Source of the DNA: Escherichia coli | GTDB lineage: Bacteria; Pseudomonadota; Gammaproteobacteria; Enterobacterales; Enterobacteriaceae | DNA length: 64,000 nucleotides | Assembly: GCF_013122565.1 (NCBI RefSeq) | Contig: NZ_CP053258.1 | Direction: 5' to 3' (one strand) | In this document: one piece after another, positions 1 through 64,000 of the stretch | Numbering within the stretch: position 1 is the first letter of the stretch | How the letters are laid out: every line of letters starts with the position of its first letter | Program-made: the position numbers and the translations under genes | The notes under the pieces: model-generated | Database searches by the model: none | The model's input: the letters and a program-made list of their open reading frames with translations, nothing else | Told to the model about the DNA's origin: nothing

Positions 1-965
<965 letters not shown>

Positions 966-1239
966 TTATAATTGAATTAATCCACGGATGCGATAGTTGA
1001 GATCTTACATATTGTTGGTTAAAGAGATGTAGATCAAATTGATCGTAATTAAGCTTTTTTGATTATGTCCGAATTCGGACAAATGCTTTATAAAAAAGGG
1101 TTTTAGCTTCATATCCTTCAAGTAATGAGGGAGAAAACAAGGCTGACAACCTTATTTTCCCGCCCTCATTTCGAGGCAGCATTTTGTGCTCTGTTTAAAA
1201 TTTGTGATCACTGTGTGATTTTCACAAAAGCCACACTAT

Positions 1240-2133
<894 letters not shown>

Positions 2134-2171
2134 TTACCTCATCAATCGCTTGTTGTTATATGTTGTGTTGT

Positions 2172-2211
2172 GCACATCTATCCATTTAGACGTCCAGATG
2201 TAAAGATGAAG
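2172..2211 (-). promoter_or_regulatory. tandem met boxes (MetJ operator) upstream of metF
   Basis: Consecutive 8-mers AGACGTCC-AGATGTAA-AGATGAAG resembling met-box consensus AGACGTCT, 40-80 nt upstream of metF start. Confidence 0.6.
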
Positions 2212-2540
2212 GAAAAGCCGAAGGGCGTCAACCGAAAAATGACCACTGATGGTGAGGAAATATCAGGGAAGTTGAAATTTTTTCATCTGAAGAAAAAAAC
2301 AGGGATACCAATGTTCAGTATGAGGTGAATATTGGGAAAATGCTGACGTTATTAATTTTATATTTATTTAAATGATGATTCATTCTGATTTATTTACTTA
2401 AAAAATGAATTATATTTTCAAATAAAACAAAAAGATACTTTAAGCCTCTCCGGCCTCCTCGCTTTTAATTTTGAACCACTTCAAACAAATAATAAATTCC
2501 TAAGAATTAAGTTGCAGACAAATTATACATCCCTCACGAT

Positions 2541-2571
2541 AAGTAGAACGTTCTAGTAGAACGTTCTACTT
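2541..2571 (+). promoter_or_regulatory. tandem LacI-family-type palindromic operator upstream of PTS gene
   Basis: AAGTAGAACGTTCTAGTAGAACGTTCTACTT: two copies of palindrome TAGAACGTTCTA with central CG, ~50 nt upstream of the PTS EIICB start. Confidence 0.5.
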
Positions 2572-2623
2572 ATATAAATAATCGTTCTTGCGCAGTCATC
2601 TGCGCTATTCGGGGGAAATCAGC

Positions 2624-4123
2624 ATGGGTCTGATATCGAGTGTCGTAAAATCACTTTCTAAACTGTCGATGATTGGTCGCGCGCTGATGCTGCCAATTTC
2701 GCTTCTGCCTGCCGCCGGGTTGTTGCTGGCGTTCGGCGATAAATTCCACATGCCGTTGATGATGAATGCCGGCGGTATCATTTTTGATAACTTGCCGATG
2801 CTTTTTGCTATCGGTTCTGCCGTGGGACTGGCTTCAGAATCGGGTATTGCGGCGCTATCCGCAGCTGTATCCGTCTTTGTCACTAATATCACCATCGGTA
2901 CTGTCCTTGGCATCACACCAGAGATGGCCGGGCAAGGCGGTAAATATGCGATGGTGGTGGGGATCCCAACGCTGCAAATGGGCGTCTTCGGCGGCCTGAT
3001 ATGCGGGGTTCTGGCGGCGTGGTGTTACAACCGTTTTCATACCATGCAATTACCAGAATTCCTTGGCTTTTTCTCCGGCAAACGCTTCGTGGCTATCGCG
3101 ACGGCTTTTCTTTCCTTCATCCTTGGCTTGTTACTGCCCTATGTCTGGCAACATATTCAGTCGGGAATCGATGCCCTATCAGTTATCGTCAATGGTGATA
3201 ACCAGGCGGCATCGACCTTTATTTTTGGTGTGACAGAACGTGCGCTCATTCCGCTTGGCCTGCACCACATCTGGTATCCATCGTTCTGGTACTCTTTTGG
3301 TGATTACACCACCCAGGCAGGCCAAATGATCCACGGTGACCAAACAATTTGGTTCAAAATGCTGGAAGAAGGTGTGAAATCGTTCAGTAGCGACAGCTAC
3401 CATAACGCGGGTAAGTTTTTACAGGGCGAGTTCCCGCTCATGCTGTTCGCGCTGCCTGCGGCGTGTCTGGCGATGTACCATGAAGCACACACCAAAAATA
3501 AGAAAATTGCCGCCGGTATTCTGTTCTCTGCCGCATTAACCTGTTTCCTGACAGGTATTACAGAACCCGTTGAATTTACCTTTATTTTCGTGGCACCGGT
3601 ACTGTACGTATTCAACGCGATAATGGCTGGCCTCTCCTATATGGCGATGTATCTGCTCCATGCCCATATTGCAAAATCCTTCTCGGCAGGGCTTATCGAT
3701 TATATTTCGTTTGGCATCCTGCCATCATTTAACGGCTACGAAACCAACTTCCTGAGTGCCATTATTGTTGGCGTACCGATGGCGATTATCTATTACTTCA
3801 CTTTCCGCTTTGTTATTCGCCGTTTTGATGTGAAAACACCGGGTCGAGCCGAAAGCACCGTATCCGCTAACGATAAAACCGATGATGAACTGGCTACGGA
3901 AATTATCAGTCTGCTGGGCGGCCAACAAAATATCTCTTCCGTCGCATCCTGCATAACACGCCTGCGTCTGGAAGTGGCAGATAAGGATGTAGTTGATAAA
4001 GATGGACTGAACAATGTCGGTGCTCGTGGTGTGGTTTTTGTCGGCGATAACGGCATTCAGGTGATTTTTGGCGCACGTGCACAATTTATCGCGCAAACCA
4101 TGTCGACGATGATTGGCAAATAG
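2624..4123 (+). CDS. PTS glucose/maltose-family EIICB component
   Basis: Polytopic membrane N-terminal domain plus C-terminal EIIB with CITRLR phospho-cysteine motif; start placed at ATG 2624 after GGGGGA RBS (track ORF begins at TTG 2588). Confidence 0.8.
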   Translation: MGLISSVVKSLSKLSMIGRALMLPISLLPAAGLLLAFGDKFHMPLMMNAGGIIFDNLPMLFAIGSAVGLASESGIAALSAAVSVFVTNITIGTVLGITPEMAGQGGKYAMVVGIPTLQMGVFGGLICGVLAAWCYNRFHTMQLPEFLGFFSGKRFVAIATAFLSFILGLLLPYVWQHIQSGIDALSVIVNGDNQAASTFIFGVTERALIPLGLHHIWYPSFWYSFGDYTTQAGQMIHGDQTIWFKMLEEGVKSFSSDSYHNAGKFLQGEFPLMLFALPAACLAMYHEAHTKNKKIAAGILFSAALTCFLTGITEPVEFTFIFVAPVLYVFNAIMAGLSYMAMYLLHAHIAKSFSAGLIDYISFGILPSFNGYETNFLSAIIVGVPMAIIYYFTFRFVIRRFDVKTPGRAESTVSANDKTDDELATEIISLLGGQQNISSVASCITRLRLEVADKDVVDKDGLNNVGARGVVFVGDNGIQVIFGARAQFIAQTMSTMIGK

Positions 4124-4190
4124 TCATAAGATTACGCTTTGTTGGAGGTTCTGGTCCCTGACTGGAACCTTCGTACTTATTGTTCAGGGA

Positions 4191-5213
4191 GTGAAGTTGA
4201 AGAAAGTCAGCATAATTGATGTTGCCAAAAGCGCAGGAGTCTCGGTCTCTACTGTGTCGCTGGTCCTGCGCCAGAAAGGCAAAATTTCCGAGGCAACCAT
4301 CGAGAAAGTTCATGCTGCCATTACTGAGCTTGGCTACGTGCATAATGTTGCCGCCGCCAATTTACGCTCCAACACTTCAAATCTTATCGGTCTGATTTTA
4401 CGTGATTTTAGCGATAGCTTTTCCATCAAAGTGATGGCAAGTATTGTTCAGGAACTGGAAGCACAAGGATATATGGTTTTCCTCGGGCAACCACAGAACG
4501 AGCATGAACATCTTGAACGCTGTTTGCTTTCCTTCAAGCAACAAGGTGTTGCCGGAGTGATTTATCTGGCTTCCGATGCGCAGCGTGAAACCTTACCCGC
4601 GCTGATTCGCCAGTGCCCTCTTCCTCTTGTCGTCGCCTCACAATCCCCCATCAAAGATGAATGCAATCTGGTATTGCGCGACAACCAGCAGGCGGCAAGC
4701 CTTGCCACGCGTTATTTAATTGAGCGTGGACATCGTTACATTGCCTACCTCGGCGGCAGAGAAAGCGATCTTATCCGCCAACAGCGACTGGTGGGTTTTC
4801 GCCAGACCCTGGCAAAATTCGGTATTGCCAGTCGTGACGAGTTCACGCCAGCCTGTGACGATGATACATACGCCGCCAGCATGGCCACGCGCCAGTTGCT
4901 GGAGAATAACAATGCCATCACCGCCCTACTCTGCCATTCGCCCGAGGCCATGATTGGCGGTATCAACGGCATACATCAGGTGGGGCGCACCGTCGGGAGA
5001 GACATCTTTCTGACCCAGCAGGTGGCGCTAATTGGTTTTGAAGATATGCTGCACATCAATCTGACCTCGCCCGTTTTCACCTATGTCTCTTCCGCCAGTG
5101 AAGAAACCGGACGCCAGGCTGCTAATCTAATAATCCGCAAGTTAAAAGACCCGGAGCTGCAAATTCAAAGAATTGCGCTTTCCGGGCAACTGGTAGTGCG
5201 GGAATCGGCGTAA
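4191..5213 (+). CDS. LacI-family transcriptional regulator
   Basis: N-terminal HTH KKVSIIDVAKSAGVSVSTVSLVL followed by periplasmic-binding-protein-like sugar-binding fold; start at GTG 4191 or TTG 4197 is uncertain. Confidence 0.8.
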   Translation: MKLKKVSIIDVAKSAGVSVSTVSLVLRQKGKISEATIEKVHAAITELGYVHNVAAANLRSNTSNLIGLILRDFSDSFSIKVMASIVQELEAQGYMVFLGQPQNEHEHLERCLLSFKQQGVAGVIYLASDAQRETLPALIRQCPLPLVVASQSPIKDECNLVLRDNQQAASLATRYLIERGHRYIAYLGGRESDLIRQQRLVGFRQTLAKFGIASRDEFTPACDDDTYAASMATRQLLENNNAITALLCHSPEAMIGGINGIHQVGRTVGRDIFLTQQVALIGFEDMLHINLTSPVFTYVSSASEETGRQAANLIIRKLKDPELQIQRIALSGQLVVRESA

Positions 5214-5336
5214 TTATTTCTGCCAGTCTCCGTCTTTAGCCGGCGGTCATCGCCACAACTGCACTGATGGATATGGTATTCTTTCGAGTATCTTTGCGGG
5301 CACTAACGCCAGGAGTATCGCCATGAGAATGGCGCG

Positions 5337-6818
5337 ATGAACACAGGGAATTTCGAGTCGATACAAATCATACTCGACGCGCAAGAGTGGCGTAGCCTGC
5401 CGCTGCATCTGCGTCTGTATCACGCTTTTCGCCAATTGGTGATTTCCGGCGCGTTGTCTGATGGCGCAAAGCTGCCGTCCGCTCGCGCACTGGCCCAGCA
5501 ACTTGGTCTTTCCAGAGATACCGTCGAAAATGCCTATTCCCAGCTTCAGCGCGACGGTTTTATGACCCGCAGGCAGGGAGCCGGGAGTTTCGCCAGCCGC
5601 CAGGGGATCCCGCAAATTCAGGGGCAGCACGCTCAGCCCCCCTCGCCCGGACAAGCACCGGCATTAACCGCCCGCTGGCAGCCGATTGCCGATCGCGCCG
5701 TCTCTTTCGATGCCCGCCAGATGCAGACCTTTACGCTTGGCCTGCCGGAAACGCGAAACTTCCCGCTAAACATTTGGCAGAACTTTTCCCGCCAGATCCA
5801 ACGTGAGCAGGCGCATACGCTGATGTTAAATAGCGATCCGCAGGGCGAGCCGGAGCTGCGCCAGCAAATTGCGCATTACCTTAATTTTGAACGCGGCGCG
5901 AAGGTAGATGCAGAGCAGATTGTGATTGTCAGCGGCGCACGGCAGGCGTTCTGGCTGTGCGGGCAACTGCTGGCAGAGGCCGGGCAATCAGTGGCGATGG
6001 AAAATCCAGGCTATCCCGGCGCGCGTCAGGCGTTTTCTGCCGCACAGCTTAATCTTCTTCCCGTTGAAGTGGATGACGCCGGGATCCGGGTGGATAAACT
6101 GCCGCCCGCACCGCTGGTTTACGTCACGCCGTCGCACCAGTTTCCTTCTGGTCATTTGCTCACGCTGGCGCGCCGTCACGCCCTGATTGCCTGGGCACAG
6201 GCGCACAATGCGTGGATTATTGAAGACGACTACGACAGCGAATTTCACTACACCAGCGCGCCCGTCGCCTGTCTGCAAGGGTTAGACTGCGAGCAACGCA
6301 CCCTGTATGTCGGCACTTTCAGCAAAACGCTCTATCCTGGTTTGCGCATTGGTTATCTGGTGGTGCCTGCCTCGCTGGCTGCGCACTTTGCCGCCGCACG
6401 TAATTTGCTTGATGGCGCAACGCCTGCGTTATCCCAACTGACGCTGGCGCGATTTATCGAGTCCGGTCATTTTGCCGCCCATATTCGCACCATGCGCAAT
6501 ATGTACGCGGTGCGACAGGCGAGCCTTGCAGAGGCTATTCATCAGCACTTAAGTGAATGGGTCACGCCAGTGGTGACATCCGGTGGATTACAAATGCCCT
6601 GCTGGCTGCATGAAGATGTTGATGAGCAACAGACGCTGAACGCGGCGCGCCGCGCCGGGTTAAATATCGCCGGGATGCGCCAGTTCTGGCTGACGCACCC
6701 CGCGCCCGCGGGCTGGCTGCTGGGATTCGCCGCCTTTACCCCCTACGAAATTGAGCAGGGAGTCAAGCGTCTGCGGGCTGCATTATGCGCTGAAAACGTG
6801 CGCCCAGCCGGGTCATAA
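5337..6818 (+). CDS. MocR/GntR-family regulator with PLP-dependent aminotransferase-like domain
   Basis: 493 aa; N-terminal GntR-type HTH (LPSARALAQQLGLSRDTVENAYSQL) plus large C-terminal aminotransferase-fold domain. Confidence 0.75.
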   Translation: MNTGNFESIQIILDAQEWRSLPLHLRLYHAFRQLVISGALSDGAKLPSARALAQQLGLSRDTVENAYSQLQRDGFMTRRQGAGSFASRQGIPQIQGQHAQPPSPGQAPALTARWQPIADRAVSFDARQMQTFTLGLPETRNFPLNIWQNFSRQIQREQAHTLMLNSDPQGEPELRQQIAHYLNFERGAKVDAEQIVIVSGARQAFWLCGQLLAEAGQSVAMENPGYPGARQAFSAAQLNLLPVEVDDAGIRVDKLPPAPLVYVTPSHQFPSGHLLTLARRHALIAWAQAHNAWIIEDDYDSEFHYTSAPVACLQGLDCEQRTLYVGTFSKTLYPGLRIGYLVVPASLAAHFAAARNLLDGATPALSQLTLARFIESGHFAAHIRTMRNMYAVRQASLAEAIHQHLSEWVTPVVTSGGLQMPCWLHEDVDEQQTLNAARRAGLNIAGMRQFWLTHPAPAGWLLGFAAFTPYEIEQGVKRLRAALCAENVRPAGS

Positions 6819-7869
6819 TCTCATACGGGATGGTGTCGCAGGCAGCCGCAACCTCTTCCAGCGTCTGGCCTGTGCCAATAAACTCCACCTTATCGCCCGC
6901 CGTCGGCGTGACGGCGCTGGCATCGACCATAAAGCTGTCCATACACACCCGCCCCAACACCGGTAACCGCACCCCGCGCCAGCATACGCCCGCCGGAGGA
7001 CGCATATTTCGCGGAACGCCATCCGCGTAACCCGCGGATATCGTGGCGATACGCAGCGGACGCGTGGCGGTAACCGTGCTGCCGTAGCCAACTGGCGTTC
7101 CGGCCGGAACATCCTGCACGCGCAGTATGGTCAGCGTCAGCGTAAAGACCGGTTTTAACGGCCTGGAAAACCACGGCTGGGTGACGCCAAACAGCGCAAT
7201 CCCCGGACGGCAGAGATCTTCCCGCCAGCCCGAGTGCAAAAACATCCCGCAGGAGTTCGCCAGCGAAAATCGGCTGCTGGGGAAAACCGTTTTTGCCTGC
7301 TGAAGTCGCGCGTGTTGCGCCATATTTAACGCATGATCCGGCCTGTCGGCGTTCGCCAGATGGCTGATGATATAATCCGGCGCAGGCCAGTTACGCTCAC
7401 GAAAAATCGCCGCCAGACGCATCAGTTGTTGCGACATCACGCCCAGCCGCGACATCCCGGAATCGAGCTGAATCATCACCGCACGCCGCTGCTGGCGCGT
7501 TTCCAGTAACGTAAGCCACGCCATCACCTGGTCTACGGAATTGAGCAATGGCGTGATCTGCTGCGCGTAACAAAATGCCATCGCCTCCGGCATAACCCCA
7601 TTAAGCACCACCACCCGCGCATCAGCGGGCAAGCATTTACGCAGCGCCACACCTTCAGAAAGCTGCGCGACAAAAAAGATCCGGCAGTTCGCCGCATACA
7701 GGGCGGGAGCAATCGCCTCCGCCCCCAGACCATAGGCATTCGCCTTCAACACCGCGCCACATTGCGCACGGGCAGCATGGCGGGCCAGGGTGCGATAATT
7801 TTCGACAATGGCGGCGAGATTGACGCACATAACGCCGCACGCCGCCTGAATTTCAGCAAGAGTTATCAT
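6763..7869 (-). CDS. alanine racemase-family (fold-type III PLP) enzyme
   Basis: 368 aa; [11 protein letters not shown]-lysine motif typical of Alr; ATG overlaps stop of upstream GlyA-like ORF (ATGA). Confidence 0.75.
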
Positions 7870-8981
7870 TGATAAGGCAACGGATAGCGGTTGGTTAGTT
7901 GTATTACTTTTTGCTCAATATCGGCGCAAATGTCTGCAATATCTGACGCGTTAATGGCCAGAATGATTTCACTTATCCAGTCAGCAATAAGCGCAAAGTC
8001 ATCCGCCTGCATCCCACGCGTGGTGCAGGCCGCGCTGCCAATACGAACGCCGGAGGTAATCGACGGCGGCTGCGGATCGCCCGGCAGGGTGTTTTTATTA
8101 ACCGTGATCCCCGCCAGTTCGAGAAAATACTCTACCTGTGCGCCGGTTAACCCCTGCGGGCGCAGGTCGATAATCCCCAGATGGCAATCGGTGCCGCCCG
8201 TTAACAGCGTCAGACCGCGCTGCGCCAGTTGCTGGCACATCGCCTGCGCATTGTCGATGACCTGCCCGGCATAACGTTTAAATTCCGGTTGTAATGCCTC
8301 GCCAAGCGCCACCGCTTTCGCCGCGATAACGTGCATCAACGGCCCGCCCTGCAAACCGGGAAAGATGGCGCTGTCGATTTTTTTCGCAAGCCGGGCGTCG
8401 TTGGTGAGGATCATGCCGCCGCGCGGCCCGCGCAACGTTTTATGCGTGGTGGTGGTGACCACATCAGCATACGCCAGCGGCGAAGGGAAACAGCCGCCCG
8501 CCACCAGCCCGGCAAAGTGCGCCATATCCACCAGCAAAATGGCGCCCACGGCATCGGCAATGCGGCGAAAACGGGCAAAATCATAGCGGCGTGGATAAGC
8601 CGATCCTCCGGCAATAATCAACCGTGGGCGCTCACGCAGCGCGATCATCTCGACTTCATCCATATCAATCAGGCCACTATGGGCATCGACGCCATAGTGA
8701 AAAGCGTTAAACCATTTGCCAGATTGATTGACCGGCGAACCGTGCGTGAGATGCCCGCCGCATTGCAGGCTCATGCCAAGAATTTTGTCGCCGGGTTTCA
8801 GCAACGCCAGATAGACCGCCTGATTCGCCTGGCTGCCGGAGTGAGGCTGCACATTGACGTAACGTGCGCCAAAGAGTTGCTGGGCGCGGGTTATCGCCAG
8901 CATCTCAACCTCATCAATAAACTTACAGCCGCCGTAGTAGCGATGCTGGTAATAACCTTCGGCGTATTTATTGGTTAACAC
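7866..8981 (-). CDS. serine hydroxymethyltransferase (GlyA) paralog; N-terminus interrupted by in-frame TAG (possible pseudogene, intact frame would start at ATG 9104)
   Basis: ORF aligns to SHMT from LTNKYAEGY onward ([21 protein letters not shown] motifs). Upstream in-frame codons read [43 protein letters not shown], still SHMT-like. Confidence 0.65.
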
Positions 8982-9337
8982 CGACCCCTGCGCCGCGAGA
9001 ACAGCGGGGCTTACGAAATTCTCCGAGGCAATCAGTTCCAGCGACTACTGCTGGCGCTGTTGCTCCTGGTTAATCAATGCAAAAAGTGGATCGTTATTTA
9101 TCATGCGCTTCCCCCGAAAATTCATCATGCGATGATTTTCGCAGGGAAAACGTCGCCCGCACCCTGCCACTTTTTAGAATGAGCGCAGACCACCTATGTC
9201 GTTTTACTTAAAAGAAGAGGGAAGAAGGCTCCAGGCATCTCCATATGCGATTCTGGTTGGTAATACATCATATTCCAGCTGCTCTTATCTGCCTACGTTA
9301 TTGCATAGGCAGAATAAGGCAGCCTCAATACGTACTT

Positions 9338-10891
9338 TTACTTGATATATTTCACGCGCATACCGTTGATCTGTTCATCCGTGATGGTGTTACCCGCTTT
9401 GAAGTAATCAACCACGGCGTGATAAACGTAATAACCGCCCGTTGTGTTACGCGCTTTCCCTTCGGTAAAGGCGGTAAAACCATCTCCACCATCAGCAAGG
9501 AAACTCTGGGTGGCAATAGAATAAACTGTCGCATCTTCAATGGGTTTGCCATTCAGAGTCAGTGTGATTACCCGCTGACCAACCGGCTTGCTGCTGTCGT
9601 ACTTCATTTCCAGGCCTTTCGATACCTGTAAAACGCCATTACTTAAACTTGCGCCGTGTTCCATCAAACTGCGTAATTGTTTCCCTGTGAGATCCATCGT
9701 CACCAGTTCGTTGGGGAACGGGAAGGTACTGATGACGCCGCCCATCGTAATCGCCCCTGCGGGGATCTCATTGCGAATACCGCCAGAGTTGGTTAAGGCT
9801 ATTTGGGTGTTTTTACCCGCCGCTACCAGTAAAGCGTCAGCCGCCAGGTTCCCGAGGGAAGCCGATTCACCATAGGCACGTTTTAATTCAACCGGCGATT
9901 GCGCCACCGTTTGTTGCACCACTTCATCAAGCTTTTTATTCCAGCCGTCGATCACCTGTTTTGTTTGCGGATCGGGCTTCCACTCGTCGGCGTAAATGGT
10001 TTTCAGCTCGAAGTTTTTCACCGTAAAATCATGCGGCTTCTCTTTGTAGTCGAGGACCAGTTTGCCCACATCAATCCCGCCGCTGTCAGTGGAGAGGATG
10101 AGCGTATTGCCGACTTTAATCGGTTCCGGCGTACCCACATGTGCATGTCCGGTGATCAAAATATCCAGCCCTTTCACCTGACTTGCCGTCTGAATATCTT
10201 TATCCAGTGCGCGACGCACATCGGTCCCTCCCATACTGGACTGGCGGGCCGGAACACCTTCATGGATCAGGGCGACGGTCAAATCAACCTTGCCTTTAAG
10301 TTCATCGATATAACGTTGTAGCCATTTAATTTCATCGCGCGCTTCAATACCCACGCGCGTGGCAGCAGATACCGTATCGTTGAAAGCAAATACTCCGTGC
10401 AAACCTATAACGCCTATTTTCACGCCGTCTTTTTCGATGATGGTATATGGCTTATCCCAGAATGATTTACTGCTGTTCTGATAAAAAACATTGCCCTGCA
10501 CAATAGGGAATTTTGCCTGACTCAACTGTAATAATGTGTTGTCCCAGCCGTGGTCAAATTCATGGTTGCCTATCGTGACGGCATCAAACGGCATAGTATT
10601 CATAATATCGATAATAGCCTTACCTTTGGTCAGGCTGCTGATATATGGCCCGGTAAAATAATCACCCGCATCAAAAAACCATGTCGCTTTATTTTTTGCT
10701 TTTTCTTGCTTAACCAGCGTAGTGATATTTGCCCAGCCGCCAATATCCCGTTTACCGTCAGCGATCCACGGCACTTTATAAGGCTCGACATGCGCATGGA
10801 GGTCGTTGGTATAAATGATGGTGACATCTTTGGCGCAAGCCCAGAACGGCAATGTTAATGCGATACCCGCAGCAAGTATTTTAATTTTCAT
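9338..10891 (-). CDS. secreted bifunctional metallophosphatase/5'-nucleotidase (UshA-like)
   Basis: 517 aa; signal peptide [20 protein letters not shown]; calcineurin-like metallophosphatase motifs (GNHEFD, GHAH) and C-terminal 5'-nucleotidase domain. Confidence 0.8.
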
Positions 10892-11023
10892 AAATAGTCC
10901 CTTTCAGTGATTTAAAGGATTGCTACATTACGTTCTGAAAGAGTTATTTATGTGAGAGTAATCACATCCGCAGGGGATAGTTGCCGGACAAAATCAACGA
11001 CCTTGTGAAATCGTTGGTGATAT

Positions 11024-12154
11024 ATGTCAACTCTGTTTACGATTAATGCCTGCAAGTCGTTTGGTTGCCGTAATTTAGGGCAACCAACATCGACAGATTA
11101 CAGCTGGCCAGACTATCGACTGGGTTATCCGGCACTGCACTGTCGGGCATGTGGAAGTTACCCGCCGTTGTTTGACGAACAGCAATTTCGTGACTGGTTG
11201 TCAGTTCACTTATCTACTTTTGCAACTGAGAAAGGTCATTTCTGCCCGGTATGTTATGGCACAAAGACGATTTGTTATGGCCACAATCCACAGGGGTCGC
11301 AACGCATTCAATGTCGTAACTGCAAAAAAGTCTGGACACCTAAACAATATCAGAAAGAAATAACGCCTCCTGAAATAATCGAAACGGTTGCTCTTCTGGT
11401 GCCATTTCAGGGAGCCAGCAATGGGCAGAAACTGTATGTTTTAATCAGTTTTGATGCTCTTCGCGGTAATATTCTTCATCTTTCTACTAATTACACGCAG
11501 CATCAGGCTGGAGAAAGTCTGCATTATCGATACAGAGGAAATGCAGAACCAGAGTTACACGAGAGTAATATTGTACAACGCGTTGATATGCGCGAAGCAC
11601 AATTTCTACGCCGCAGTCAGTTTGATGAAATTCAGTATGGCAGCGCAGCGCTCAAACGCAATGCTAAAGGTATTATTCTGCGTCCGGTTATCACTGCACA
11701 CGGGCATTTCAGAGTACTGAATATTTTATTCCCTACAGTAAAAACACATGTAATTTCACACGAGTGTTTTTTAAGAGGTGCCATTATTACGGCATGGGCT
11801 GATCTGTTTCGCCAACAGCAAGGTGAAATTTGGTTTATTGAAGAGGAAATAGCTGACTATACCGATAATATGCCCTGGAGTTTTCAGGGAACAACATATC
11901 ACGGCTGGTGGAAAAATCAGTGGCAACTTTGGGGTCAGGGCAAAAATCGTAAAATGGTATGTGCATTAACAGGCGGAAATAACAGCAAAGCTGAAATGCT
12001 CTCTTTCGCAACCAGCAGACATTTTATCGACTGGCTACATAAACAAGCAGTATTTACTCACAGCACCCCGCTTTCCGCAGGGCGCGTTACGCAAATACTG
12101 CTTTCTCTGGCTCAGGATTACAACAACTGCGCCAGCCGGTTGATATCCGACTGA
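11024..12154 (+). CDS. hypothetical protein with InsA/IS1595-type zinc-ribbon motifs (transposase-like, likely domesticated or relic)
   Basis: 376 aa; paired CxxC motifs (HCRACG, CPVCYG...QCRNCKKVW) resembling transposase zinc ribbons; 3' end overlaps metL 3' end by 37 nt, so no room for a terminal inverted repeat. Confidence 0.5.
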   Translation: MSTLFTINACKSFGCRNLGQPTSTDYSWPDYRLGYPALHCRACGSYPPLFDEQQFRDWLSVHLSTFATEKGHFCPVCYGTKTICYGHNPQGSQRIQCRNCKKVWTPKQYQKEITPPEIIETVALLVPFQGASNGQKLYVLISFDALRGNILHLSTNYTQHQAGESLHYRYRGNAEPELHESNIVQRVDMREAQFLRRSQFDEIQYGSAALKRNAKGIILRPVITAHGHFRVLNILFPTVKTHVISHECFLRGAIITAWADLFRQQQGEIWFIEEEIADYTDNMPWSFQGTTYHGWWKNQWQLWGQGKNRKMVCALTGGNNSKAEMLSFATSRHFIDWLHKQAVFTHSTPLSAGRVTQILLSLAQDYNNCASRLISD

Positions 12155-14550
12155 ATCGCCCCGGCGGTGACATCGCGCCCTGCGCCTGGTCCGCGGATCA
12201 CCAGAGGGTTATCGCGATACCAGCGGCTTTCGATGGCAAAGACGTTATCGCACGGCAGCAGTGATGCCAGCGGATGATCTTCACGCACCGCTTCCACGCC
12301 CACACGCGCTTTGCCGTTGGCATCGAAACGCGCCACGTAGCGCAGCACCAGCCCCATTTCGCGGGCCGCTTCCAGCCGTTGCAACATCTGCTCGTTGAGT
12401 TCATCGCCGTTTTCAAAGAAATGGTCGATGCTACCGCCTTCGCAATGGGCAGGCACCAGCGATTCCACGCGCACCTGATCCGGTTCGATGTCGTAACCCG
12501 CTTCACGCGCCAGAATCACCAGCTTGCGCATTACGTCTTTGCCGGAGAGGTCGTCACGCGGATCAGGCTCGGTTAAGCCCTGCTGCCACGCCTGATCCAC
12601 CAGCTCGGTAAACGGCACGCTACCGTCGAATTGCAGGAACAGCCAGGAGAGCGTGCCGGAGAAGATCCCACTGATCGACAAAATAGTATCGCCGCTGTCG
12701 ATCAGATCGCGCACGGTGTGGTTGATCGGCAAGCCCGCGCCGACGGTAGCGTTGTACAGCCAGTGACGCCCGGTTTTTTCGAAGGCGTCGTGGATCTGGC
12801 GATATTTATTGCTGTCGCTGGCTCCTGCCAGTTTGTTGGCGCTAATGACGTGGAAACCGTGGCTGGCGAAATCGAGATACTGGTCAGCAAGCTGCTGGCT
12901 GGCGGTAACGTCCAGCACCACTAAATCATCATACGGATGGGCGCGCATCCACAGGAACAGCGACTCTTCATCCTGCTCAACCGCTTCATCGTTGAAGAAG
13001 GCTAACGCGCGGCTGGCGTCCAGCCCGTCATAACTCAACAGGCTGCGGCGGCTGTCCACCACGCCTGCCAGCACAAATTCAAAGCCGGTACGTGCCGAAA
13101 GCGTGCTCTGCTCACGGGCGAACAGTTCCAGCCAGCGGGAACCGATATTGCCCTTGCCGAACAATACCAGGCCGATGCGTTTTTCCGCGCGGAAGACGGA
13201 CTGATGCAGCCCCTGAATCAGGCTTTCGGTCGGGCCGGTGCGCAGAACTGCCACCAGGCTGATGCCGTCATCGGACTGCCAGGTAAACTCGACCGGCTGG
13301 CCTTTCAGTTGCTGCCAGAAGCGGTGGCAATGCAGCGGGTTACGGGTGACACCCGCCCCGACCATCGCCACCAGCGCCAACCCCTGACGCAGGCGCAGCT
13401 CGCCAGGTAATCCCGCTTCGTCTAGGATTTTCAGCGCACTGTCGGCCACTTCTGAGGTGTAGCAAAATTGCAGCAACTGGCGATCGTTATGCACGCCAAC
13501 CGCCAGTGGGCGCACCTGCGCGCGTTTCAGGATCTGGTCGATCTCTTTATGCGCCAGTTTGAAATCCTGGCTGGCGGGCACCTGAAACTCAATCAAGCAG
13601 ACATCGTCGTGGCTGGTGACAATACGCGCACCAGTACCGGAGGCCAGCACGCGTTCAATGCGCGTGGAACCTTGATCCGGCGTGTAGCTACAGCGCAGTT
13701 GCAGGTCAATTTCGCTGCCTGATACCGGCTGTAAAGTACGGGCGTGGAGAACCGGAGCCGCCAGACGCGCCAGTTCGCTGGCTTCATCCAGACGCAGCAA
13801 CGGCAACAGGCAGGCATCTTTCACTTTACGCGGGTCGGCACTGTATACCCCGGCGACGTCGCTCCAGATGGTTACACGAGAAACACCCGCCAGCGCACCG
13901 ATTTGTGTCGCGGAGTAGTCGGAACCGTTACGCCCCAGCAGCACCGTTTCACCGGCGTTGTTACGGCTGATAAACCCGGTCACCACCAGACGTTTACCCG
14001 GATGTTGTACCAGTAGCTGTTGCAGCAACGGGTAAGAAAGCCCTTCATCAACCTGCGGCTGCGCAGCGCGTTCAGCGCGTAAAAACTCGCGGGCATCAAG
14101 CCAGGCCGCTGGCAGCCCTTGTTGATTAAGTACCGCAGACATCAGGCGCGCCGACCACACTTCACCATGGCCCACCACTTCCGCATACACCGCATCGTTA
14201 ATACCGCTGTCGAGCAGCGCCGCCAGGCGCTCAAGATCGCTGACAAAAGCGCTAATGAGGCTATCGGCTTCTTCAGCGGGTAGCAGACCGCTAATCAGAT
14301 CGCACTGATAGCGACGCAGCGTTTGTTGAACCTGATGCGCAGAGAGACGATCGGTCTGGCTTAGTTTCAACCAGTTAATCAACTGGTTAGTGGTGCTACC
14401 AGCGGCGGAAACCACCATCATATCGTCAGGCTGAGAGTACTCCGCCATAATGCCCGCGACACGCAAATAACACTTCACATCAGCCAGACTACTGCCACCA
14501 AATTTATGCAGTTGACGACCTTTCGCCCCTGCCTGCGCAATCACACTCAT
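12118..14550 (-). CDS. metL: bifunctional aspartokinase II / homoserine dehydrogenase II
   Basis: 810-aa ORF MSVIAQAGAKGRQLHKFGGSSLADVKCYLRVAG... matches MetL full length. Confidence 0.95.
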   Translation of the reverse strand: MSVIAQAGAKGRQLHKFGGSSLADVKCYLRVAGIMAEYSQPDDMMVVSAAGSTTNQLINWLKLSQTDRLSAHQVQQTLRRYQCDLISGLLPAEEADSLISAFVSDLERLAALLDSGINDAVYAEVVGHGEVWSARLMSAVLNQQGLPAAWLDAREFLRAERAAQPQVDEGLSYPLLQQLLVQHPGKRLVVTGFISRNNAGETVLLGRNGSDYSATQIGALAGVSRVTIWSDVAGVYSADPRKVKDACLLPLLRLDEASELARLAAPVLHARTLQPVSGSEIDLQLRCSYTPDQGSTRIERVLASGTGARIVTSHDDVCLIEFQVPASQDFKLAHKEIDQILKRAQVRPLAVGVHNDRQLLQFCYTSEVADSALKILDEAGLPGELRLRQGLALVAMVGAGVTRNPLHCHRFWQQLKGQPVEFTWQSDDGISLVAVLRTGPTESLIQGLHQSVFRAEKRIGLVLFGKGNIGSRWLELFAREQSTLSARTGFEFVLAGVVDSRRSLLSYDGLDASRALAFFNDEAVEQDEESLFLWMRAHPYDDLVVLDVTASQQLADQYLDFASHGFHVISANKLAGASDSNKYRQIHDAFEKTGRHWLYNATVGAGLPINHTVRDLIDSGDTILSISGIFSGTLSWLFLQFDGSVPFTELVDQAWQQGLTEPDPRDDLSGKDVMRKLVILAREAGYDIEPDQVRVESLVPAHCEGGSIDHFFENGDELNEQMLQRLEAAREMGLVLRYVARFDANGKARVGVEAVREDHPLASLLPCDNVFAIESRWYRDNPLVIRGPGAGRDVTAGAIQSDINRLAQLL

Positions 14551-14552
14551 TT

Positions 14553-15713
14553 TTACCCCTTGTTTGCAGCCCGGAAGCCATTTTCCAGGTCGGCAATTAA
14601 ATCTTCGCCATCTTCAATACCGGTGGAGATACGCAGCAGCGTCTCGGAGATCCCGGCGGCAGCACGCGCTTCTGGTGCCATGCCTGCATGTGTCATGGTT
14701 GCGGCGTGAGAGATTAAACTTTCCACTCCCCCTAATGATTCCGCCAGCGTAAACAACGACAGCCCGCCCAGGAAACGACGCAGCGTCTGCTCATCGCCAT
14801 CCAGTTCAAAACTCAACATTGCGCCAAAGCCTTTTTGCTGACGCGCGGCAATTTCATGCCCCTGATTTTCCGGCAGCGACGGGTGATACAGTTTTTTCAC
14901 CAACGGCTGGGTTTGCAGATATTTCACAATCGCCTGCGCGTTACGCTGGGCCAGCTCCATACGCGGCACCAGCGTTCGCAACCCGCGTAGCAGCAGATAG
15001 CTGTCAAACGCGCCACCCGTCACGCCAATATTGTTTGCCCACCAGGCAAGTTCAGTGACAACGTCCGGGTCTTTAGCAATCACCACGCCGGCCACCACGT
15101 CTGAGTGACCGTTCAGATATTTCGTGCATGAATGCAACACCAGATCGGCACCTAATGCCAGCGGATTTTGTAATGCCGGGCTTAAGAAGGTGTTATCCAC
15201 CACGCTCACCGCCCCGACTTCCCTTGCCAGATGGCAGATTTTCGCAATATCCACGACGCGTAACAATGGATTACTTGGGCTTTCTACCAGTACCAGTTTG
15301 GGTTTTTCTGCCAGCGCTGCCCGTAATGCCTGTTCATCGCCTTGATCAACAAACAACACGCGATAGCAACCACGTTTCGCCAGGCTGTCGAACAGGCGAT
15401 AGCTACCGCCGTAGCAGTCGTGTGGCGCAACCAGCAGATCGCCAGGTTTCAAAAAGACGGTCGTTACCAGGTGAATCGCGGACATGCCGGTATTAGTAAG
15501 TACGGCACCAGCACCGCCTTCCAGTTCTGCCAGCGCACGCTGAACCACATCGCGCGTTGGGTTGCCGCGACGCGAGTAATCATGCACGCGCGGTTCATTA
15601 AATCCGGTAAAGTTATAGGTACTGGAAAGATGGATGGGTGGGACAACGCAACCATACTGTTCGTCGTCATTTAACCCGCTACGCACTGCGATGGTGGCCT
15701 GTTTACGCGTCAT
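14553..15713 (-). CDS. metB: cystathionine gamma-synthase
   Basis: Track ORF contains MTRKQATIAVRSGLNDDEQYGCV...; start refined to that Met (386 aa). Confidence 0.93.
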   Translation of the reverse strand: MTRKQATIAVRSGLNDDEQYGCVVPPIHLSSTYNFTGFNEPRVHDYSRRGNPTRDVVQRALAELEGGAGAVLTNTGMSAIHLVTTVFLKPGDLLVAPHDCYGGSYRLFDSLAKRGCYRVLFVDQGDEQALRAALAEKPKLVLVESPSNPLLRVVDIAKICHLAREVGAVSVVDNTFLSPALQNPLALGADLVLHSCTKYLNGHSDVVAGVVIAKDPDVVTELAWWANNIGVTGGAFDSYLLLRGLRTLVPRMELAQRNAQAIVKYLQTQPLVKKLYHPSLPENQGHEIAARQQKGFGAMLSFELDGDEQTLRRFLGGLSLFTLAESLGGVESLISHAATMTHAGMAPEARAAAGISETLLRISTGIEDGEDLIADLENGFRAANKG

Positions 15714-15785
15714 GTGATGAAGTTCCCTGGGCTTGGTCGGTGAAATGTCAGGCACCAGAGTAAACATTGTGTTAATGGACGTCAA

Positions 15786-15809
15786 TACATCTGGACATCT
15801 AAACTTCTT
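15786..15809. promoter_or_regulatory. met boxes in metB/metJ divergent control region
   Basis: ACATCTGG-ACATCTAA-ACTTCTTT (complement AGATGT-type met boxes) between metB and metJ starts. Confidence 0.55.
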
Positions 15810-15989
15810 TGCGTATAGATTGAGCAAATCCCAAATAGCCGTTAAAATTATATGCATTATCACGCCGACAGGTGCATTACACGATGTCACGGTAGCGCCT
15901 GTACGGTAAACTATGCGGGTTTACAGCCAGTGCCCACATTTACTGTGTGGTCTGGTCTCAATTTATTGACGAAGAGGATTAAGTATCTC

Positions 15990-16307
15990 ATGGCTGAATG
16001 GAGCGGCGAATATATCAGCCCATACGCTGAGCACGGCAAGAAGAGTGAACAAGTCAAAAAGATTACGGTTTCCATTCCTCTTAAGGTGTTAAAAATCCTC
16101 ACCGATGAACGCACGCGTCGTCAGGTGAACAACCTGCGTCACGCGACCAACAGCGAGCTGCTGTGCGAAGCGTTTCTGCATGCCTTTACCGGGCAACCTT
16201 TGCCGGATGATGCCGATCTGCGTAAAGAGCGCAGCGACGAAATCCCGGAAGCGGCAAAAGAGATCATGCGTGAGATGGGGATTAACCCGGAGACGTGGGA
16301 ATACTAA
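15990..16307 (+). CDS. metJ: methionine repressor MetJ
   Basis: [66 protein letters not shown]...; 105 aa. Confidence 0.95.
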
Positions 16308-16335
16308 AGCGGAAAAGAGCGGCGCGGAGTGGAAT

Positions 16336-16434
16336 CGCCTGATGCGCTACGCTTATCAGGCCTACGTCATATTGCAATTTATTGAATTTGCACGAACTTG
16401 TAGGCCGGATAAGGCGTTCACGCCGCATCCGGCA
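16336..16434. repeat. BIME/REP palindromic units downstream of metJ
   Basis: Two inverted REP units (CGCCTGATGCGCTACGCTTATCAGGCCTAC ... GTAGGCCGGATAAGGCGTTCACGCCGCATCCGGCA). Confidence 0.85.
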
Positions 16435-16490
16435 TAAACAACGAGCACGTTGTCTGCGACCCACCGCTTTTTATACATGGACGTTTAACG

Positions 16491-17099
16491 ATGAAATACA
16501 GGCTACTGATCCTCAGTCTGCTGGTTTCTGTGCCTGCATTTGCCTGGCAACCACAAACCGGCGACATCATCTTTCAGATCTCTCGCTCATCGCAAAGTAA
16601 AGCGATCCAACTGGCGACCCATTCCGATTACAGCCACACCGGTATGCTGGTGATACGCAACAAAAAGCCCTACGTTTTTGAAGCGGTCGGCCCGGTGAAA
16701 TACACCCCGCTCAAGCAGTGGATCGCCCATGGTGAAAAGGGCAAATACGTTGTTCGCCGCGTTGAAGGCGGACTGAGTGTTGAACAACAGCAAAAACTGG
16801 CGCAAACGGCAAAACGTTATCTCGGCAAACCGTACGATTTCAGCTTCTCATGGAGCGACGATCGCCAGTACTGTTCGGAAGTGGTGTGGAAGGTTTACCA
16901 GAATGCGCTGGGAATGCGCGTGGGCGAACAGCAAAAGTTGAAAGAGTTCGACCTTAGTAACCCGCTGGTTCAGGCAAAGCTCAAAGAACGCTACGGCAAA
17001 AATATTCCGCTTGAGGAAACGGTGGTCTCACCACAAGCCGTTTTCGATGCGCCACAACTCACCACGGTTGCCAAAGAGTGGCCGCTGTTTTCCTGGTGA
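16491..17099 (+). CDS. yiiX: YiiX-family permuted papain-fold peptidase
   Basis: 202 aa with signal peptide MKYRLLILSLLVSVPAFA; synteny metJ-yiiX-rpmE. Confidence 0.9.
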   Translation: MKYRLLILSLLVSVPAFAWQPQTGDIIFQISRSSQSKAIQLATHSDYSHTGMLVIRNKKPYVFEAVGPVKYTPLKQWIAHGEKGKYVVRRVEGGLSVEQQQKLAQTAKRYLGKPYDFSFSWSDDRQYCSEVVWKVYQNALGMRVGEQQKLKEFDLSNPLVQAKLKERYGKNIPLEETVVSPQAVFDAPQLTTVAKEWPLFSW

Positions 17100-17119
17100 T
17101 ACGACCAAAATTCAGGCAC

Positions 17120-17146
17120 AAAAAAAGCGCCGTGCGGCGCTTTTTT
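17120..17146. terminator. bidirectional rho-independent terminator between yiiX and rpmE
   Basis: AAAAAAAGCGCCGTGCGGCGCTTTTTT: GC hairpin flanked by A-run and T-run. Confidence 0.75.
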
Positions 17147-17159
17147 CGGAAATCCGGTC

Positions 17160-17411
<252 letters not shown>

Positions 17412-17415
17412 CTAA

Positions 17416-19773
<2,358 letters not shown>

Positions 19774-19928
19774 ACCGCTCACGATGCGAGGCGGATCGAA
19801 AAATTCAATATTCATCACACTTTTCATGAAAATTCTGTAACCGTTTTCACGCGCTATCTGCTAAAAATGTTGCCGATGTGAAGTAAACATGGATGTAGTA
19901 CGCCTGACGTGCCAGGCGAGGAGTGAGT

Positions 19929-20954
19929 GTGAAAGCGAAGAAGCAGGAAACTGCCGCGACCATGAAAGACGTTGCCCTCAAGGCAAAAGTCTCTACAGCG
20001 ACTGTCTCCCGAGCATTAATGAATCCCGATAAAGTCTCCCAGGCCACCCGTAATCGGGTTGAAAAAGCGGCCCGGGAAGTGGGTTATTTACCGCAGCCTA
20101 TGGGGCGCAACGTCAAGCGTAATGAATCCCGCACCATTCTGGTGATTGTCCCGGATATCTGCGATCCCTTCTTTAGCGAAATTATTCGCGGTATCGAAGT
20201 TACGGCGGCAAATCACGGATATCTGGTGCTGATTGGCGACTGTGCGCATCAAAATCAGCAAGAAAAAACCTTTATCGATTTGATCATCACCAAGCAAATT
20301 GATGGCATGTTGCTGCTGGGTTCAAGGCTGCCGTTTGATGCCAGCATTGAGGAACAGCGTAATCTGCCGCCGATGGTGATGGCGAACGAATTTGCACCGG
20401 AACTGGAGCTGCCTACCGTTCATATCGACAATCTGACCGCCGCATTTGATGCAGTAAATTATTTATATGAGCAAGGGCATAAACGGATTGGCTGTATAGC
20501 CGGTCCCGAAGAGATGCCGCTTTGTCACTACCGCCTGCAAGGCTACGTTCAGGCGCTGCGTCGCTGCGGCATTATGGTTGATCCGCAATACATCGCCCGT
20601 GGCGACTTCACCTTCGAAGCCGGAAGCAGAGCAATGCAGCAGCTACTTGATCTTCCACAACCGCCTACTGCTGTCTTCTGCCATAGCGATGTGATGGCGC
20701 TCGGCGCACTTTCTCAGGCAAAACGTCAGGGGCTGAAAGTCCCGGAAGACCTTTCCATAATCGGTTTTGATAACATTGACCTGACGCAATTTTGTGATCC
20801 GCCGCTGACAACCATCGCGCAGCCACGTTACGAAATCGGTCGGGAAGCTATGCTGTTATTGCTTGATCAAATGCAGGGGCAACACGTTGGCAGTGGCTCT
20901 CGTTTAATGGACTGCGAACTTATCATCCGGGGATCAACACGCGCGTTACCTTAA
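19929..20954 (+). CDS. cytR: LacI-family repressor CytR
   Basis: (V)KAKKQETAATMKDVALKAKVSTATVSRAL...; GTG start, 341 aa. Confidence 0.93.
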   Translation: MKAKKQETAATMKDVALKAKVSTATVSRALMNPDKVSQATRNRVEKAAREVGYLPQPMGRNVKRNESRTILVIVPDICDPFFSEIIRGIEVTAANHGYLVLIGDCAHQNQQEKTFIDLIITKQIDGMLLLGSRLPFDASIEEQRNLPPMVMANEFAPELELPTVHIDNLTAAFDAVNYLYEQGHKRIGCIAGPEEMPLCHYRLQGYVQALRRCGIMVDPQYIARGDFTFEAGSRAMQQLLDLPQPPTAVFCHSDVMALGALSQAKRQGLKVPEDLSIIGFDNIDLTQFCDPPLTTIAQPRYEIGREAMLLLLDQMQGQHVGSGSRLMDCELIIRGSTRALP

Positions 20955-21045
20955 AGTAAACCTTTAAGACTGCCGTGACTGGTCAAAGGCCCGCCGCTTA
21001 AGTAACATGGCGGGCTGACGAACGAATAAATACAGCGAAACGATA

Positions 21046-22005
21046 GTGGCACAACGAGATTATGTACGCCGCAGCCAACCGGCACCTTCGCGGCGAAAAA
21101 AGAGCACCTCACGGAAAAAGCAACGAAATCTGCCTGCGGTTTCTCCCGCTATGGTCGCTATTGCTGCCGCCGTTCTTGTGACCTTTATCGGTGGTCTGTA
21201 CTTCATTACGCATCACAAGAAAGAAGAGTCCGAGACGCTGCAAAGCCAGAAAGTGACCGGAAACGGACTACCACCAAAACCAGAAGAACGCTGGCGCTAC
21301 ATTAAAGAGCTGGAAAGCCGCCAGCCGGGTGTGCGTGCGCCCACAGAACCTTCTGCCGGTGGTGAAGTGAAAACGCCGGAGCAACTGACACCAGAACAAC
21401 GTCAGCTTCTTGAACAAATGCAGGCTGATATGCGCCAGCAGCCAACGCAGCTGGTTGAAGTTCCGTGGAATGAACAGACGCCGGAACAGCGTCAGCAAAC
21501 GCTACAGCGCCAGCGTCAGGCGCAGCAATTAGCGGAACAGCAACGTCTGGCTCAGCAGTCGCGTACGACTGAACAAAGCTGGCAGCAGCAGACGCGTACG
21601 TCGCAAGCCGCGCCGGTACAGGCGCAACCGCGCCAGTCTAAACCGGCTTCTACTCAGCAGCCTTACCAGGATCTGCTGCAAACCCCTGCGCACACCACCG
21701 CGCAGTCGAAGCCGCAGCAAGCTGCGCCAGTTGCTCGTGCCGCTGACGCGCCAAAACCGACGGCGGAGAAAAAAGACGAACGCCGCTGGATGGTGCAGTG
21801 CGGTTCGTTCAGAGGCGCGGAACAGGCTGAGACGGTACGTGCTCAGCTGGCGTTCGAAGGATTTGACTCGAAAATCACCACCAACAATGGCTGGAATCGT
21901 GTGGTCATTGGCCCGGTGAAAGGCAAAGAGAACGCAGACAGCACCCTCAATCGGTTGAAGATGGCGGGTCATACAAACTGCATTCGGCTCGCCGCCGGGG
22001 GTTGA
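21046..22005 (+). CDS. ftsN: cell division protein FtsN
   Basis: 319 aa; GTG start; Gln/Pro-rich linker and C-terminal SPOR domain. Confidence 0.95.
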   Translation: MAQRDYVRRSQPAPSRRKKSTSRKKQRNLPAVSPAMVAIAAAVLVTFIGGLYFITHHKKEESETLQSQKVTGNGLPPKPEERWRYIKELESRQPGVRAPTEPSAGGEVKTPEQLTPEQRQLLEQMQADMRQQPTQLVEVPWNEQTPEQRQQTLQRQRQAQQLAEQQRLAQQSRTTEQSWQQQTRTSQAAPVQAQPRQSKPASTQQPYQDLLQTPAHTTAQSKPQQAAPVARAADAPKPTAEKKDERRWMVQCGSFRGAEQAETVRAQLAFEGFDSKITTNNGWNRVVIGPVKGKENADSTLNRLKMAGHTNCIRLAAGG

Positions 22006-22029
22006 AACCCTCAAAATCCCCCCCATCTA
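22002..22029 (+). promoter_or_regulatory. sigma-32 heat-shock promoter of hslVU
   Basis: TTGAAA -N13- CCCCATCTA matches sigma-32 -35/-10 consensus; overlaps ftsN stop, ~70 nt upstream of hslV. Confidence 0.7.
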
Positions 22030-22097
22030 TAATTGCATTATGCCCCGTACTTTTGTACGGGGTTTGTACTCTGTATTCGTAACCAAGGGGTCAGCTC

Positions 22098-22628
22098 GTG
22101 ACAACTATAGTAAGCGTACGCCGTAACGGCCATGTGGTCATCGCTGGTGATGGTCAGGCCACGTTGGGCAATACCGTAATGAAAGGCAACGTGAAAAAGG
22201 TCCGCCGTCTGTACAACGACAAAGTCATCGCGGGCTTTGCGGGCGGTACTGCGGATGCTTTTACGCTGTTCGAACTGTTTGAACGTAAACTGGAAATGCA
22301 TCAGGGCCATCTGGTCAAAGCCGCCGTTGAGCTGGCAAAAGACTGGCGTACCGATCGCATGCTGCGCAAACTTGAAGCACTGCTGGCAGTCGCGGATGAA
22401 ACCGCTTCGCTTATCATCACCGGTAACGGTGACGTGGTGCAGCCAGAAAACGATCTTATTGCTATCGGCTCCGGCGGCCCTTACGCCCAGGCTGCGGCGC
22501 GCGCACTGTTAGAAAATACTGAACTGAGTGCTCGTGAAATTGCTGAAAAGGCGTTGGATATTGCAGGCGATATTTGCATCTATACCAACCATTTCCACAC
22601 CATCGAAGAATTAAGCTACAAAGCGTAA
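22098..22628 (+). CDS. hslV: ATP-dependent protease subunit HslV
   Basis: 176 aa (M)[30 protein letters not shown]... Confidence 0.95.
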
Positions 22629-22637
22629 GGATCTCCC

Positions 22638-23969
22638 ATGTCTGAAATGACCCCACGCGAAATCGTCAGCGAACTGGATAAGCACATCATCGGCCAGGAC
22701 AACGCCAAGCGTTCTGTGGCGATTGCTCTGCGTAACCGCTGGCGTCGCATGCAGCTCAACGAAGAGCTGCGCCATGAAGTGACCCCGAAAAATATCCTGA
22801 TGATCGGCCCGACCGGTGTCGGTAAAACTGAAATCGCCCGTCGTCTGGCTAAGCTGGCGAATGCGCCGTTCATCAAAGTTGAAGCGACCAAATTCACCGA
22901 GGTGGGCTATGTCGGTAAGGAAGTGGATTCTATTATTCGCGATCTGACCGATGCTGCCGTGAAAATGGTACGCGTCCAGGCTATCGAGAAAAACCGTTAT
23001 CGCGCTGAAGAACTGGCAGAAGAACGTATTCTCGACGTGCTGATCCCACCGGCTAAAAACAACTGGGGACAGACCGAACAGCAGCAGGAACCGTCCGCTG
23101 CTCGTCAGGCATTCCGCAAAAAACTGCGTGAAGGCCAGCTTGATGACAAAGAAATCGAGATCGATCTTGCCGCAGCACCGATGGGCGTTGAAATTATGGC
23201 TCCTCCGGGCATGGAAGAGATGACCAGCCAGCTGCAGTCCATGTTCCAGAACCTGGGCGGTCAGAAGCAAAAAGCGCGTAAGCTGAAAATCAAAGACGCC
23301 ATGAAGCTGCTGATTGAAGAAGAAGCGGCGAAACTGGTGAACCCGGAAGAGCTGAAGCAAGACGCTATCGACGCTGTTGAGCAGCACGGGATCGTGTTTA
23401 TCGACGAAATCGACAAAATCTGTAAGCGCGGCGAGTCTTCCGGTCCGGATGTTTCTCGTGAAGGTGTTCAGCGTGACCTGCTGCCGCTGGTAGAAGGTTG
23501 CACCGTTTCCACCAAACACGGGATGGTCAAAACTGACCACATTCTGTTTATCGCTTCTGGCGCGTTCCAGATTGCGAAACCGTCTGACCTGATCCCGGAA
23601 CTGCAAGGTCGTCTGCCAATCCGCGTTGAACTGCAGGCACTGACCACCAGCGACTTCGAGCGTATTCTGACCGAGCCGAATGCCTCTATCACCGTGCAGT
23701 ACAAAGCACTGATGGCGACTGAAGGCGTAAATATCGAGTTTACCGACTCCGGTATTAAACGCATCGCGGAAGCGGCATGGCAGGTGAACGAATCTACCGA
23801 AAACATCGGTGCTCGTCGTTTACACACTGTTCTGGAGCGTTTAATGGAAGAGATTTCCTACGACGCCAGCGATTTAAGCGGTCAAAATATCACTATTGAC
23901 GCAGATTATGTGAGCAAACATCTGGATGCGTTGGTGGCAGATGAAGATCTGAGCCGTTTTATCCTATAA
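22638..23969 (+). CDS. hslU: ATP-dependent protease ATPase subunit HslU
   Basis: 443 aa; Walker A GPTGVGKT; full-length match. Confidence 0.95.
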
Positions 23970-23997
23970 TCGCGTTCAATCATTTTCATCATTGTTT

Positions 23998-24025
23998 GAT
24001 GGGGCTGAAAGGCCCCATTTTTATT
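23998..24025 (+). terminator. rho-independent terminator after hslU
   Basis: GGGGCTGAAAGGCCCC hairpin followed by ATTTTTATT. Confidence 0.7.
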
Positions 24026-24035
24026 GGCGCGTATT

Positions 24036-24962
24036 ATGACTGAACAACAAATTAGCCGAACTCAGGCGTGGCTGGAAAGTTTACGACCTAAAACCCTCCC
24101 CCTCGCCTTTGCTGCAATTATCGTCGGGACAGCGCTGGCATGGTGGCAAGGTCACTTCGATCCGCTGGTCGCCCTGCTGGCACTGATTACCGCCGGGCTA
24201 TTACAGATCCTTTCTAACCTCGCCAATGATTACGGCGATGCGGTAAAAGGCAGCGATAAACCTGACCGCATTGGGCCGCTACGCGGCATGCAAAAAGGGG
24301 TCATTACCCAGCAAGAGATGAAACGGGCGCTCATTATTACCGTCGTGCTCATCTGTCTATCCGGGCTGGCACTGGTTGCAGTGGCATGCCATACGCTGGC
24401 CGATTTTGTCGGTTTCCTGATTCTTGGCGGGTTGTCGATCATTGCCGCTATCACCTACACCGTGGGCAATCGTCCTTATGGTTATATCGGTCTGGGTGAT
24501 ATTTCCGTACTGGTTTTCTTTGGCTGGTTGAGTGTCATGGGGAGCTGGTATTTACAGGCTCATACATTGATTCCGGCACTGATCCTTCCGGCGACCGCAT
24601 GCGGCCTGCTGGCAACGGCAGTACTGAATATTAATAACCTGCGTGATATCAATAGCGACCGCGAAAACGGCAAAAACACGCTGGTGGTGCGCTTAGGTGA
24701 AGTGAACGCGCGTCGTTACCATGCCTGCCTGCTGATGGGCTCTCTGGTGTGTCTGGCGCTGTTTAATCTCTTTTCGCTGCATAGCCTGTGGGGCTGGCTG
24801 TTCCTGCTGGCGGCACCGTTGCTGGTGAAGCAAGCCCGTTATGTGATGCGGGAAATGGACCCGGTGGCGATGCGACCAATGCTGGAACGCACTGTCAAGG
24901 GGGCGTTACTGACTAACCTGCTGTTTGTTTTAGGGATATTCCTAAGCCAGTGGGCAGCATAA
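24036..24962 (+). CDS. menA: 1,4-dihydroxy-2-naphthoate octaprenyltransferase
   Basis: MTEQQISRTQAWLESLRPKTLPLAFAAIIVG...; UbiA-family membrane prenyltransferase; start at ATG 24036. Confidence 0.93.
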   Translation: MTEQQISRTQAWLESLRPKTLPLAFAAIIVGTALAWWQGHFDPLVALLALITAGLLQILSNLANDYGDAVKGSDKPDRIGPLRGMQKGVITQQEMKRALIITVVLICLSGLALVAVACHTLADFVGFLILGGLSIIAAITYTVGNRPYGYIGLGDISVLVFFGWLSVMGSWYLQAHTLIPALILPATACGLLATAVLNINNLRDINSDRENGKNTLVVRLGEVNARRYHACLLMGSLVCLALFNLFSLHSLWGWLFLLAAPLLVKQARYVMREMDPVAMRPMLERTVKGALLTNLLFVLGIFLSQWAA

Positions 24963-25054
24963 CTGACAAATATCAATTAACAATTGATGATTTTGCCAAC
25001 AGCCCACATAGCGCGATATACTGAAAATTCTCGCAGCAACTGAATGTTAAGCCT

Positions 25055-25540
25055 ATGAAATACGATACTTCCGAGCTTTGTGACATCTATCAAGAAGATG
25101 TTAACGTCGTGGAACCGCTGTTCTCCAACTTTGGCGGACGGGCGTCGTTTGGCGGACAAATAATCACGGTAAAATGTTTCGAGGACAACGGGTTGCTGTA
25201 CGATCTGCTCGAACAGAATGGCCGTGGTCGTGTTCTTGTCGTCGATGGCGGTGGTTCTGTTCGTCGCGCACTGGTCGATGCTGAACTGGCGAGTCTGGCA
25301 GTACAAAATGAATGGGAAGGTCTGGTCATTTACGGCGCGGTGCGTCAGGTAGATGACCTGGAAGAGCTGGATATCGGCATCCAGGCGATGGCGGCAATTC
25401 CGGTTGGTGCCGCTGGCGAAGGCATTGGCGAAAGCGATGTCCGCGTCAATTTTGGCGGTGTTACCTTCTTCTCCGGCGACCATCTTTATGCCGACAATAC
25501 CGGGATTATTCTTTCAGAAGATCCGCTGGATATTGAATAA
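25055..25540 (+). CDS. rraA: RNase E inhibitor RraA
   Basis: 161 aa [46 protein letters not shown]... Confidence 0.95.
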
Positions 25541-25557
25541 GTATCTGCCATGCGTTA

Positions 25558-25584
25558 AAAGGGGAATTAAATTCCCCTTTTTTA
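25558..25584 (+). terminator. rho-independent terminator after rraA
   Basis: GGGGAAT-TAA-ATTCCCC hairpin followed by TTTTTT. Confidence 0.75.
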
Positions 25585-25587
25585 TAC

Positions 25588-26274
25588 ATGGACGTATTCA
25601 TGCAGAATATTATTCTTTTATTTATATATTTATCACTTATAGTCGTTAACCATTTCCGCTACAAATTTCTTTTATCTGGCAACGCGGGTGAAATGATTTT
25701 ATATTTTGCTAACGTATTTTTTAACCCACTTGCCGTATCATTTATTATCGCCACAATCATCTGTATAACGATAAAAAAAAGAAGCAGCCGTAGCTTTATT
25801 CGCGGCACTTGTTGGTTAATGGGATTATTTCTTATCTATAGCAGCTATACGGTGTGGGAACGACACAGCACATGGGATTATACTTTCCCGGGGCCAGGTA
25901 TCACCGTCACGGTTCCGAGCAAACAGTGGGTTACCAATATAGTAGAACAAGGCCCCACCCTGGTGACTCGGGATGCCCATGCTATTTTAGCTATTGTTGC
26001 CTTCTCACAAAATGAACTCGGTGTGCATTCAATCGAGGAGCTTACCGCGACTCAAAACGGAACTGCAGAAATGCATATTTGTGATGTTCAGGGATTTACC
26101 TGTGTTTATCAGGAAGAACTGCAAACAATGAGTGATGGTAAAACAAGACATGCTATTTTCATGACTCTACTGGATAACACTAATTTGATACAACTGGTCG
26201 CAGCCATCGACCAAGATTATTTGGACGAATATCAAGAAGAAGTAATGAAAATGATGCTTTCTGCCCGTCAATGA
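25588..26274 (+). CDS. hypothetical membrane-anchored protein, paralog 1 of a tandem pair
   Basis: 228 aa, two N-terminal hydrophobic helices then ~150-aa soluble domain; AT-rich; alternative start ATG 25600; paralogous to the next ORF. Confidence 0.6.
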   Translation: MDVFMQNIILLFIYLSLIVVNHFRYKFLLSGNAGEMILYFANVFFNPLAVSFIIATIICITIKKRSSRSFIRGTCWLMGLFLIYSSYTVWERHSTWDYTFPGPGITVTVPSKQWVTNIVEQGPTLVTRDAHAILAIVAFSQNELGVHSIEELTATQNGTAEMHICDVQGFTCVYQEELQTMSDGKTRHAIFMTLLDNTNLIQLVAAIDQDYLDEYQEEVMKMMLSARQ

Positions 26275-26306
26275 TCTGATGTGCATATTAATAATAAGGG
26301 ATTGAT

Positions 26307-27023
26307 ATGAGATACGTTATCTTATTAATACTATGGTTAATAACTGCTTTTCTTAGTCATCTTCAGCACAGCAACCTACTATCTGGAGATCCTGGCATGG
26401 TTGGCGAGTATATCGGTTCAGTATTTCTGGGGCCGTTATTACTTCCCGTGCTTGTGTCAGGTATTCTGTGCGCATTCACTAAAAAAACGCGTAACTGCGC
26501 CAGTTTTACTCGCGGGTGCTGCTGGGTATTGGGAGTCCTGCTTTTATCCAACGTCGGCAATACGTTTCGTATGTTCACCCCGTGGCAATATACGTTTGAG
26601 AATGCCGCTATTTCCGTGACTGTCCCGAACCGACACTGGAATACGGTTTCCATTCGTACAGATAAAACCATTGATATAAGAAGTGAAGATAATAGCGTCT
26701 TTATTTCTGCTTTCCGCCTGCCCGCAGGACGTAGCGCCGATGACTCGCTGGAAGAGTTAAAGAAGATGCAGCGAGACAATCTCAAGGATCAATACAATGA
26801 AGAAACCTTCCAGTTTCATGATTGTCATGCCAAACATTTCACCTGTAAGTATCAGGATGTGTTGATAAATTTTGATGGTCAGCAGAAGAGAACCATCAGT
26901 GTTTATCTTGAAGACACCCCCAGAGCTGTGGGGATCATTGCATTAATGGAGCCAGATACGGTAGATAAATATCGCCAACAGGCGATGGAGATTATGTTGT
27001 CTGCTAAAAATGCAGTGAAGTAA
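26307..27023 (+). CDS. hypothetical membrane-anchored protein, paralog 2 of a tandem pair
   Basis: 238 aa; shares blocks with paralog 1 (LLSGxxG, RGxCWxxGxLL, IxVTVPxxxW, FTCxYQ, MLSA). Confidence 0.6.
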   Translation: MRYVILLILWLITAFLSHLQHSNLLSGDPGMVGEYIGSVFLGPLLLPVLVSGILCAFTKKTRNCASFTRGCCWVLGVLLLSNVGNTFRMFTPWQYTFENAAISVTVPNRHWNTVSIRTDKTIDIRSEDNSVFISAFRLPAGRSADDSLEELKKMQRDNLKDQYNEETFQFHDCHAKHFTCKYQDVLINFDGQQKRTISVYLEDTPRAVGIIALMEPDTVDKYRQQAMEIMLSAKNAVK

Positions 27024-27050
27024 AAATAAGGCGCCTTGCGGCGCCTCTGC
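27024..27050. terminator. hairpin between convergent paralog 2 and zapB (candidate bidirectional terminator)
   Basis: AGGCGCC-TTGC-GGCGCCT inverted repeat in the 37-nt convergent gap. Confidence 0.4.
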
Positions 27051-27060
27051 GTGGAAGAGA

Positions 27061-27369
<309 letters not shown>

Positions 27370-27731
27370 TTAATAAATACGAGCGCACTTTAGTTAGCTC
27401 CGATTGTATGAAGCCGCGCCATCGCTGTCCAGCGGCACGCCTTGCAGATTACGGTTTGCCACACTTTTCATCCTTCTCCTGGAGACATAATCCACACCAA
27501 TCGAAAATGTTAATAAATTTGTTGCGCGAATGATCTAACAAACATGCATGATGTACAATCAGATGGAATAAATGGCGCGATAACGCTCATTTTATGACGA
27601 AGCACACACATTTTAAGTTCGATATTTCTCGTTTTTGCTCGTTAACGATAAGTTTACAGCATGCCTACAAGCATCGTGGAGGTCCGTGACTTTCACGCAT
27701 ACAACAAACATTAACTCTTCAGGATCCGATT

Positions 27732-30108
<2,377 letters not shown>

Positions 30109-30142
30109 TGTCAGGCACCTGAATCGATTGCCTGATGCTGAT

Positions 30143-30231
30143 CGCCTGATGCGACGCTTACGCGTCTTATCAGGCCTACGAGCCAATGCCATTTTGTGTA
30201 GGCGGGATAAGGCGTTCACGCCGCATCCGGC
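30143..30231. repeat. BIME/REP palindromic units downstream of glpK
   Basis: Two inverted REP units (GCCTGATGCGACGCTTACGCGTCTTATCAGGCCTAC ... GTAGGCGGGATAAGGCGTTCACGCCGCATCCGGCA). Confidence 0.85.
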
Positions 30232-30337
30232 ATCACGCAGACTCTGAAACCGTGCGGGGGCAACCCCGCACACATCAATAATCCCGCCCTTCCCCTGTGC
30301 TACACTTCGCGCCATTCCTTACTGCTTAGAGTTTGCT

Positions 30338-31348
30338 ATGAGACGAGAACTTGCCATCGAATTTTCCCGCGTCACCGAATCAGCGGCGCTGGCTGGCTAC
30401 AAATGGTTAGGACGCGGCGATAAAAACACCGCGGACGGCGCGGCGGTAAACGCCATGCGTATTATGCTCAACCAGGTCAACATTGACGGCACCATCGTCA
30501 TTGGTGAAGGTGAAATCGACGAAGCACCGATGCTCTACATTGGTGAAAAAGTCGGTACTGGTCGCGGCGACGCGGTAGATATTGCTGTTGATCCGATTGA
30601 AGGCACGCGCATGACGGCGATGGGCCAGGCTAACGCGCTGGCGGTGCTGGCAGTAGGCGATAAAGGCTGTTTCCTCAACGCGCCAGATATGTATATGGAG
30701 AAGCTGATCGTCGGACCGGGAGCCAAAGGCACCATTGATCTGAACCTGCCGCTGGCGGATAACCTGCGCAATGTTGCGGCGGCGCTCGGCAAACCGTTGA
30801 GCGAACTGACGGTAACGATTCTGGCTAAACCACGTCACGATGCCGTTATCGCTGAAATGCAGCAACTCGGCGTACGCGTATTTGCTATTCCGGATGGCGA
30901 CGTTGCGGCCTCAATTCTCACCTGTATGCCAGACAGCGAAGTTGACGTGCTGTACGGTATTGGTGGCGCGCCGGAAGGCGTAGTTTCTGCGGCGGTGATC
31001 CGCGCATTAGATGGCGACATGAACGGTCGTCTGCTGGCGCGTCATGACGTCAAAGGCGACAACGAAGAGAATCGTCGCATTGGCGAGCAGGAGCTGGCAC
31101 GCTGCAAAGCGATGGGCATCGAAGCCGGTAAAGTATTGCGCCTGGGCGATATGGCGCGCAGCGATAACGTCATCTTCTCTGCCACCGGTATTACCAAAGG
31201 CGATCTGCTGGAAGGCATTAGCCGCAAAGGCAATATCGCGACTACCGAAACGCTGCTGATCCGCGGCAAGTCACGCACCATTCGCCGCATTCAGTCCATC
31301 CACTATCTGGATCGCAAAGACCCGGAAATGCAGGTGCACATCCTCTGA
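30338..31348 (+). CDS. glpX: fructose-1,6-bisphosphatase class II
   Basis: 336 aa MRRELAIEFSRVTESAALAGYKWLGRGDKNTADGAAV... Confidence 0.95.
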   Translation: MRRELAIEFSRVTESAALAGYKWLGRGDKNTADGAAVNAMRIMLNQVNIDGTIVIGEGEIDEAPMLYIGEKVGTGRGDAVDIAVDPIEGTRMTAMGQANALAVLAVGDKGCFLNAPDMYMEKLIVGPGAKGTIDLNLPLADNLRNVAAALGKPLSELTVTILAKPRHDAVIAEMQQLGVRVFAIPDGDVAASILTCMPDSEVDVLYGIGGAPEGVVSAAVIRALDGDMNGRLLARHDVKGDNEENRRIGEQELARCKAMGIEAGKVLRLGDMARSDNVIFSATGITKGDLLEGISRKGNIATTETLLIRGKSRTIRRIQSIHYLDRKDPEMQVHIL

Positions 31349-31370
31349 TTGATTTGATCGATTGAGCCTT

Positions 31371-31400
31371 CCAGTCCTTCGGGACTGGAATTTTTTTGTT
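31371..31400 (+). terminator. rho-independent terminator after glpX
   Basis: CCAGTCCTTCGGGACTGG hairpin followed by AATTTTTTTGTT. Confidence 0.75.
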
Positions 31401-31444
31401 CGGAGAACGAAGATAAGGCAAGTCAATCAAAACAGGAGAAAAAC

Positions 31445-32191
31445 ATGGCTGATTGGGTAACAGGCAAAGTCACTAAAGTGCAGAACTGGACCGACGCCCT
31501 GTTTAGTCTCACCGTTCACGCCCCCGTGCTTCCGTTTACCGCCGGGCAATTCACCAAGCTTGGCCTTGAAATCGACGGCGAACGCGTCCAGCGCGCCTAC
31601 TCCTATGTTAACTCGCCCGATAATCCCGATCTGGAGTTTTACCTGGTCACCGTCCCCGATGGCAAATTAAGCCCACGATTGGCGGCACTGAAACCAGGCG
31701 ATGAAGTGCAGGTGGTTAGCGAAGCAGCTGGCTTCTTTGTTCTGGATGAAGTACCAGATTGCGAAACGCTATGGATGCTGGCAACCGGTACAGCGATTGG
31801 CCCTTATTTATCGATTCTGCAACTAGGCAAAGATTTAGATCGCTTCAAAAATCTGGTCCTGGTTCACGCCGCACGTTATGCCGCCGACTTAAGCTATTTG
31901 CCACTGATGCAAGAACTGGAAAAACGCTACGAAGGCAAACTGCGCATTCAGACGGTGGTCAGTCGGGAAACGGCAGCGGGGTCGCTCACCGGACGGATAC
32001 CGGCATTAATTGAAAGTGGGGAACTGGAAAGCGCGATTGGCCTGCCGATGAATAAAGAAACCAGCCATGTGATGCTGTGCGGCAATCCACAGATGGTGCG
32101 CGATACACAACAGTTGCTGAAAGAGACCCGGCAGATGACGAAACATTTACGTCGCCGACCGGGCCATATGACAGCGGAGCATTACTGGTAA
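31445..32191 (+). CDS. fpr: ferredoxin/flavodoxin-NADP+ reductase
   Basis: 248 aa MADWVTGKVTKVQNWTDALFSLTVHAPVLPFTAGQFTKLGL... Confidence 0.95.
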   Translation: MADWVTGKVTKVQNWTDALFSLTVHAPVLPFTAGQFTKLGLEIDGERVQRAYSYVNSPDNPDLEFYLVTVPDGKLSPRLAALKPGDEVQVVSEAAGFFVLDEVPDCETLWMLATGTAIGPYLSILQLGKDLDRFKNLVLVHAARYAADLSYLPLMQELEKRYEGKLRIQTVVSRETAAGSLTGRIPALIESGELESAIGLPMNKETSHVMLCGNPQMVRDTQQLLKETRQMTKHLRRRPGHMTAEHYW

Positions 32192-32195
32192 GCGG

Positions 32196-32624
32196 TTACT
32201 TATCGATAAACGGCACGATGAGCAAATCCGCACTCATCTTATTGATCATCCCGCGATATGCCGGCATCAAACGGTTGATAAATGAGTGATGATGACCACA
32301 GACAAGGAGGTCGCACTGCTCTTTTTGCATAATTTCCAGCAGTGTTTCCGGCATTTCTCCGCGTTCAATACGCAGTTTTGTCTTCGGCCATTGAATATTT
32401 TTCGTCAGTTTATACAGCTTGTTATCCGACTTATTCTTCAACAATTGAAGAATATCTTCTGTTGCAGGGAAGTAGATACCCGGATACAACTCGCTTAAGC
32501 CATCATCAATATGAATTAACGTCAGGTGAGCGTCATTATGTCTGGCGAGCTCCAGAGCTTTATTCACCAGTAAGGCATCTTCTTCATTCCCGGAAATTGC
32601 CACGCCAATGTGTTTATAAGCCAT
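32196..32624 (-). CDS. uspD: universal stress protein D
   Basis: 142 aa [40 protein letters not shown]... Confidence 0.93.
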
Positions 32625-32650
32625 GTTTAACTCCTTCTAAAGCAACTCCA

Positions 32651-32950
32651 TCAAGCTAACGAACGCAGTGATAACTCAAAAATAATCATCTCGGCCTGGC
32701 ATGAGAAAGTGAAGGCCGCATCAAGCTCAACTTGCCCCTCCAGATCCTTAATCTTGTAGGCCACGCTGGCCCCTTCATCTGCAGAGGATGCAGCGGCGGC
32801 AAGCTCTTTCAGTTTGGTCATAAAAGACTCTGCTTCTTCGCGGGTGGCAAAAAAGCGCGAAAACTTACTGGTACAGTTGTCGTTATCAATCACCGTACCG
32901 ATATCAATCGCACATCCTTTAGTACTGCATTTATCTACGACATCTTTCAT
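32651..32950 (-). CDS. yiiS: UPF0381/DUF406 family protein YiiS
   Basis: 99 aa; position between uspD and yiiR as in K-12. Confidence 0.88.
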
Positions 32951-33161
32951 AGGGCACCTCTGTATATTCGCCTCTCTGTCGATTACGACTTAAGAATAAT
33001 GCGCCGTTAAGGGAAGAACAAACAAGTAATGATCTTATGGATTACCATTTTTTTTGATATTGCTTAAGGTGAAGAGTTCAGAAGGATTTTCCGGGTATTG
33101 TCATTTGCATCGTGGAAATAACAATCCCGGAAAAAAATAGCAGTAAGAGATATATTAAAGG

Positions 33162-33602
33162 TTAATTACTTGATTTATTGTCGGCTTTATACTTCACATC
33201 CTGAGTATCTTTACCATATTTATTTTCGCCTTGTGTGCCAACAAACGCACCAAGATCGATAAGCATCATCACCAGAATCAACGTCGGAACAAAACGCCCC
33301 ACCGCCCATTGCCAGACACCCGGTAAAATCGCCCAGTTACCCGCCAGCAGCATCCACGCCACAATCATCAGAAATGCCCATGCGCCGGAACGCCCGCGAT
33401 CATGCAAGCGCTTAACGGTTACTGCCGCTGTTGGCCAGAGCAAGCACACCAGGCAAAACGCCGCGGTCTGAATATCGAGTAAATTTTTACCCGCCAGTGA
33501 GAAAAGCACCAGCATGCCTGCGAACCACAGGCCTATCCAAATCCAGAAATCACGGCGTCCAATACGCCCTTTAAATGAGAATAACCATTGCTGTATGGTC
33601 AT
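33162..33602 (-). CDS. yiiR: DUF805-family inner membrane protein YiiR
   Basis: 146 aa, multiple hydrophobic helices; synteny. Confidence 0.88.
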   Translation of the reverse strand: MTIQQWLFSFKGRIGRRDFWIWIGLWFAGMLVLFSLAGKNLLDIQTAAFCLVCLLWPTAAVTVKRLHDRGRSGAWAFLMIVAWMLLAGNWAILPGVWQWAVGRFVPTLILVMMLIDLGAFVGTQGENKYGKDTQDVKYKADNKSSN

Positions 33603-33702
33603 GTAAGTTCCTTGATGGTTGTCTTTTCCAGGATTCTACCCTTTTGACAAGGGCGACAGATATCGTTTTAATCGGAGCCAGTCATAACAAAAGGTACTGT
33701 CA

Positions 33703-34302
33703 ATGAAGCCAGGGTGTACGCTGTTTTTTCTCTTATGTTCTGCATTAACCGTTACAACAACGGCGCATGCACAAACACCAGATACGGCAACGACCGCGCC
33801 TTATCTGCTGGCTGGAGCCCCTACTTTCGATCTCTCCATCAGCCAGTTTCGAGAAGACTTTAACAGCCAGAATCCCAGCCTGCCACTGAACGAATTTCGT
33901 GCCATCGACAGCAGTCCCGACAAAGCCAATCTCACTCGTGCTGCCAGTAAAATTAACGAGAACTTGTATGCTTCTACAGCGCTGGAGCGCGGTACCTTAA
34001 AAATCAAAAGCATTCAAATGACCTGGCTACCCATCCAGGGGCCAGAGCAAAAAGCCGCGAAAGCGAAAGCTCAAGAATACATGGCAGCGGTGATCCGCAC
34101 ACTCACCCCATTAATGACCAAAACACAAAGCCAGAAAAAACTGCAGTCACTACTAACGGCGGGGAAAAACAAACGTTATTACACCGAGACAGAAGGTGCA
34201 CTGCGTTATGTGGTCGCGGACAACGGCGAAAAGGGGCTGACCTTCGCTGTTGAACCGATTAAGCTGGCGCTATCTGAATCGCTTGAAGGTTTGAATAAAT
34301 GA
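33703..34302 (+). CDS. yiiQ: DUF1454-family periplasmic protein YiiQ
   Basis: 199 aa with signal peptide MKPGCTLFFLLCSALTVTTTAHA; synteny upstream of tpiA. Confidence 0.88.
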   Translation: MKPGCTLFFLLCSALTVTTTAHAQTPDTATTAPYLLAGAPTFDLSISQFREDFNSQNPSLPLNEFRAIDSSPDKANLTRAASKINENLYASTALERGTLKIKSIQMTWLPIQGPEQKAAKAKAQEYMAAVIRTLTPLMTKTQSQKKLQSLLTAGKNKRYYTETEGALRYVVADNGEKGLTFAVEPIKLALSESLEGLNK

Positions 34303-34409
34303 CAAAAAGCAAAGCCTTTGTGCCGATGAATCTCTATACTGTTTCACAGACCTGCTGCCCTGCGGGGCGGCCATCTTCCTTTATTCGCTTATAAGCGTGG
34401 AGAATTAAA

Positions 34410-35177
34410 ATGCGACATCCTTTAGTGATGGGTAACTGGAAACTGAACGGCAGCCGCCACATGGTTCACGAGCTGGTTTCTAACCTGCGTAAAGAGCTGG
34501 CAGGTGTTGCTGGCTGTGCGGTTGCAATCGCACCACCGGAAATGTACATCGATATGGCGAAGCGTGAAGCTGAAGGCAGCCACATCATGCTGGGTGCGCA
34601 AAACGTGGACCTGAACCTGTCCGGCGCATTCACCGGTGAAACCTCTGCTGCTATGCTGAAAGACATCGGCGCACAGTACATCATCATCGGTCACTCTGAA
34701 CGTCGTACTTACCACAAAGAATCTGACGAACTGATCGCGAAAAAATTCGCGGTGCTGAAAGAGCAGGGCCTGACTCCGGTTCTGTGCATCGGTGAAACCG
34801 AAGCTGAAAACGAAGCGGGCAAAACTGAAGAAGTTTGCGCACGTCAGATCGACGCGGTACTGAAAACTCAGGGTGCTGCGGCATTCGAAGGTGCGGTTAT
34901 CGCTTACGAACCTGTATGGGCAATCGGTACTGGCAAATCTGCAACTCCGGCTCAGGCACAGGCTGTTCACAAATTCATTCGTGACCACATCGCTAAAGTT
35001 GACGCCAACATCGCTGAACAAGTGATCATTCAGTACGGCGGTTCTGTAAATGCTTCTAATGCTGCAGAACTGTTCGCTCAGCCGGATATCGACGGCGCGC
35101 TGGTTGGTGGTGCGTCTCTGAAAGCTGACGCCTTCGCAGTAATCGTTAAAGCTGCAGAAGCGGCTAAACAGGCTTAA
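34410..35177 (+). CDS. tpiA: triosephosphate isomerase
   Basis: 255 aa [32 protein letters not shown]...; [11 protein letters not shown] motif. Confidence 0.95.
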
Positions 35178-35231
35178 GTCTGACAGGTGCCGGATTTCAT
35201 ATCCGGCACTTACTTTCCTTAACTCTTCGCC

Positions 35232-35987
35232 TTAACGCAAAATCTCACACTGATGATCCTGAATTTCCTCGGCTGAAGCACGGTTAAGCGTCAGTAGATT
35301 TCGTTGTGTCGCCAGCAATACAAATGAGTTATCACTCTGCCGTACCATCGCCAGCCCGTAGCTTCCCATATGTTCCCGCGCCTCAGGTACTTCTTCTGCC
35401 AGCATCATAAATGGGCTGCGTTGTACCAGTTCGCTTTCCGTTACCCGACGCGCCAGGTATTCATGCCCGCGCAAACCACCTGGCAGTGGCAACCAGCGGC
35501 TGCTGATGTTCGCCAGATTGTTATCCAGTTGTTCGCGCACATCAGGACGAATACAAGAGATATGAATATGAAAATGGTTTTGCGTACGCCCGGTGCGGGA
35601 GTTGATCGCCAAAGAAACCGCGCGATCGGGAACCGGCTGGCCGTACTTTTTGCTCATAAAATCACGCGCCTGCCAGGCCAACCAAAAGAAGTTCGGCGTT
35701 GAAGGATCGGTCAACAAAGGACTTTCAGTACCGTTAATACGATACGTTGGCATCAACAGATATTGCAGTGGGCCATTAAGATCTTTTAAAACCACGTATC
35801 CGGCATTGGGTTTGACTTCCGCACATGGCGAAGGATTTTGATTTTGCTGCTGATTGGGCAAACATTCCTCAAGGACAATCTTACGTAATGTATCCGACTC
35901 TTCACCGGTTAATTTCCAGTAACCAATACCGGCAGCCACAACGGCGATAACTATCATCACCAAAAAAAGAAGACCCGCTTTTTTCAT
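35232..35987 (-). CDS. cdh: CDP-diacylglycerol pyrophosphatase
   Basis: Track ORF contains [24 protein letters not shown]...; start refined to that Met (251 aa). Confidence 0.9.
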
Positions 35988-36093
35988 CTTTTTTTCCCTG
36001 TACCTCAAAGAGATGCAAGGGTAACGCAAAATCGTGACAAATAAAAAACCCGGTCGCGAGAAACCACCGGGTTTGATAATTATCCTGGAGAAA

Positions 36094-37083
36094 TCAGCGT
36101 TTGCTGATCTGATCGAACGTACCGCCGTTAGCAAAATGCTCTTTTTGCGCTTTCGTCCAGCCGCCGAACTCTTCATCAATGGTGAATAACTTCAGCTTTG
36201 GAAACGCATTTTCGTACTTTTTCGCTACTTCAGCGTCGCGCGGACGGTAGTAGTTTTTCGCGGCAATTTCCTGACCTTCTGGCGAGTAGAGATATTTCAG
36301 GTAGGCTTCCGCCACCTCTTTGGTGCCTTTTTTCTCGACCACTTTATCGACCACCGACACGGTTGGCTCTGCGAGGATAGACTCACTCGGCGTGACGATT
36401 TCGAATTTATCTTTCCCCAGTTCATTCGCTGCCAGCAGAGCTTCGTTTTCCCAGGCAATCAGTACATCGCCAATTCCGCGCTCGACAAAAGTGTTAGTGG
36501 AGCCGCGCGCGCCAGAATCCAGAACTTCGACGTTTTTATACAGTGCCCGAACAAAATCCTGTGCTTTTGCCTGATCGTTGTTGTTGTGATGCAGCGCGTA
36601 GCCCCAGGCTGCCAGGTAGTTCCAGCGTGCGCCACCAGAGCTTTTCGGATTAGGCGTGATCACCGAAACACCCGGTTTAATCAGATCGTTCCAGTCATGG
36701 ATCTGCTTCGGATTGCCCTTACGTACCAGGAAAACAATGGTGGAAGTGTACGGTGCGGAGTTATCCGGCAGACGTTTGATCCACTCTTTATCAATCCGCC
36801 CGCGTTCCGCAATTGCGTCCACGTCATAGGCCAGAGCCAGCGTGACAACATCAGCTTCAATACCGTTGATTACCGACGTCGCTTGTTTGCCTGAACCACC
36901 GTGGGACTGACGGATCACCACGTTATCGCCAGTTTGCTGTTTCCAGTGGGCGCTGAATGCCTTGTTGTACTGTTCGTACAATTCGCGCGTTGGATCATAT
37001 GAAACGTTAAGAAGCTGAATATCCTTTGCCATAACGCTGGTTGCCGCCAGCAAAAATGTTAACCCTACGCCCCACTTGTTCAT
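36094..37083 (-). CDS. sbp: periplasmic sulfate-binding protein
   Basis: 329 aa; signal peptide [19 protein letters not shown]. Confidence 0.95.
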
Positions 37084-37247
37084 CGCCTGACTCTCTTATG
37101 TTGTGTTGTGATGAGCAAAGCGTGCCAGAAGGTTAACCAAACATTAAAGAATAAAAAAAGATTGGCTATAACTTGCGGGTATATGTTGGGGGTTAAAAAG
37201 GCGGAAGAAATCCGCCTCATATTGCTGACAAAGTGCGCTTTATCGAT

Positions 37248-37345
37248 GCCGGATGCGGCGCGAACGCCTTATCCGGCCTACAAAAGCTTGTAAATTCAAT
37301 AAATTGTAGAATTCATGTAGGCCTGATAAGCGAAGCGCATCAGGC
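37248..37345. repeat. BIME/REP palindromic units between sbp and pfkA
   Basis: GCCGGATGCGGCGCGAACGCCTTATCCGGCCTAC ... GTAGGCCTGATAAGCGAAGCGCATCAGGC. Confidence 0.85.
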
Positions 37346-37401
37346 CTTTTTGCTTCTGTCATCGGTTTCAGGCTAAAGGAATCTGCCTTTTTCCGAAATC
37401 A

Positions 37402-38364
37402 TTAATACAGTTTTTTCGCGCAGTCCAGCCAGTCGCCTTTGAACGGACGCTTCATGTTTTCGATAGCGTCGATGATGTCGTGGTGAACCAGCTGTTCGTT
37501 CTGGATACCTACGCAACGACCGCCGTAACCTGCCAGCAGCAGATCGATAGCGTAAGCGCCCATACGGGAAGCCAGAATACGGTCGTAAGGCACCGGAGAA
37601 CCACCGCGCTGGATGTGGCCCAGCACAGTTGCGCGGGTTTCACGACCGGTTTCTTTCTCGATGAAATGCGCCAGTTCGTCAACATCACACATATGTTCGG
37701 TAATCGCCACGATCGCGTGTTTTTTACCTTTCGCGATACCCGCTTTGATTTCGTTTACCAGGTCTTCACGGCTGAATTCAACTTCCGGAACCACAACGAA
37801 TTCACAGCCACCGGCAATGGCCGCAGCCAACGTCAGATCGCCACAATAACGGCCCATCACTTCCACCACGGAAATACGCTGGTGAGAAGAAGAGGTGTCA
37901 CGCAGACGGTCGATCGCTTCTACAACGGTGCTCAGCGCAGTGAAGAAACCGATAGTGTAGTCAGTGCCTTTGATGTCGTTGTCGATAGTGCCCGGCAGAC
38001 CGATGCACGGGAAGCCCATTTCGGTCAGACGCATTGCACCCATGTAGGAACCGTCACCGCCGATAACCACCAGCGCGTCGATACCACGTTTTTTCAGGTT
38101 TTCGATAGCCACGGCGCGGATGTTCTCGTCGCGGAATTCCGGGAAACGCGCAGAACCGAGGAACGTACCGCCACGGTTGATCATGTCAGAAACGCTGTAA
38201 CGGTCTAGCTGTACCATACGGTCTTCATACAGACCCAGATAGCCGTCATAAATACCCATTACTTCCAGACCTTCTGTCAGCGCAGAACGAACAACCCCGC
38301 GAATTGCGGCGTTCATGCCTGGCGCATCACCGCCGCTTGTCAACACACCGATTTTCTTAATCAT
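37402..38364 (-). CDS. pfkA: ATP-dependent 6-phosphofructokinase I
   Basis: [29 protein letters not shown]...; start refined (320 aa). Confidence 0.95.
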
Positions 38365-38544
38365 GACTACCTCTGAACTTTGGAATGCAAAATGAAATCT
38401 GTTGCCGGAAGTCTTCTTACACATCGAAGTGATCCAACGAATGTGCAAATAGTATAACAATCACTTCCTGCTGAATTGATTCAGGTCAGGCCAAATGGCG
38501 GTATTTTATACACAAAATGCGGGTCTGGCTCTCTTTTATACTGA

Positions 38545-39447
38545 TTATGAAAGCATAGACCGTTTACCCTCCCTGGGTACGACGGAACAGGGGTCCTGAT
38601 GGATAATCACATCCGATCCCGGAAAACGCCGTAAAATAGCCTGCTCTACCTGATCCGCCACCATATGTGCCTGAACCAAAGGCAGAGAGTCTTCCATTTC
38701 CAAATGAATCTGAATAAAGCGGGTCGGCCCTGACTGCCGCGTGCGAAGATCGTGAGCGCCGCTAACACCCGGCCAGGAAGTCACGATATCAATAATTTCT
38801 TGCCGTTCCTCATCAGGTAATGCGCGATCCAGTAATGACTGTACCGCCTCATATCCCATGCGTAACGCGCTATATAAAATATAGATGCCGATTCCCAATG
38901 CAAACAGAGCATCGGCGCGATGCCAGCCGTACCAGGACAACCCCAGCGCCAGCAGAATTGCGCCGTTCATCATAACATCAGACTGGTAATGTAGCATATC
39001 AGCCCGCACCGCCTGGCTTTGCGTCCGGCGCACCACCCAACGCTGAAACGAGACAAGGATAATCGTACAAATTAGCGCCACAATTGTCACGATAACCCCG
39101 ACGCCTGGATCTGTCATCGGTGTTGGAGATATCAGATGTTGAATACCCGTCAAAAACAGGAATAGTGCCGAACCGGAGATAAACATACTTTGCGCCAGCG
39201 CCGCGAGGGACTCAGCTTTACCGTGACCAAACGAGTGATTATCGTCGGCAGGTTGCAGGGAATATCGCACCACCAGTAAATTCGTCAACGACGCGCCGAT
39301 ATCCACCAGCGAATCCACCAGCGCGGCGAGAATACTCACCGACCCGGTATACCACCATGCAAAAATTTTAATCAGCAATAGCAGCGAAGCCATCGCCGTC
39401 GCAGCAATCGCCGCCCGACTGACCAGCCGTCCATAAGATTGATTCAT
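38545..39447 (-). CDS. fieF: cation-diffusion-facilitator Zn/Fe efflux transporter
   Basis: [36 protein letters not shown]...; 300 aa. Confidence 0.93.
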
Positions 39448-39528
39448 AAATACTCCCGCTATCAACTGACGCTAGTATAACGGAAGCAAATCATCTGCAA
39501 TGCATTAAGCAGCAGGCAAATTGAGGAT

Positions 39529-39586
39529 AAAAAAAACCCCCACATCATGTGGGGGAAGACAGGGATGGTGTCTATGGCAAGGAAAA
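39529..39586 (-). ncRNA. cpxQ: CpxQ sRNA (processed 3' UTR of cpxP) including the cpxP terminator
   Basis: Minus-strand TTTTCCTTGCCATAGACACCATCCCTGTCTTCCCCCACATGATGTGGGGGTTTTTTTT immediately after the cpxP stop; matches my recollection of CpxQ; terminator hairpin CCCCCACATGATGTGGGGG + U-run. Confidence 0.6.
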
Positions 39587-39595
39587 CAGGGTTTA

Positions 39596-40096
39596 CTACT
39601 GGGAACGTGAGTTGCTACTACTCAATAGCTTCAACGATGAACTTTTTTGCCATTGCGTCACGTCACGCAACTGCTCCATTCGTTGTTGATGTTTCTCGTT
39701 TAAAACCGCTTGCTGCTCCGGCGTTAACAGGCGATACATTTGGTTGCGGACTTTTGCCATCTCAACCTGACGAGCAATTTGCTCATTCGCCATTTTTTCT
39801 GCCTGTGCGCGCACAGCGTTTTCATCAAAATTTTCTGCGGTGACAAGGCGATGCATTGTCTCCAGTTCGCTAACATTAACAGGAGGCTGTTCGTGCCGGG
39901 CCTGTTGCATAAGATCTCGCATCTGCTGACGCTGATGTTCGGTTAAACTTATGCCGTCGAACATATGGCTCTGCGTACTGCGCTGCGTAAGTTCTTCACC
40001 CGGATGCCAGTTATCGCCTGAACCGACTTCAGCAGCGTGGCTTAATGAACTGACTGCCAGCGTTGAGGCCATGACGGCAGCGGTAACTATGCGCAT
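39596..40096 (-). CDS. cpxP: periplasmic Cpx stress adaptor CpxP
   Basis: [34 protein letters not shown]...; 166 aa. Confidence 0.95.
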
Positions 40097-40175
40097 CATT
40101 TGCTCCCAAAATCTTTCTGTCGCGATTCAACGATAGAGAGTTTACGATTCAGGCTGCAAACATGCGTCAGGGGGT

Positions 40176-40190
40176 GTAAAACAACGTAAA
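40176..40190. promoter_or_regulatory. CpxR-P binding box in cpxP/cpxRA divergent region
   Basis: GTAAA-ACAAC-GTAAA matches CpxR consensus GTAAA(N5)GTAAA. Confidence 0.7.
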
Positions 40191-40245
40191 GTCATGGATT
40201 AGCGACGTCTGATGACGTAATTTCTGCCTCGGAGGTATTTAAACA

Positions 40246-40944
40246 ATGAATAAAATCCTGTTAGTTGATGATGACCGAGAGCTGACTTCCCTATTAAAGG
40301 AGCTGCTCGAGATGGAAGGCTTCAACGTGATTGTTGCCCACGATGGGGAACAGGCGCTTGATCTTCTGGACGACAGCATTGATTTACTTTTGCTTGATGT
40401 AATGATGCCGAAGAAAAATGGTATCGACACATTAAAAGCACTTCGCCAGACACACCAGACGCCTGTCATTATGTTGACGGCGCGCGGCAGTGAACTTGAT
40501 CGCGTTCTCGGCCTTGAGCTGGGCGCAGATGACTATCTCCCGAAACCGTTTAATGATCGTGAGCTGGTGGCACGTATTCGCGCGATCCTGCGCCGTTCGC
40601 ACTGGAGCGAGCAACAGCAAAACAACGACAACGGTTCACCGACACTGGAAGTTGATGCCTTAGTGCTGAATCCAGGCCGTCAGGAAGCCAGCTTCGACGG
40701 GCAAACGCTGGAGTTAACCGGCACTGAGTTTACCCTGCTCTATTTGCTGGCACAGCATCTGGGTCAGGTGGTTTCCCGTGAGCATTTAAGCCAGGAAGTG
40801 CTGGGCAAACGCCTGACGCCTTTCGACCGCGCTATCGATATGCACATTTCCAACCTGCGTCGTAAACTGCCGGATCGTAAAGATGGTCACCCGTGGTTTA
40901 AAACCTTGCGTGGTCGCGGCTATCTGATGGTTTCTGCTTCATGA
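40246..40944 (+). CDS. cpxR: OmpR-family response regulator CpxR
   Basis: 232 aa MNKILLVDDDRELTSLLKELLEMEGFNVIVAHDGEQALDLL... Confidence 0.95.
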   Translation: MNKILLVDDDRELTSLLKELLEMEGFNVIVAHDGEQALDLLDDSIDLLLLDVMMPKKNGIDTLKALRQTHQTPVIMLTARGSELDRVLGLELGADDYLPKPFNDRELVARIRAILRRSHWSEQQQNNDNGSPTLEVDALVLNPGRQEASFDGQTLELTGTEFTLLYLLAQHLGQVVSREHLSQEVLGKRLTPFDRAIDMHISNLRRKLPDRKDGHPWFKTLRGRGYLMVSAS

Positions 40945-42314
40945 TAGGCAGCTTAACCGCGCGCATCTTCGCCATCTTCTGGCTGACGCTGGCGCTGGTG
41001 TTGATGTTGGTTTTGATGTTGCCCAAGCTCGATTCACGCCAGATGACCGAGCTTCTGGATAGCGAACAGCGTCAGGGGCTGATGATTGAGCAGCATGTTG
41101 AAGCGGAGCTGGCGAACGATCCGCCCAACGATTTAATGTGGTGGCGGCGTCTGTTCCGGGCGATTGATAAGTGGGCACCGCCAGGACAGCGTTTGTTATT
41201 GGTGACCACCGAAGGCCGCGTGATCGGCGCTGAACGCAGCGAAATGCAGATCATTCGTAACTTTATTGGTCAGGCCGATAACGCCGATCATCCGCAGAAG
41301 AAAAAGTATGGCCGCGTGGAACTGGTCGGTCCGTTCTCCGTGCGTGATGGCGAAGATAATTACCAACTTTATCTGATTCGTCCGGCCAGCAGTTCTCAAT
41401 CCGATTTCATTAACTTACTGTTTGACCGCCCGCTATTACTGCTGATTGTCACCATGTTGGTCAGTACGCCGCTGCTGTTGTGGTTGGCCTGGAGTCTGGC
41501 AAAACCGGCGCGTAAGCTGAAAAACGCTGCCGATGAAGTTGCCCAGGGAAACTTACGCCAGCACCCGGAACTGGAAGCGGGGCCACAGGAATTCCTTGCC
41601 GCAGGTGCCAGTTTTAACCAGATGGTCACCGCGCTGGAGCGCATGATGACCTCTCAGCAACGTTTGCTTTCTGATATCTCTCACGAGCTGCGCACCCCGC
41701 TGACGCGTCTGCAACTGGGTACGGCGTTACTGCGCCGTCGTAGCGGTGAAAGCAAAGAACTGGAGCGTATTGAAACCGAAGCGCAACGTCTGGACAGCAT
41801 GATTAACGACCTGTTGGTGATGTCACGTAATCAGCAGAAAAACGCGCTGGTAAGCGAGACATTGAAAGCTAACCAGTTGTGGGGCGAAGTGCTGGATAAC
41901 GCGGCGTTCGAAGCCGAGCAAATGGGCAAGTCGTTTACGGTTAACTTCCCGCCTGGGCCGTGGCCGTTGTATGGCAACCCGAACGCCCTGGAAAGTGCGC
42001 TGGAAAACATTGTCCGTAATGCTCTGCGTTATTCCCATACGAAGATTGAAGTGGGCTTTGCGGTAGATAAAGACGGTATCACCATTACGGTGGACGACGA
42101 TGGTCCTGGCGTTAGCCCGGAAGATCGCGAACAGATTTTCCGTCCGTTCTATCGGACCGATGAAGCACGCGATCGTGAATCTGGCGGCACGGGCTTAGGG
42201 CTGGCAATTGTTGAAACCGCCATTCAGCAGCATCGTGGCTGGGTGAAGGCAGAAGACAGCCCGCTAGGCGGTTTACGGCTGATGATTTGGTTGCCGCTGT
42301 ATAAGCGGAGTTAA
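40941..42314 (+). CDS. cpxA: envelope-stress sensor histidine kinase CpxA
   Basis: 457 aa; H-box SHELRTPLTRL; overlaps cpxR stop (ATGA). Confidence 0.95.
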   Translation: MIGSLTARIFAIFWLTLALVLMLVLMLPKLDSRQMTELLDSEQRQGLMIEQHVEAELANDPPNDLMWWRRLFRAIDKWAPPGQRLLLVTTEGRVIGAERSEMQIIRNFIGQADNADHPQKKKYGRVELVGPFSVRDGEDNYQLYLIRPASSSQSDFINLLFDRPLLLLIVTMLVSTPLLLWLAWSLAKPARKLKNAADEVAQGNLRQHPELEAGPQEFLAAGASFNQMVTALERMMTSQQRLLSDISHELRTPLTRLQLGTALLRRRSGESKELERIETEAQRLDSMINDLLVMSRNQQKNALVSETLKANQLWGEVLDNAAFEAEQMGKSFTVNFPPGPWPLYGNPNALESALENIVRNALRYSHTKIEVGFAVDKDGITITVDDDGPGVSPEDREQIFRPFYRTDEARDRESGGTGLGLAIVETAIQQHRGWVKAEDSPLGGLRLMIWLPLYKRS

Positions 42315-42325
42315 ACTCCGCATTT

Positions 42326-42409
42326 GTAGGCAGGATAAGGCGTTTACGCCGCATCCGGCATTTGAGCAGGATGCCTGATGCGATGCTGGTAGCGTCTTAT
42401 CAGGCCTAC
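42326..42409. repeat. BIME/REP palindromic units downstream of cpxA
   Basis: GTAGGCAGGATAAGGCGTTTACGCCGCATCCGGCA ... GCCTGATGCGATGCTGGTAGCGTCTTATCAGGCCTAC. Confidence 0.85.
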
Positions 42410-42419
42410 ACTCCGGGGG

Positions 42420-43094
42420 TTATTTTCCCCACAACCGGCGTGAAAAATCTTCGATCTTGCCGCTCAGTCGGCGCTTTTGCATCGTCCGCGTCCAGCTTTT
42501 CGATAACCCGGCGGCGGAGAGTAAACGGTGATACTGATCGTCATCAAACGGCATATGCCATGCGATGGCGGCAGCCTCCTGCACGGTCACATCACTGACA
42601 CGGGAAACCAGCTCCAGCGGTGCGTCCGCAGACACTTTCCCCGGCGCTATCACGCTATACAACCACCCCACTTTACCCGTGTTTTGCATCAACTGCGCTA
42701 TATCGCTGATATCAAAATGGTAATTGAGTTTATAGCAAGGCGAGCGTGGCTGGCTGACCTGAATTAATGCCTCTCCCCAGCGGAAAATATCGCCAATATA
42801 AACATTACTTTCCGTCAGGCCGTCGGTTGAGAGATTTTCGCCAAACGCAGGCGCCACAAACAACTCCGCCTGTTCCGGAAATTCCCGCGCCCAGTAGAGA
42901 TAATGCTCACGAGGATAATGACACAGCGCTCTGTCTGGTCCGCCGTGAACCTTTTTCTCCGCCTGCTCGTCACCTTCCAGCCCCAGCTCCGTCAGCATCA
43001 ACTCACCATCAACCTGGATTTTGGCAATTGCGCTGGGTTTGCCTTCGGGATAAGCCTGAATCTTGCCTGTGTATACATCAACCGGATATCGCAT
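42420..43094 (-). CDS. yiiM: MOSC-domain protein YiiM
   Basis: MRYPVDVYTGKIQAYPEGKPSAIAKIQVDGE...; start refined (224 aa). Confidence 0.9.
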   Translation of the reverse strand: MRYPVDVYTGKIQAYPEGKPSAIAKIQVDGELMLTELGLEGDEQAEKKVHGGPDRALCHYPREHYLYWAREFPEQAELFVAPAFGENLSTDGLTESNVYIGDIFRWGEALIQVSQPRSPCYKLNYHFDISDIAQLMQNTGKVGWLYSVIAPGKVSADAPLELVSRVSDVTVQEAAAIAWHMPFDDDQYHRLLSAAGLSKSWTRTMQKRRLSGKIEDFSRRLWGK

Positions 43095-43242
43095 CTGTTC
43101 CCTCTCCACGAGAAATTTCCCCATTAGACCATATTTATTTTATGTCAGGCGTGCTGTTTTCGCGGTAAGTATCCAGGCAGGAACTCAATAGCAAACCGGA
43201 CGAACGTTAGTTCATCCGGCGGTGGGGATTAAGGAAGCAGGT

Positions 43243-44226
43243 TTATTTCACCGTACCTAAAATTTCGATTTTCGCCGCTCTGGCTTTGACTTTACGTGAC
43301 CAGATAGAGGTAAGAATTGGCACCAGAATCGAAGTCACAATGACCGCCGTCGCTACCAGCGAAGTTGCTGCCGGAGCCATCGGTTTAAACGCAGGCACCA
43401 TTTCTGCAATCAGCACAGGTGTCGCTACCGCGGCCCCTGCGGAACTGGAAGCGGCAATTCCGGCAGTGCCATCGCCACCGCCAATCAATTTATCAGCGAT
43501 AATCAACGGAATACCGGTCACGATAATGACTGCCACACCCAACAGGATCCCCAGCAAACCTGTCTGGGCAATTACAGTCAAATCAATGGTATTGCCCAGT
43601 GCGAAGGCAAAGAATGGAATCAGCGTCTGCACCGCTTTGCTGAAAAATTCTCGTAATTCAGGGTCAAGGTTCCCAAGGGCAAAGCCCACCAGGAACGGTA
43701 ATACTGCGCCGACGAAAACATGCGGTTCAAACGAGGCAATCCCGGCAGTGCCCAGAATAATCATCGTCATGAGCGGCCCGGACTCCAACGACATCAACAC
43801 AAATGCCCCAGCTTCTTCTTTTGTGCCGTACTGCTGCATGATGGAAGCGTAAAGTCCGCCGTTGGTCATATCCATCGCCGCCACCAGCGCCAGCGTTGAA
43901 AGTCCGGCAAAGAATCCAACTTCAACACCATGTTCCGGAATAATGCGCGAGGCAATTGCCGCAACCACCCACGCGACGGCAATTTTAGTTACCACCAGCG
44001 TACCGGATTTACGCAGTACCGTTCCCGTCGCGCTTAATTTTATTGACGCCCCCATGCAAAAAAACCACACCGCCAGAATGGGCACCGTACCGGTAATCAT
44101 CCCGTTGGTGAATGATCCAAAATATTTCCCCGCCCCCGGCGAGAAGGTGTGGCACAGTGCGCCAAGGAATAGCGGGACGAGCATCATCCCCCCCGGGATT
44201 TTCTCAATCGAGCGTTTTATCTGCAT
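43243..44226 (-). CDS. kdgT: 2-keto-3-deoxygluconate permease
   Basis: [31 protein letters not shown]...; start refined (327 aa). Confidence 0.92.
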
Positions 44227-44345
44227 TTCCATCACCTGTCGGCATATTTTTAAGGGCTGATGCGTCATTCCTCAACGGAGCATCAGTGTTGATGGAAACG
44301 AAGATAGACATTCATTTGATCAATAAAAGTGATCAAAACCACATC

Positions 44346-44365
44346 AATTGAAACAGTGTTTTATT
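44346..44365. promoter_or_regulatory. candidate KdgR operator upstream of kdgT
   Basis: AATTGAAACAGTGTTTTATT, AT-rich near-palindrome of KdgR-box type, ~120 nt upstream of kdgT start. Confidence 0.4.
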
Positions 44366-44401
44366 TTTATCGGATCATTGTTTTTATTTTGAAATTGATC
44401 A

Positions 44402-44430
44402 CAAAAAAACCACCGCCATTGGCGATGGTT
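44402..44430 (-). terminator. rho-independent terminator after sodA
   Basis: Minus strand ACCATCGCCAATGGCGGTGG hairpin followed by TTTTTTT. Confidence 0.7.
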
Positions 44431-44485
44431 CATTTTTTAAGCTGATATGCGGCGTAAACGCCTCATTGCAGCAGACGGCAAATGA

Positions 44486-45106
44486 TTATTTTTTCGCCGC
44501 GAAACGTGCCGCTGCTTCGTCCCAGTTCACCACGTTCCAGAACTCTTTGATGTAGTCCGGACGGCGGTTCTGGAATTTCAGATAGTAAGCATGTTCCCAC
44601 ACATCCAGGCCCAGAATAGGGAAGCCGGATGCGCCAGAAATAGCTTCACCCATCAGCGGGGAGTCCTGGTTAGCAGTAGAAACCACCGCCAGTTTATCGC
44701 CTTTCAGCACCAGCCATGCCCAGCCGGAACCAAAGCGGGAAGCTGCCGCTTTTTCAAATTCTGCTTTGAAGTTATCAACGGAGCCGAAGTCACGTTCGAT
44801 AGCCGCTTTCAGGTCACCCTGCAGGGTGGTGCCTTTTTTCAAACCTTTCCAGAACAGGCTGTGGTTAGCGTGACCGCCAGCGTTGTTGCGCAGTACGGTT
44901 TTCTTGTCTGCTGGCAGCTGGTCCAGTTTGGTGATCAGCTCTTCAACCGGCAGGTTGGCAAATTCTGGCAGGCTTTCCAGCGCCGCGTTGGCATTGTTGA
45001 CATAGGTCTGATGGTGTTTGGTGTGGTGGATTTCCATGGTCTGCTTATCGAAGTGCGGTTCCAGGGCATCGTAAGCATACGGCAGGGATGGCAGGGTATA
45101 GCTCAT
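44486..45106 (-). CDS. sodA: manganese superoxide dismutase
   Basis: [38 protein letters not shown]...; 206 aa. Confidence 0.95.
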
Positions 45107-45390
45107 ATTCATCTCCAGTATTGTCGGGCGGCCGATTGTTAATGCCGCGTAAGCAGTTGGATCATTATAGTTAATTAAATGATATTGAAAATGATTATCA
45201 ATGCCGTACTTTTCGTAAGGGTATGGTTTTGCAGGAAAATGCCCGAGATGTGAAGCAAATCACCCACTTAATGCCGTGATTGCCAGTAAATCGACAACGG
45301 CGGCAACAGGCGAAAGGTTAATCGACAGCACGATTTTTACACTCATCTCGTCGGAGATGTGACGCGACGAAAAATGATGAGGATAAGAAG

Positions 45391-46425
45391 ATGAGTAACG
45401 CGATTACGATGGGGATATTTTGGCATTTGATCGGCGCGGCCAGTGCAGCCTGTTTTTACGCTCCGTTCAAAAAAGTAAAAAAATGGTCATGGGAAACCAT
45501 GTGGTCAGTCGGTGGGATTGTTTCGTGGATTATTCTGCCGTGGGCTATCAGCGCCCTGTTACTACCGAATTTCTGGGCGTATTACAGCTCGTTTAGTCTC
45601 TCTACGCTGCTGCCTGTTTTTCTGTTCGGCGCTATGTGGGGGATCGGTAATATCAACTACGGCCTGACCATGCGTTATCTCGGCATGTCGATGGGAATTG
45701 GCATCGCCATTGGCATTACGTTGATTGTCGGTACGCTGATGACGCCAATTATCAACGGCAATTTCGATGTGTTGATTAGCACCGAAGGCGGACGCATGAC
45801 GTTGCTCGGCGTTCTGGTGGCGCTGATTGGCGTAGGGATTGTAACTCGAGCCGGGCAGTTGAAAGAGCGCAAGATGGGCATTAAAGCCGAAGAGTTCAAT
45901 CTGAAAAAAGGACTGGTGCTGGCGGTGATGTGCGGCATTTTCTCTGCCGGGATGTCCTTTGCGATGAACGCCGCAAAACCGATGCATGAAGCCGCTGCCG
46001 CACTAGGCGTCGATCCACTGTATGTCGCTCTGCCAAGCTATGTTGTCATCATGGGCGGCGGCGCGATCATCAACCTCGGTTTCTGTTTTATTCGTCTGGC
46101 AAAAGTGAAGGATTTGTCGCTAAAAGCCGACTTCTCGCTGGCAAAACCGCTGATCATTCACAATGTGTTACTCTCAGCACTGGGCGGGTTGATGTGGTAT
46201 CTGCAATTCTTTTTCTATGCCTGGGGCCACGCCCGCATTCCGGCGCAGTATGACTACATCAGTTGGATGCTGCATATGAGTTTCTATGTATTGTGCGGCG
46301 GTATCGTCGGGCTGGTGCTGAAAGAGTGGAACAATGCAGGACGCCGTCCGGTAACGGTGTTGAGCCTTGGTTGTGTGGTGATTATTGTTGCCGCCAACAT
46401 CGTTGGCATGGGCATGGCGAATTAA
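45391..46425 (+). CDS. rhaT: L-rhamnose-proton symporter
   Basis: 344 aa [38 protein letters not shown]... Confidence 0.95.
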
Positions 46426-47360
46426 TCTTTCTGCGAATTGAGATGACGCCACTGGCTGGGCGTCATCCCGGTTTCCCGGGTAAACACCACCGAAAAATAG
46501 TTACTATCTTCAAAGCCACATTCGGTCGAAATATCACTGATTAACAGGCGGCTATGCTGGAGAAGATATTGCGCATGACACACTCTGACCTGCCGCAGAT
46601 ATTGATTGATGGTCATTCCAGTCTGCTGGCGAAATTGCTGACGCAAAACGCGCTCACTGCACGATGCCTCATCACAAAATTTATCCAGCGCAAAGGGACT
46701 TTTCAGGCTGGCCGCCAGCCGGGTAATCAGATTATCCAGCAACGTTTCGCTGGATGTTGGCGGCAACGAATCACTGGTGTAACGATGGCGATTCAGCAAC
46801 ATCACCAACTGCCCGAACAGCAACTCTGCCATTTCGTTAGCAAACGGCACATGCTGACTACTTTCATGCTCAAGCTGACCGATAACCTGCCGCGCCTGCG
46901 CCATCCCAACGCTACCTAAGCGCCAGTGTGGTTGCCCTGCGCTGGCGCTAAATCCCGGAATCGCCCCCTGCCAGTCAAGATTCAGCTTCAGCCGCTCCGG
47001 GCAATAAATAATATTCTGCAAAACCAGATCGTTAACGGAAGCGTAGGAGTGTTTATCGTCAGCATGAATGTAAAAGAGATCGCCACGGGTAATGCGATAA
47101 GGGCGATCGTTGAGTACATGCAGGCCATTACCGCGCCAGACAATCACCAGCTCACAAAAATCATGTGTATGTTCAGCAAAGACATCTTGCGGATAACGGT
47201 CAGCCACAGCGACTGCCTGCTGGTCGCTGGCAAAAAAATCATCTTTGAAAAGTTTTAACTGATGCGCCACCGTGGCTACCTCGGCCAGAGAACGAAGTTG
47301 ATTATTCGCAATATGGCGTACAAATACGTTGAGTAGATTCGCGTTATTGCAGAAAGCCAT
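46422..47360 (-). CDS. rhaR: AraC-family activator RhaR
   Basis: ...[49 protein letters not shown]...; C-terminal AraC HTH; true start ambiguous (ATG 47360, or the GTG giving the 282-aa form). Confidence 0.9.
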
Positions 47361-48180
47361 CCCGTCCCTGACGAATATCACGCGGTGACCAGTTAAACTC
47401 TCGGCGAAAAAGCGTCGAAAAGTGGTTACTGTCGCTGAATCCGCAGCGATAGGCGATGTCAGTAACGCTGGCCTCGCTGTGGCGTAGTAGATGTCGGGCC
47501 TTCATCAGTCGCAGGCGGTTCAGGTAACGCTGAGGCGTCAGTCCCGTTTGCTGCTTAAGCTGCCGATGTAGCGTACGCAGCGAAAGAGAAAATTGATCCG
47601 CCACGGCATCCCAATTCACCTCATCGGCAAAATGGTCCTCCAGCCAGGCCAGAAGCAAGTTGAGACGTGATGCGCTGTTTTCCAGGTTCTCCTGCAAACT
47701 GCTTTTACGCAGCAAGAGCAGTAATTGCATAAACAAGATCTCGCGACTGGCGGTCGAGGGTAAATCATTTTCCCCTTCCTGCTGTTCCATCTGTGCAACC
47801 AGCTGTCGCACCTGCTGCAATACGCTGTGATTAACGCGCCAGTGAGACGGATACTGCCCATCCAGCTCTTGTGGCAGCAACTGATTCAGCCCGGTGAGAA
47901 ACTGAAATCGATCCGGCGAACGATACAGCACATTGGTCAGACACAGATTATCGGTATGTTCATACAGATGCCGATCATGGTCGCGCACAAAACAGACCGT
48001 GCCACCGGTGATGGTATAGGGCTGCCCATTAAACACATGAATACCCGTGCCATGTTCGACAATCACAATTTCATGAAAATCATGATGATGTTCAGGGAAA
48101 TCCGCCTGCGGGAGCCGGGGTTCTATCGCCACGGACGCGTTACCAGACGGAAAAAAATCCACACTATGTAATACGGTCAT
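47344..48180 (-). CDS. rhaS: AraC-family activator RhaS
   Basis: 278 aa [46 protein letters not shown]... Confidence 0.95.
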
Positions 48181-51193
<3,013 letters not shown>

Positions 51194-51198
51194 ACACT

Positions 51199-51324
51199 GC
51201 CGGATGCGGCGCGAGCGCCTTATCCGGCCTACAGGTCGGCAACAGTTGTAGGCCTGATAAGACGCGACAGCGTCGCATCAGGCATTGATTGCCGGATGCG
51301 GCACGAGTGCCTTATCCGGCCTAC
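51199..51324. repeat. BIME with three REP units between rhaA and rhaD
   Basis: GCCGGATGCGGCGCGAGCGCCTTATCCGGCCTAC / GTAGGCCTGATAAGACGCGACAGCGTCGCATCAGGC / GCCGGATGCGGCACGAGTGCCTTATCCGGCCTAC. Confidence 0.9.
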
Positions 51325-51367
51325 AGGTCGTGCATCTGACAACACCGAATTTACAGGAACACAGAAC

Positions 51368-52192
51368 ATGCAAAACATTACCCAGTCCTGGTTTGTCCAG
51401 GAAATGATCAAAGCCACCACCGATGCCTGGCTGAAAGGCTGGGACGAACGCAACGGCGGCAACCTGACGCTGCGCCTGGATGACGCCGATATCGCACCAT
51501 ATCACGACAATTTCCACCCACAACCGCGCTATATCCCGCTCAGCCAGCCCATGCCTTTACTGGCAAATACACCGTTTATTGTCACCGGCTCCGGCAAATT
51601 CTTCCGTAACGTCCAGCTTGATCCTGCAGCTAACTTAGGCGTCGTAAAAGTCGACAGCGACGGCGCGGGCTACCATATTCTCTGGGGGTTAACCAACGAA
51701 GCCGTTCCCACTTCTGAACTTCCGGCTCACTTTCTCTCCCACTGCGAGCGCATTAAAGCCACCAACGGTAAAGATCGGGTGATCATGCACTGCCATGCCA
51801 CCAACCTGATCGCCCTCACCTATGTACTGGAAAACGACACCGCGGTCTTCACTCGCCAACTGTGGGAAGGCAGCACCGAGTGTCTGGTAGTGTTCCCGGA
51901 TGGCGTTGGCATTCTGCCGTGGATGGTACCCGGCACGGACGAAATCGGCCAGGCGACCGCACAAGAAATGCAAAAACATTCGCTGGTGTTGTGGCCCTTC
52001 CACGGTGTGTTCGGTTCCGGACCGACACTGGATGAAGCCTTTGGTTTGATAGATACCGCAGAAAAATCAGCACAAGTATTAGTGAAGGTTTATTCGATGG
52101 GCGGCATGAAACAGACTATCAGCCGTGAAGAGTTGATAGCGCTCGGCCAGCGTTTCGGCGTTACACCACTCGCCAGTGCGCTGGCGCTGTAA
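51368..52192 (+). CDS. rhaD: rhamnulose-1-phosphate aldolase
   Basis: [39 protein letters not shown]...; start refined (274 aa). Confidence 0.95.
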
Positions 52193-52201
52193 GGAGCAAA
52201 C

Positions 52202-52516
52202 ATGATCCGCAAAGCCTTTGTCATGCAGGTAAACCCAGACGCCCACGAAGAGTATCAGCGTCGGCATAATCCCATCTGGCCGGAACTGGAAGCAGTGCTG
52301 AAATCTCACGGTGCGCATAACTACGCCATCTATCTCGACAAAGCGCGTAATCTGCTGTTTGCCATGGTAGAGATTGAATCTGAAGAACGCTGGAATGCGG
52401 TTGCCAGTACTGATGTTTGCCAACGTTGGTGGAAATATATGACCGATGTTATGCCAGCTAATGCGGATAACAGCCCGGTGAGTAGCGAGCTGCAAGAAGT
52501 GTTTTACCTGCCTTAA
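52202..52516 (+). CDS. rhaM: L-rhamnose mutarotase
   Basis: 104 aa [46 protein letters not shown]... Confidence 0.93.
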
Positions 52517-52556
52517 TGAGTAGCGGTGCCGGAAAATATCCAGCACCGCGCCTTCA

Positions 52557-53951
52557 TCAGAAGAAGTATTTAAAGCGAACGCGTGCGCCGTAACGGTCAT
52601 CAGTATCATCACCGTGTTTTTTATCACCGTCGCTATCCAGAATTGAGTAATACGTCCCAAGGTAAATATTAAAGTTCTCCATATCCATCACATTAGCGAA
52701 CTGATATGACGCATGAATGGTGTGAATGGTGTACGTCCCTTCATCATCAATCCAGCAGTCGTTATCACAAACTACACCGCTGAATTCATCAATCTTATTG
52801 TGCGCGTAGATATAACCGAGCTCGAAACGTTTCCACAGCGCGTTAATCCCGGCAGTGAAATCTTTCTCATTATTAGCATCTAAATAGGCGGTATTAAGAT
52901 TAACCACAATGCCATTGTCCGGATCCGTTTTCAGGCCATTCCAGGTCATACTCATACCATAGCCGGTACGATCGGACTGATCGACAAAGTTACCCTTACT
53001 ATCGGTATAACCGTAAGCATTATTTACCACGTTCGCTTCCATCGCTGCGGAAACGGTGAATTCTTCCGTCGGCGACCAGGCAATTACCGGACGCAGATAA
53101 GCAACATTTTTCTGCTGCTCCATATCGCGTCCATGATAATTACCGTCATTATATAAAGATGTTCCGTCTTCAAGTAACGTGTTTAATTCAAAATACCAGT
53201 TATCGAGTTGTTTGCTGACGAGGAAATTACCGCCAGCGTTAGAACGCCCGCGGCCCTCTTTCATCATATAGATATAACCGCTGCCATCATCATAAAGATC
53301 GTTCGCAGTATTGCCGGAATGTTCAACAAAGGTATCCTGATTCAGCGGGAACATATCGTAGGCTTCAAAACGGCCTACTTTGACCTTCCAGTCGTTTTCT
53401 TTGCCAAAGAAGAATACCGCATCATCGATATTTACTGAACCGTGCATATCCCCCAGCGGTTGTGCGGAGAACCCGGCGAAATAACCATTATCCAGTTTTC
53501 GCATACCATCAAAACCTAACAGAATACGACCATTGAGATTCCACTGTTCATTAGTGGGATCGCTATTCACATCAGCGTTGGTCATTGCCAGCAGGCCATG
53601 ATTACTTTCCGCATCCATATTAAATTCTACGTCGCCGTAGATTTTTAAATCGCCATAACCTGAAAGCAAAAGATTAGGTGAGGTGGCATTTTTCTTTGCA
53701 GATTCCGCCGTTGTCTGTCCATTTACCGGCATATTGCCCTGGGCAGCCTTAATTTCGCGGATCTCAGCGGCTTGTTGTGTCTGCAGCTGTTTTACCTGCC
53801 CCTCTGCTTTTGCTGCCCGCATTTCTGCCGCTTCCAGGCGTTCTTCCAGCAATGCCATGCGTTGTTCCAGCGTTAAATGCTGTGTTTTTGCCATACCGGT
53901 ACTACATGCCAATAATAAACCGATGGCTAAAGATAATGTCGATTTTTTCAT
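52557..53951 (-). CDS. putative carbohydrate-selective outer-membrane porin (ScrY/BglH/LamB-like) with N-terminal coiled-coil extension
   Basis: 464 aa; signal peptide MKKSTLSLAIGLLLACSTGMA; N-terminus TLEQRMALLEERLEAAEMRAAKAEGQVKQL resembles the ScrY sugar-porin coiled coil; beta-rich body with alternating aromatics; C-terminal ...RVRFKYFF. Confidence 0.6.
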   Translation of the reverse strand: MKKSTLSLAIGLLLACSTGMAKTQHLTLEQRMALLEERLEAAEMRAAKAEGQVKQLQTQQAAEIREIKAAQGNMPVNGQTTAESAKKNATSPNLLLSGYGDLKIYGDVEFNMDAESNHGLLAMTNADVNSDPTNEQWNLNGRILLGFDGMRKLDNGYFAGFSAQPLGDMHGSVNIDDAVFFFGKENDWKVKVGRFEAYDMFPLNQDTFVEHSGNTANDLYDDGSGYIYMMKEGRGRSNAGGNFLVSKQLDNWYFELNTLLEDGTSLYNDGNYHGRDMEQQKNVAYLRPVIAWSPTEEFTVSAAMEANVVNNAYGYTDSKGNFVDQSDRTGYGMSMTWNGLKTDPDNGIVVNLNTAYLDANNEKDFTAGINALWKRFELGYIYAHNKIDEFSGVVCDNDCWIDDEGTYTIHTIHASYQFANVMDMENFNIYLGTYYSILDSDGDKKHGDDTDDRYGARVRFKYFF

Positions 53952-54428
53952 TATTTACGTTCCCTGAAATAAAGGAGACCCTACGCTTTCCAAAAGGAAT
54001 ACGTATATAGAGAAATATAAGGTGTGCACTTTCGAATTTTTAATCCAACTTCAGCAGGCCGATGGATAGTATCCCGCCGCATAATATGAGTAAATCCGCT
54101 GATTTCCTGGAACGTGAGGAATATAACAATAGTGCCGTTTTTAACTAAATATCGTAAAAAATATTAGATATGATTCACGCTGACTCATAAGCCACAAATA
54201 TAAATAACGTTTAGACAAATTATCTGAGACATTTAAACATTCACAAAATCATTAAATAATAACTCTTTATTCACAAGATTTATTTTACCTACTAATATGT
54301 GCCTTACGCCGCAAAATTTATCCTTCACTCTGCTTTATATTGTCACGACTTCACGACATATCCGCGCTCATCACAAACACGCCTCGCTATTACAATTAAC
54401 TGAAATATTTTTTCATGGAGTCCGATTT

Positions 54429-54875
54429 ATGGCAGCTCTTACTGCAAGCTGTATTGACCTGAATATTCAGGGCAATGGCGCTTATTCCGTTCTGAAGCAG
54501 TTGGCGACAATAGCGTTACAAAACGGTTTTATCACCGACTCACACCAGTTCCTGCAAATTCTGCTGCTGCGCGAAAAAATGCACTCCACCGGTTTTGGTT
54601 CCGGCATCGCCGTGCCGCACGGTAAAAGCGCCTGCGTTAAACAACCGTTCGTGTTATTCGCCCGCAAAGCGCAGGCCATTGACTGGAAAGCCAGCGACGG
54701 CGAAGACGTCAATTGCTGGATCTGCCTCGGCGTGCCGCAAAGCGGCGAAGAGGATCAGGTCAAAATCATCGGCACACTGTGTCGCAAAATTATTCACAAG
54801 GAATTTATTCATCAACTGCAACAGGGCGATACCGACCAGGTGCTTGCCTTGTTAAATCAAACCCTCAGCTCATAA
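54429..54875 (+). CDS. frvA: PTS fructose-like EIIA component
   Basis: MAALTASCIDLNIQGNGAYSVLKQLATIALQNGFITDSHQFLQILLLREKMHSTGFGSGIAVPHGKS...; 148 aa. Confidence 0.92.
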   Translation: MAALTASCIDLNIQGNGAYSVLKQLATIALQNGFITDSHQFLQILLLREKMHSTGFGSGIAVPHGKSACVKQPFVLFARKAQAIDWKASDGEDVNCWICLGVPQSGEEDQVKIIGTLCRKIIHKEFIHQLQQGDTDQVLALLNQTLSS

Positions 54876-54885
54876 GGAAGTGGCG

Positions 54886-56337
54886 ATGGAGTCATCCTTA
54901 CGTATTGTCGCGATCACCAACTGCCCCGCCGGGATCGCTCACACCTACATGGTGGCGGAAGCCCTGGAACAGAAAGCCCGTTCTCTCGGCCATACCATAA
55001 AAGTGGAAACTCAAGGGTCCAGTGGCGTTGAAAACCGCTTATCCAGCGAAGAGATTGCCGCTGCCGATTACGTGATTCTCGCCACCGGGCGTGGCCTGAG
55101 CGGTGACGATCGCGCGCGGTTTGCCGGGAAAAAGGTTTATGAGATTGCCATCTCCCAGGCGCTGAAAAATATCGATCAGATTTTCAGCGAATTACCAACA
55201 AACTCGCAGCTTTTTGCCGCAGATAGCGGCGTGAAGCTAGGCAAACAGGAAGTACAAAGCGGCAGCGTGATGAGCCACCTGATGGCGGGCGTCTCTGCGG
55301 CGCTGCCGTTTGTCATCGGCGGTGGTATCCTGGTGGCGCTTGCCAACATGCTGGTGCAGTTCGGTTTGCCATATACCGATATGTCGAAAGGCGCGCCGTC
55401 GTTTACCTGGGTAGTTGAATCCATCGGTTACCTTGGCTTCACCTTTATGATCCCCATCATGGGCGCTTATATTGCCTCGTCGATTGCCGATAAACCGGCT
55501 TTCGCTCCGGCGTTTCTGGTTTGCTATCTGGCGAACGACAAAGCGCTGCTCGGCACCCAGTCGGGTGCGGGATTCCTCGGCGCGGTGGTGCTGGGGCTGG
55601 CGATTGGCTATTTCGTCTTCTGGTTCCGCAAAGTGCGCCTTGGCAAAGCATTACAACCTCTGCTCGGTTCAATGCTTATCCCGTTCGTTACTCTGCTGGT
55701 TTTTGGCGTACTGACTTACTACGTTATCGGACCGGTGATGTCCGATATTATGGGCGGGCTGCTGCACTTCCTGAATACCATTCCTCCATCAATGAAGTTT
55801 GCGGCGGCGTTTCTGGTTGGTGCGATGCTGGCGTTCGATATGGGCGGCCCCATCAATAAAACTGCCTGGTTCTTCTGCTTCTCACTGCTGGAAAAACACA
55901 TTTATGACTGGTATGCCATCGTCGGCGTTGTCGCGCTGATGCCGCCCGTCGCGGCGGGTCTTGCAACGTTCATTGCGCCCAAACTGTTTACCCGACAGGA
56001 AAAAGAGGCTGCCAGTAGTGCCATTGTGGTCGGTGCCACAGTCGCAACCGAACCGGCTATTCCTTACGCTCTGGCAGCTCCGTTGCCGATGATTACCGCC
56101 AATACGCTGGCGGGCGGTATTACCGGCGTGCTGGTGATCGCTTTCGGAATCAAACGTCTGGCGCCGGGTTTGGGTATCTTTGACCCGCTGATCGGCCTGA
56201 TGTCACCGGTGGGTTCGTTTTATCTGGTGCTGGCGATTGGCCTTGCGCTAAACATTTCATTCATTATCGTCCTGAAAGGATTGTGGTTACGCCGCAAAGC
56301 GAAAGCCGCGCAACAGGAGCTTGTCCATGAACATTGA
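54886..56337 (+). CDS. frvB: PTS fructose-like EIIBC component
   Basis: MESSLRIVAITNCPAGIAHTYMVAEALEQKARSLGHT...; EIIB CPAG cysteine motif plus EIIC membrane domain. Confidence 0.92.
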   Translation: MESSLRIVAITNCPAGIAHTYMVAEALEQKARSLGHTIKVETQGSSGVENRLSSEEIAAADYVILATGRGLSGDDRARFAGKKVYEIAISQALKNIDQIFSELPTNSQLFAADSGVKLGKQEVQSGSVMSHLMAGVSAALPFVIGGGILVALANMLVQFGLPYTDMSKGAPSFTWVVESIGYLGFTFMIPIMGAYIASSIADKPAFAPAFLVCYLANDKALLGTQSGAGFLGAVVLGLAIGYFVFWFRKVRLGKALQPLLGSMLIPFVTLLVFGVLTYYVIGPVMSDIMGGLLHFLNTIPPSMKFAAAFLVGAMLAFDMGGPINKTAWFFCFSLLEKHIYDWYAIVGVVALMPPVAAGLATFIAPKLFTRQEKEAASSAIVVGATVATEPAIPYALAAPLPMITANTLAGGITGVLVIAFGIKRLAPGLGIFDPLIGLMSPVGSFYLVLAIGLALNISFIIVLKGLWLRRKAKAAQQELVHEH

Positions 56338-57397
56338 GTTACTGCAACAGTTGTGCGAAGCCAGCGCCGTCAGCGGCGATGAACAGGAAGTTCGCAATAT
56401 CCTCATCAAGAAGCTGGAGCCTTGCGTTAATGAGATCACCTTTGATGGTCTGGGCAGCTTTGTCGCCCGTAAGGGGAATAAAGGTCCAAAAGTTGCCGTT
56501 GTCGGGCATATGGATGAAGTCGGCTTTATGGTCACCCACATCGACGAGAGCGGTTTTCTGCGTTTCACCACCATTGGTGGCTGGTGGAATCAGTCGATGC
56601 TCAACCACCGGGTAACCATACGCACACACAAGGGAGTGAAAATCCCTGGTGTGATTGGTTCCGTCGCGCCTCATGCGTTAACCGAAAAACAAAAGCAACA
56701 ACCGCTGTCATTTGATGAGATGTTCATTGATATTGGTGCAAACAGTCGCGAAGAGGTGGAAAAACGCGGCGTGGAAATTGGCGATTTTATTAGCCCGGAA
56801 GCCAATTTTGCCTGCTGGGGCGAAGATAAAGTGGTCGGCAAGGCACTGGATAATCGCATCGGCTGCGCAATGATGGCTGAGCTATTACAGACAGTAAATA
56901 ACCCCGAAATTACGCTGTATGGTGTTGGCAGTGTGGAAGAAGAAGTTGGGCTACGCGGGGCACAAACCTCGGCTGAACACACTAAACCGGATGTGGTGAT
57001 CGTGCTGGATACTGCTGTCGCAGGTGATGTTCCGGGCATTGATAACATAAAATACCCTCTGAAACTGGGCCAGGGGCCGGGGCTGATGCTGTTTGACAAG
57101 CGCTACTTCCCCAACCAGAAACTGGTAGCAGCGTTAAAAAACTGTGCCGCACATAACGATTTACCGCTGCAATTTTCCACCATGAAAACCGGAGCGACGG
57201 ATGGCGGGCGCTACAACGTAATGGGCGGCGGGCGTCCGGTTGTCGCGCTGTGTCTGCCAACTCGCTATCTGCACGCTAACAGCGGTATGATTTCAAAAGC
57301 CGATTACGATGCTCTGCTCACGCTGATACGGGATTTTCTGACGACCTTAACTGCGGAGAAAGTCAACGCGTTTAGCCAGTTCCGTCAGGTGGATTAA
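56321..57397 (+). CDS. frvX: M42-family aminopeptidase/endoglucanase-like protein FrvX
   Basis: 358-aa ORF; synteny within the frv operon. Confidence 0.9.
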   Translation: MSMNIELLQQLCEASAVSGDEQEVRNILIKKLEPCVNEITFDGLGSFVARKGNKGPKVAVVGHMDEVGFMVTHIDESGFLRFTTIGGWWNQSMLNHRVTIRTHKGVKIPGVIGSVAPHALTEKQKQQPLSFDEMFIDIGANSREEVEKRGVEIGDFISPEANFACWGEDKVVGKALDNRIGCAMMAELLQTVNNPEITLYGVGSVEEEVGLRGAQTSAEHTKPDVVIVLDTAVAGDVPGIDNIKYPLKLGQGPGLMLFDKRYFPNQKLVAALKNCAAHNDLPLQFSTMKTGATDGGRYNVMGGGRPVVALCLPTRYLHANSGMISKADYDALLTLIRDFLTTLTAEKVNAFSQFRQVD

Positions 57398-59145
57398 TGC
57401 TAAACGAACGCCAGTTAAAGATTGTCGATCTGCTGGAGCAACAGCCGCGCACGCCTGGCGAGCTGGCGCAACAGACTGGCGTTTCAGGCAGGACCATCCT
57501 GCGTGATATTGACTATCTCAACTTTACCCTTAACGGCAAAGCCCGCATTTCCGCCAGTGGTAACGCGGGCTATCAGTTGGAAATCTTCGAACGCCGCAGC
57601 TTTTTTCAGTTGCTGCAAAAGCACGATAACGACGATCGGCTGCTGGCGCTGTTATTACTGAATACTTTCACTCCCCGCGCGCAACTCGCCTCGGCGCTTA
57701 ATTTGCCAGAAACGTGGGTCGCAGAGCGTCTGCCACGATTAAAGCAACGTTATGAGCGCACTTGCTGCCTGGCCAGTCGCCCCGGTTTGGGCCATTTCAT
57801 TGATGAGACAGAAGAGAAACGCGTTATATTGCTGGCGAACTTGCTGCGCAAAGATCCGTTTTTAATTCCGCTGGCGGGCGTAACACGAGACAACCTTCAG
57901 CATTTATCCACGGCCTGCGACAACCAACACCGCTGGCCGCTGATGCAGGGTGATTATCTCTCCAGCCTGATTCTGGCTATTTACGCCCTGCGTAATCAAC
58001 TGACCGATGAGTGGCCGCAATATCCCGGTAACGAGATAAAACAAATCGTTGAACAGAGCGGCCTGTTTCTTGGTGATAACGCTGTAAGAACCCTGACGGG
58101 TTTGATAGAGAAACAACATCAGCAAGCGCAAATAATTTCTGCCGATAATGTGCAGGGGTTGCTGCAAAGGGTGCCGGGTATCGCGTCATTGAATATTATT
58201 GATACGCAGCTGGTTGAGAACATTACCGGGCATTTATTACGTTGCCTTGCCGCCCCGGTGTGGATTGCTGAGCATCGCCAAAGCAGCATGAATAACCTGA
58301 AAGCCGCCTGGCCTGCGGCCTTTGATATGAGTCTGCACTTTATTACGCTACTGCGTGAACAGCTCGATATTCCCCTTTTCGACAGCGATCTGATCGGTTT
58401 GTATTTTGCCTGTGCGCTGGAACGACATCAAAACGAACGCCAGCCGATCATTTTGCTCTCGGACCAGAACGCGATTGCCACTATTAATCAGCTCGCCATT
58501 GAGCGCGATGTTTTACATTGTCGGGTGATTATTGCCCGTAGCTTAAGCGAACTTGTTGCCATTCGCGAAGAGATTGAGCCGTTATTGATCATTAACAACA
58601 GCCATTATTTACTGGATGACGCGGTAAATAATTACATCACCGTAAAAAATATCATTACGGCTGCCGGTATCGAACAAATAAAACATTTTCTGGCGACGGC
58701 ATTTATTCGCCAGCAACCGGAGCGTTTTTTCTCTGCCCCCGGAAGTTTTCATTATTCGAATGTACGCGGTGAAAGCTGGCAACATATTACCCGGCAAATT
58801 TGTGCGCAATTAGTCGCACAACACCATATTACCGCCGATGAAGCGCAACGGATCATCGCCCGCGAAGGCGAAGGTGAAAACCTGATTGTTAATCGCCTCG
58901 CCATCCCACATTGCTGGAGCGAACAGGAGCGACGTTTTCGTGGATTTTTTATTACCCTCGCCCAACCAGTTGAGGTGAATAACGAAGTCATTAACCATGT
59001 CTTGATCGCCTGCGCCGCCGCCGATGCGCGTCATGAGCTAAAAATATTTAGCTATCTGGCAAGCGTATTGTGTCAGCATCCGGCAGAAGTTATTGCCGGG
59101 TTAACAGGATATGAGGCATTTATGGAGTTACTTCACAAGGGGTGA
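57397..59145 (+). CDS. frvR: putative frv operon regulator (HTH plus PTS regulation domains)
   Basis: 582 aa; N-terminal HTH MLNERQLKIVDLLEQQPRTPGELAQQTGVSGRTILRDIDYLN; synteny. Confidence 0.9.
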   Translation: MLNERQLKIVDLLEQQPRTPGELAQQTGVSGRTILRDIDYLNFTLNGKARISASGNAGYQLEIFERRSFFQLLQKHDNDDRLLALLLLNTFTPRAQLASALNLPETWVAERLPRLKQRYERTCCLASRPGLGHFIDETEEKRVILLANLLRKDPFLIPLAGVTRDNLQHLSTACDNQHRWPLMQGDYLSSLILAIYALRNQLTDEWPQYPGNEIKQIVEQSGLFLGDNAVRTLTGLIEKQHQQAQIISADNVQGLLQRVPGIASLNIIDTQLVENITGHLLRCLAAPVWIAEHRQSSMNNLKAAWPAAFDMSLHFITLLREQLDIPLFDSDLIGLYFACALERHQNERQPIILLSDQNAIATINQLAIERDVLHCRVIIARSLSELVAIREEIEPLLIINNSHYLLDDAVNNYITVKNIITAAGIEQIKHFLATAFIRQQPERFFSAPGSFHYSNVRGESWQHITRQICAQLVAQHHITADEAQRIIAREGEGENLIVNRLAIPHCWSEQERRFRGFFITLAQPVEVNNEVINHVLIACAAADARHELKIFSYLASVLCQHPAEVIAGLTGYEAFMELLHKG

Positions 59146-59194
59146 ACTGTGTCGGATGCGCCGCATCCGACACTGCATTTATCATCAAAAACGT

Positions 59195-60250
59195 TTAACG
59201 CAGGCTATTATAGTCATCAACCATTTCGTTGTACTCGCGTAACGCGCGTGGAAATGAGTCTTCGACCATCCAGCTTGTGTTTGCATCCTGAAGATGCTCT
59301 TTATCCCAGTCAGAGTACGGGACTTTATCTCTGACGCGGCGAACATATTTTTTAGTCTCGAGTTGATACTGGTCTGCCGAATTAATGAACGAGAAATTCA
59401 TACCGCCTTTATCCGCTTCTTTGGCCTGCGCTACCAGCGTTTCCAGTTCAGAGACTTTCTTCATTGCCGCATCAACATCAAACTTCTCTTGCGATATCAG
59501 GTTATTAATTTGTTTCGCTGAAATCATGACTGCCAGAGAGTAGTAGTGGAATGTTTTCCCTTCTCTTTCTTCAATATTTTTCAGTTCCGCAAGCTGACGC
59601 TTATCGTTAATTTCCTGAATCGCCGCATGATAAGATTCTGCTACAGGTTCAAAGGCTTCCAGATTTTTTAAGAATGTCTGGTGCAGCGTTTTCCCTTTCG
59701 CAAACGCATCGTCTTTATAATTTTCCTGGGTGTAATATTTATCCATTTCGTTAATGGTATTACCCAACGCCACGGCAGCATCGATATAACTCACCGCCAC
59801 GCCATCAATTGGTTGCAGCGCAGGCGTTAACGCCACGACTCTTTTTATTCCTTTTTGACACTCAGAGAGATTGGATTCACTAATGCCGTAAATGCCATAA
59901 ACAAGGCTCTCTCTACCCGTTGGCCCCTGTTTAAAATCTTTCAGCCAGTCAGCGTAACGCGCCAGACTGTTCTGTACAGGAATCTGTAACTTGTTGTAGC
60001 ACTTGATATAGACATCCATTTTTTCGTCGAAAACCGCTTGTTCATCGACCACCGGTTGCGCAGGCGTTTCAGGTTTAACTTCTGCTTTTGCAACGGGAGC
60101 TTCAGTAGGTTTCGCTTCAGGAGCTGGTGCGGCAGGTTGACTATTGGCAGGCGGGGGCGTTTCTGTTTCGGCTTTTTTATCATCACAACCCGTGAGACCG
60201 AGGGACATGATGGCGACTATAATAGCGGAAGATAATAAATTCCTTTTCAT
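59195..60250 (-). CDS. yiiG: DUF3829-family lipoprotein YiiG
   Basis: 351 aa; lipobox MSLGLTGC; Pro/Ala-rich linker; convergent with frvR as in K-12. Confidence 0.9.
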   Translation of the reverse strand: MKRNLLSSAIIVAIMSLGLTGCDDKKAETETPPPANSQPAAPAPEAKPTEAPVAKAEVKPETPAQPVVDEQAVFDEKMDVYIKCYNKLQIPVQNSLARYADWLKDFKQGPTGRESLVYGIYGISESNLSECQKGIKRVVALTPALQPIDGVAVSYIDAAVALGNTINEMDKYYTQENYKDDAFAKGKTLHQTFLKNLEAFEPVAESYHAAIQEINDKRQLAELKNIEEREGKTFHYYSLAVMISAKQINNLISQEKFDVDAAMKKVSELETLVAQAKEADKGGMNFSFINSADQYQLETKKYVRRVRDKVPYSDWDKEHLQDANTSWMVEDSFPRALREYNEMVDDYNSLR

Positions 60251-60444
60251 TTAATTGCCTTATAAATATATAGATAAGAGAGATAATATTTTAAATGAAA
60301 AAATGATCCGTCACTATACACATCTTGCTTATAAACAAACCGAAATTATTCATACCCCAAATAATTCCTGCGACTTAAAATATAAATCGCAGGAAGCTAT
60401 TTTAATTACCCGCTCTACCAGTGGCGCAGGATATAAACTCTCAC

Positions 60445-62751
60445 CTACATTCCATAACGTTCAGAAATAGCAGCATGTTTCTCTTCATTCGCCCCGGCTT
60501 CTTTGGCAAGACGCCACCAGCACAACGGATGTTCCCAGTCAGCGGTCAATTCGTGCAAGGTCTTATCGATATCACCTTTAGAAACTGAACGCGGCGCACT
60601 GATAACAAAGTAGAATGCGGGAAGTGGCTGCGCATCTTCACCCTGATGACTGTCCGTTAACGTATAGTCGTCATTACTGTTGCTCCAGTAGTACCAGTTT
60701 CGTTCGCGGAGCGCCTCACGGAAGGCATTAAACTGTTCTTCACCAGGCATGACACCTTCGCAGAACCAGGACTCGCCGTATTCGGTCGGAATAATGGTTT
60801 GCAGGCAGGCATAAAGTGGCGTGAAATTCTTCTGCTCTTCCTCATCCTCTGGTCGGGAGTTCAACATTTCTGCATCGAATACCACAACTTCATCAACATG
60901 TTGCGGATAATCGGTCCGGTAAGTTGGCTCAATGATCCTTGCTGTTACCGGCCCAATACGTTGAGCATAGTAATAGCGGTATTCATAATTTTCCCGGAAG
61001 CGGATGTTTAACAACCCCCATTTTTCGTCAATAAAACCTTCGCCTTCCGTGAGTTCGATTTCCAGTTCAGCAGCAATAGCACGAACCAAATCCCATTGTT
61101 GCAGGATGCTGGCGGTCGCCATGATATCCCACTGGAGATTTCGAATATCTTCTTCACGGCTAATCATCAGTTGCTGCAATTGCTGTAAATAATCCAGTTG
61201 TCGATCCCAGGCTTCCTGTTTTTGTGCTGCCCAGGAGCACATGCGATAAACGCCAACCCACTCACGCCCTTTTTCGTGTTGCAGCAACTGTTGCCCAATC
61301 GACTCCAGTTCACTCCAGTCTTCCTGTTGGTTGATCACTCGCGCGCGGAACCACAAGGCCATATGTAGCAGCCCCGCCTGTTCATACTGCTTCGCCAGAT
61401 GCTCGATAGTTTGCAAATCGTCACGGTGGAGCAAGAGATCCAACAGATCGAAGCAAAGTCCATTATCTTCCTGAAGATGGCTTTCAACGTAGCGTTGCAG
61501 GAGTTCAATCGATTCATCAATCGCATTGCAGGCGTTTAACGCATTGACCAGCTTGCCCAGCAATTCCGCATCATCAGGCGTGTTCAGATAAGCGCGGCGG
61601 AATGTTTCTACGTCTTTTTCTGGATCTGGCTGCGTTTCTTCATCGCTATTTTCAGGTACTTCTACAACCGGACGAGCCAGCAACTCTGCTTCTTTGGCGG
61701 CTATTTTTTCACTCAGTTCGAGAAATTCGCGATCGACGCCCAGTAACGCGCGTAATTTTGGCATGTGTCGCTGGGCCAGTTTCATCGCTATTTTGGCAAC
61801 CCAGACGGATTCACGCTCCAGCGCCAGGGTAATTTGCAGTTTCGCCAGATCAACCACTTTGCGGTGCGCCCCGGCCTGTGAACGTTGCTCCAGCATTTTC
61901 TGGATGATGCGCGCCAGTTGCCAGTTGTTTCTTTGTGGATGACGGGGAAGTAACACAGTAATGATTTTCAGCCATGACCCCCATGAATGCGGAGTCAGAT
62001 CGGACCAACGCGGTAATTCCTCCCAGACTTCTTCGTCCTGCCCGCATAACGCCATGATGTACAGTTTTTTTAGGTGATTACTAATGCGGTCGCGGCCCCA
62101 GTAATCATTGCTTTCTGTCAGCTCATCAATCAGTTTGCGTGCTTCATCATAACGCTGAAGTTCAATCAGAATATCGGCGCGAGTATAAAGTAATGGATCA
62201 AAATCATCTTCCCCGGCGGCTTTAACCGCGTCGATTTGCCGATCCAGATAAGCCAGTGCCTCCTCTGTTCTTTTGGAATCTATCAGTGCACTGGCATATT
62301 CAGTGGACAAACACTGAAAACAGCTCCAGGTTGCATCAATGCGCGCGATGGTTTCTTCACACACCGCCATGCGTTCATTCGCCCAGCCAGGTGCATCAAT
62401 ATTTTCGTAGCAGGCGGATAAATCCTGGGTAACGCAGATAGATTGCGGGCAATCTTTCGCCTCTTCCCGGTGCGCTTTTTCAAACAGCGCCACCACGTCT
62501 GGCAGTACTTTTTCGCCTTCTTCGCGGTTAGTGAGACGATGGCGCATTTCCCAGTGACCAATAAAAATCTCCAGCCACGGATTTTTTGCCACCTGGGTAA
62601 GCGCTTTTACTTCAGGTAATAGCGAATCGCACTTTTCCATTTGCAGGTGCATAACGCCTTCCGAATAATCATCGATAAGTTGCGGAATATACTCCTGCCC
62701 GGCATCGCGCAACTCCTTAGTATATTTATGGTACCAATCCCATATATCCAT
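60445..62751 (-). CDS. large (768 aa) protein of unknown function, operon partner of the Hsp90 paralog
   Basis: Complete ORF MDIWDWYHKYTKELRDAGQEYIPQLIDDYSEGV...; start is 2 nt from the stop of the upstream Hsp90-like gene; acidic, no signal peptide or TM segment, no motif I recognise. Confidence 0.7.
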   Translation of the reverse strand: MDIWDWYHKYTKELRDAGQEYIPQLIDDYSEGVMHLQMEKCDSLLPEVKALTQVAKNPWLEIFIGHWEMRHRLTNREEGEKVLPDVVALFEKAHREEAKDCPQSICVTQDLSACYENIDAPGWANERMAVCEETIARIDATWSCFQCLSTEYASALIDSKRTEEALAYLDRQIDAVKAAGEDDFDPLLYTRADILIELQRYDEARKLIDELTESNDYWGRDRISNHLKKLYIMALCGQDEEVWEELPRWSDLTPHSWGSWLKIITVLLPRHPQRNNWQLARIIQKMLEQRSQAGAHRKVVDLAKLQITLALERESVWVAKIAMKLAQRHMPKLRALLGVDREFLELSEKIAAKEAELLARPVVEVPENSDEETQPDPEKDVETFRRAYLNTPDDAELLGKLVNALNACNAIDESIELLQRYVESHLQEDNGLCFDLLDLLLHRDDLQTIEHLAKQYEQAGLLHMALWFRARVINQQEDWSELESIGQQLLQHEKGREWVGVYRMCSWAAQKQEAWDRQLDYLQQLQQLMISREEDIRNLQWDIMATASILQQWDLVRAIAAELEIELTEGEGFIDEKWGLLNIRFRENYEYRYYYAQRIGPVTARIIEPTYRTDYPQHVDEVVVFDAEMLNSRPEDEEEQKNFTPLYACLQTIIPTEYGESWFCEGVMPGEEQFNAFREALRERNWYYWSNSNDDYTLTDSHQGEDAQPLPAFYFVISAPRSVSKGDIDKTLHELTADWEHPLCWWRLAKEAGANEEKHAAISERYGM

Positions 62752-62752
62752 T

Positions 62753-64000
62753 TTATTTTCCTTGATTAATTAAAACGGGAATAACCTGAGTAAAATCTTC
62801 CAGTGCCTGGTGTAAATCCCACTGCTGTTCTTTATTGCCGCTGGAGCACAAAATCACTTTCAGCGATTTTAATAACCGTAATGCTGCCGCTGGCTGTTGA
62901 TGGTGTTGTAAGGCAGTCACCAGTTGCATGACACAGGGGTTATTAAGATTGATATACAGACTTGAGGTTTTCGTTTTTTGGATTTGCGAGGTAAATTGCC
63001 GCGCCAGCATTAACGCTGCGGTACTGATGCGTTTATCTGCGTCATCCTGTTCGAGAATTTGTTTTAATTCTGCTTCCCGGTCTGGCGTGACCACTAACGG
63101 CAAAACGGCGGGTTCGAAGCGGGAGATAATTAATTGCTCGCCATCGCAAAGATGCTCTTCCAGATAAGCCACTTGCTCTTCGGGTAATTCCGCCAGGCTG
63201 AACAATTGCTCATTGCCCGTTTGCGTACCGACTTCGATAATCCGGCAATGATATAACAGCGCCCAACGGCGTAAAAATGGCACCACCGCATAGCGATCGC
63301 CACGGGCTACAGGCCGTTGCAGAATATGGAACAACATCTCTTCAAAACCGCCGTCGCGGCTTAACAGAATATGAATGCTGTTATTAACGCGTAAATCCTT
63401 CGCCAACAGTGCGCCTTTTGACGTTGGCACCTGTAAGCGATCTTTGAGCAAATCAAACAGACGGTCATCACACAATGCCGCGCCCAGCAACGCTTCGTTG
63501 TGGCGCATTAATACACGCCGCCAGATTTCTGGCTGATTTTGTGCGAGATCGGACAAACCAGAAATCAGCGCCTCTTTTAACGCCTCCTGCACCGCAACCC
63601 AGGTTTCATCCCGCTGGAGATCTTCCCTGCTCGCCGTCGGCGTCAGTTTCGATGACTCAATCACGCCACCAATAAATCCGGCCCAGGGCGGTAACAACTC
63701 ACGCGCTTCGTCATCCAGTAACATACCGCGCAAAAACAACGACAGGTTGCGGTTATCGCTGGTGCCGTAGGTTGCGCCATCCTGAATCCATAAAATCCCG
63801 ACCGCGTCGCTCATCCCCGCTGGCACCACCGGAATGGTGCAAATCGGTTCGAAGGAGGATTCAAACTGTGCGGCAAAGGCGAGATTTTTACGCTGCACCA
63901 GCGCGCGGTGCATGGTCACGCCTTCGGGGGCAACTTCACGCCACGGTGGTTGAAGTTTATTTACCGGCTCGCTGGCATCGCCGACATAAACCGGTTCGTG
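62753..64000 (-). CDS. Hsp90/HtpG-family paralog, middle and C-terminal domains only (5' part beyond window end)
   Basis: Frame open to the window edge (27 stop-free codons upstream of the track GTG at 63919). Matches HtpG middle domain (LPPWAGFIGGVIESSKLTPTASREDLQ vs HtpG [21 protein letters not shown]) and C-terminal motif (YINLNNPCVMQLV vs IFELNPDHVLVKR). Confidence 0.75.
   Translation of the reverse strand, partial: HEPVYVGDASEPVNKLQPPWREVAPEGVTMHRALVQRKNLAFAAQFESSFEPICTIPVVPAGMSDAVGILWIQDGATYGTSDNRNLSLFLRGMLLDDEARELLPPWAGFIGGVIESSKLTPTASREDLQRDETWVAVQEALKEALISGLSDLAQNQPEIWRRVLMRHNEALLGAALCDDRLFDLLKDRLQVPTSKGALLAKDLRVNNSIHILLSRDGGFEEMLFHILQRPVARGDRYAVVPFLRRWALLYHCRIIEVGTQTGNEQLFSLAELPEEQVAYLEEHLCDGEQLIISRFEPAVLPLVVTPDREAELKQILEQDDADKRISTAALMLARQFTSQIQKTKTSSLYINLNNPCVMQLVTALQHHQQPAAALRLLKSLKVILCSSGNKEQQWDLHQALEDFTQVIPVLINQGK

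Follow-up and report, generated by a model that had tools for sequence, protein, structure and literature searches.

Salmonella Enteritidis carries on its island ROD34 the gene SEN3897 (Alr3), the product of which has been assayed as an alanine racemase, with measured activity and Km values of 35 mM for D-alanine and 89 mM for L-alanine. The gene is weakly expressed in LB and is insufficient alone for D-alanine prototrophy, and its deletion mutant was attenuated in published assays (PMC6040060). Regulons of MocR-type proteins, including those of the PdxR type, frequently contain GlyA-family SHMTs, and operators bound by MocR proteins typically contain direct repeats (PMC5320631).

Here, we describe a locus of Escherichia coli in which genes of these families lie between metF and metL. 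The DNA analyzed is a stretch of 64,000 nucleotides (termed the window herein). The original prediction, made from the letters of the window, was a single island of about 10 kb with a mixed sugar and PLP-enzyme pathway; its gene families and the absence of the segment from K-12 held up, but the reading as one island and one pathway did not. We consider it likely, with a probability of about 80%, that the 9.8-kb segment consists of three functionally unrelated, independently inherited cassettes in a row (termed A, B, and C).

Results

The gap between metL and metF is 348 bp in K-12, in agreement with the few hundred base pairs given for it in the original prediction. No remnant of a cassette was detected in the K-12 gap sequence, and it therefore does not distinguish between loss and gain of cassettes at this locus. 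In the window, the gap is 9,839 bp (positions 2278 to 12116) and holds seven genes in place of ∼200 bp of K-12. The left flank (1240 to 2277, minus strand) comprises metF (1240 to 2130, minus strand; 296-amino-acid MetF open reading frame [ORF]) and its promoter region and shares 98.7% identity with K-12 as far as position 2277, where the homology ends in blastn. It comes back at position 12117, from where the window is colinear with K-12 through metL (12118 to 14550, minus strand; 810-amino-acid ORF), the metL stop codon being the point at which homology restarts. Alignment with K-12 and other strains (blastn) thus defines the ends of the segment as 2278 and 12116, the left one having been placed at 2330 before. 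All seven proteins belong to the families that had been named for them, as assigned with NCBIfam models and their curated cut-offs.

The comparison set for the segment comprised 5,426 complete genomes of E. coli together with E. fergusonii, Salmonella, and an unplaced ENA contig (L101); the mosaic map was drawn from blastn against six loci, among them E. fergusonii, Salmonella, E. coli 2013C-4282, UTME-7-type E. coli, and the ENA contig. Cassette A was found in 8 of the 5,426 E. coli genomes and cassette B in 3, and these two sets are disjoint; no complete RefSeq genome carries A and B together, and none of the 5,426 E. coli genomes reaches a query coverage of at least 80%. Cassette C makes up a third of the segment and is common (1,844 of 5,426 genomes, or 34%, including CFT073; one copy per genome). 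The junction between A and B is sharp (5214 to 5336): E. fergusonii, Salmonella, and E. coli 2013C-4282 lack cassette A, and homology skips from 2277 to 5336, while UTME-7-type E. coli is colinear with window positions 1 to 5214 and lacks cassette B. In Salmonella Typhi, Enteritidis, and Dublin, cassette B occupies the same slot, immediately beside metF; in E. fergusonii, it is accompanied by further extra genes; and in contig L101, it is 78% identical and has the same cassette ends in ICE-like surroundings. Cassette C likewise occurs in E. fergusonii, and Salmonella has it at a nucleotide identity of 76%. Between metF and metL, Escherichia and Salmonella have a slot that has long been variable.

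Cassette A (2278 to 5335, plus strand) is delimited by the blastn jump in the loci that lack it. It encodes a PTS EIICB of the glucose/N-acetylglucosamine family (2624 to 4123, plus strand) that has an EIIB domain and no EIIA domain and scores 563 bits with TIGR02002, below the cut-off of 592. Its orthologues (499 amino acids, 83 to 90% identity), labeled glucosamine or GlcNAc specific by some sources, come from Enterobacter, Atlantibacter, Cedecea, Cronobacter, and Pantoea. In Enterobacter, Atlantibacter, and Pantoea, orthologues of cassette A are frequent and lie at a different locus; in Atlantibacter, the PTS gene and the LacI-type gene are adjacent, between folD and cysS. The second gene of the cassette encodes a LacI-family repressor of the MalI subfamily (4197 to 5213, plus strand; NF007449, 324 bits; cut-off, 310) and is annotated as malI in the RefSeq entry for UTME-7. 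The tandem palindromic operator noticed earlier is real: it spans 35 bp (2539 to 2573), ∼50 nucleotides (nt) 5′ of the PTS start codon, and consists of two tandem TAGAACGTTCTA palindromes, with arms of 17 nt each (2539 to 2555 and 2557 to 2573) that are 100% complementary and separated by 1 nt. We propose that cassette A forms a self-sufficient unit for sugar uptake, in which EIICB would be served by the general EI, HPr, and EIIA-Glc of the cell and the adjacent MalI-like protein would bind the tandem TAGAACGTTCTA palindrome over the PTS promoter and repress it. The substrate may be a glucose- or glucosamine-type sugar, and since the cassette contains no catabolic enzyme, the phosphorylated product probably goes straight into central or amino-sugar metabolism.

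Cassette B (5336 to 9219) comprises a MocR gene and an SHMT2-Alr3 operon with a conserved upstream region of ∼90 bp; its ends in blastn are 5336 and 9219 against E. fergusonii, 5336 and 9194 against Salmonella, and 5332 and 9193 against contig L101. The MocR/GabR-type regulator (5337 to 6818, plus strand) has a GntR winged helix-turn-helix and an aminotransferase-like domain, including an FSK motif with the putative PLP lysine, and scores 435 bits with the PdxR model NF052282 (cut-off, 320) and 427 bits with the rhizopine MocR model (cut-off, 650). Its homology starts just 1 to 5 bp 5′ of the start codon (blastn), so that its promoter differs by context. Convergent to it, with an overlap of 56 bp, lies the intact gene for a 368-amino-acid alanine racemase paralogue, Alr3 (6763 to 7869, minus strand; TIGR00492, 237 bits; cut-off, 168), which has K42, Y262, the MDS motif, and Y349, has Bartonella Alr (3kw3) as its top PDB match, and shares 83% identity with the “alanine racemase 3” of Salmonella. 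A racemase scan of species-representative genomes returned no close relative; it was unreliable, since E. fergusonii does carry the gene, and was not used.

The start of the racemase gene overlaps the stop of the SHMT paralogue gene, SHMT2, as ATGA, in line with the proposed coupling of the GlyA-like/Alr-like pair. SHMT2 (7866 to 9104, minus strand; 412 codons) was correctly placed in its family (NF000586, 611 bits; cut-off, 335), but in the window it is a pseudogene: codon 20, which reads CAG in both E. coli 2013C-4282 and E. fergusonii and CAC in Salmonella, is TAG here (9045 to 9047, minus strand; Gln20 to stop), and because of this in-frame stop the ORF list gives only a 371-amino-acid fragment with a GTG start. 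E. fergusonii (411 amino acids) and Salmonella (412 amino acids) have intact orthologues. SHMT2 is identical to GlyA at all 21 active-site and folate-site residues checked; overall, it shares 62 to 64% identity with alpha- and betaproteobacterial SHMTs and 55% with GlyA. Two direct repeats, AGGTGGTCTGC and AAGTGGCAGGG (9162 to 9195, minus strand), are conserved upstream of SHMT2, with their GTGG starts 23 bp apart. The window shares the repeat blocks with two further Escherichia loci, with Salmonella, and with contig L101, and the DNA further upstream is unrelated, suggesting a candidate MocR operator. Cassette B is probably an auxiliary amino-acid module, in which SHMT2 would be translationally coupled to a genuine alanine racemase and the convergent MocR-type PLP-binding protein would probably control the operon through the two repeats.

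The TAG codon in the window could be a sequencing error in one assembly. Different nonsense mutations in two other E. coli lineages, in SHMT2 of 2013C-4282 (Q281*) and in Alr3 of RMDEC465 (Y349*), indicate together with Q20* that cassette B is decaying in E. coli, and Q20* would leave this strain with at most the racemase, probably at reduced expression. The intact orthologues are under purifying selection, with dN/dS values between E. fergusonii and Salmonella of 0.07 for SHMT2, 0.13 for MocR, and 0.19 for Alr3; a dN/dS of about 0.12 was also obtained for the MocR gene. The synonymous divergence of cassette B is about half that of metL/metF, both between Escherichia and Salmonella and between the window and E. 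fergusonii, a value that fits vertical descent and later lateral exchange alike.

Cassette C (9283 to 12116, the left end being approximate) encodes a periplasmic metallophosphatase/5′-nucleotidase of the UshA/CpdB superfamily (9338 to 10891, minus strand), whose N-terminal 22 residues read as a putative signal peptide and whose matches to NCBIfam nucleotidase/phosphodiesterase models all remain under the equivalog cut-offs (UshA, 152 bits versus 600). The second gene encodes a 376-amino-acid “cytoplasmic protein” (11024 to 12154, plus strand) and overlaps the metL 3′ end with its final 37 nt. As had been noticed, it is a transposase-like zinc-ribbon ORF, with two Cys4 zinc ribbons and a transposase-type RNase H-fold domain, but this domain has no conserved DDE triad, and the protein is therefore probably not an active transposase. 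The cassette would thus combine a 5′-nucleotidase compatible with nucleotide scavenging and a single-copy, transposase-derived protein.

Discussion

Four other explanations were weighed against the reading as three cassettes. According to the first, which we regard as unlikely, cassette B supplies spare PLP enzymes against mechanism-based poisons (2-aminoacrylate, beta-haloalanines, and D-cycloserine-type antimetabolites) and is turned on by a PLP-sensing MocR/PdxR-like regulator in response to damage to the housekeeping enzymes GlyA, Alr, and DadX. For S. enterica, four targets of 2-aminoacrylate have been named, of which GlyA and Alr/DadX make up two (PMC7023182), and several observations described above would fit such a role: the regulator scores above the PdxR cut-off, PdxR-type regulons often include GlyA-family SHMTs, the SHMT2 active site is fully canonical, Alr3 is a real racemase with low expression in LB, and the SEN3897 mutant is attenuated. 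The pairing of an SHMT with a racemase may, however, just as well have arisen by accident of descent; the module is so dispensable that most E. coli have lost it and nonsense mutations accumulate in it; and the PdxR score barely exceeds that for rhizopine MocR.

Very unlikely, in our estimate, is a role of cassette B in the breakdown of alpha-methylserine or 2-hydroxymethylserine, with SHMT2 acting as a methylserine hydroxymethyltransferase (mSHMT) that yields D-alanine and methylene-THF and Alr3 then converting D-alanine to L-alanine. There is a precedent in TRIS degradation, where an SHMT-like mSHMT is clustered with a D-amino-acid-processing enzyme (PMC10848231); the smaller Km of SEN3897 for D-alanine points in the same direction, and the location would fit, as the neighbor metF consumes methylene-THF. 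Against this, SHMT2 is only 50% identical to the mSHMT of the Shinella TRIS cluster, the one putative homologue used for this comparison, compared to 62 to 64% with ordinary SHMTs, and groups apart from it. Of the 21 active-site positions of GlyA, this mSHMT departs at Y55T, Y64F, Y65H, S99T, and H228T, and SHMT2 departs at none.

Still less credible is a single pathway, in which the PTS would import a conjugate of a sugar or amino sugar that is degraded by the SHMT paralogue (acting as an aldolase-type enzyme) and the racemase, with the LacI-type and MocR proteins in joint control. The genes are adjacent, with the LacI-type and MocR genes on the same strand and 123 bp apart, and K-12 malX-malY, a PTS EIICB and a PLP enzyme under MalI, speaks for such an arrangement. 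Yet A and B never co-occur in the 5,426 complete E. coli genomes and meet at a sharp junction; cassette B occurs without the PTS in E. fergusonii, Salmonella, and contig L101, and Atlantibacter has the PTS and the LacI-type gene without cassette B; and in the sole strain seen with both, the SHMT gene is dead. It is just as improbable that the whole segment is a recent mobile island delivered or mobilized by the transposase-like ORF beside metL: its zinc ribbons are of the InsA type and its fold is that of a DDE transposase, the GC content departs from that of the flanks (left, 0.38 to 0.50; cassette B, ∼0.60; right, 0.43; most neighboring DNA, roughly 0.45 to 0.55), and cassette B adjoins ICE-type genes on contig L101, but the ORF lacks a conserved DDE triad and is a single-copy gene that has this same position in 34% of E. 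coli, in E. fergusonii, and in Salmonella, the cassettes differ in distribution and divergence, and neither a tRNA at the segment, direct or inverted repeats flanking its ends (terminal inverted repeats or target duplications), nor an integrase/recombinase family match among the seven proteins (NCBIfam) was found.

Site-specific integration of the segment is thus unlikely. For three independently inherited cassettes, the combination of A, B, and C would most likely have been assembled by homologous recombination between locus variants sharing the flanks and cassette C.

Annotations of all three cassettes exist already for other enterics, and the finding is in this respect an ordinary one. The PLP-enzyme pair, part of a mix that had matched no recognized pathway in the original prediction, has a described relative: cassette B corresponds, in Escherichia, to the SEN3897/Alr3 region of S. 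Enteritidis ROD34 (PMC6040060).

Three cassettes lie side by side between metF and metL

The region between metF (positions 1240-2130, minus strand, the left flank) and metL (12118-14550, minus strand, the right flank) is an ordinary strain-variable locus of annotated gene families, part of which has a characterised counterpart in Salmonella. The two genes are 348 bp apart in K-12 MG1655 versus ~10 kb in the window, in agreement with the original prediction that only a few hundred base pairs separate them in K-12. The comparison with K-12 and other strains that had been proposed for the boundaries showed that the segment is absent from K-12 and placed its ends at 2278 and 12116: by blastn, K-12 homology ends at 2277, with the metF promoter included, and returns at 12117, the metL stop codon, and 2278-12116 (9,839 bp) stands in place of ~200 bp of K-12. 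The 202-bp K-12 gap showed no significant similarity to any of the cassettes, its sole match (E = 0.008) lying elsewhere in the UTME-7 locus.

The NCBIfam assignments upheld the seven predicted genes and their families, and pairwise blastn of the window against five related loci and K-12, which is without all three cassettes, gave a mosaic map with sharp internal junctions. Cassette A (2278-5335) comprises an operator, a phosphotransferase (PTS) EIICB gene and a MalI-like repressor gene; it is colinear with UTME-7-type E. coli and was absent by blastn from E. fergusonii, Salmonella and E. coli 2013C-4282. Cassette B, the PLP cassette (5336 to 9194-9219 by blastn end points), comprises the genes for a MocR regulator, an alanine racemase (Alr3) and an SHMT paralogue (SHMT2) and ends at the same positions in E. 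fergusonii, in Salmonella, in E. coli 2013C-4282 and on an unplaced metagenomic contig (L101); it is missing from UTME-7, which has 58 bp at this place. Cassette C (~9283-12116), with a 5'-nucleotidase gene and a gene for a 376-aa protein, was present in all compared loci but K-12 and L101.

Among 5,426 complete RefSeq E. coli genomes, cassette A occurs in 8, cassette B in 3 and cassette C in 1,844 (CFT073 among them). The carrier sets of cassettes A and B are disjoint, and none of the 5,426 covers at least 80% of a 16-kb query in one place, so that the window's combination of cassettes is unique among these genomes. The single island of ~10 kb first proposed, with its puzzling pathway of a sugar PTS and PLP enzymes, thus gives way to three unrelated cassettes side by side: the frequencies differ, the internal junctions are sharp, and cassettes A and B are distributed separately. 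Juxtaposition alone makes neighbours of the PTS and the PLP-enzyme pair, which share no pathway, and the segment is not a new pathway. Explaining this odd mixture, and so closing the question, is the main value of the analysis. What is new here is the combination of cassettes, the decay of cassette B in E. coli, and the SHMT-racemase-MocR triad and the transposase-fold protein as unexplored biology, the last two being of smaller interest, to specialists.

The slot is old and variable rather than a mobile island

With frequencies of 8, 3 and 1,844, the cassettes are not inherited as one unit. None of the seven proteins matched an integrase or recombinase family in NCBIfam, no tRNA was found in window positions 1-20000, and no pair of flanking direct or inverted repeats was found at 2278 and 12116; the sole mobility-like gene among the seven encodes a transposase fold without the DDE triad. 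The slot is old and variable and is not a mobile island, and the locus is an example of combinatorial cassette exchange at a hotspot without mobility genes.

Nucleotide identity to E. fergusonii is ~95% throughout. With Salmonella, the window shares 84-86% in metF, katG and metBL, 87% in cassette B and 76% in cassette C. In both comparisons, the cassette B genes have diverged at synonymous sites (dS) about half as much as metL and metF (Escherichia versus Salmonella, 0.44-0.52 against 0.89 for metL and 1.3 for metF; window versus E. fergusonii, 0.13-0.16 against 0.23 and 0.30). This is as compatible with vertical inheritance at a lower synonymous rate as with exchange at a later time. On the enterobacterial contig L101 (ENA k141_32483, positions 1-16350), cassette B was observed outside the metF-metL slot, with ParA/DnaB/DUF2857 ICE-type genes, AbiEii fragments and an autotransporter as its neighbours. 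A scan of window positions 1-16000 with Rfam revealed no riboswitch or known RNA, only two chance matches (E of at least 0.19), and PADLOC gave no defence-system match for the 376-aa protein, the nucleotidase and MocR.

Cassette A encodes a glucose-family transporter and a MalI-like repressor

The PTS protein matches TIGR02002 over its full length (residues 10-497), with the EIIB domain scoring 61.6 bits with TIGR00826 (cut-off, 45.75); its orthologues carry PF02378 and PF00367. EIIC is followed by EIIB, and the EIIA domain is missing. The scores are below the curated substrate cut-offs (glcB, 563 versus 592; nag, 439 versus 553; malX, 320 versus 632), and since all equivalog cut-offs are missed, no substrate can be assigned. 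Catabolic enzyme genes are absent from cassette A. Orthologues of 83-90% identity occur in Enterobacter, Cedecea, Cronobacter, Pantoea and Serratia, the true orthologues being the 499-aa EIICBs of Enterobacter, Atlantibacter and Pantoea; in Atlantibacter hermannii, the PTS gene and a LacI-type gene are located between folD and cysS.

The predicted tandem palindromic operator is indeed present directly before the PTS gene, as a 35-bp element (2539-2573) of two tandem TAGAACGTTCTA palindromes whose 17-nt arms are 100% complementary. The repressor scores 324.2 bits with the MalI model NF007449 (cut-off, 310), and the palindrome with its central CG is a candidate operator of this MalI-subfamily repressor.

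Cassette C encodes a putative nucleotidase and a transposase-fold protein

The 5'-nucleotidase scores below every equivalog cut-off, including that of the UshA model NF007109 (152 bits versus 600), and its orthologues carry PF00149 and PF02872; it is therefore assignable, by its domains, only to the wider metallophosphatase/5'-nucleotidase (UshA/CpdB) superfamily. Its N terminus reads as a probable signal peptide. In E. coli 2013C-4282 (positions 11584-15732 of that locus), the stretch between the 376-aa gene and metL encodes two additional paralogues of the 5'-nucleotidase and a Tsx nucleoside channel, which suggests that the metF-metL slot gathers nucleotide-scavenging genes.

The gene adjoining metL (11024-12154) encodes a 376-aa "cytoplasmic protein" with two Cys4 zinc ribbons and a confidently predicted DDE-transposase/integrase fold. 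Zinc-ribbon matches were weak in Pfam, NCBIfam and PHROGs (in PHROGs to a zinc-ribbon transposase), and AlphaFold, given 44 relatives, produced a very confident model (pLDDT, 94.4) that predicted the RNase H-like fold of DDE transposases and integrases for the C-terminal domain. In the AlphaFold database (AFDB), relatives from enterics bear the label "Cytoplasmic protein" and those from Vibrio the label "IS1 family transposase". Among the 44 relatives, no conserved D-D-E was found, E247 being the sole column that is always acidic; the invariant or near-invariant positions are eight cysteines, N156, Y168, R197, Y205, H228, H246, R251, W296 and W300. The transposase-like zinc-ribbon reading of this ORF thus holds for the zinc ribbons and the fold and fails for the DDE triad, which is not conserved. 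The gene occurs at one locus with a median of one copy per genome in ~34% of complete E. coli. The protein appears to be a transposase relative that is domesticated or inactive rather than the means by which the segment arrived. About a third of E. coli thus carry a single-copy protein with a transposase fold and without a catalytic triad.

Three further observations concern cassette C. Between the 376-aa gene (11024-12151) and its E. fergusonii copy (positions 4408-5535 of that locus), dS is 0.04, versus 0.23-0.33 for the neighbouring genes, which points to recent exchange by recombination between the two species. An imperfect 27-nt inverted repeat (12045-12103) in the 3'-terminal part of the gene, immediately ahead of the metL stop codon, may be a metL terminator common to the two convergent genes. 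Finally, NZ_CP170379.1, a 294-kb sequence that one E. coli assembly lists as a plasmid, matches cassette C and could be a wrongly labelled chromosomal fragment.

Cassette B encodes an SHMT paralogue that is broken in the window

The SHMT-like frame (7866-9104; 412 codons) scores 611 bits with NF000586 (cut-off, 335), and the 21 GlyA catalytic, PLP and folate positions checked, including K229, H228, Y55, Y65, R363 and N347, are all the same in SHMT2. Its identity is 62-64% to alpha- and betaproteobacterial SHMTs and 55% to K-12 GlyA. By these residues, SHMT2 is predicted to be a canonical SHMT. The description of the gene as GlyA-like was therefore right as to family, which NCBIfam confirmed, but not as to its integrity, because the frame is broken by an in-frame TAG at codon 20 (9047-9045; Q20*, CAG to TAG), where other lineages have CAG or CAC. 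The longest restart ORF is missing the first 41 residues. The predicted translational coupling of the SHMT-like and racemase genes was borne out by an ATGA overlap.

SHMT carries Q281* in E. coli 2013C-4282, and E. coli RMDEC465 has a stop at codon 349 of the racemase gene. With the window included, this amounts to three independent knock-outs in four E. coli carriers, and cassette B is decaying in this species. Between E. fergusonii and Salmonella, dN/dS values of 0.07 (SHMT2), 0.19 (Alr3) and 0.13 (MocR) show that the cassette B genes are under purifying selection. The triad is conserved in a single chromosomal position across Salmonella Typhi, Salmonella Enteritidis and E. fergusonii; rare E. 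coli are losing it by independent nonsense mutations.

Alr3 is the orthologue of a characterised Salmonella racemase

The racemase, which is identical to the GenBank E. coli protein QJU26048.1, scores 236.6 bits with TIGR00492 (cut-off, 168). When it is aligned with racemases of solved structure, its K42 (the PLP lysine) and Y262 (the catalytic tyrosine) fall on their catalytic residues; the nearest solved structure is Bartonella henselae Alr (3kw3). Enteric copies share 75-95% identity, followed by relatives of at most 49%, of which those with a named source are mostly alphaproteobacterial. Those at ~46-49% are ordinary racemase genes, again largely alphaproteobacterial going by the named relatives, and no SHMT or MocR gene was found beside them in the neighbourhoods inspected, suggesting that the pairing is not widely conserved outside enterics. 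A peptide-pattern scan of 100,044 species-representative genomes with the alignment of Alr3 relatives returned only matches of at most 39%, mostly from Firmicutes, a negative that is unreliable because the scan missed the E. fergusonii carrier.

A Salmonella protein, SEN3897 or "Alr3", is encoded on island ROD34 of S. Enteritidis and absent from S. Typhimurium, and its best structural match is also 3KW3 (PMC6040060). Given this shared match and an S. Enteritidis protein in exactly this gene order, we equate SEN3897 with the orthologue of the window Alr3. Purified SEN3897 racemises alanine (Km, 89 mM for L-alanine and 35 mM for D-alanine). Its expression in LB is poor, it is unable on its own to rescue an alr dadX double mutant, and the deletion mutant is reported to be attenuated in invasion and virulence (PMC6040060). 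That study (Ray et al. 2018, PMC6040060) dealt with the racemase alone and does not mention the SHMT and MocR genes; of the triad members, only the racemase has been studied so far. By family score and residues, and by analogy with the known activity of the 83%-identical SEN3897, the window Alr3 is likely to be an alanine racemase.

A MocR regulator may control the SHMT-racemase operon

The regulator has full-length matches to the PdxR, MocR and GabR models of NCBIfam, scoring 435 with the PdxR model (cut-off, 320) and 427 with the rhizopine MocR model. Its orthologues carry PF00392 and PF00155, and the FSK motif is present in the window protein. These features place it in the MocR/GabR subfamily of GntR, with a predicted wHTH and a fold-type I aminotransferase-like domain with the PLP lysine. 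No pdx genes were found nearby in the five contexts examined. The homology of cassette B to all other contexts begins 1-5 bp before the MocR start codon (5332-5337), so that the upstream region, and presumably the promoter, differs from genome to genome.

Upstream of the SHMT paralogue, ~90 bp before the start are kept in every context, including the 78%-identical copy on L101. This stretch holds the direct repeats AGGTGGTCTGC and AAGTGGCAGGG (9162-9195, minus strand), which are 23 bp apart. The two repeats (GGTGGTCTGC and AGTGGCAGGG) recur at locus L004, in E. fergusonii and on L101, and the first of them is exactly where similarity to the other contexts sets in. Direct repeats are typical of MocR-family factors, whose predicted regulons often include GlyA-family SHMTs (PMC5320631). 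From the kept repeats and this habit of the family, we infer that MocR may control the SHMT-racemase operon through the repeats at 9162-9195 as a candidate operator.

What cassette B may do

The view that remains is that cassette B encodes an auxiliary, putatively MocR-controlled pair, an SHMT and an alanine racemase of the ordinary kind. A more specific proposal, which we consider improbable, is that the conserved triad of MocR, SHMT2 and Alr3 forms a dedicated, inducible reserve for the two PLP enzymes with the greatest exposure to mechanism-based poisoning, SHMT and alanine racemase, which are both known targets of 2-aminoacrylate (PMC7023182). MocR would sense PLP status and switch on SHMT2 and Alr3 via the conserved direct repeats. 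If true, this would account for the purifying selection in Salmonella Typhi, Enteritidis and E. fergusonii, for the attenuation of S. Enteritidis upon SEN3897 deletion and for the decay in E. coli lineages without need of the cassette.

That SHMT2 might be an alpha-methylserine hydroxymethyltransferase (mSHMT) making D-alanine for the racemase, by analogy with the cluster in which TRIS degraders encode an mSHMT with D-serine dehydratase (PMC10848231), is not supported. In comparison with one reference sequence, the mSHMT of the TRIS cluster on Shinella plasmid p2_Teo12, SHMT2 showed affinity neither in phylogeny nor in the active site: its identity is 50% versus 62-64% to ordinary SHMTs, and the substitutions Y55T, Y64F, Y65H, S99T and H228T are all missing.

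Comparison with known systems

In K-12, the MalI-malXY system places the MalI repressor beside a glucose-family EIICB without EIIA, with palindromic operators that have an ACGT/CG core. Cassette A resembles it in that a MalI-subfamily LacI repressor adjoins a glucose-family EIICB without EIIA and the palindromes have a central CG. Unlike in malXY, the genes are co-directional rather than divergent, there is no MalY-like gene, and the transporter scores 563 bits on PtsG/NagE-type models versus 320 on MalX.

The 376-aa protein shares with IS1-family transposases an InsA-type N-terminal zinc ribbon (E of at most 1e-3 in 7 of the 44 family members) and a predicted RNase H-fold C-terminal domain. 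It differs from them in its score with NF033558 (22 bits versus a cut-off of 100), its second zinc ribbon, the lack of a conserved D-D-E, and a single-copy gene at a fixed locus without terminal inverted repeats.

The MocR/PdxR-type regulons (Suvorova & Rodionov 2016, PMC5320631) likewise have a MocR-type factor beside PLP enzymes, including SHMT, and candidate direct-repeat boxes before the target operon. The window MocR departs from PdxR-type regulons in having no pdx genes nearby, in being convergent with, not divergent from, its presumed target, in having an alanine racemase as the partner enzyme, and in an operator that is proposed from conservation only.

In E. fergusonii (ATCC 35469, "Alanine racemase 3"), cassettes B and C run colinear with those of the window, and their nucleotide identity of ~95% equals that of the flanks. 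The order there is 376-aa gene, 5'-nucleotidase, CMD/LysR pair, SHMT, racemase, MocR and 324-aa gene; unlike in the window, SHMT is intact (411 aa), the CMD-family/LysR pair is an addition between the 5'-nucleotidase and SHMT genes, and the 324-aa hypothetical gene stands where the window has the PTS cassette.

The closest characterised counterpart is the ROD34/SEN3897 region, which occupies the same slot between metL and metF with the same order of 374/376-aa protein, 5'-nucleotidase, SHMT paralogue, racemase (with ATGA-type coupling) and convergent MocR, at 83% amino acid identity for the racemase, 94% for SHMT and 87% nucleotide identity for the cassette. The full order in Salmonella enterica (serovars Typhi CT18, Dublin, Enteritidis and others) is MscS-type channel, 332-aa gene, 374-aa gene, 5'-nucleotidase, SHMT, racemase and MocR. 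The Salmonella locus differs in its intact SHMT, in the MscS-type channel and 332-aa gene beside metL, in a MocR gene divergent from metF and in having no PTS/MalI cassette, whereas the window has the PTS cassette in addition and carries a nonsense mutation in SHMT.

Follow-up and report, generated by a model that had tools for sequence, protein, structure and literature searches.

The window, i.e., the whole stretch of 64,000 nucleotides of Escherichia coli DNA analyzed here, carries a mosaic of accessory modules between metF and metL (positions 2290 to 12117), among them a gene for a PTS EIICB protein of the glucose family followed on the same strand by a gene for a LacI-family regulator (Table 1). 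In Escherichia this two-gene cassette lies between metF and metL, whereas in 52 to 53 of the 79 loci analyzed it is flanked by folD and cysS. The cassette has a wide distribution in Enterobacterales and occurs sporadically in E. coli, where only 8 of 5,426 complete genomes carry it, in agreement with the initial annotation, which had assigned it to an island; the island junction in E. coli is near position 2290, upstream of the operator described below. Taken together, the modules of the metF-metL gap occur in none of the 5,426 complete E. coli genomes. The MocR/alr/SHMT module is found in other genomes than the PTS module, at approximately 92% identity, and parts of the gap, usually the ushA-like end, have matches in 1,844 genomes. 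Upstream of metF, on the minus strand, tandem AGACGTC-like octamers (TTTAGACGTCCAGATGTAAAGATG, 2175 to 2208) are identical in the compared E. coli strains and are presumably MetJ boxes of the metF promoter.

The EIICB protein comprises a IIC domain (residues 50 to 345) and a IIB domain (residues 399 to 483). Its best model is TIGR02002, the glucose-specific PTS IIBC equivalog, with a score of 562.8 bits that falls below the cutoff of 591.8, so that the gene was assigned to the glucose family only and not to glucose specificity. No conserved hydrolase or kinase partner was found beside the PTS-regulator pair among the 79 loci, so that direct entry of the phosphorylated product into central metabolism is presumed, which would suggest a glucose-like monosaccharide as the transported substrate. 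The regulator scores 324.6 bits against the NCBIfam MalI subfamily model NF007449, above the cutoff of 310, and many other LacI-family models also match. Its homologues carry the PF00356, PF00532, PF13377, and PF13407 domains (LacI helix-turn-helix and periplasmic-binding-like). The translation start used here is also that of the RefSeq annotation in strain UTME-7, and in all loci the gene begins with TTG or GTG, preceded by a conserved AGGGAG. The LacI-family gene had been described as lying immediately downstream of the operator; it indeed encodes a LacI-family regulator, of the MalI subfamily, but it follows the PTS gene rather than the operator, starting 73 nt past the PTS stop codon. A literature search found no paper on this cassette, and a regulator, an operator, and a probable promoter are now assigned to this so far uncharacterized pair.

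Table 1. Features of the PTS-regulator cassette and of the surrounding metF-metL gap in the window
Feature	Position	Strand	Remarks
Upstream inverted repeat TTTGAACCACTTCAAA	2470-2485		TGA-N6-TCA, CRP/FNR-like; candidate activator site; centre 72 bp upstream of the O1 centre
Candidate -35 of P1, TTGCAG	2512-2517	+	predicted from conservation of TTGC
Candidate -10 of P1, CACGAT	2535-2540	+	17 bp after the -35; predicted from conservation
35-bp perfect palindrome	2539-2573		17-nt arms 2539-2555 and 2557-2573, 100% complementary around the single base G2556 (repeat search); contains O1 and O2
Operator O1, AGTAGAACGTTCTAGT	2542-2557		LacI-type 16-mer; centre between 2549 and 2550
Operator O2, AGTAGAACGTTCTACT	2555-2570		perfect 16-bp palindrome; centre between 2562 and 2563
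A/T block TATATAAATAAT	2571-2582	+	directly after O2; alternative -10-like element (P2); TACAAT in most genera, TATATA/TATAAA/AATAAT in the window
Leader hairpin GCGCAG TCAT CTGCGC	2590-2605	+	small, GC; folds in the window leader
PTS + malI-like regulator module	2624-5213	+	metF-metL gap
PTS EIICB, glucose family	2624-4123	+	499 aa, no IIA domain; ATG at 2624; Shine-Dalgarno GGGGGA at 2611-2616
Intercistronic hairpin	4143-4173	+	14-bp stem, weak T tail; terminator-like match and fold
MalI-subfamily LacI-family regulator	4197-5213	+	338 aa; TTG start; Shine-Dalgarno AGGGAG
MocR/PdxR-like regulator	5337-6818	+	metF-metL gap
Alanine-racemase-like gene	6763-7869	-	metF-metL gap
SHMT-like gene	7866-8981	-	metF-metL gap
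ushA-like 5'-nucleotidase	9338-10891	-	metF-metL gap
'Cytoplasmic protein'	11024-12154	+	metF-metL gap

Anatomy of the probable double operator

The string AAGTAGAACGTTCTAGTAGAACGTTCTACTT, in which the initial annotation recognized two copies of a palindrome, was located exactly at positions 2541 to 2571 when the window sequence was read. By pattern search, TAGAACGTTCTA was found twice (2544 to 2555 and 2557 to 2568), and the 14-mer GTAGAACGTTCTAC was found at 2543 to 2556 with one mismatch and at 2556 to 2569 with none. The repeat is thus real, and the feature is larger than first described, since a repeat search extended it to a perfect palindrome of 35 bp that contains a 13-nt exact direct repeat (2542 to 2554 and 2555 to 2567). 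By our own arithmetic, the chance expectation for a perfect inverted repeat of 17+17 nt is 64,000 x 4^-17, or about 4e-6 per 64-kb window.

The palindrome resolves into two 16-bp sites, O1 and O2, each with a central CG, whose centres are 13 bp apart. They had been called tandem, and there are indeed two copies, but the sites overlap by 3 bp. O2 consists of the half-sites AGTAGAAC and GTTCTACT and is perfect, whereas O1 pairs in seven of its eight positions (15 of 16 bases), its right half-site being compromised by G2556 (a C would make the site perfect). O1 and O2 share this base, which is the centre of the whole palindrome, and it can therefore make only one of the two sites perfect. Both sites have the features of LacI/GalR operators, i.e., a palindrome of about 14 to 20 bp with a central CG step, and a LacI-family regulator with an HTH_LacI domain and a periplasmic-binding-protein-like core is encoded nearby (ORF 4197-5213). 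The geometry first proposed is borne out in these 16-bp palindromes, which share the core TA.AACGTT.TA with the operators of K-12 MalI, as is the distance of about 50 nt from the EIICB start: the PTS ATG lies 51 to 53 nt downstream. No other operator copies with up to two mismatches were found in the 64 kb except chance-level matches inside genes, and no further regulon members beyond chance were found in the window. Judging from this anatomy and from the conservation described below, the 35-bp repeat is very probably the DNA site at which the neighboring MalI-like repressor shuts off the PTS cassette.

Conservation and use of the overlapping sites

A scan of one genome per species yielded 80 loci with a regulator identity of 73 to 97%, distributed over at least 23 named genera of Enterobacterales ranging from Escherichia, Kluyvera, and Enterobacter out to Pantoea, Erwinia, and Shimwellia; further regulator matches were found in Salmonella, Scandinavium, and Duffyella. 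In 79 of the 80 loci the PTS gene (86 to 99% amino acid identity) is directly upstream of the regulator gene, in the same order and on the same strand. Lack of conservation in orthologous loci had been named as an outcome that would speak against the operator; the opposite was found, as all 77 upstream regions long enough to read keep both sites in front of the orthologous target gene at a centre spacing of exactly 13 bp. In an ungapped alignment anchored on the operator site, the 29-bp operator block reaches 1.83 bits per position, compared to 0.47 in the promoter spacer and 0.39 in the distal leader and downstream. Values of about 0.4 bits in the flanks indicate that unconstrained positions have been largely randomized. 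The DNA-binding part of the regulator is similarly constrained: its helix-turn-helix, including the recognition helix, and its hinge are essentially invariant across loci, and the segments AGVSVSTVSLVLR.KGKIS and NxAAANLR are present in every ortholog, save for one Q-to-R change at the position marked by the dot.

A more distant relative with 68% identity (L089) has the same double-site layout, whereas in the nearest outgroups (L086 and L087, 43 to 45% identical), which have the classical divergent malI-malXY arrangement, two single sites are separated by about 70 to 190 bp. Given the double site in all clade loci and in L089 and the single sites in the outgroups, the overlapping pair is a defining, ancestral trait of the clade. 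A recent neutral 13-bp tandem duplication was ruled out by the presence of the double site in every genus examined. A cassette boundary or attachment site was likewise ruled out, as conserved promoter elements and an upstream box reach at least 80 to 90 bp further upstream within the cassette. Two loci deserve a separate mention. In E. coli 2018-05-2CC (L002, 4624-5949), a diverged cassette allele has a PTS gene with an in-frame internal deletion of 58 aa, which probably renders it inactive, and an operator block that is intact apart from a central base C instead of G. A typical enterobacterial PTS-malI cassette with a regulator 79% identical to that of the window was also found in a record titled Chryseobacterium sp. 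18061 (L042), which is probably a mislabelled or contaminated assembly.

Among the four half-sites, three are nearly always AGTAGAAC, namely, the left half of O1, the right half of O2, and one inner half. The G at position 7 is invariant in the left half of O1 and present in 75 of 76 sequences in the right half of O2. At position 4, G, T, and A are all accepted, with the greatest variation in the inner half that is weakened. Among the 76 distinct sequences, the central base common to both sites is C in 70, G in 4, and A in 2; C and G, the sole bases that give one of the inner half-sites its G7, thus account for 74 of 76. Where the central base is C, O1 is the perfect site. The window and its near-twin L004 differ within a 110-nt stretch only by G versus C at this base, a change that swaps which site is perfect. 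Each locus consequently combines a full site with one whose inner half is weakened. This pattern fits recognition by a protein rather than selection for RNA or DNA pairing, because the O2 of most genera, ACTAAAAC joined to GTTCTACT, breaks two of eight pairs.

The spacing itself is not new. A survey of LacI-family regulons found that the distances between sites peak markedly at 13 bp, with overlapping pairs upstream of 110 operons (Ravcheev et al. 2014, PMC4052901). According to that survey, the overlap is conserved in more than half of the GntR-regulated operons, and for GntR at E. coli gntKU it is functional, a result that the survey credits to Tsunedomi et al. 2003. Its authors also pointed out that the overlap falls within the zone of specific contacts, that binding as a tetramer or at the same time is hard to reconcile with structures, and that a special binding mode with partial unwinding may exist (PMC4052901). 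The present operator belongs to this class, having two sites for the same factor that are conserved at this distance among orthologous loci.

How the pair would be occupied can be read in two ways. It is a real possibility, albeit not the expected one, that O1 and O2 are mutually exclusive registers for a single dimer, an arrangement that would sum their affinities and lengthen the part of the promoter that is covered. The inner half-sites have 3 bp in common, the shared central base satisfies only one of them, and by the structural reasoning of Ravcheev et al. (PMC4052901) the overlap is within the zone of specific contacts; two dimers centred 13 bp apart should indeed compete for bp 6 to 8 of the inner half-sites, which also weighs against our preferred reading of O1 and O2 as two repressor sites. 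However, mere redundancy should tolerate drift, whereas the weaker site and its exact spacing are invariant in 77 of 77 loci; in addition, 13 bp is a distance preferred family-wide (110 operons) and is functional at gntKU as recounted in PMC4052901.

We tentatively propose, while thinking it somewhat doubtful, that the invariant overlap reflects a distinct obligatory mode. Two MalI-like dimers would bind simultaneously, on DNA faces separated by about 90 degrees, and the DNA would probably be kinked or unwound; alternatively, a dimer of dimers would recognize the outer half-sites completely and the inner ones in part. This proposal is supported by the constant spacing, by the presence in every locus of one full and one weakened site, and by a central base that is C or G. 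If it is true, no natural model for the 13-bp puzzle of the 2014 survey would be cleaner than this cassette. In any case, one 35-bp duplex and one 338-aa protein make a compact and symmetric test case for the use of overlapping sites at this distance.

Candidate promoter, leader, and expression of the regulator

Conservation outlines a weak candidate sigma-70 promoter, P1, that runs into the operator. A TTGC motif (1.80 bits per position) forms the first four bases of a TTGCNN hexamer at -38 to -33 from the O1 centre and is found at this fixed distance in 74 of 77 loci, the other three being shifted by 1 bp (Mixta) or reading TTGATC. The candidate -10 hexamer, at -15 to -10 from the O1 centre, varies (CACGAT, GACGAT, CAGGAT, CATTAT, and CACTAT, among others) around the pattern NANNAT, and the A at position 2 and the T at position 6, which are the critical positions of a -10 element, are each kept in 74 of 76 sequences. 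The 17-bp spacer between the two hexamers is fixed in length and not conserved in sequence. Transcription would likely start at about 2546 to 2549, inside O1; counted from this predicted start, O1 extends roughly from -5 to +11 and O2 from +9 to +24. P1 matches the consensus in three of six bases per hexamer, and a sigma-70 consensus scan of the plus strand upstream of the PTS gene called no promoter, so that P1 was assigned from conservation.

The same repressor and operator could instead serve a second promoter, P2, with a start at about 2583 to 2590, O2 in its spacer, and O1 over its -35 region, an arrangement that we regard as unlikely. At +22 to +27 from the O1 centre, most sequences read TACAAT, a 5/6 match, and 74 of 76 have the A at position 2; this conserved -10-like TACAAT/TATATA block directly after O2, along with the weak consensus match of P1, counts against our preferred placement of the start. 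P2 would also be analogous to K-12 malX, whose MalI site overlaps the -10; the malX operator reportedly spans -24 to -9. On the other hand, the T at position 6 of the block is kept in only 52 of 76 sequences, the mean conservation is 1.09 bits compared to 1.52 for the -10 of P1, and no -35 element is possible without violating the operator sequence. The P2 start would moreover lie within the 5' arm of the leader hairpin, a conserved structure, and the TTGC, 17-bp, NANNAT arrangement would be left unexplained. P1 is the favored promoter, and the leader hairpin, which begins where the P2 start would fall, argues for an upstream start. Under either P1 or P2, both operator sites are within the RNA polymerase footprint, and the regulator would hence have to act as a repressor.

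The leader hairpin is found at the same place in most of 72 distinct orthologous leaders with differing stems (AGCGC/GCGCU, GCAC/GUGC, AGCGU/ACGCU, and GGCGC/GUGCC), and the stem changes are apparently compensatory. The sequence TCGGGGGAAATCAGCATG after the hairpin is also unusually conserved. Further upstream, a [T/C]GA-N6-TCA box was detected in 62 of 77 loci. In 58 of these its distance to the O1 centre is 82 to 84 bp, and in the four Escherichia loci it is 72 bp, shorter by about one helical turn. The box has the appearance of an activator site that acts from one face of the helix on a weak promoter. In other genera it is placed 83 bp upstream and mostly reads ATCGATCAACTTCAAA, which contains GATC. 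Assignment of the box to CRP was considered and rejected, as a resemblance to CRP/FNR sites is limited to Escherichia, Kluyvera, and a few others, and we thus do not name the factor. Between the -35 element and the operator there is no canonical CRP site, the TCACG at 2534 to 2538 having no conserved partner half-site.

Expression of the regulator presumably depends on the same promoter. No second operator-like site was found in the PTS-regulator gap or elsewhere in the window, nor was an obvious separate promoter for the regulator gene found in the window. A GC-rich hairpin of differing sequence occupies the same place between the two genes in essentially all loci; together with the TTG or GTG start, it suggests attenuated, low-level expression of the repressor, for which read-through from the PTS gene is the simplest reading. 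Based on the co-orientation of the genes, the absence of a second operator, and the read-through hairpin, the unit would be negatively autoregulated. Against read-through, the intercistronic hairpin could terminate most transcripts, and in many other genera a GATAAT between the hairpin and the regulator gene could belong to a promoter of its own. The PTS-malI gaps of three loci (L005, L006, and L059) contain CAACGTTG just upstream of the regulator ribosome-binding site. This 8-bp palindrome with the AACGTT core of the operator is absent from the window and may be due to chance.

We consider it likely, on the whole, that the 35-bp palindrome is the operator of a self-contained cassette in which a PTS EIICB gene is followed by the gene for a MalI-like LacI-family repressor. 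The autoregulated repressor-operator-transporter unit first proposed is thus supported to the extent that sequence analysis allows. Two 16-bp repressor sites, built from AGTAGAAC half-sites around a central CG, would cover the start point of P1, and bound repressor would exclude RNA polymerase or block open-complex formation and promoter escape. An inducer, most plausibly a sugar or a sugar phosphate made by the transporter, would free the repressor, which itself would be made at a low level by read-through from the PTS gene past the hairpin and would in this way regulate its own synthesis negatively.

Two further explanations dispense with the linked repressor, and we find both of them very improbable. 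That the palindrome acts as a nucleic acid structure, i.e., as a leader-RNA hairpin or attenuator or as a DNA cruciform, is prompted by its perfect 35-bp symmetry and by the first 19 nt of the predicted leader, which fold as an 8-bp stem and can form a strong hairpin, but it is base identity and not pairing that is conserved: O2 lacks two of its eight pairs in most genera, positions 4 and 7 from each centre vary without the covariation that would maintain pairing, no Rfam family matches, and a symmetry that is perfect over 35 bp is confined to the Escherichia loci and some few further lineages. Similarly, a host regulator such as classical MalI, TreR, or another LacI-family protein could be invoked from the central AACGTT common to the K-12 MalI operators and from GAACGTTC, common to the K-12 treB operator region CGGGAACGTTCCCG, but the outer positions differ (4, 7, and 8 from MalI; 5 and 6 from treB), the site accompanies the cassette in both the metF-metL and the folD-cysS context, and its conservation parallels the invariant DNA-binding domain of the linked regulator.

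Comparison with known LacI-family systems

The closest known system is that of K-12 MalI, an autoregulated repressor for which RegPrecise lists no effector. Both regulators fall within the NF007449 subfamily and have the recognition-helix sequence VSVSTVSLVL in common, the target in both cases is a glucose-family PTS EIICB gene, and the K-12 operators GATAAAACGTTTTATC and GATAAAACGTTTTACC, as read from the K-12 genome, are 16-bp palindromes with the same TA.AACGTT.TA core. Listed by their distance from the centre, the half-site bases are A8 G7 T6 A5 G4 A3 A2 C1 in the window and G8 A7 T6 A5 A4 A3 A2 C1 in K-12 (AGTAGAAC versus GATAAAAC); they agree at positions 1 to 3, 5, and 6 and differ at positions 4, 7, and 8. 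In contrast, the regulators are only 37% identical and the PTS proteins only 33%, the cassette is without malY, and its regulator gene is co-directional with and downstream of the PTS gene, whereas K-12 malI is divergent. An orthologue of K-12 MalI would be recognized by divergent malI/malXY genes with malY, by the GATAAAACGTTTTATC operator, and by close identity, none of which applies to the regulator of the window.

Classical malI belongs to the core genome of K-12, and strains with the cassette presumably hold both regulators. Assuming that classical malI is core as it is in K-12, the cassette regulator and MalI are paralogues, and the differences at positions 4, 7, and 8 of the half-site would be as expected of paralogues that avoid cross-talk. 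The regulator of the cassette, labelled simply 'MalI' in databases, would accordingly be a paralogue with its own operator specificity and not the MalI of the maltose regulon. As to the number of sites, repression by MalI is exerted through one 16-bp site in the malI promoter and another in the malXY promoter (PMC5543585). K-12, like the nearest outgroups, uses two separate single sites about 70 to 190 bp apart, whereas the cassette has an overlapping pair. K-12 MalI has already been made into a reporter-operator tool (PMC5543585), and orthogonal MalI-type repressor/operator pairs are of practical use.

RegPrecise contains another possible counterpart, 'PtsR' (Ent638_0983) of Enterobacter sp. 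638, a LacI-family regulator of Enterobacteriales listed under 'Sugar utilization' for a single genome, with two sites and without an effector (supplement of PMC4052901). It fits the cassette by name, by number of sites, and by rough map position (about 1.1 to 1.2 Mb in two complete genomes, L046 and L021), and it may be the regulator of this cassette. PtsR is nevertheless a prediction from a single genome, whereas conservation across genera comes from the present analysis.

Double sites of other arrangements are also known. RafR of the raf operon and other obligatory double operators likewise have only double sites, which implies two dimers per promoter, but their spacing of 21 to 22 bp corresponds to two helical turns and places non-overlapping sites on the same face of the DNA, whereas the sites of the window are 1.25 turns apart and overlap. 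The nearest parallel in layout is GntR at gntKU. When re-read, the sequence TGTTACCGATAACAGTTACCCGTAACA upstream of K-12 gntK comprises two palindromes 13 bp apart that form one larger, imperfect palindrome. The regulator subfamily and the half-site differ, and the symmetry in the window, perfect over 35 bp, is far cleaner. The layout of 13-bp overlapping LacI-family sites is thus already known, and what is new here is a MalI-paralogue repressor with an unusually clean and strictly conserved example of it.

What the first reader, a model, noticed from the sequence alone, without database searches (positions are those of the whole stretch)
5311..5340. Five-codon mini-ORF with strong SD, stop overlapping the MocR start
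AGGAG (5311-5315) is followed 7 nt later by ATG AGA ATG GCG CGA TGA (MRMAR-stop); the TGA overlaps the ATG of the MocR-family gene (ATGA at 5337-5340), which lacks a good SD of its own. This could be a coupling or leader peptide controlling regulator translation, or chance.
Basis: seen in the sequence. Interest (0 to 1): 0.25.

Follow-up and report, generated by a model that had tools for sequence, protein, structure and literature searches.

The report
Leftover start of a deleted gene
The five-codon mini-ORF is the orphaned ribosome-binding site and start codon of a phage-defence-type ATPase gene that a 1.8-kb deletion removed, so it is a strain-specific deletion scar that happens to abut the regulator gene, not an evolved leader peptide.

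Summary
AGGAG (5311-5315) is followed 7 nt later by ATG AGA ATG GCG CGA TGA (5323-5340), and the TGA overlaps the MocR/PdxR-like ATG at 5337. That gene has only a weak SD of its own (-2.7 against -6.9 kcal/mol).

Its origin is clear. In E. coli locus L100 the same 110-nt leader, AGGAG, spacer and ATG AGA start a conserved 368-aa ABC ATPase (PADLOC HEC-01A). A DUF4276 partner (HEC-01B) follows it, then 65 nt, then MocR.

The window equals L100 minus 1,849 bp. The two alignments overlap on a GAGAA microhomology (5325-5329). The deletion joined codon 2 of the ATPase, out of frame, to the last nucleotides before the MocR ATG.

ATPase homologues all start at this same Met, and an 87% homologue elsewhere keeps the same leader. 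So this was a deletion, not an insertion.

The scar may now feed ribosomes to MocR by termination-reinitiation. That is inferred only. The junction also creates a -8.7 kcal/mol hairpin that buries the orphan AUG. The neighbouring SHMT gene carries a nonsense codon, which suggests the island is decaying.

Ordinary; low interest.

The parts
5214..5310 (+). Orphaned 5' leader (and presumed promoter region) of the deleted HEC-01 cassette. It lies between the MalI-like stop codon and the SD.
   Evidence: Collinear with L100 1029-1125 with only 2 mismatches visible in this stretch. It is absent from all 5,426 complete RefSeq E. coli genomes. The simple scan found no consensus sigma-70 promoter or terminator.
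5311..5315 (+). AGGAG Shine-Dalgarno of the deleted HEC-01A ATPase gene, now serving the mini-ORF.
   Evidence: Identical sequence and 7-nt spacing precede the 368-aa ATPase ORF in L100. The 87% homologue in L102 has GGGAG at the same spacing. The anti-SD duplex is -6.9 kcal/mol.
5323..5328 (+). ATG AGA, the first two codons of the deleted HEC-01A gene (M-R-T-S-L-D-K-L... in L100).
   Evidence: L100 1138-1143 is ATGAGA and is followed by ACATCGCTCGATAAG. Of 120 homologues, 99 are 367-369 aa long, and those listed start M-x-x-S-L-D-K-L-T-I. The PADLOC HEC-01A profile aligns from residue 3 to profile position 4.
5325..5329 (.). GAGAA microhomology, which marks the junction of the 1,849-bp deletion.
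   Evidence: blastn gives window 4186-5329 = L100 1-1144 and window 5325-9818 = L100 2989-7482. The two alignments share exactly these 5 nt. GAGAA occurs at L100 1140-1144 and at 2989-2993.
5330..5336 (+). TGGCGCG, all that is left of the native MocR leader (12 nt if the ambiguous GAGAA is counted).
   Evidence: L100 2994-3000 is identical. The rest of the 65-nt L100 leader is missing from the window.
5323..5340 (+). Chimeric mini-ORF ATG AGA ATG GCG CGA TGA (MRMAR-stop). Its stop overlaps the MocR ATG.
   Evidence: It is found only in the window and in the identical Logan contig L083.
5319..5334 (+). Hairpin CGCCAU-GAGA-AUGGCG created by the junction. It has a 6-bp stem and a GNRA-type loop, and both mini-ORF AUGs lie in the stem.
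   Evidence: The minimum-free-energy structure is -8.7 kcal/mol and recurs in all folding contexts tried. The hairpin is absent from the intact L100 ATPase start region. z = -2.6 for the 22-mer, but not significant in 40-90 nt contexts.
5337..6818 (+). MocR/PdxR-like regulator gene (GntR HTH + class I/II aminotransferase fold), intact at 493 aa.
   Evidence: WP_171460022.1, E. coli. Lineage-specific codon changes are 22 synonymous and 8 non-synonymous, a ratio similar to the other lineages.

Best explanation
The mini-ORF is a deletion scar. An ancestor of this E. coli island carried, between the MalI-like gene and the MocR gene, a two-gene HEC-01-type cassette: an ABC ATPase plus a DUF4276/TOPRIM-like partner. 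That arrangement still exists in locus L100. A 1,849-bp deletion between two GAGAA pentamers removed the cassette and nearly all of the native MocR leader. It left the ATPase gene's leader, AGGAG, 7-nt spacer and the codons ATG AGA, fused to the last 7-12 nt before the MocR ATG. The fusion is out of frame with MocR, so the orphan reading frame runs three more codons and stops at the TGA inside ATGA. That much is shown by sequence comparison. The rest is inferred. MocR kept no usable SD of its own, and the orphan start site is that of a real gene. Ribosomes therefore most likely still load at AGGAG/AUG5323, make MRMAR, terminate on the MocR start codon, and some of them reinitiate (termination-reinitiation coupling). 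MocR would then be expressed from the defence cassette's signals. A junction-created hairpin that buries AUG5323 would damp this. Nothing indicates that the peptide or the arrangement was selected as a regulatory device.
For: In L100 the sequence cgccAGGAGtatcgccATGAGAACATCG... starts a 368-aa ORF. This ORF matches PADLOC HEC-01A at E = 2.9e-141 and Pfam AAA_21. It is followed by a DUF4276 protein (HEC-01B, 2.9e-70), then 65 nt ending ...gaacGAGAATGGCGCG, then the MocR ATG. The blastn alignments of the window to L100 abut, with a 5-nt overlap on GAGAA, and skip 1,849 bp.

The polarity of the event is supported by three results. Of 120 ATPase homologues from very diverse bacteria, 99 are 367-369 aa, and those listed begin at the same Met, three residues before SLDKLTI-GFKSI. 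The HEC-01A profile aligns from residue 3. An 87% identical homologue in an unrelated context (L102) keeps the same leader, CGGGCAC-AAC-CC-GGAG-ATC-...-ATG.

The ORF is not conserved. The other four upstream contexts of this gene have no SD-led ORF ending at the ATGA. MocR's own SD is weak, at -2.7 kcal/mol. The island shows decay elsewhere: the SHMT gene has TAG at codon 20. Strict coupling across ATGA overlaps was measured in E. coli for three of five gene pairs, and partial coupling for a fourth (PMC6728339, read).
Against: L100 and the window differ by about 4% in their flanks. L100 is therefore a cousin, not the direct parent, and the deletion is inferred from two lineages only. The window-type junction is seen only in the source genome and in one SRA assembly that may be the same strain. 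No expression data exist for promoter use, for initiation at 5323 or for reinitiation at 5337. The -8.7 kcal/mol hairpin could largely shut off the orphan start.
Confidence: 0.88

Rival explanations
1. It is an evolved regulatory leader peptide or uORF, of the attenuation or ribosome-stalling type, that controls translation of the MocR regulator.
For: There is a strong SD at ideal spacing, the stop overlaps the start of a gene with a weak SD, and two of the five codons are rare Arg codons (AGA, CGA).
Against: It is absent from every other orthologous context. Its SD, ATG and AGA are demonstrably those of another gene. No terminator or alternative structure lies downstream. There is no Rfam leader family match. 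The arrangement is confined to one strain.
Confidence: 0.02
2. It is pure coincidence: a random AGGAG, ATG and stop happen to lie upstream of a gene that starts ATGA.
For: A few chance AGGAG-N5-9-ATG sites are expected per 128 kb of two-strand sequence (about 4 by simple count). ATGA is fixed by the Met-Asn coding sequence.
Against: Only 0.4-1.2% of shuffles reproduce the arrangement. The segment is collinear, almost base for base, with a real gene start in L100.
Confidence: 0.02
3. The polarity is reversed: the window-type junction is ancestral, and the HEC-01 cassette was inserted into it in the L100 lineage, with GAGAA as a target-site duplication.
For: GAGAA flanks the extra 1,844 bp in L100 like a 5-bp duplication. 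Defence cassettes are mobile, and this interval between metF and metL is a hot spot.
Against: The inserted piece would have to begin inside codon 2-3 of the ATPase and borrow a pre-existing SD, spacer, ATG and AGA from the target. Yet the Met is the canonical family N-terminus, and the same leader accompanies the gene in an unrelated locus.
Confidence: 0.04
4. This is a mechanistic alternative for MocR translation. The junction hairpin (5319-5334) stays folded, hides the mini-ORF AUGs, and shortens the effective SD-to-AUG5337 distance from 21 nt to about 5 nt. The orphan SD would then drive direct initiation at the MocR AUG, a split ribosome-binding site as described for phage T4 genes 38 and 25 (from my own knowledge).
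For: The 6-bp stem with a GAGA loop has a free energy of -8.7 kcal/mol and is the minimum-free-energy or centroid structure in every context folded. It leaves 3 + 2 unpaired nt between the SD and AUG5337.
Against: The hairpin is a by-product of the deletion, with no comparative support. The z-score is significant only for the isolated 22-mer. Helicase activity of initiating ribosomes and SD-proximal melting could just as well open it.
Confidence: 0.12
5. The scar has no functional consequence. MocR is poorly expressed or not expressed in this strain, and the island is on its way to loss.
For: The native leader and the HEC-01 cassette are lost. The SHMT gene carries a nonsense mutation at codon 20. 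The island is rare: 3 of 5,426 complete E. coli genomes carry the MocR gene.
Against: The MocR ORF is intact, with a synonymous-to-non-synonymous ratio like that of other lineages, and a genuine ribosome-binding site lies 21 nt upstream.
Confidence: 0.2

Closest known systems
Gene remnants left by deletion between short direct repeats (microhomology-mediated or slipped-strand deletion, classically mapped in E. coli lacI; from my own knowledge)
   Same: The two breakpoints share a 5-nt direct repeat (GAGAA) and one copy is retained. An intact 5' end of a gene (leader, SD, ATG and one codon) is left behind.
   Different: Nothing essential differs. The only peculiarity is that the remnant lands 14 nt before another gene's start and in the frame that stops on it.
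ATGA-overlap gene pairs translated by termination-reinitiation (Huber et al. 2019, PMC6728339)
   Same: The ORFs are co-directional, UGA overlaps AUG by 4 nt, and the downstream gene has a weak SD.
   Different: The upstream ORF is 5 codons and accidental. It is not a conserved protein-coding partner. There is no conservation and no experimental test.
Short regulatory leader peptides (trpL/pheL-type attenuators; 5-9-codon stalling leaders of cat/cmlA/erm genes; from my own knowledge)
   Same: It is a very short ORF with its own SD, immediately upstream of the regulated gene.
   Different: There is no conserved peptide, no regulatory codon logic tied to the downstream gene, no terminator or anti-terminator, no released-RBS structure, and no orthologous occurrences.
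Split ribosome-binding sites bridged by a hairpin (phage T4 genes 38 and 25; from my own knowledge)
   Same: The SD lies about 21 nt from the AUG, with a stable stem-loop occupying the spacer.
   Different: The hairpin here was created by the deletion junction. There is no evidence that it is used.
HEC-01 (Hma-embedded candidate 01: ABC ATPase + TOPRIM-like partner; bioRxiv 10.1101/2024.01.29.577857)
   Same: The deleted genes, as seen in L100, match the HEC-01A and HEC-01B profiles strongly. In L103-L105 the pair is embedded between a methyltransferase and a helicase/restriction gene, as described for Hma.
   Different: In the window only the first 2 codons and the leader survive. In the paper HEC-01 gave no protection against the phages tested.

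Membership tests
Remnant of a HEC-01A (ABC ATPase) gene start | The leader, SD, spacer and first codons are collinear with those of an intact family member at the syntenic position. | tested here: met
   Window 4186-5329 aligns to L100 1-1144 up to and including ATGAGAA.
Remnant of a HEC-01A (ABC ATPase) gene start | The retained ATG is the canonical start of the family. | tested here: met
   Of 120 homologues, 99 are 367-369 aa, and the listed ones start M-x-x-SLDKLTI. The PADLOC profile aligns from residue 3 to profile position 4 of 363.
Remnant of a HEC-01A (ABC ATPase) gene start | The leader and SD travel with the gene in independent genomic contexts. | tested here: met
   L102 (87% aa identity, different flanks) has cGGGCACaAACaCCgGGAGaATCatcATGA. 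The window has cGGGCACtAACgCCaGGAGtATCgccATGA.
ATGA termination-reinitiation coupled pair | The ORFs are co-directional, and the stop of the first overlaps the start of the second by 4 nt. | tested here: met
   TGA 5338-5340 overlaps ATG 5337-5339.
ATGA termination-reinitiation coupled pair | The upstream ORF is translated and downstream translation depends on it. | not testable with these tools
   This needs ribosome profiling or reporter fusions. Only indirect support exists: a bona fide SD and ATG, and a weak downstream SD.
ATGA termination-reinitiation coupled pair | The overlap arrangement is conserved in orthologous loci. | tested here: not met
   The four other contexts lack an SD-led ORF ending at the ATGA.
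Regulatory leader peptide (attenuation or stalling) | The peptide or regulatory codons are conserved across orthologues. | tested here: not met
   MRMAR is found only in the window and in the identical contig L083.
Regulatory leader peptide (attenuation or stalling) | There is a downstream terminator/anti-terminator, or an RBS-sequestering structure that is released by the leader ribosome. | tested here: not met
   No terminator-like site lies in 4900-5600. The only stable structure is the hairpin over the mini-ORF itself. There is no Rfam hit.
Hairpin-bridged split ribosome-binding site (T4 gene 38/25 type) | The SD is too far from the AUG, and a stable stem-loop in the spacer restores 5-9 nt effective spacing. 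| tested here: inconclusive
   The spacer is 21 nt. The 16-nt hairpin has a free energy of -8.7 kcal/mol and leaves 5 nt unpaired. There is no covariation or conservation to test, and significance exists only in the 22-nt context.

The most novel reading that the evidence does not exclude
The deletion has rewired the regulator. MocR would now be transcribed and translated from the signals of the lost defence cassette, and its synthesis would depend on ribosomes that translate the accidental MRMAR ORF and reinitiate at the overlapping AUG. An alternative route is the junction hairpin acting as a split-RBS bridge. Either way this would be a natural snapshot of a functional coupling uORF born in a single deletion event.
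Probability: 0.3. Interest if true: 0.25.

Novelty: new member of a known kind. Interest (0 to 1): 0.1.

Why it matters
It matters little beyond annotation. It shows that a textbook-looking SD + mini-ORF + ATGA coupling motif can be the leftover start of a deleted gene. Conservation and synteny checks are therefore needed before calling something a leader peptide.

If the accidental uORF does drive MocR translation, it would be a small, clean example of how deletions create new translational coupling and re-plug a regulator into foreign expression signals.

It also documents loss of a HEC-01-type candidate defence cassette, and decay of the adjacent SHMT gene, in a hot spot between metF and metL.

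Tried and rejected
- **Species-representative genomes.** The scan with the MocR protein returned only homologues of at most 50% identity (Pseudomonas, Janthinobacterium and others). Their upstream regions are not alignable, so they were not used.
- **Metagenome DNA scan.** Scanning for the conserved 5' coding motif gave a single extra locus, of the Salmonella type.
- **Complete E. coli genomes.** None of the three searches found the junction. The 2.8-kb query matched only in separate halves, and neither the intergenic segment nor the cassette gave any match.
- **Local alignment of the window leader against other contexts.** Alignment against the L086, Salmonella and type-b leaders was not better than shuffles. 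My early idea that AGGAG was the displaced ancestral MocR SD with an expanded spacer was dropped once L100 showed its true origin.
- **Conserved leader peptide.** Rejected.
- **Pure chance.** Rejected.
- **Promoter and terminator consensus scan and Rfam.** Nothing was found.
- **Eight-base direct repeat TTTCGAGT.** It occurs around 5283-5290 and again about 70 nt downstream, inside the MocR 5' coding region. The first copy reads TTTGGAGT in L100, so I did not pursue it as a binding site.

Full report
**1. Observation**

AGGAG lies at 5311-5315. After 7 nt comes ATG (5323) AGA ATG GCG CGA TGA (5338-5340). The TGA shares TG with the ATG at 5337.

That ATG opens a 493-aa ORF (5337-6818) with a GntR helix-turn-helix and a class I/II aminotransferase fold. 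It is a MocR/PdxR-like regulator. It is E. coli protein WP_171460022.1.

The regulator's own SD is weak. The best anti-SD duplex in the 20 nt before 5337 is -2.7 kcal/mol, against -6.9 for the mini-ORF start.

Composition-matched shuffles of the upstream 60 nt give an SD-led ATG ORF ending at the overlapping TGA in only 0.4-1.2% of cases. Of nine AGGAG-N5-9-ATG sites in the window, seven open ORFs of more than 100 codons. So the arrangement is not what bare chance gives.

**2. Context**

The window is an E. coli chromosome segment. The gene order downstream of metF is:
- PTS EIIC/B
- a MalI-like LacI-family repressor
- MocR
- alanine racemase (minus strand)
- an SHMT-like gene (minus strand)
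- a 5'-nucleotidase (minus strand)

This is supported. The interval is variable.
- In some E. coli the MalI-like gene is followed directly by the nucleotidase (L002).
- Only 3 of 5,426 complete E. coli genomes carry the MocR-alr-SHMT block, and there a 324-aa hypothetical gene precedes it (L001).
- No complete genome has the window's MalI-MocR junction or its 123-nt intergenic segment.

**3. Conservation test**

Close relatives of the MocR protein form only four 90% clusters, at 96%, 89%, 83% and 83% identity. Identity then drops to about 50%.

I fetched the DNA of these and of further cluster members. All genes begin ATGAACAC..., but homology upstream breaks at or just before the ATG, in five different contexts.
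- **(a)** The window and the identical Logan contig L083.
- **(b)** The common E. coli/E. fergusonii type: ...aaggaataaaaacgtattgATGA. A TGA sits immediately before the overlapping TGA, so there is no ORF.
- **(c)** Salmonella: ...gacgggggaaccagaagATGA.
- **(d)** L086: ...gacaggagtacatgcgtgATGA.
- **(e)** L100.

A frame-by-frame check shows that an SD-led ORF ending at the ATGA exists only in (a). L100 has an SD-less ATG GCG CGA TGA. Salmonella has a 15-codon ORF without an SD.

The mini-ORF is therefore not a conserved element.

**4. What it is**

Locus L100 is from E. coli assembly GCA_018578885.1, and its MocR is the closest to the window's (96.8% aa). It has the same PTS and MalI-like genes and the same leader after the MalI-like stop.

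There...cgccAGGAGtatcgccATGAGAACATCGCTCGATAAG... opens a 368-aa ORF. That protein is an AAA_21/SMC_N-type ABC ATPase and matches PADLOC HEC-01A at E = 2.9e-141. A DUF4276 protein follows it (HEC-01B, 2.9e-70). Then come 65 nt ending ...ggaagaacGAGAATGGCGCG and the MocR ATG.

blastn of the window against L100 gives two collinear blocks:
- window 4186-5329 = L100 1-1144 (95.9% identity);
- window 5325-9818 = L100 2989-7482 (96.8% identity).

The blocks overlap in the window by exactly GAGAA (5325-5329). GAGAA is present at both L100 breakpoints (1140-1144 and 2989-2993). The window is therefore the L100 architecture minus 1,849 bp, joined at a 5-nt microhomology.

The mini-ORF is a chimera. ATG AGA are codons 1-2 of the ATPase. 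(A)TG GCG CGA TGA is the tail of the native MocR leader, read in the frame imposed by the junction.

**5. Polarity**

A deletion is far more parsimonious than an insertion into a window-like ancestor, for three reasons.
- The Met is the canonical N-terminus of this widespread family. Of the 120 best homologues (Vibrio, Xenorhabdus, Dickeya, Enterobacter, Aeromonas, Desulfo- taxa and others), 99 are 367-369 aa. Those listed start M-x-x-SLDKLTI-GFKSI. The HEC-01A profile aligns from residue 3.
- An 87% identical homologue in unrelated flanks (L102) keeps the same leader, SD and spacing: cGGGCACaAACaCCgGGAGaATCatcATGA.
- An insertion would have had to begin inside codon 2-3 and borrow a ready-made SD, spacer and ATG AGA from its target.

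**6. How it most likely works now (inferred)**

The deletion also removed the region homologous to the Salmonella SD (ACGGGGGAACCAGAAG in Salmonella, ACGGAAGAACGAGAA in L100). MocR therefore has no native ribosome-binding site left. The only strong 30S landing site is the orphan AGGAG, 21 nt upstream.

A ribosome initiating at AUG5323 already covers AUG5337, so independent initiation at the two sites is mutually exclusive. The simplest route to MocR protein is translation of MRMAR, termination at UGA and reinitiation one base back. In E. coli such ATGA pairs showed strict coupling in three of five tested cases and partial coupling in a fourth (PMC6728339).

Two caveats apply.
- The junction fortuitously creates a perfect hairpin, CGCCAU-GAGA-AUGGCG (5319-5334, -8.7 kcal/mol). 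It is the predicted structure in every context folded, and it is absent from the intact L100 start. It buries both upstream AUGs and would depress initiation there.
- Alternatively, the hairpin could shorten the SD-AUG5337 distance to about 5 nt and allow direct initiation. This is the principle described for phage T4 genes 38 and 25 (my own knowledge, not tested).

Two of the five codons are rare Arg codons (AGA, CGA). That fits an accidental ORF.

No promoter or terminator consensus was found in 4900-5600. There was no Rfam match in 5100-5500.

**7. Selection**

MocR is intact. Its lineage-specific changes (22 synonymous, 8 non-synonymous) resemble those of other lineages, but this cannot resolve the period since the deletion.

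The neighbouring SHMT-like gene has CAG->TAG at codon 20 (9045-9047). Together with the loss of the cassette, this suggests relaxed selection on the island.

The junction is known only from the source genome and one SRA assembly.

**8. Comparison with known systems**

The thing is best filed as a gene-start remnant from a short-direct-repeat deletion.
- It works like, but has not been shown to be, an ATGA termination-reinitiation pair.
- It fails the defining tests of a regulatory leader peptide: conservation, and a terminator or alternative structure.
- The deleted genes belong to HEC-01, a candidate defence system with an ABC ATPase and a TOPRIM-like partner. It gave no protection in the assays of bioRxiv 10.1101/2024.01.29.577857.
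- In L103-L105 the pair is embedded between a methyltransferase and a helicase/restriction gene, as that paper describes.

**9. Verdict**

The interpretation as an evolved leader is refuted by non-conservation. Pure chance is also refuted.

The explanation is an ordinary deletion scar, with confidence of about 0.9 for the origin. There is an untested possibility, about 0.3, that it now couples MocR translation to the orphan start. Interest is low.

Noticed in passing
window 9045-9047 (minus strand; gene 7866-9104): The SHMT-like gene has an in-frame TAG at codon 20, where L100 has CAG. It is either a pseudogene or is restarted at a GTG to give an N-terminally truncated 371-aa product, against 411-412 aa elsewhere. 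JGI loci L095-L098 have the same gene split into 124-aa and 280-aa pieces.
   Followed up: partly
window 6763-6818 and 7866-7869: The MocR gene (+) and the alanine racemase gene (-) converge, and their 3' ends overlap by 56 nt. This layout is kept in all related loci. The alr and SHMT ORFs overlap by 4 nt.
   Followed up: no
window ~2500-9300; loci L001, L002, L084, L100: The interval between metF and the 5'-nucleotidase/metL is a recombination hot spot with at least five gene architectures in Escherichia and Salmonella: PTS+MalI only; hypothetical-324aa+MocR-alr-SHMT; MocR-alr-SHMT; PTS+MalI+HEC-01+MocR-alr-SHMT; and the window's deleted form. Homology between architectures breaks within a base or two of the MocR ATG.
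   Followed up: partly
L100 1138-2935; L103-L105 2219-4010: These loci carry an intact HEC-01-type pair (368-aa ABC ATPase + 230-232-aa DUF4276). In L103-L105 the pair is nested between an N6/N4 DNA methyltransferase and a ResIII helicase/restriction-endonuclease gene, which is the Hma-embedded layout. The cassette is absent from all 5,426 complete RefSeq E. coli genomes searched.
   Followed up: partly
L087 (Salmonella) 3001-4398; cluster 3: A Salmonella sub-lineage, which includes a record labelled serovar Typhi, encodes a 465-aa version of the regulator instead of 493 aa, with the same N-terminus. This implies an internal deletion or an early stop.
   Followed up: no
L001 2946-3920 and equivalents in L088-L097: A 324-aa protein with no Pfam hit immediately precedes MocR in the common E. 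coli/E. fergusonii architecture. The DNA just before the MocR start is A/T-rich. In L097 the gene is split into two ORFs.
   Followed up: no

Follow-up and report, generated by a model that had tools for sequence, protein, structure and literature searches.

The 64,000-nucleotide stretch of Escherichia coli DNA analyzed here (contig NZ_CP053258.1; hereafter the window) carries a block of three genes encoding an SHMT-like enzyme, an alanine racemase, and a MocR-family regulator. We consider it likely that this block is an acquired module in which MocR would control a translationally coupled SHMT-racemase operon, that the overlap between the racemase and regulator genes arose as a by-product of their arrangement, and that the SHMT gene is a pseudogene in this strain. 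Overall, the locus is real, conserved, and ordinary.

A three-gene module shared with Salmonella

5215..9337, both strands: three-gene module (SHMT-like gene, alr3, mocR), a strain-variable block that occupies the entire intergenic position between a malI-like gene and a 5'-nucleotidase gene
5337..6818, plus strand: mocR, encoding a 493-aa PLP-dependent transcription factor of the MocR/GabR type; its Salmonella Enteritidis orthologue is SEN3898
6763..7869, minus strand: alr3, encoding the 368-aa alanine racemase Alr3; its Salmonella Enteritidis orthologue is SEN3897
7866..9104, minus strand: SHMT-like gene, a glyA paralogue whose Salmonella orthologue adjoins SEN3897; a pseudogene here

A preliminary description of this DNA had assigned the genes as SHMT-like, Alr-like, and MocR-family, and the domain calls agree for all three. 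The SHMT-like sequence matches PF00464 (478.9 bits) and NF000586 (555.8 bits against a cut-off of 335), contains the PLP-lysine and VNKN motifs, and has PDB matches that are all SHMTs. Where intact, the enzyme is predicted to be a canonical SHMT of the THF type, with its clade distinguished by unusual substitutions beside the active-site loop (YPGK to YYQH).

The racemase contains PF01168 (Ala_racemase_N, 166.5 bits) and PF00842 (Ala_racemase_C, 132.1 bits), reaches 236.6 bits with the alanine racemase model TIGR00492 (cut-off 168), and is identical in sequence to E. coli QJU26048.1. Its KANAYG and VGYG (TPVGYGST) motifs, which we take to be the catalytic lysine and tyrosine motifs of alanine racemase, show no clade-specific substitution in an alignment of 108 homologues. 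All of the top PDB matches are alanine racemases, and the closest solved structure, the Bartonella Alr 3KW3, is also given as the structural match for SEN3897 (PMC6040060). Alr3 is 83% identical to Salmonella 'alanine racemase 3' (SEN3897), which racemises alanine in vitro, is weakly expressed, and does not rescue an alr dadX mutant (PMC6040060, 2018); that study treated SEN3897 alone. By analogy with the activity measured on this orthologue, Alr3 is judged to be a genuine alanine racemase. The same paper gives unusually high kinetic constants for each of the three racemases. What has been called the 'third alanine racemase' of E. coli HS was considered as a relative and set aside, as it is the unrelated metC.

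The regulator combines a GntR helix-turn-helix domain (PF00392, residues 26-85) with an Aminotran_1_2 domain (PF00155, residues 155-403), which is the composition of the MocR subfamily, and its translation contains TFSKT (SK motif) at what is presumably the expected position of the PLP lysine. It is 89% identical to the Salmonella protein, and SEN3898 has been named mocR (PMC3220660). Although the NCBIfam PdxR model scores 435 bits on this protein against a cut-off of 320, an identity as the pyridoxine biosynthesis regulator was rejected, since neither the module nor the DNA flanking it contains pdx genes in any lineage. The RMDEC465 copy is named PdxR by PGAP, a name to which the genomic context gives no backing. 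The mocR gene and its presumed target converge instead of diverging, which is atypical of MocR regulators, and the region upstream of mocR is not conserved.

The flanks of the module (positions 1-5214 and 9338 onward) are 98-99% identical to those of E. coli UTME-7/PT62, in which the module is absent and 72 unrelated bp lie between the flanks instead. A search of 5426 complete E. coli genomes at 95% identity located the module in 3. Its GC content is 58-62%, as compared to 43-53% in the flanks, and the nearest homologues beyond the orthologues are alpha- and beta-proteobacterial proteins with 49-64% identity. The GC richness, the absence from the nearest E. coli strains, the rarity, and the distance of the next homologues together point toward a foreign origin. 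Judged from sequence, the module is a compact, rare, horizontally acquired accessory block in E. coli. It is the counterpart there of SEN3896-SEN3898, which belong to ROD34 of Salmonella Enteritidis, and E. fergusonii is another carrier.

The same gene order, -4 or -1 junction, and 3' overlap recur in E. coli 2013C, RMDEC465, Salmonella, L007, E. fergusonii, and the metagenome loci L092 and L109. The three genes are therefore co-conserved in every lineage found, being kept as a unit in rare E. coli, E. fergusonii, Salmonella, and a third lineage. A scan of genome contigs with the racemase returned generic alanine racemases only (best 48% identical), with an SHMT or MocR gene adjacent in 0 of 80 loci; its exact-peptide patterns probably missed E. 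fergusonii, and the module is absent from the genomes that represent the species S. enterica and E. coli. A metagenome scan with a 19-mer of the conserved leader yielded 22 loci, two of which (L092 and L109) are the module; the other 20 were rejected as chance matches. L008, a candidate for a 69%-identical fourth lineage, was dropped as a chimeric metagenome contig in which the E. coli module is fused to the 5' half of a Firmicute-like glyA.

The SHMT-alr3 junction and the interrupted upstream frame

7866..7869, minus strand: ATGA stop/start overlap of the SHMT-like gene and alr3 (racemase ATG at 7869-7867, SHMT TGA at 7868-7866)
9045..9047, minus strand: in-frame amber TAG as codon 20 of the SHMT-like frame; relatives encode Gln (CAG) or His (CAC) here
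9105..9196, minus strand: conserved block of ~92 bp upstream of the SHMT-alr3 operon, with a putative role as its operator, promoter, and 5' leader

The reverse complement of the sequence confirmed the previously noted ATGA at 7866-7869. As a -4 overlap, this is the commonest same-strand configuration in E. coli (PMC10666635), and the junction is thus unremarkable in itself. The non-random part is its conservation as -4 or -1 across four lineages at dS values reaching ~1.1: E. fergusonii and RMDEC465 have TAATG (-1), and ATGA is shared by the window, E. coli 2013C, Salmonella, and L007. Overlaps this short are a prerequisite of coupling (Huber et al. 2023, PMC10666635), and no Shine-Dalgarno-like purine run is present in the 20 nt upstream of alr3 in any lineage compared. 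A -4 junction combined with a downstream gene that lacks a Shine-Dalgarno sequence has what would be the architecture of termination-reinitiation coupling.

In carriers where the operon is intact, we propose that PLP-binding MocR acts on the ~92-bp block upstream of the SHMT gene, as suggested by adjacency and by the presence of one conserved non-coding block, and that a bicistronic SHMT-alr3 mRNA is produced from which alr3, without a Shine-Dalgarno sequence of its own, would be translated by termination-reinitiation at AUGA (or UAAUG). The block at 9105..9196 is the sole non-coding part of the module conserved in four lineages, and the DNA further upstream is unrelated. Two hairpins are predicted in the leader, the second of which pairs the Shine-Dalgarno-like GGGGGAA (z = -3.8); covariation in these hairpins was not significant across 6 sequences, and no Rfam family was detected in 5000-9600. 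The predicted RNA structure is offered as a lead only. A sigma-54-like TGGCAG-N-GC element in the leader was dropped from consideration, as its -12 GC is not conserved in Salmonella, and a comparison of the SHMT leader with the region upstream of mocR revealed no common motif.

In this strain, the SHMT gene is a pseudogene owing to the in-frame TAG at codon 20. The amber codon is absent from the preliminary description. While the orthologues are intact (411-413 aa), the longest open frame in the window starts at GTG 8981, and ~41 N-terminal residues (profile positions 1-42) are missing. An assembly error is unlikely, since L115, an assembly derived from reads, matches the window at 100% identity across 4200 bp and has the TAG as well; within the protein collection, L115 is the only assembly with the 371-aa truncated product. 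The lesion is probably a recent CAG to TAG nonsense mutation, and the resulting loss of coupling, possibly with Rho polarity, would probably reduce Alr3 expression strongly. With the SHMT gene a pseudogene and no Shine-Dalgarno sequence before alr3, the coupled racemase is probably poorly made in this strain. The earlier claim of SHMT-racemase co-translation thus fits the architecture of the junction, but co-translation is most likely inoperative here given the amber codon.

The chance that the operon nonetheless still functions in this strain, either through read-through or suppression of the amber codon or through a restart at GTG 8981 that yields a working truncated SHMT, with alr3 normally expressed, is in our view slim. 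All three genes carry a signal of purifying selection (dN/dS ~0.07 for SHMT, ~0.2 for alr, and ~0.1 for mocR) that extends to the E. coli copies, and the low value for SHMT would make the lesion recent; in addition, alr3 and mocR are intact, and a Shine-Dalgarno-like AGGGG lies 5 nt before GTG 8981. A restart at this codon could possibly hold ribosomes on the message and so preserve some alr3 translation. The truncated SHMT, however, would lack the ~41 N-terminal residues that include the conserved ELIASEN segment, which contributes a substrate-carboxylate ligand and the dimer arm, and no SHMT protein is present in NCBI next to QJU26047/QJU26048 of this genome. Independent lesions are present in other carriers: E. 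coli 2013C has a nonsense mutation in SHMT, RMDEC465 has one in alr, L109 has an SHMT frameshift, and S. Enteritidis PT13a has a 92-bp deletion in mocR. These repeated events argue for relaxed selection, and decay of the module seems to be under way in several carriers from Escherichia and Salmonella.

Origin of the convergent 3' overlap

6763..6818, shared by both strands: 3'-3' overlap of alr3 and mocR, 56 bp by ORF coordinates

ORF coordinates bear out the overlap of ~56 bp at 6763-6818 that had been described and called unusual. Since 84% of prokaryotic overlaps are unidirectional (PMC10666635), a convergent overlap of 56 bp does belong to the rarer class, but it is conserved, and our verdict on it is that it is ordinary. 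The overlap is identical in length in E. coli 2013C, Salmonella, and E. fergusonii and measures 83 bp in L007, with dS of about 0.4-1.3 between lineages; the Salmonella and E. fergusonii orthologues also match in length (368 and 493 aa). C-terminal alignments of 108 Alr and ~120 MocR homologues place the end of the family-conserved Alr core at M363 (6781-6783) and that of the MocR core at L483 (6783-6785), such that the two cores abut. Past them, non-conserved tails of 5 aa (Alr) and 10 aa (MocR) each run over the partner gene. We propose that the overlap is an old structural by-product: with the cores of Alr3 and MocR abutting without a spacer, each frame would continue until it meets its first stop in the antisense sequence of the other gene, leaving no intergenic terminator. 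Indeed, no intrinsic terminator is predicted between the genes or in or near 6763-6818, making convergent read-through plausible.

The preliminary description had suggested that one of the two ends may be mis-set. The proteins might then end earlier, with a wrongly placed 3' end or a sequencing error behind the overlap, and it is true that most MocR homologues are 9 residues shorter at the end and many Alr homologues 3-5 residues shorter. The 3' ends are fixed by stop codons, which are facts of the sequence rather than choices of annotation, neither the protein lengths nor the 56 bp change in the Salmonella and E. fergusonii orthologues (L007 has 83 bp), and an independent assembly is 100% identical. 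The C-terminal alignment, which had been put forward as a way in which the overlap could vanish, still leaves 29 bp after MocR is trimmed to its family-typical end, because the cores abut. At the level of sequence, comparison of orthologues already refutes an artefact, to which we give next to no credence.

A selected regulatory device, in which antisense or transcriptional interference would act in both directions between the SHMT-alr3 operon and mocR, is a less implausible alternative to a by-product but is still unlikely. Such a device would be consistent with the absence of a predicted intrinsic terminator, with the maintenance of the arrangement across lineages at dS ~1, and with the unusual layout of a regulator convergent with its presumed target. 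Yet the 56 bp are no more conserved than the genes themselves (~20% divergence between the window and L007, as compared to 21-23% gene-wide), the overlap is free to vary in length from 56 to 83 bp, and the tails are not conserved. Rho-dependent termination past each stop could also avert collisions, and a second convergent overlap of 37 bp, which lies 5 kb away between metL and the ORF next to it, has no evident function.

Substrate range and relation to known systems

The pairing of the racemase with an SHMT suggests a common pathway, and it could be argued that the racemase acts mainly on serine and threonine, or has a broad spectrum, and feeds SHMT in the utilisation of D-Ser and D-Thr. Alternatively, the pair might handle the interconversion of 2-methylserine and D-alanine, as 2-methylserine hydroxymethyltransferase (EC 2.1.2.7) yields D-alanine. 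In line with a serine/threonine substrate, VanT serine-racemase models match Alr3, the SHMT clade has its YYQH residues by the active-site loop, and alanine was the only substrate tested for SEN3897, with a very high Km (PMC6040060). The VanT score of 185.9 nevertheless falls far short of the cut-off of 460, whereas the alanine racemase equivalog is passed (236.6 against 168), and the catalytic lysine and tyrosine motifs are free of clade-specific change. Alr3 also retains the tyrosine of the 'PYE' motif, which restricts racemase to alanine, and its closest relatives are alphaproteobacterial alanine racemases (for example, that of Bartonella), which we presume to be sole housekeeping copies. 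The preliminary suggestion of a Ser/Thr racemase found nothing beyond the sub-threshold VanT matches, and with the Salmonella orthologue racemising alanine (PMC6040060), we regard these substrate readings as quite unlikely.

A further speculation, which we hold to be a long shot, is that the module serves as a backup against PLP damage, with a spare SHMT and a spare Alr controlled by MocR as a PLP-binding sensor. Work cited in PMC12172467 and PMC5320631 documents both SHMT (GlyA) and alanine racemase as 2-aminoacrylate targets in Salmonella. Were this the case, MocR might respond to a lack of PLP or to PLP-reactive toxins, such as 2-aminoacrylate or cycloserine-like antimetabolites, by inducing replacement isozymes, while terminator-less convergent transcription into mocR would provide built-in feedback.

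Under the preferred account of an acquired, coupled operon, the racemase (Alr3/SEN3897), which has been linked to virulence phenotypes but studied only in isolation, is encoded by the second gene of a conserved and probably coupled operon behind an SHMT paralogue, with mocR overlapping its 3' end. As this position makes polar and regulatory effects possible, the published SEN3897 knockout and expression data need to be re-read. The locus also shows cleanly that a long convergent overlap can be genuine and not a mis-annotation; the alignments reveal both the origin of the overlap (abutting cores with run-on tails) and the way in which each protein strays from the consensus of its family over the stretch that also encodes its partner. 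No long-standing question is opened, and the value lies mainly in a correction and a tidy example.

The closest known system is SEN3896-SEN3898 of Salmonella Enteritidis (Ray et al. 2018, PMC6040060), with amino acid identities of 83% for Alr, 89% for MocR, and about 87-94% for SHMT. Gene order, -4 junction, 56-bp overlap, and the metL-metF neighbourhood are all alike, although SHMT is intact in Salmonella and interrupted by the amber at codon 20 in the window, and the flanking genes differ, with a malI-like gene and a PTS EIIC gene on the mocR side in the window. The SHMT gene, the operon, and the overlap are unmentioned in the SEN3897 study (PMC6040060). The module enzymes share folds and catalytic motifs, including KANAYG and VGYG, with the housekeeping enzymes (GlyA, Alr/DadX) found in E. 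coli and Salmonella, but are xenologues that are GC-rich, strain-variable, dispensable, and nearest to alpha-/beta-proteobacterial enzymes (49-64%); Alr3 alone fails to sustain D-Ala prototrophy (PMC6040060).

In MocR/GabR regulons (Suvorova & Rodionov 2016, PMC5320631), as in the window, a regulator with a GntR helix-turn-helix and an aminotransferase fold adjoins genes for PLP enzymes, and GlyA-family genes are among the members of MocR and PdxR regulons (PMC5320631). The window regulator differs in being convergent rather than divergent and in lacking pdxST/pdxK despite its PdxR score. With respect to translationally coupled pairs (PMC10666635), the junction types are the same, the downstream gene likewise lacks a Shine-Dalgarno sequence, and across lineages the junction switches only between two coupling-competent forms. 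Whereas coupled pairs are enriched for subunits of heteromeric complexes, there is no sign of an SHMT-Alr complex, and the window departs from such pairs in that its upstream ORF is interrupted.

Gene content and junctions of the alr3 module

The module comprises three genes, with coordinates taken from the ORF listing and the sequence itself:

5337..6818, plus strand, MocR-type ORF (mocR), 493 aa
6763..7869, minus strand, racemase ORF (alr3), 368 aa
end at 7866, minus strand, SHMT-like frame (a glyA paralogue)

Profile searches identified the SHMT-like product as a serine hydroxymethyltransferase (PF00464, 478.9 bits; NF000586, 555.8 against a cut-off of 335), the racemase as an alanine racemase (PF01168 and PF00842; TIGR00492, 236.6 against a cut-off of 168), and the regulator as a MocR/GabR-type protein with a GntR HTH and an aminotransferase fold. 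Sequence analysis found the catalytic motifs and fold of both enzymes to be present, and the racemase and regulator are exact matches to E. coli QJU26048.1 and QJU26047.1, respectively. The regulator also scores above the cut-off of the NCBIfam PdxR model, and the gene in the carrier E. coli RMDEC465 was named pdxR by PGAP; this name is not supported by context, because no pdx genes lie near the module in any lineage.

The preliminary description had noted that the racemase start overlaps the SHMT stop, and 7869-7866 indeed reads ATGA on the minus strand, an overlap of 4 nt. At dS values of 0.4-1.2, the junction always takes one of two configurations that permit termination-reinitiation.

SHMT-alr3 junction in each lineage
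Window: …TATCAATGATAACT
E. coli 2013C-4282 and Salmonella: …CAATGATGA…
L007, a separate lineage carrying the module: …TTCATGATGATGA…
E. fergusonii and E. coli RMDEC465: TAT TAATG (CAA→TAA; −1 overlap, SHMT one residue shorter)

This architecture is ordinary, since −4 is the most frequent same-strand junction in E. coli (Huber et al. 2023, PMC10666635). No GGAG/AGGA-like run was found within 20 nt upstream of the alr start in any lineage compared. The arrangement is consistent with a mechanism in which alr3 translation would depend on ribosomes completing the SHMT ORF, and coupling is known to collapse when the upstream stop is moved by ~20 nt or more (Huber et al. 2023, PMC10666635).

At its other end, alr3 shares 6763-6818 with the plus-strand ORF, a 3'-3' overlap of 56 bp. 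The suggestion that one end had been mis-set does not hold, because stop codons fix both; Salmonella and E. fergusonii have products of the same lengths (368 and 493 aa) and the same 56-bp overlap, while in L007 the racemase has 378 aa and the overlap spans 83 bp. Both overlaps are real, at the coordinates originally given, and are conserved. When 108 homologues were aligned, the conserved Alr C-terminal strand (…YEILTRLGxRYxRxY) was found to end at M363, with a 5-aa tail, QPADA, beyond it. Most of the ~120 aligned MocR homologues stop one residue past …RLARAL, and this conserved end corresponds to L483 in the window protein, with a 10-aa tail beyond. As the M363 codon occupies 6781-6783 and the L483 codon 6783-6785, the two conserved cores abut with no spacer, and each non-conserved tail is the antisense of the partner's conserved end, run to the first stop. 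The MocR TAA stop is the antisense of Alr codons I351-M352 and exists only because Alr has Met there (Leu in 106/108 homologues). M363 stands in place of Tyr (93/108 homologues), opposite a conserved Leu of MocR, and a MocR Lys→Ile substitution found in L007 abolishes the Alr stop, making Alr longer by 10 residues.

Conservation within the overlap does not noticeably exceed that of the remaining gene sequence, the window and L007 diverging by ~20% there and by 21-23% gene-wide. In our interpretation the overlap is a by-product of extreme compaction, structural in nature and conserved; it could have come, for example, from a deletion during module assembly, aided by GC-rich, stop-poor sequence. 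No intrinsic terminator is predicted within or around 6763-6818; convergent read-through is possible there, as are the putative antisense effects raised in the preliminary description.

A second convergent overlap, of 37 bp (12118-12154), lies between the 3' end of metL (12118..14550, minus strand) and a 376-aa 'cytoplasmic protein' ORF (11024..12154, plus strand), and is also present in the gene calls of the E. fergusonii loci L112-L114. Such sizes therefore occur in the neighbourhood without obvious significance.

An amber codon in the SHMT gene and decay among carriers

The longest SHMT ORF begins at GTG 8981, and the Pfam model is matched only from position 43. Read further upstream, the frame opens with an ATG at 9104-9102 and is interrupted by TAG at codon 20 (9047-9045), which is CAG or CAC in E. 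coli, E. fergusonii, and Salmonella relatives. The GlyA-like gene is a pseudogene in the window strain, a feature absent from the preliminary description. A read-derived assembly (L115, SRR11451224) is 100% identical to the window across 4200 bp, TAG included. The genome encoding QJU26047.1 and QJU26048.1 has no SHMT entry among NCBI proteins for this gene, and the 371-aa SHMT fragment was found solely in the read-derived Logan assembly. Because the codon-20 TAG halts ribosomes ~1.2 kb upstream of alr3, coupling should be lost in the window strain. Rho polarity on alr3 is possible in this strain, and translation might resume at GTG 8981, where an AGGGG lies 5 nt before the codon.

Pairwise dN/dS values, E. 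coli allele pairs included, are ~0.07 for SHMT, ~0.2 for alr, and ~0.1 for mocR; the genes were therefore functional until recently. Independent inactivating lesions are common among carriers, and the module looks dispensable and loss-prone in several Escherichia and Salmonella carriers.

Inactivating lesions in module carriers
Window: SHMT Q20amber
E. coli 2013C-4282 (L001 8531-9790): a different SHMT Gln→stop; PGAP pseudogene, 'internal stop'
E. coli RMDEC465 (L002 7428-8534): alr Tyr349→stop
Salmonella genome L109 (11170-12406): SHMT frameshift near codon 207
S. Enteritidis PT13a: 92-bp deletion within mocR (SEN3898; PMC3220660)

Origin of the module and its conserved upstream block

On either side of the module (1-5214 and 9338 onward) the sequence matches ordinary E. 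coli chromosomes at 98-99% identity and belongs to katG-metF … metL-metB, and the closest strains, UTME-7 and PT62, have just 72 unrelated bp between the malI-like and 5'-nucleotidase genes; 5215-9337 is therefore a strain-variable insertion or replacement. In UTME-7 these 72 bp (L111 1481-1553), which look REP-like, stand in place of the 4.1-kb module. Each breakpoint (5214/5215, 9337/9338) coincides exactly with a stop codon, that of the malI-like gene or that of the 5'-nucleotidase gene, with neither scar nor repeat seen. On its left the module is flanked (2588-5213) by genes for a PTS EIIC(B) and a malI-like repressor of the LacI family, whose listed ORFs (2588..4123, 4113..5213) share 11 bp; PGAP sets the malI start of UTME-7 later than in the window ORF listing. 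In E. fergusonii and in the E. coli carriers at 95% identity, a 324-aa hypothetical gene beside metF takes the place of these neighbours.

The block occurs, at 95% identity, in only 3 of 5426 complete E. coli genomes, and is richer in GC (58-62%) than the flanks (43-53%). The same three genes are kept in the same order in Salmonella enterica (including Typhi, Enteritidis, and Dublin), in E. fergusonii, type strain included, and in L007 (identity 75% for Alr, 88% for SHMT, and 85% for MocR). The next Alr homologues, at only 49% identity, are alphaproteobacterial racemases such as that of Bartonella, which we take to be housekeeping copies, and neither SHMT nor MocR lies beside them at those loci. 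Outside the module lineages, identity drops sharply to 64% for SHMT and is ~50% for MocR (Janthinobacterium, Pseudomonas, Achromobacter). A candidate fourth, divergent lineage, L008 (ERZ808041 NODE_4838), was rejected as an assembly artefact, a chimeric metagenome contig in which rpiB-like and Firmicute-like glyA 5' halves continue in frame into the 3' half of an E. coli-type SHMT paralogue, followed by alr3.

Among the non-coding DNA of the module, only a block of ~92 bp abutting the SHMT start on its upstream side (9105-9196, minus strand) is conserved; sequence beyond it is unrelated between lineages, and conservation upstream of mocR spans only ~25 bp. Within this block are a direct repeat, GTGG(T/C), with a spacing of 22 bp and two predicted RNA hairpins, the second of which pairs an SD-like GGGGGAA. 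Folding gave z = −3.8 for the window and z = −1.5 for L007, and 93.5% of cells pair in an alignment of six variants, among which covariation was not significant, being not above shuffles. Rfam gave no match. From its adjacency, the block is a putative operator, promoter, or leader on which MocR would act.

Function and the Salmonella counterpart

The SHMT clade is altered beside the active-site loop (residues 50-55, window 8940-8955), where nearly all close homologues read YAEGYPGKRYY. The Pro of this stretch is replaced in 4/4 clade members and present in 96/98 outgroup sequences, and clade residues Cys115 and Phe327 are Ala in 94/98 and 93/98 homologues, respectively. These substitutions may point to a change in how folate or substrate is handled. 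Little weight is given to a Ser/Thr racemase-aldolase pathway formed by the racemase and SHMT, to interconversion of 2-methylserine and D-Ala by the module, or to a backup pair against PLP-enzyme damage.

The window racemase shares 83% identity with the 'alanine racemase 3' cluster of Salmonella, Enteritidis sequences included. SEN3897 of the S. Enteritidis island ROD34 was described as a 'third alanine racemase', Alr3, that acts in vitro on L- and D-alanine with Km values of 89 and 35 mM, is expressed in LB at levels 2- to 4-fold below alr and dadX, and does not rescue an alr dadX double mutant (Ray et al. 2018, PMC6040060). Among solved structures, both racemases are nearest to 3KW3, the Bartonella henselae Alr, to which SEN3897 is 42% identical (PMC6040060). 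The adjoining SEN3898 was named mocR (PMC3220660), and GlyA-family genes occur, as a general remark, among members of MocR/PdxR regulons (Suvorova & Rodionov 2016, PMC5320631). The 2018 Alr3 paper makes no mention of an SHMT gene, operon, or overlap (PMC6040060). The gene set is an accessory island already annotated and partly characterised as Salmonella ROD34/Alr3; new within the searchable literature are the operon context of Alr3, the anatomy of the convergent overlap, the conserved leader, and the pattern of independent decay.

Follow-up and report, generated by a model that had tools for sequence, protein, structure and literature searches.

A probable recent nonsense pseudogene of an accessory serine hydroxymethyltransferase paralogue in Escherichia coli

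An interrupted gene in the metF–metL island

The window, by which we mean the whole 64,000-nucleotide stretch of Escherichia coli DNA analysed here, carries a group of accessory genes between metF and metL. The flanks consist of core E. coli genes, including metF, metL, metB, metJ, priA, glpFKX, tpiA, pfkA, cpxRA and rha. These flanking genes are 98.2–98.9% identical to those of the best complete E. coli genomes, and the strain is therefore an Escherichia of E. coli type to which none of the 5,426 complete genomes is closely related. Within the island, a 5'-nucleotidase gene (9338–10891) lies upstream of a gene of the serine hydroxymethyltransferase (SHMT) family, which is followed by an alanine-racemase-like (alr-like) gene and a gene for a MocR/PdxR-like regulator. 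The SHMT locus is present in three of the 5,426 complete E. coli genomes and absent from the other 5,423. In S. Typhi, the gene order is metB, metL, two small genes, 5'-nucleotidase, SHMT, alr, MocR, metF, katG; as judged by gene order, the metF–metL island is common to the window and Salmonella, and is syntenic in the two. The features to which the text refers are these:

7866–9104, minus strand: accessory SHMT paralogue ("SHMT 2"), probable pseudogene; 412 codons plus TGA, interrupted at codon 20
9045–9047, minus strand: premature amber codon TAG at codon 20, read as an ancestral CAG changed by a C>T transition at 9047
9102–9104, minus strand: likeliest start codon, ATG, with the Shine-Dalgarno-like GGGGGAAG 3 nt upstream
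9108–9115, minus strand: Shine-Dalgarno-like GGGGGAAG, conserved in orthologues
8979–8981, minus strand: GTG at codon 42, where reinitiation first becomes possible; product of 371 aa, without residues 1–41
8439–8441, minus strand: codon for Lys222, equivalent of GlyA Lys229, the presumed PLP Schiff-base lysine; intact downstream of the stop
6763–7869, minus strand: alanine-racemase-like gene, 368 aa (TIGR00492, 236.6 bits; cut-off 168)
5337–6818, plus strand: MocR/PdxR-like PLP-dependent transcription factor (NF052282, 435 bits; cut-off 320)
9105–9190, minus strand: conserved 5' leader of the SHMT-alr operon (from alignments), predicted to be structured (MFE −39.1 kcal/mol, z = −4.96)

On the minus strand, the SHMT frame runs from ATG 9104–9102 to TGA 7868–7866, with 412 sense positions and one internal stop. 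Translation of 9125–7866 likewise gives a single frame with a single internal stop, and the sole break is the TAG at 9047–9045, codon 20: in this frame MINNDPLFALINQEQQRQQ precedes the TAG, and a 10-residue stretch then leads onward to the terminal TGA. An earlier reading of the letters (the sequence-only reading) had proposed an in-frame amber codon in an SHMT-like minus-strand frame, with GGGGGAAG ahead of its ATG. Both proposals are borne out: the family match described below extends across the stop, and the motif is found at 9115–9108. In-frame ATGs also exist further upstream, and one of these, ATG 9125, is the PGAP start in sister alleles. The codons that follow ATG 9125 differ only non-synonymously in an aligned 87%-identity copy of the gene, and because all of its differences from that copy are non-synonymous, the stretch from ATG 9125 to ATG 9104 looks non-coding.

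When a sense codon is put in place of the stop, the product reaches 612.8 bits against the SHMT model NCBIfam NF000586 (cut-off 335) over residues 7–409 of 412. Since this match spans the stop, there is homology on both sides of it, and the interruption is a real in-frame one rather than a chance arrangement. The repaired product fits the SHMT family profile (NCBIfam NF000586 / Pfam PF00464) at full length; in the PDB its top matches are SHMTs without exception (E-values as low as 2.8e-157), and it aligns with solved SHMT structures from residue 3 or 4 onward. Identity to E. coli GlyA is 55% over 405 residues, and the alignment range agrees with that of PDB 1DFO, the E. coli GlyA structure. 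In this alignment the TAG at codon 20 falls opposite GlyA Glu28, as the sequence-only reading had it, and both VVTTTTHK(222)TLRGPRGG and NKY(47)AE(49)GY...RYY(57)GG are kept. The paralogue retains, that is, the PLP-lysine motif T-T-T-T-H-K together with the equivalents of Tyr55, Glu57 and Tyr65. The lysine (Lys222, GlyA Lys229) corresponds to the one that forms the Schiff base with PLP in SHMTs.

By these alignments the gene is a GlyA paralogue, distinct from the housekeeping glyA. It shares with housekeeping GlyA (PDB 1DFO) the family, the fold, the PLP lysine motif and the Tyr55/Glu57/Tyr65 equivalents, but it differs in being accessory, in lying in an operon with a racemase-like gene beside a MocR regulator, and in that its orthologues have Gln or His where GlyA has Glu28. 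The roles of Tyr55, Glu57 and Tyr65 in the SHMT active site follow established knowledge and PMC6411801. Alpha-methylserine hydroxymethyltransferase, which yields D-alanine and was considered on account of the racemase partner, has Thr and His where SHMT has Tyr55 and Tyr65 (PMC6411801). This identity was rejected: the paralogue has Tyr at both donor-specificity positions, as in canonical SHMT. With its frame interrupted by the TAG at codon 20, the locus is classed as an SHMT pseudogene and not as a functional SHMT.

The start codon of the alr-like gene overlaps the stop codon of the SHMT gene (ATGA, 7869–7866), which implies translational coupling of the two. The alr-like gene itself is intact, with a dN/dS of 0.16–0.20. 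The MocR/PdxR-like gene is presumed, from its position and family, to encode the regulator of the SHMT-alr module; a comparative study notes repeated occurrences of GlyA-family genes in MocR regulons whose pathway is unknown (PMC5320631). Within the paper library searched, this was all that came up on a function of the accessory SHMT paralogue or on its being a pseudogene. The MocR-like gene (plus strand) and the alr-like gene (minus strand) are convergent and share 56 bp at their 3' ends (6763–6818); the same overlap is seen in Salmonella and in the possibly mobile copy described next.

The 87%-identity copy of the SHMT-alr-MocR trio lies at 5135–10774 of locus L006, on metagenomic contig ERZ27277080 k141_32483. 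It adjoins genes for ParA, a DnaB-like helicase and a DUF2857 protein, an ICE-like context. Because this copy sits beside such genes, the trio may be able to travel as a unit. The window further differs from the orthologous loci in carrying an extra pair of genes, for a PTS EIIC and a LacI/MalI-type regulator, between metF and the MocR gene (window 2588–5213). This segment is covered by only eight of the 5,426 complete E. coli genomes and is missing at that place in S. Typhi; we take the pair to be a second, separate accessory insertion in the metF–metL gap.

The operon is preceded by the conserved leader at 9105–9190. In the predicted fold, the leader forms two hairpins, the 3' one of which pairs GUUUUCCCUGCG with the Shine-Dalgarno sequence CGGGGGAAGC. 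Two of the leader pairs show compensatory changes among six sequences. Compared across Escherichia, Salmonella and a copy whose DNA is 79% identical, the leader looks far better conserved than one would expect from the synonymous divergence of the gene; leader copies are found at L001 6076–6206, L003 2997–3127, L005 6880–7010, L006 6880–7010 and L015 3771–3901. The leader has no match in Rfam. The only Rfam matches at E≤1 are chance, sub-threshold miRNA matches, and these fall in a different element, at 9267–9334. The leader could be a cis-regulatory RNA or an operator. The element at 9267–9334 is a near-perfect long hairpin directly downstream of the stop codon of the 5'-nucleotidase gene, of which it is probably the terminator.

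Origin and authenticity of the amber codon

Comparison with orthologues revealed the likely ancestry of codon 20. Three E. coli genomes read CAG here (from alignments of the start region), the residue is Gln in the proteins of Escherichia sp. MOD1-EC7003 and E. fergusonii, and the codon is CAC (His) in S. Typhi and in the 87%-identity copy. Every orthologue examined thus has a sense codon at position 20 (CAG or CAC, or the residues Gln or His). Because the Escherichia orthologues read CAG or Gln, the mutation is, on this comparison, a change of CAG (Gln) to TAG by a C>T transition at window position 9047. The sequence-only reading had instead supposed a substitution of GAG to TAG; that origin is ruled out, since the orthologues carry CAG or CAC. 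Across homologues codon 20 is variable (Gln, His or Glu), while the N-terminus around it is conserved. An exact look-up of the repaired Gln20 parent allele found no match on record.

A single-base substitution is the smallest artefact that sequencing or assembly can introduce, and the allele is found in one lineage only (no complete E. coli genome of the 5,426 has it); both points would fit a strain that truly reads CAG and whose gene is intact. Four lines of evidence argue against such an error. Firstly, gene callers start a 371-aa product at GTG 8981, and in an index of 153 billion genes this product occurs on exactly one contig, Logan SRR11451224_106; over 7,116 bp the contig matches the window at 100% identity, TAG included; SRR11451224 is a public read set that was assembled separately, and it possibly comes from the same isolate, or even from the same reads, as the window. 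The exact alr allele of the window is found on this contig and on one further contig, of more than 1 Mb, only. Secondly, each of the 45 complete CDSs taken from a syntenic E. coli reference could be aligned to the window over its whole length, and none of the 45 alignments has a stop or a gap. The consensus is therefore clean, with a very low error rate, and the genome is not rich in pseudogenes; both an error-prone assembly and a Shigella-like, pseudogene-rich genome are rejected on this count.

Thirdly, homopolymers and Dcm or Dam motifs are the kind of context behind systematic long-read miscalls, and the context of the TAG, CAGCAGTAGTCG, is not a homopolymer and contains neither motif. Fourthly, independent and real knock-outs of this gene are common (see below), which gives a true knock-out a high prior. 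We regard a sequencing or assembly error as quite unlikely, and the amber codon is probably genuine in the strain. Of the 47 genes in the window, two, the PTS gene and cpxP, also end in TAG, which is therefore an ordinary terminator here.

The sequence-only reading had left the choice between a recent pseudogene and a sequencing error. Of the two, the pseudogene is favoured by the sense codon in orthologues and by the absence of decay elsewhere in the frame; the appearance of the TAG in the read-set assembly, a window free of other broken genes, and the independent inactivations in other lineages point the same way.

Repeated loss of the module and the age of the stop

Intact 412-aa orthologues are common in S. 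enterica, at 93–94% identity; one exact sequence (P0122) is carried by 606 contigs. P0001, which has the E. fergusonii "SHMT 2" in its 90% cluster, shares 98% identity with the window protein. Together, the closest orthologues—E. fergusonii "Serine hydroxymethyltransferase 2" (CAQ91260.1), S. enterica P0122 and RMDEC465 WP_490185228.1—share 93–98% amino acid identity with the window protein. They resemble the window gene in their place (the S. Typhi order), in the overlap of the SHMT stop with the alr start, and in the conserved leader; they differ in being intact, with Gln (Escherichia) or His (Salmonella) at codon 20 in place of the TAG.

Other alleles of the gene are broken. Two E. coli genomes, 2013C-4282 (C6996_RS16685) and WL297 (QU520_RS21260), carry the same gene at 96.5% DNA identity and have likewise undergone a CAG>TAG change with no further decay, but at codon 281, where PGAP annotates an "internal stop"; the resulting 280-aa product is found on 271 contigs. 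This allele is independent of the codon-20 stop, and it is widespread whereas that of the window is confined to a single lineage. In Salmonella, function has also been lost, though by frameshift or deletion: (i) in S. Paratyphi A/Sendai the frame shifts after GGCFP, an allele present on at least 1,000 contigs, (ii) a second frameshift, after ARLAKK, is carried by 10 contigs of Typhi and 51 of other S. enterica and lies, by the DNA reading, in an A7 run, (iii) a third frameshift follows IIDLR, and (iv) one allele has a 30-aa in-frame deletion. Host-restricted Salmonella such as Paratyphi A and Typhi are known for broad decay of their genomes, whereas the window contains no other broken gene. 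In the cryptic species Escherichia sp. MOD1-EC7003, a deletion fuses the SHMT gene at about codon 74 to the 5' end of the MocR gene. In all, there are at least six other independent inactivating lesions in the accessory SHMT across Escherichia and Salmonella (records L001 6176–7435, L002 3176–4435 and L015 3445–3846; proteins P0135, P0137, P0150, P0151, P0017 and P0136).

Outright loss of the trio is seen in E. coli LHM10-1, whose locus is otherwise closely syntenic and in which an unrelated spacer of ~70 bp (L016 5812–5886) replaces the 4.1-kb MocR-alr-SHMT segment (window 5214–9337). No remnant of the trio was seen at the LHM10-1 junction, and the strain keeps both the PTS-EIIC/LacI-type pair and the 5'-nucleotidase gene. 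As far as the genomes compared here indicate, the SHMT-alr-MocR module is dispensable, and lineages of Escherichia and Salmonella have repeatedly lost or disrupted it. That the repeated, independent destruction of the module reflects adaptive loss rather than neutral decay, its pathway and leader being costly in a host-associated niche, is a conjecture that we consider unlikely.

A scan of a genome collection with an invariant 27-mer recovered one relevant locus, that of Escherichia sp. MOD1-EC7003, together with six contigs from metagenome-assembled genomes (MAGs). The 27-mer, TGGAACTGATTGCNTCGGAGAATTTCG, encodes LELIASENF and is present exactly in these six contigs (L009–L014), which are labelled Prevotella, Rhodothermales, Acidobacteriota and Zixiibacteriota. 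A blastn comparison of the six contigs with the window gave no match at E≤1e-20; convergent codon choice in the contigs' own glyA genes, rather than contamination, is the likeliest explanation.

Despite the stop, the SHMT gene bears the marks of constraint. Pairwise dN/dS is 0.07–0.09 in 10 of 10 comparisons, those with the window included. Changes were polarised with three Escherichia alleles (window, RMDEC465 and 2013C-4282), giving the following counts:

Window allele: 14 synonymous, 3 missense, 1 nonsense
RMDEC465 allele (intact): 16 synonymous, 4 missense, 0 nonsense
2013C-4282 allele: 15 synonymous, 3 missense, 1 nonsense

On these figures, the gene is one that was under strong purifying selection until recently. 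The amber mutation is itself recent by the same measures, because neither dN/dS nor the branch counts show any sign of relaxed constraint after the stop arose.

Consequences of the stop

Three observations define the locus as a nonsense pseudogene: (i) the stop is in frame with homology on either side of it, (ii) orthologues have a sense codon at its position, and (iii) the stop is not conserved. We are confident that it is a genuine, recent and strain-specific loss-of-function amber mutation in a dispensable, repeatedly decaying three-gene module of PLP enzymes.

A challenge to loss of function is that an enzyme might still be made, either by readthrough or a Gln-inserting amber suppressor, or by reinitiation of an active SHMT at GTG codon 42. 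Downstream of the stop the frame is unbroken and still encodes the PLP lysine as well as the Tyr55, Glu57 and Tyr65 equivalents, but this is equally expected of a recent pseudogene. CAG>TAG is the very change that supE-type suppressors reverse, and insertion of Gln would restore the ancestral residue exactly. Natural isolates rarely carry amber suppressor tRNAs, however; no tRNA genes, and so no suppressor, were found in the 64-kb window, and two normal genes of the window are terminated by TAG.

Reinitiation is constrained by the available start codons. The sequence-only reading had stated that no ATG, GTG or TTG lies between the TAG and GTG 8981–8979, and an ORF finder and a codon-by-codon in-frame listing agree. 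It had also held that reinitiation could give only a truncated form without the ELIASEN segment; this stands, as the first restart is GTG codon 42, and the product from it lacks that motif. An SD-like AGGGG shortly upstream of GTG 8981 could favour a restart there, but it is poorly spaced (only 3 nt from the GTG), and the GTG itself sits 63 nt past the TAG. A protein beginning at residue 42 would, moreover, lack an N-terminal segment, ASEN serine included, that aligns with all solved SHMTs. We judge the persistence of a functional enzyme, by any of these routes, to be very improbable.

A programmed stop, serving regulated recoding or a deliberately split gene, has in its favour that PGAP marks an "internal stop" in the same SHMT gene of two further E. 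coli genomes, but it is effectively refuted and its probability negligible: those genomes stop at codon 281 and read CAG at codon 20, and no orthologue shares the TAG at codon 20, whereas a programmed stop would keep its position.

In the favoured reading, that of a recent loss-of-function mutation, a C>T transition at 9047 would have turned Gln codon 20 (CAG) of the accessory SHMT paralogue into the amber codon TAG. Translation from ATG 9104 would then terminate after 19 residues. Any restart at GTG codon 42 would yield a product without the N-terminal arm and without the ELIASEN segment, which contains the equivalent of GlyA Ser35 (the ASEN serine), an active-site residue. In SHMT structures, the N-terminal ELIASEN segment forms part of the dimer interface and helps to bind the carboxylate of the substrate. 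We infer that no active SHMT2 enzyme is to be expected from the window allele, because the restart product would lack both arm and segment. Expression of the alr-like gene would also be expected to fall, through lost translational coupling and Rho-dependent polarity of the upstream nonsense codon, because its ATGA-coupled start now follows ~1.2 kb of untranslated mRNA. The window allele would, on this account, be one more step in the decay of the SHMT-alr-MocR module.

As an event, this is a routine nonsense pseudogene in a dispensable accessory operon and belongs to a kind already known; annotation pipelines already label the sister alleles "internal stop". Its practical use lies in annotation, where the locus is best named an SHMT pseudogene, not a 371-aa "SHMT", with Gln as its ancestral residue. 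A small follow-up could be worthwhile for the SHMT-racemase-MocR module, which is lost time and again, and for its conserved structured leader; the module is a reasonable candidate for functional study in Salmonella, where it is intact.

Follow-up and report, generated by a model that had tools for sequence, protein, structure and literature searches.

A stable stem-loop without a U-tract downstream of a 5'-nucleotidase gene in the hypervariable metL-metF interval of Escherichia coli

Introduction

In Escherichia coli, the interval between metF (1240-2130, - strand) and metL (12118-14550, - strand) is hypervariable. The 64-kb stretch of DNA analysed here (hereafter, the window) carries in this interval an extragenic inverted repeat, which lies 20 nt downstream of the stop codon of a 5'-nucleotidase gene and upstream of the start of an SHMT/GlyA-like gene. 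Does this palindrome act at the DNA level, as a site bound by a regulator or as a boundary of exchanged segments, or at the RNA level, as part of the nucleotidase message? The assignment to E. coli is supported by a core segment of the window, which shares 99.5% identity with many complete genomes. The features of the region are listed in Table 1. The labels 5'-nucleotidase, GlyA-like and Alr-like, assigned to the flanking genes in the initial annotation, are right by Pfam.

Table 1 Features of the metL-metF interval and reference elements in the window.
Feature	Position	Strand	Remarks
PTS EIIC/B gene	2588-4123	+	ORF listing, Pfam
LacI/MalI-like regulator gene	4113-5213	+	ORF listing, Pfam
MocR/PdxR-like GntR-aminotransferase regulator gene	5337-6818	+	ORF listing, Pfam
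Alanine-racemase-like (Alr-like) gene	6763-7869	-	ORF listing, Pfam
SHMT/GlyA-like gene	9104-7866	-	ATG 9104-9102; ORF listing, Pfam
Conserved upstream block, ~90 nt	9105-9195	-	Aligned in E. coli, Salmonella and the ICE-borne copy; not part of the hairpin
Pyrimidine tract GCCUUCUUCCCUCUUCUUUU	9210-9229	-	40-60 nt 3' of the hairpin; weak candidate Rho-loading region, after Dar & Sorek 2018
Promoter-like match	9267-9295	-	-35 TAGGCA 9295-9290, 17-nt spacer, -10 TATGAT 9272-9267; overlaps the hairpin
Full imperfect hairpin, 26 bp	9269-9332	-	Nucleotidase 3' UTR; RNA fold
Hairpin core, 20 bp	9277-9324	-	Homology breaks here; pairing kept across alleles
Left arm TTATCTGCCTA	9285-9295	+	Resembles REP tail (CTTATC-TGCCTAC)
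Spacer between arms CGTTATTGCA	9296-9305	+	Two extra pairs in the RNA fold, leaving a 6-nt apical loop 9298-9303
Right arm TAGGCAGAATAA	9306-9317	+	One bulged A
Stop codon TAA of 5'-nucleotidase	9338-9340	-	ORF listing, Pfam
Metallophosphatase/5'-nucleotidase gene	9338-10891	-	517 aa, periplasmic-type; ORF listing, Pfam
376-aa protein gene	11024-12154	+	No Pfam match; ORF listing
BIMEs	16335-16436, 30142-30234, 37246-37347, 42326-42409, 51197-51324		Reference set for the REP comparison

Alternative fillings of the metL-metF interval

Homology common to all of the arrangements examined extends up to position 2277 of the window, approximately 150 nt upstream of metF, and resumes from the metL stop. 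Between these limits (2277/2278 to 12117), at least five alternative fillings are found in E. coli. K-12 features a 200-bp filler with a true REP (17.2 bits). The filling of strain 7/2, a type present in approximately 1,833 of 5,426 genomes, consists of the 376-aa gene, the nucleotidase gene and a 220-bp filler, for which BLAST detected no significant similarity to the window or to other loci. PTS and MalI-like genes converge on the nucleotidase gene in the UTME-7 type (8 genomes), and a larger island including MocR-Alr-SHMT is found in 2013C-4282, WL297 and RMDEC465. The window combines the PTS/MalI-like genes with MocR-Alr-SHMT, a combination that occurs in none of the 5,426 complete E. coli genomes.

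The SHMT-like gene of the window is a pseudogene, as it is interrupted by an in-frame TAG at 9045-9047 (- strand), after codon 19. An internal stop in this gene is also flagged by RefSeq in 2013C-4282 and WL297. The gene is intact (412-420 aa) in Salmonella enterica and in RMDEC465, the one E. coli genome with an intact copy. The MocR-like and Alr-like ORFs are convergent and share 56 nt at their 3' ends (6763-6818), an overlap that is also annotated in related E. coli and Salmonella loci.

Anatomy and stability of the hairpin

The inverted repeat is present as first described. Its arms, TTATCTGCCTA and TAGGCAGAATAA, flank the spacer CGTTATTGCA and form an inner stem of eight perfect pairs (TCTGCCTA/TAGGCAGA), followed by a 1-nt bulge and three more pairs. 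The initial annotation had estimated a stem of ~7-11 bp, which is correct for the arms and incomplete for the structure, as the palindrome is the core of a 26-bp hairpin. Pairing extends outward through GCTGC/GCAGC and next through CGTATT/AATATG. The full hairpin is made of four helices (6+6+5+9 bp), interrupted by two 1-nt bulges and one 2x2 internal loop, and is closed by the 6-nt apical loop; the outer stem is 5 nt, and the core 13 nt, away from the nucleotidase stop.

After the stem, the - strand reads GAUGUAUUACC and the + strand CUCAAUACGUAC. Neither flank contains a T-run, and a terminator scan found 0 sites in 8800-9600, in agreement with the earlier view that the repeat is no classical terminator. 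Similar to intrinsic terminators, the hairpin is a G+C-containing stem-loop located shortly after a stop codon. In contrast to them, it features no U-run on either strand, its apical loop measures 6 nt and its stem is far longer than usual. The palindrome was consequently rejected as an intrinsic terminator, since the consensus scan finds none and the U-tract is lacking.

The hairpin is real and statistically non-random. On the - strand, which is the sense strand of the nucleotidase gene, it folds at about -35.4 to -36 kcal/mol, compared with -16.8 +/- 2.9 kcal/mol for shuffled sequences (z -6.75), and none of 200 shuffles folds as well. Only 0.1% of all 70-nt windows, taken on both strands of the 64-kb window, are as stable, a level on par with that of the BIMEs of the window. 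The bare 8+8 palindrome is unremarkable: the window contains one, where 0.2 would be expected, and 18 of 100 shuffles contain at least one. On the + strand (antisense) the fold reaches -26.4 kcal/mol. The sense strand of the window is more stable by 9 kcal/mol, because three pairs are G.U, and G.U pairs give the sense strand an advantage of 9-11 kcal/mol over the antisense strand in both island alleles described below. The reverse holds for the allele found in strain 7/2 (L001-type), in which antisense folds better than sense.

A sigma-70-like promoter match (Table 1) occurs at chance level (1 found, 1.0 expected), and its -35 hexamer is a poorer match, TAGGCG, in the other island allele. An Rfam scan of 8700-9700 at permissive E-values returned only generic miRNA-precursor hairpin matches, far below gathering scores. 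Resemblances of the palindrome to LexA, attC and CytR-type motifs were noticed by eye and are unsupported.

Distribution and allelic variation

The palindrome is single-copy. A motif search found no other copy in the 64-kb window, outside this locus in the 5,426 E. coli genomes or in plasmids. The 128-nt island-specific spacer matches this locus only, in 3 of 5,426 E. coli genomes, and likewise has no match in plasmids. A metagenome scan yielded one true match among nine (contig L097), carrying the common island allele, and one Logan assembly contig (L095) is a further carrier. When 100,044 species genomes were searched with the Alr-like protein, the best match was only 48% identical, and the search thus provided no orthologous loci.

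Only two alleles are clearly homologous, the one found in the window and a second one, present in all five other carriers (four E. coli sequences and one metagenome contig). On the - strand, the second allele reads TTA-TCCGTATA...TAGGCGGATAA, and the window reads TTATTCTGCCTA...TAGGCAGATAA. The two differ at 5 positions within 33 nt, whereas the other ~194 nt of the spacer contain only 4 differences, and both fold at -33 to -36 kcal/mol. Random mutation sets of equal size, introduced into either allele, cause a mean loss of 8-10 kcal/mol, and only 0.5-4.4% of them keep the observed stability. The changes between alleles thus preserve pairing, although template-switch (quasi-palindrome) mutation can give the same pattern without selection.

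The hairpin of the 7/2 type (ATTCGGCCT...AGGCCGAAT) was taken as the third allele. It was undetected by BLAST and aligns gap-free to the palindrome over 46 nt with 59% identity. One stem position is U:A in the window, C:G in the second island allele and G:C in the 7/2 type, and two more positions alternate between U.G and C:G. This three-way covariation rests on a short alignment, as the third allele could be aligned over those 46 nt only.

In the 7/2 type, the nucleotidase stop is followed by a 9+3-bp stem. Among 7/2-type genomes with ~8% divergent flanks, this stem is either invariant or different at a single base (G->A in ATCC 25922). Other U-less hairpins, which are non-alignable, occur 3' of the stop of the same gene in UTME-7, in which a 9-bp stem starts with GCCGGATGA, and in Salmonella, in which one of two hairpins downstream of the nucleotidase gene has a 13-14-bp GC-rich stem without a U-run. 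A strong hairpin is therefore found after the nucleotidase stop in every arrangement examined, even where the sequence is unrelated. With the turnover of accessory gene cassettes, such hairpins are replaced rather than conserved.

E. coli HS-02 (positions ~1500-1650 of its contig L108) has lost both the nucleotidase gene and the 376-aa gene. Between metF and metL, this strain keeps the first 15 nt after the nucleotidase stop, along with the 7/2-type hairpin.

Relation to REP and BIME elements

The window contains 11 bona fide REPs (Y and Z2 types) arranged in five BIMEs, mostly as tail-to-tail pairs with 15-35 nt linkers. A profile built from these 11 REPs gives them 27-42 bits, whereas the palindrome reaches 3.8-4.0 bits (E 5-8), with a match restricted to model positions 21-35, corresponding to the REP tail. 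Weak partial matches to the model are found in all four nucleotidase-downstream variants.

At the sequence level, the left arm CTTATC-TGCCTAC compares with CTTATCCTGCCTAC, and 14 of the 15 bases of the right arm TAGGCAGAATAAGGC match the REP at 42326 (TAGGCAGGATAAGGC). Apart from the arm 13-mer CTTATTCTGCCTA itself, the only sequence of the 64-kb window that lies within one edit of it is the true REP tail at 42327-42339. The arms carry GTAGGC on the - strand and ATAGGC on the + strand. These resemblances hint at ancestry and at no more.

The hairpin resembles REP/BIME elements in its extragenic 3'-UTR position and in its proposed terminator/stabiliser role. One of its arms matches the REP tail CTTATCCGGCCTAC at 13 of 14 positions with one deletion, the other being the 14/15 match mentioned above, and the tails face each other, as they do at a BIME tail-to-tail junction. 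In contrast to REPs, only tails of ~15 nt are present, the body (GCCGGATGCGGCG...CGCC) and the internal hairpin are missing, and the pairing register of the palindrome is inside-out. Moreover, REPs occur as many dispersed copies per genome, whereas the palindrome is single-copy. On account of its insignificant profile score, its single copy and the lack of a 30-50 nt Y/Z1/Z2 unit, the palindrome was rejected as a REP. Since the arms look in sequence like two facing REP tails, derivation from a REP/BIME may be proposed; REP ancestry of the hairpin, which is no bona fide REP, is a tentative reading that we hold at somewhat less than even odds.

Upstream region of the SHMT-like/Alr-like operon

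SHMT orthologues 92-93% identical to that of the window are found in Salmonella enterica, in which genes occur in the same order (metL ... nucleotidase-SHMT-Alr-MocR-metF). An 86% identical SHMT orthologue is associated with Alr and MocR, and not with the nucleotidase, in an ICE-like context, beside ParA/DnaB-type genes. In this copy, found in contig k141_32483 (1-12350) of ENA ERZ27277080, the SHMT-Alr-MocR cassette adjoins ParA, DnaB-like and DUF2857 genes. Genes of these three kinds are typical of integrative conjugative elements, and their proximity suggests that the cassette moves horizontally.

The palindrome is absent upstream of SHMT in both Salmonella and the ICE-context copy, and the region is non-alignable outside E. 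coli. The three sources can be aligned over the ~90-nt block closer to the SHMT-like gene (Table 1), which features the direct repeats GTGGTC and GTGGCA, 23 nt apart, and a TCATC-N4-GATGA palindrome. As the block, unlike the hairpin palindrome, is conserved in all copies, the operon control region most likely resides at 9105-9195. The SHMT-like/Alr-like operon thus likely has its promoter and a MocR-type operator in this block. If the upstream ATG-ATG at 9128-9123 is the true SHMT start, some of the block may be coding.

RMDEC465 carries a 41-nt insertion, CTCTTCATTTCGGAGTTAATACCGGTATTGTCAGCGATGTT, inside the pyrimidine tract located between the hairpin and this block (7400-7460 of its contig, corresponding to position ~9218 of the window).

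Homology breaks at the hairpin

When the window is compared with either the 7/2 or the UTME-7 type, BLAST homology stops at 9323/9324, at the base of the hairpin core, nearly all of which is on the island side. A near-copy of the arm, TTATTTCTGCC, is found at 5214-5224, immediately after the MalI-like stop. In comparison with UTME-7, this is exactly where the 4.1-kb MocR-Alr-SHMT segment has its left boundary. The near-copy has the same orientation as the left arm (9285-9293) and the opposite orientation to the right arm. Sequences like the arm 10-mer are frequent, with 21 near-matches in the window compared with 5.7 in shuffles, and the boundary coincidence, noticed post hoc, has therefore a p of only ~0.01-0.03.

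No terminal repeat or att site is shared with the 2277/2278 junction, and neither flush repeats nor target duplications are found at the junctions. Pfam identified no integrase, transposase or recombinase in the segment. The hairpin was accordingly rejected as the end of a mobile element (TIR or att), given that flush repeats and a recombinase are missing and that the copy at 5214-5224 is not flush.

Proposed function and alternative explanations

The reading that we favour, to which we assign a probability of about one half, is that the hairpin is a U-tract-less 3'-UTR stem-loop of the nucleotidase mRNA, which would block 3'-exonucleases, might aid Rho-dependent termination and would separate the downstream operon transcript. 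We infer the transcription, Rho and exonuclease steps alike from the position of the hairpin and by analogy. Transcription of the nucleotidase gene would run through 9332-9269, and the 26-bp hairpin would form in the RNA. As no U-tract follows, RNA polymerase would not undergo intrinsic release. Termination would rather be diffuse, probably assisted by Rho, in the untranslated and mildly C>G stretch after the hairpin. 3'->5' exonucleases would then trim the transcript to the base of the hairpin, which would both set and protect the mature 3' end. The net effect would be a stabilised nucleotidase message and limited read-through into the GlyA(SHMT)-like/Alr-like operon, for which the conserved block at 9105-9195 would provide separate control.

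The analogy is with Rho-dependent E. coli transcripts, the steady-state 3' ends of which map just after stable stem-loops without U-tracts (Dar & Sorek 2018, PMC6061677). Such stem-loops protect against PNPase and RNase II, and a mild C-over-G enrichment is found downstream of them (PMC6061677). REP hairpins have similarly been described to cause partial Rho-dependent termination and to stabilise the mRNA upstream of them, although the influence of a hairpin on half-life varies with context and is not uniform (bioRxiv 10.64898/2026.03.23.713779). The hairpin of the window shares with the Dar & Sorek stem-loops its stability, the lack of a U-tract, its position just 3' of the coding region, the mild C-over-G excess directly after it and the presence of a separate control region for the following gene. 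It differs from them in that its stem is unusually long (26 bp) and its C>G skew is marginal. The C/G ratio peaks locally at 1.38 in the 78 nt after the hairpin (9273-9196), which include the pyrimidine tract; this skew agrees with the proposed role but is weak.

The initial annotation had proposed that the repeat either separates or couples the transcripts of the nucleotidase and GlyA-like/Alr-like genes. Separation at the RNA level is the better supported option, as suggested by sense-strand stability and by the pairing-preserving alleles. Co-transcription may still occur, although the downstream operon evidently has a conserved upstream region of its own.

The same annotation had likened the repeat to a protein-binding palindrome or an RNA processing site, and comparison with other genomes does not support the first of these. 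An operator bound by a MocR/PdxR-like regulator or by another dimeric factor, and controlling the SHMT-like/Alr-like operon, would fit the location of the palindrome upstream of the operon, the CTGCCT/AGGCAG boxes at 9289-9294, 9307-9312 and 9317-9322 (18- and 10-bp spacing) and the sigma-70-like -35 inside the palindrome. As in MocR/GabR/PdxR-type operators, a repeat sequence is found upstream of an operon that adjoins a MocR-family regulator gene. Unlike those operators, the palindrome does not co-occur with regulator and operon in other genomes. Salmonella and the ICE copy keep SHMT, Alr and MocR without it, and the conserved candidate operator, with its direct GTGG repeats, is a different element, located 75-140 nt further downstream. 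The arms, moreover, differ at 5 positions between the E. coli alleles, and no second copy occurs in the window or, outside this locus, in the 5,426 E. coli genomes. An operator role is thus highly improbable, and the Salmonella and ICE-copy comparison led us to reject the palindrome as a MocR operator. Cleavage by RNase III is hardly more credible. According to this alternative, a co-transcribed nucleotidase/SHMT-like RNA would be cut at the ~26-bp duplex, uncoupling the two halves and exposing the upstream message to decay, in a sib-like retroregulation. The stem, with its small interruptions, spans more than two helical turns, as do RNase III substrates; read-through is also plausible, because there is no intrinsic terminator. 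However, two bulges and a 2x2 internal loop interrupt the stem, and that of the homologous L001-type allele, 12-13 bp long, is too short for RNase III.

The most serious competitor of the 3'-UTR stem-loop is a functionless relic in a spacer with fast turnover, which would be either a decayed REP/BIME fragment or the product of a local inverted duplication, kept palindromic by template-switch mutation and not by selection. We regard it as unlikely, at odds of about one to three. The one-edit match between the arm 13-mer and a genuine REP tail, the full REP of the K-12 version of the hotspot and the weak partial REP-model matches of all four downstream variants are in its favour, as are the non-alignable spacers of E. 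coli and Salmonella and the clustering of the five allele differences, as from one or two multi-base events. On the other hand, G.U strand asymmetry favours the transcribed strand in both island alleles, a strong hairpin follows the nucleotidase stop in all arrangements, and REP-like 3'-UTR hairpins have measured effects (bioRxiv 10.64898/2026.03.23.713779). The palindrome could also be, as a cruciform or a REP-like target, a recombination hot spot or boundary at which the 4.1-kb segment was inserted or deleted. The end of homology to both common arrangements at the base of the hairpin core, the third arm copy at the other boundary of the segment and the occurrence of REPs at this hotspot in K-12 would be accounted for, but the junctions lack flush terminal repeats and target duplications, the arm-like 10-mer is frequent and the coincidence marginal and post hoc, the segment carries neither integrase nor transposase, and the short alignment suggests that the hairpin is also found in strains without the segment. 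This makes a boundary role improbable. Slightly less probable still is the more specific proposal that the 4.1-kb cassette is gained and lost at a REP-derived palindrome, which would be the breakpoint or target at the DNA level, with one arm repeated at the far boundary of the cassette and with its unusually fast, pairing-preserving divergence arising from hairpin-templated mutation; if true, the locus would be a small natural example of palindrome-driven island turnover.

If the 3'-UTR stem-loop reading is right, the hairpin adds one more U-tract-less stem-loop to those that shape mRNA ends and insulate neighbouring genes in E. coli. Features of this kind are ordinary, although the accessory locus that carries this one has rarely been sampled. 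In practical terms, the palindrome should be annotated neither as an operator nor as an intrinsic terminator.

Other palindromes and hairpins in the interval

Two tandem copies of a perfect palindrome, GTAGAACGTTCTAC, are found at 2540-2572, just upstream of the PTS EIIC/B gene. That gene is followed by the LacI/MalI-like regulator gene, and the two palindromes look like a duplicated LacI-family operator. At the opposite end of the interval, 70 nt of the - strand (12036-12105), just 3' of the metL stop, are predicted to form a very stable hairpin (-38.2 kcal/mol). This hairpin, which may be the metL terminator, overlaps the convergent 376-aa ORF at the 3' end of the latter.
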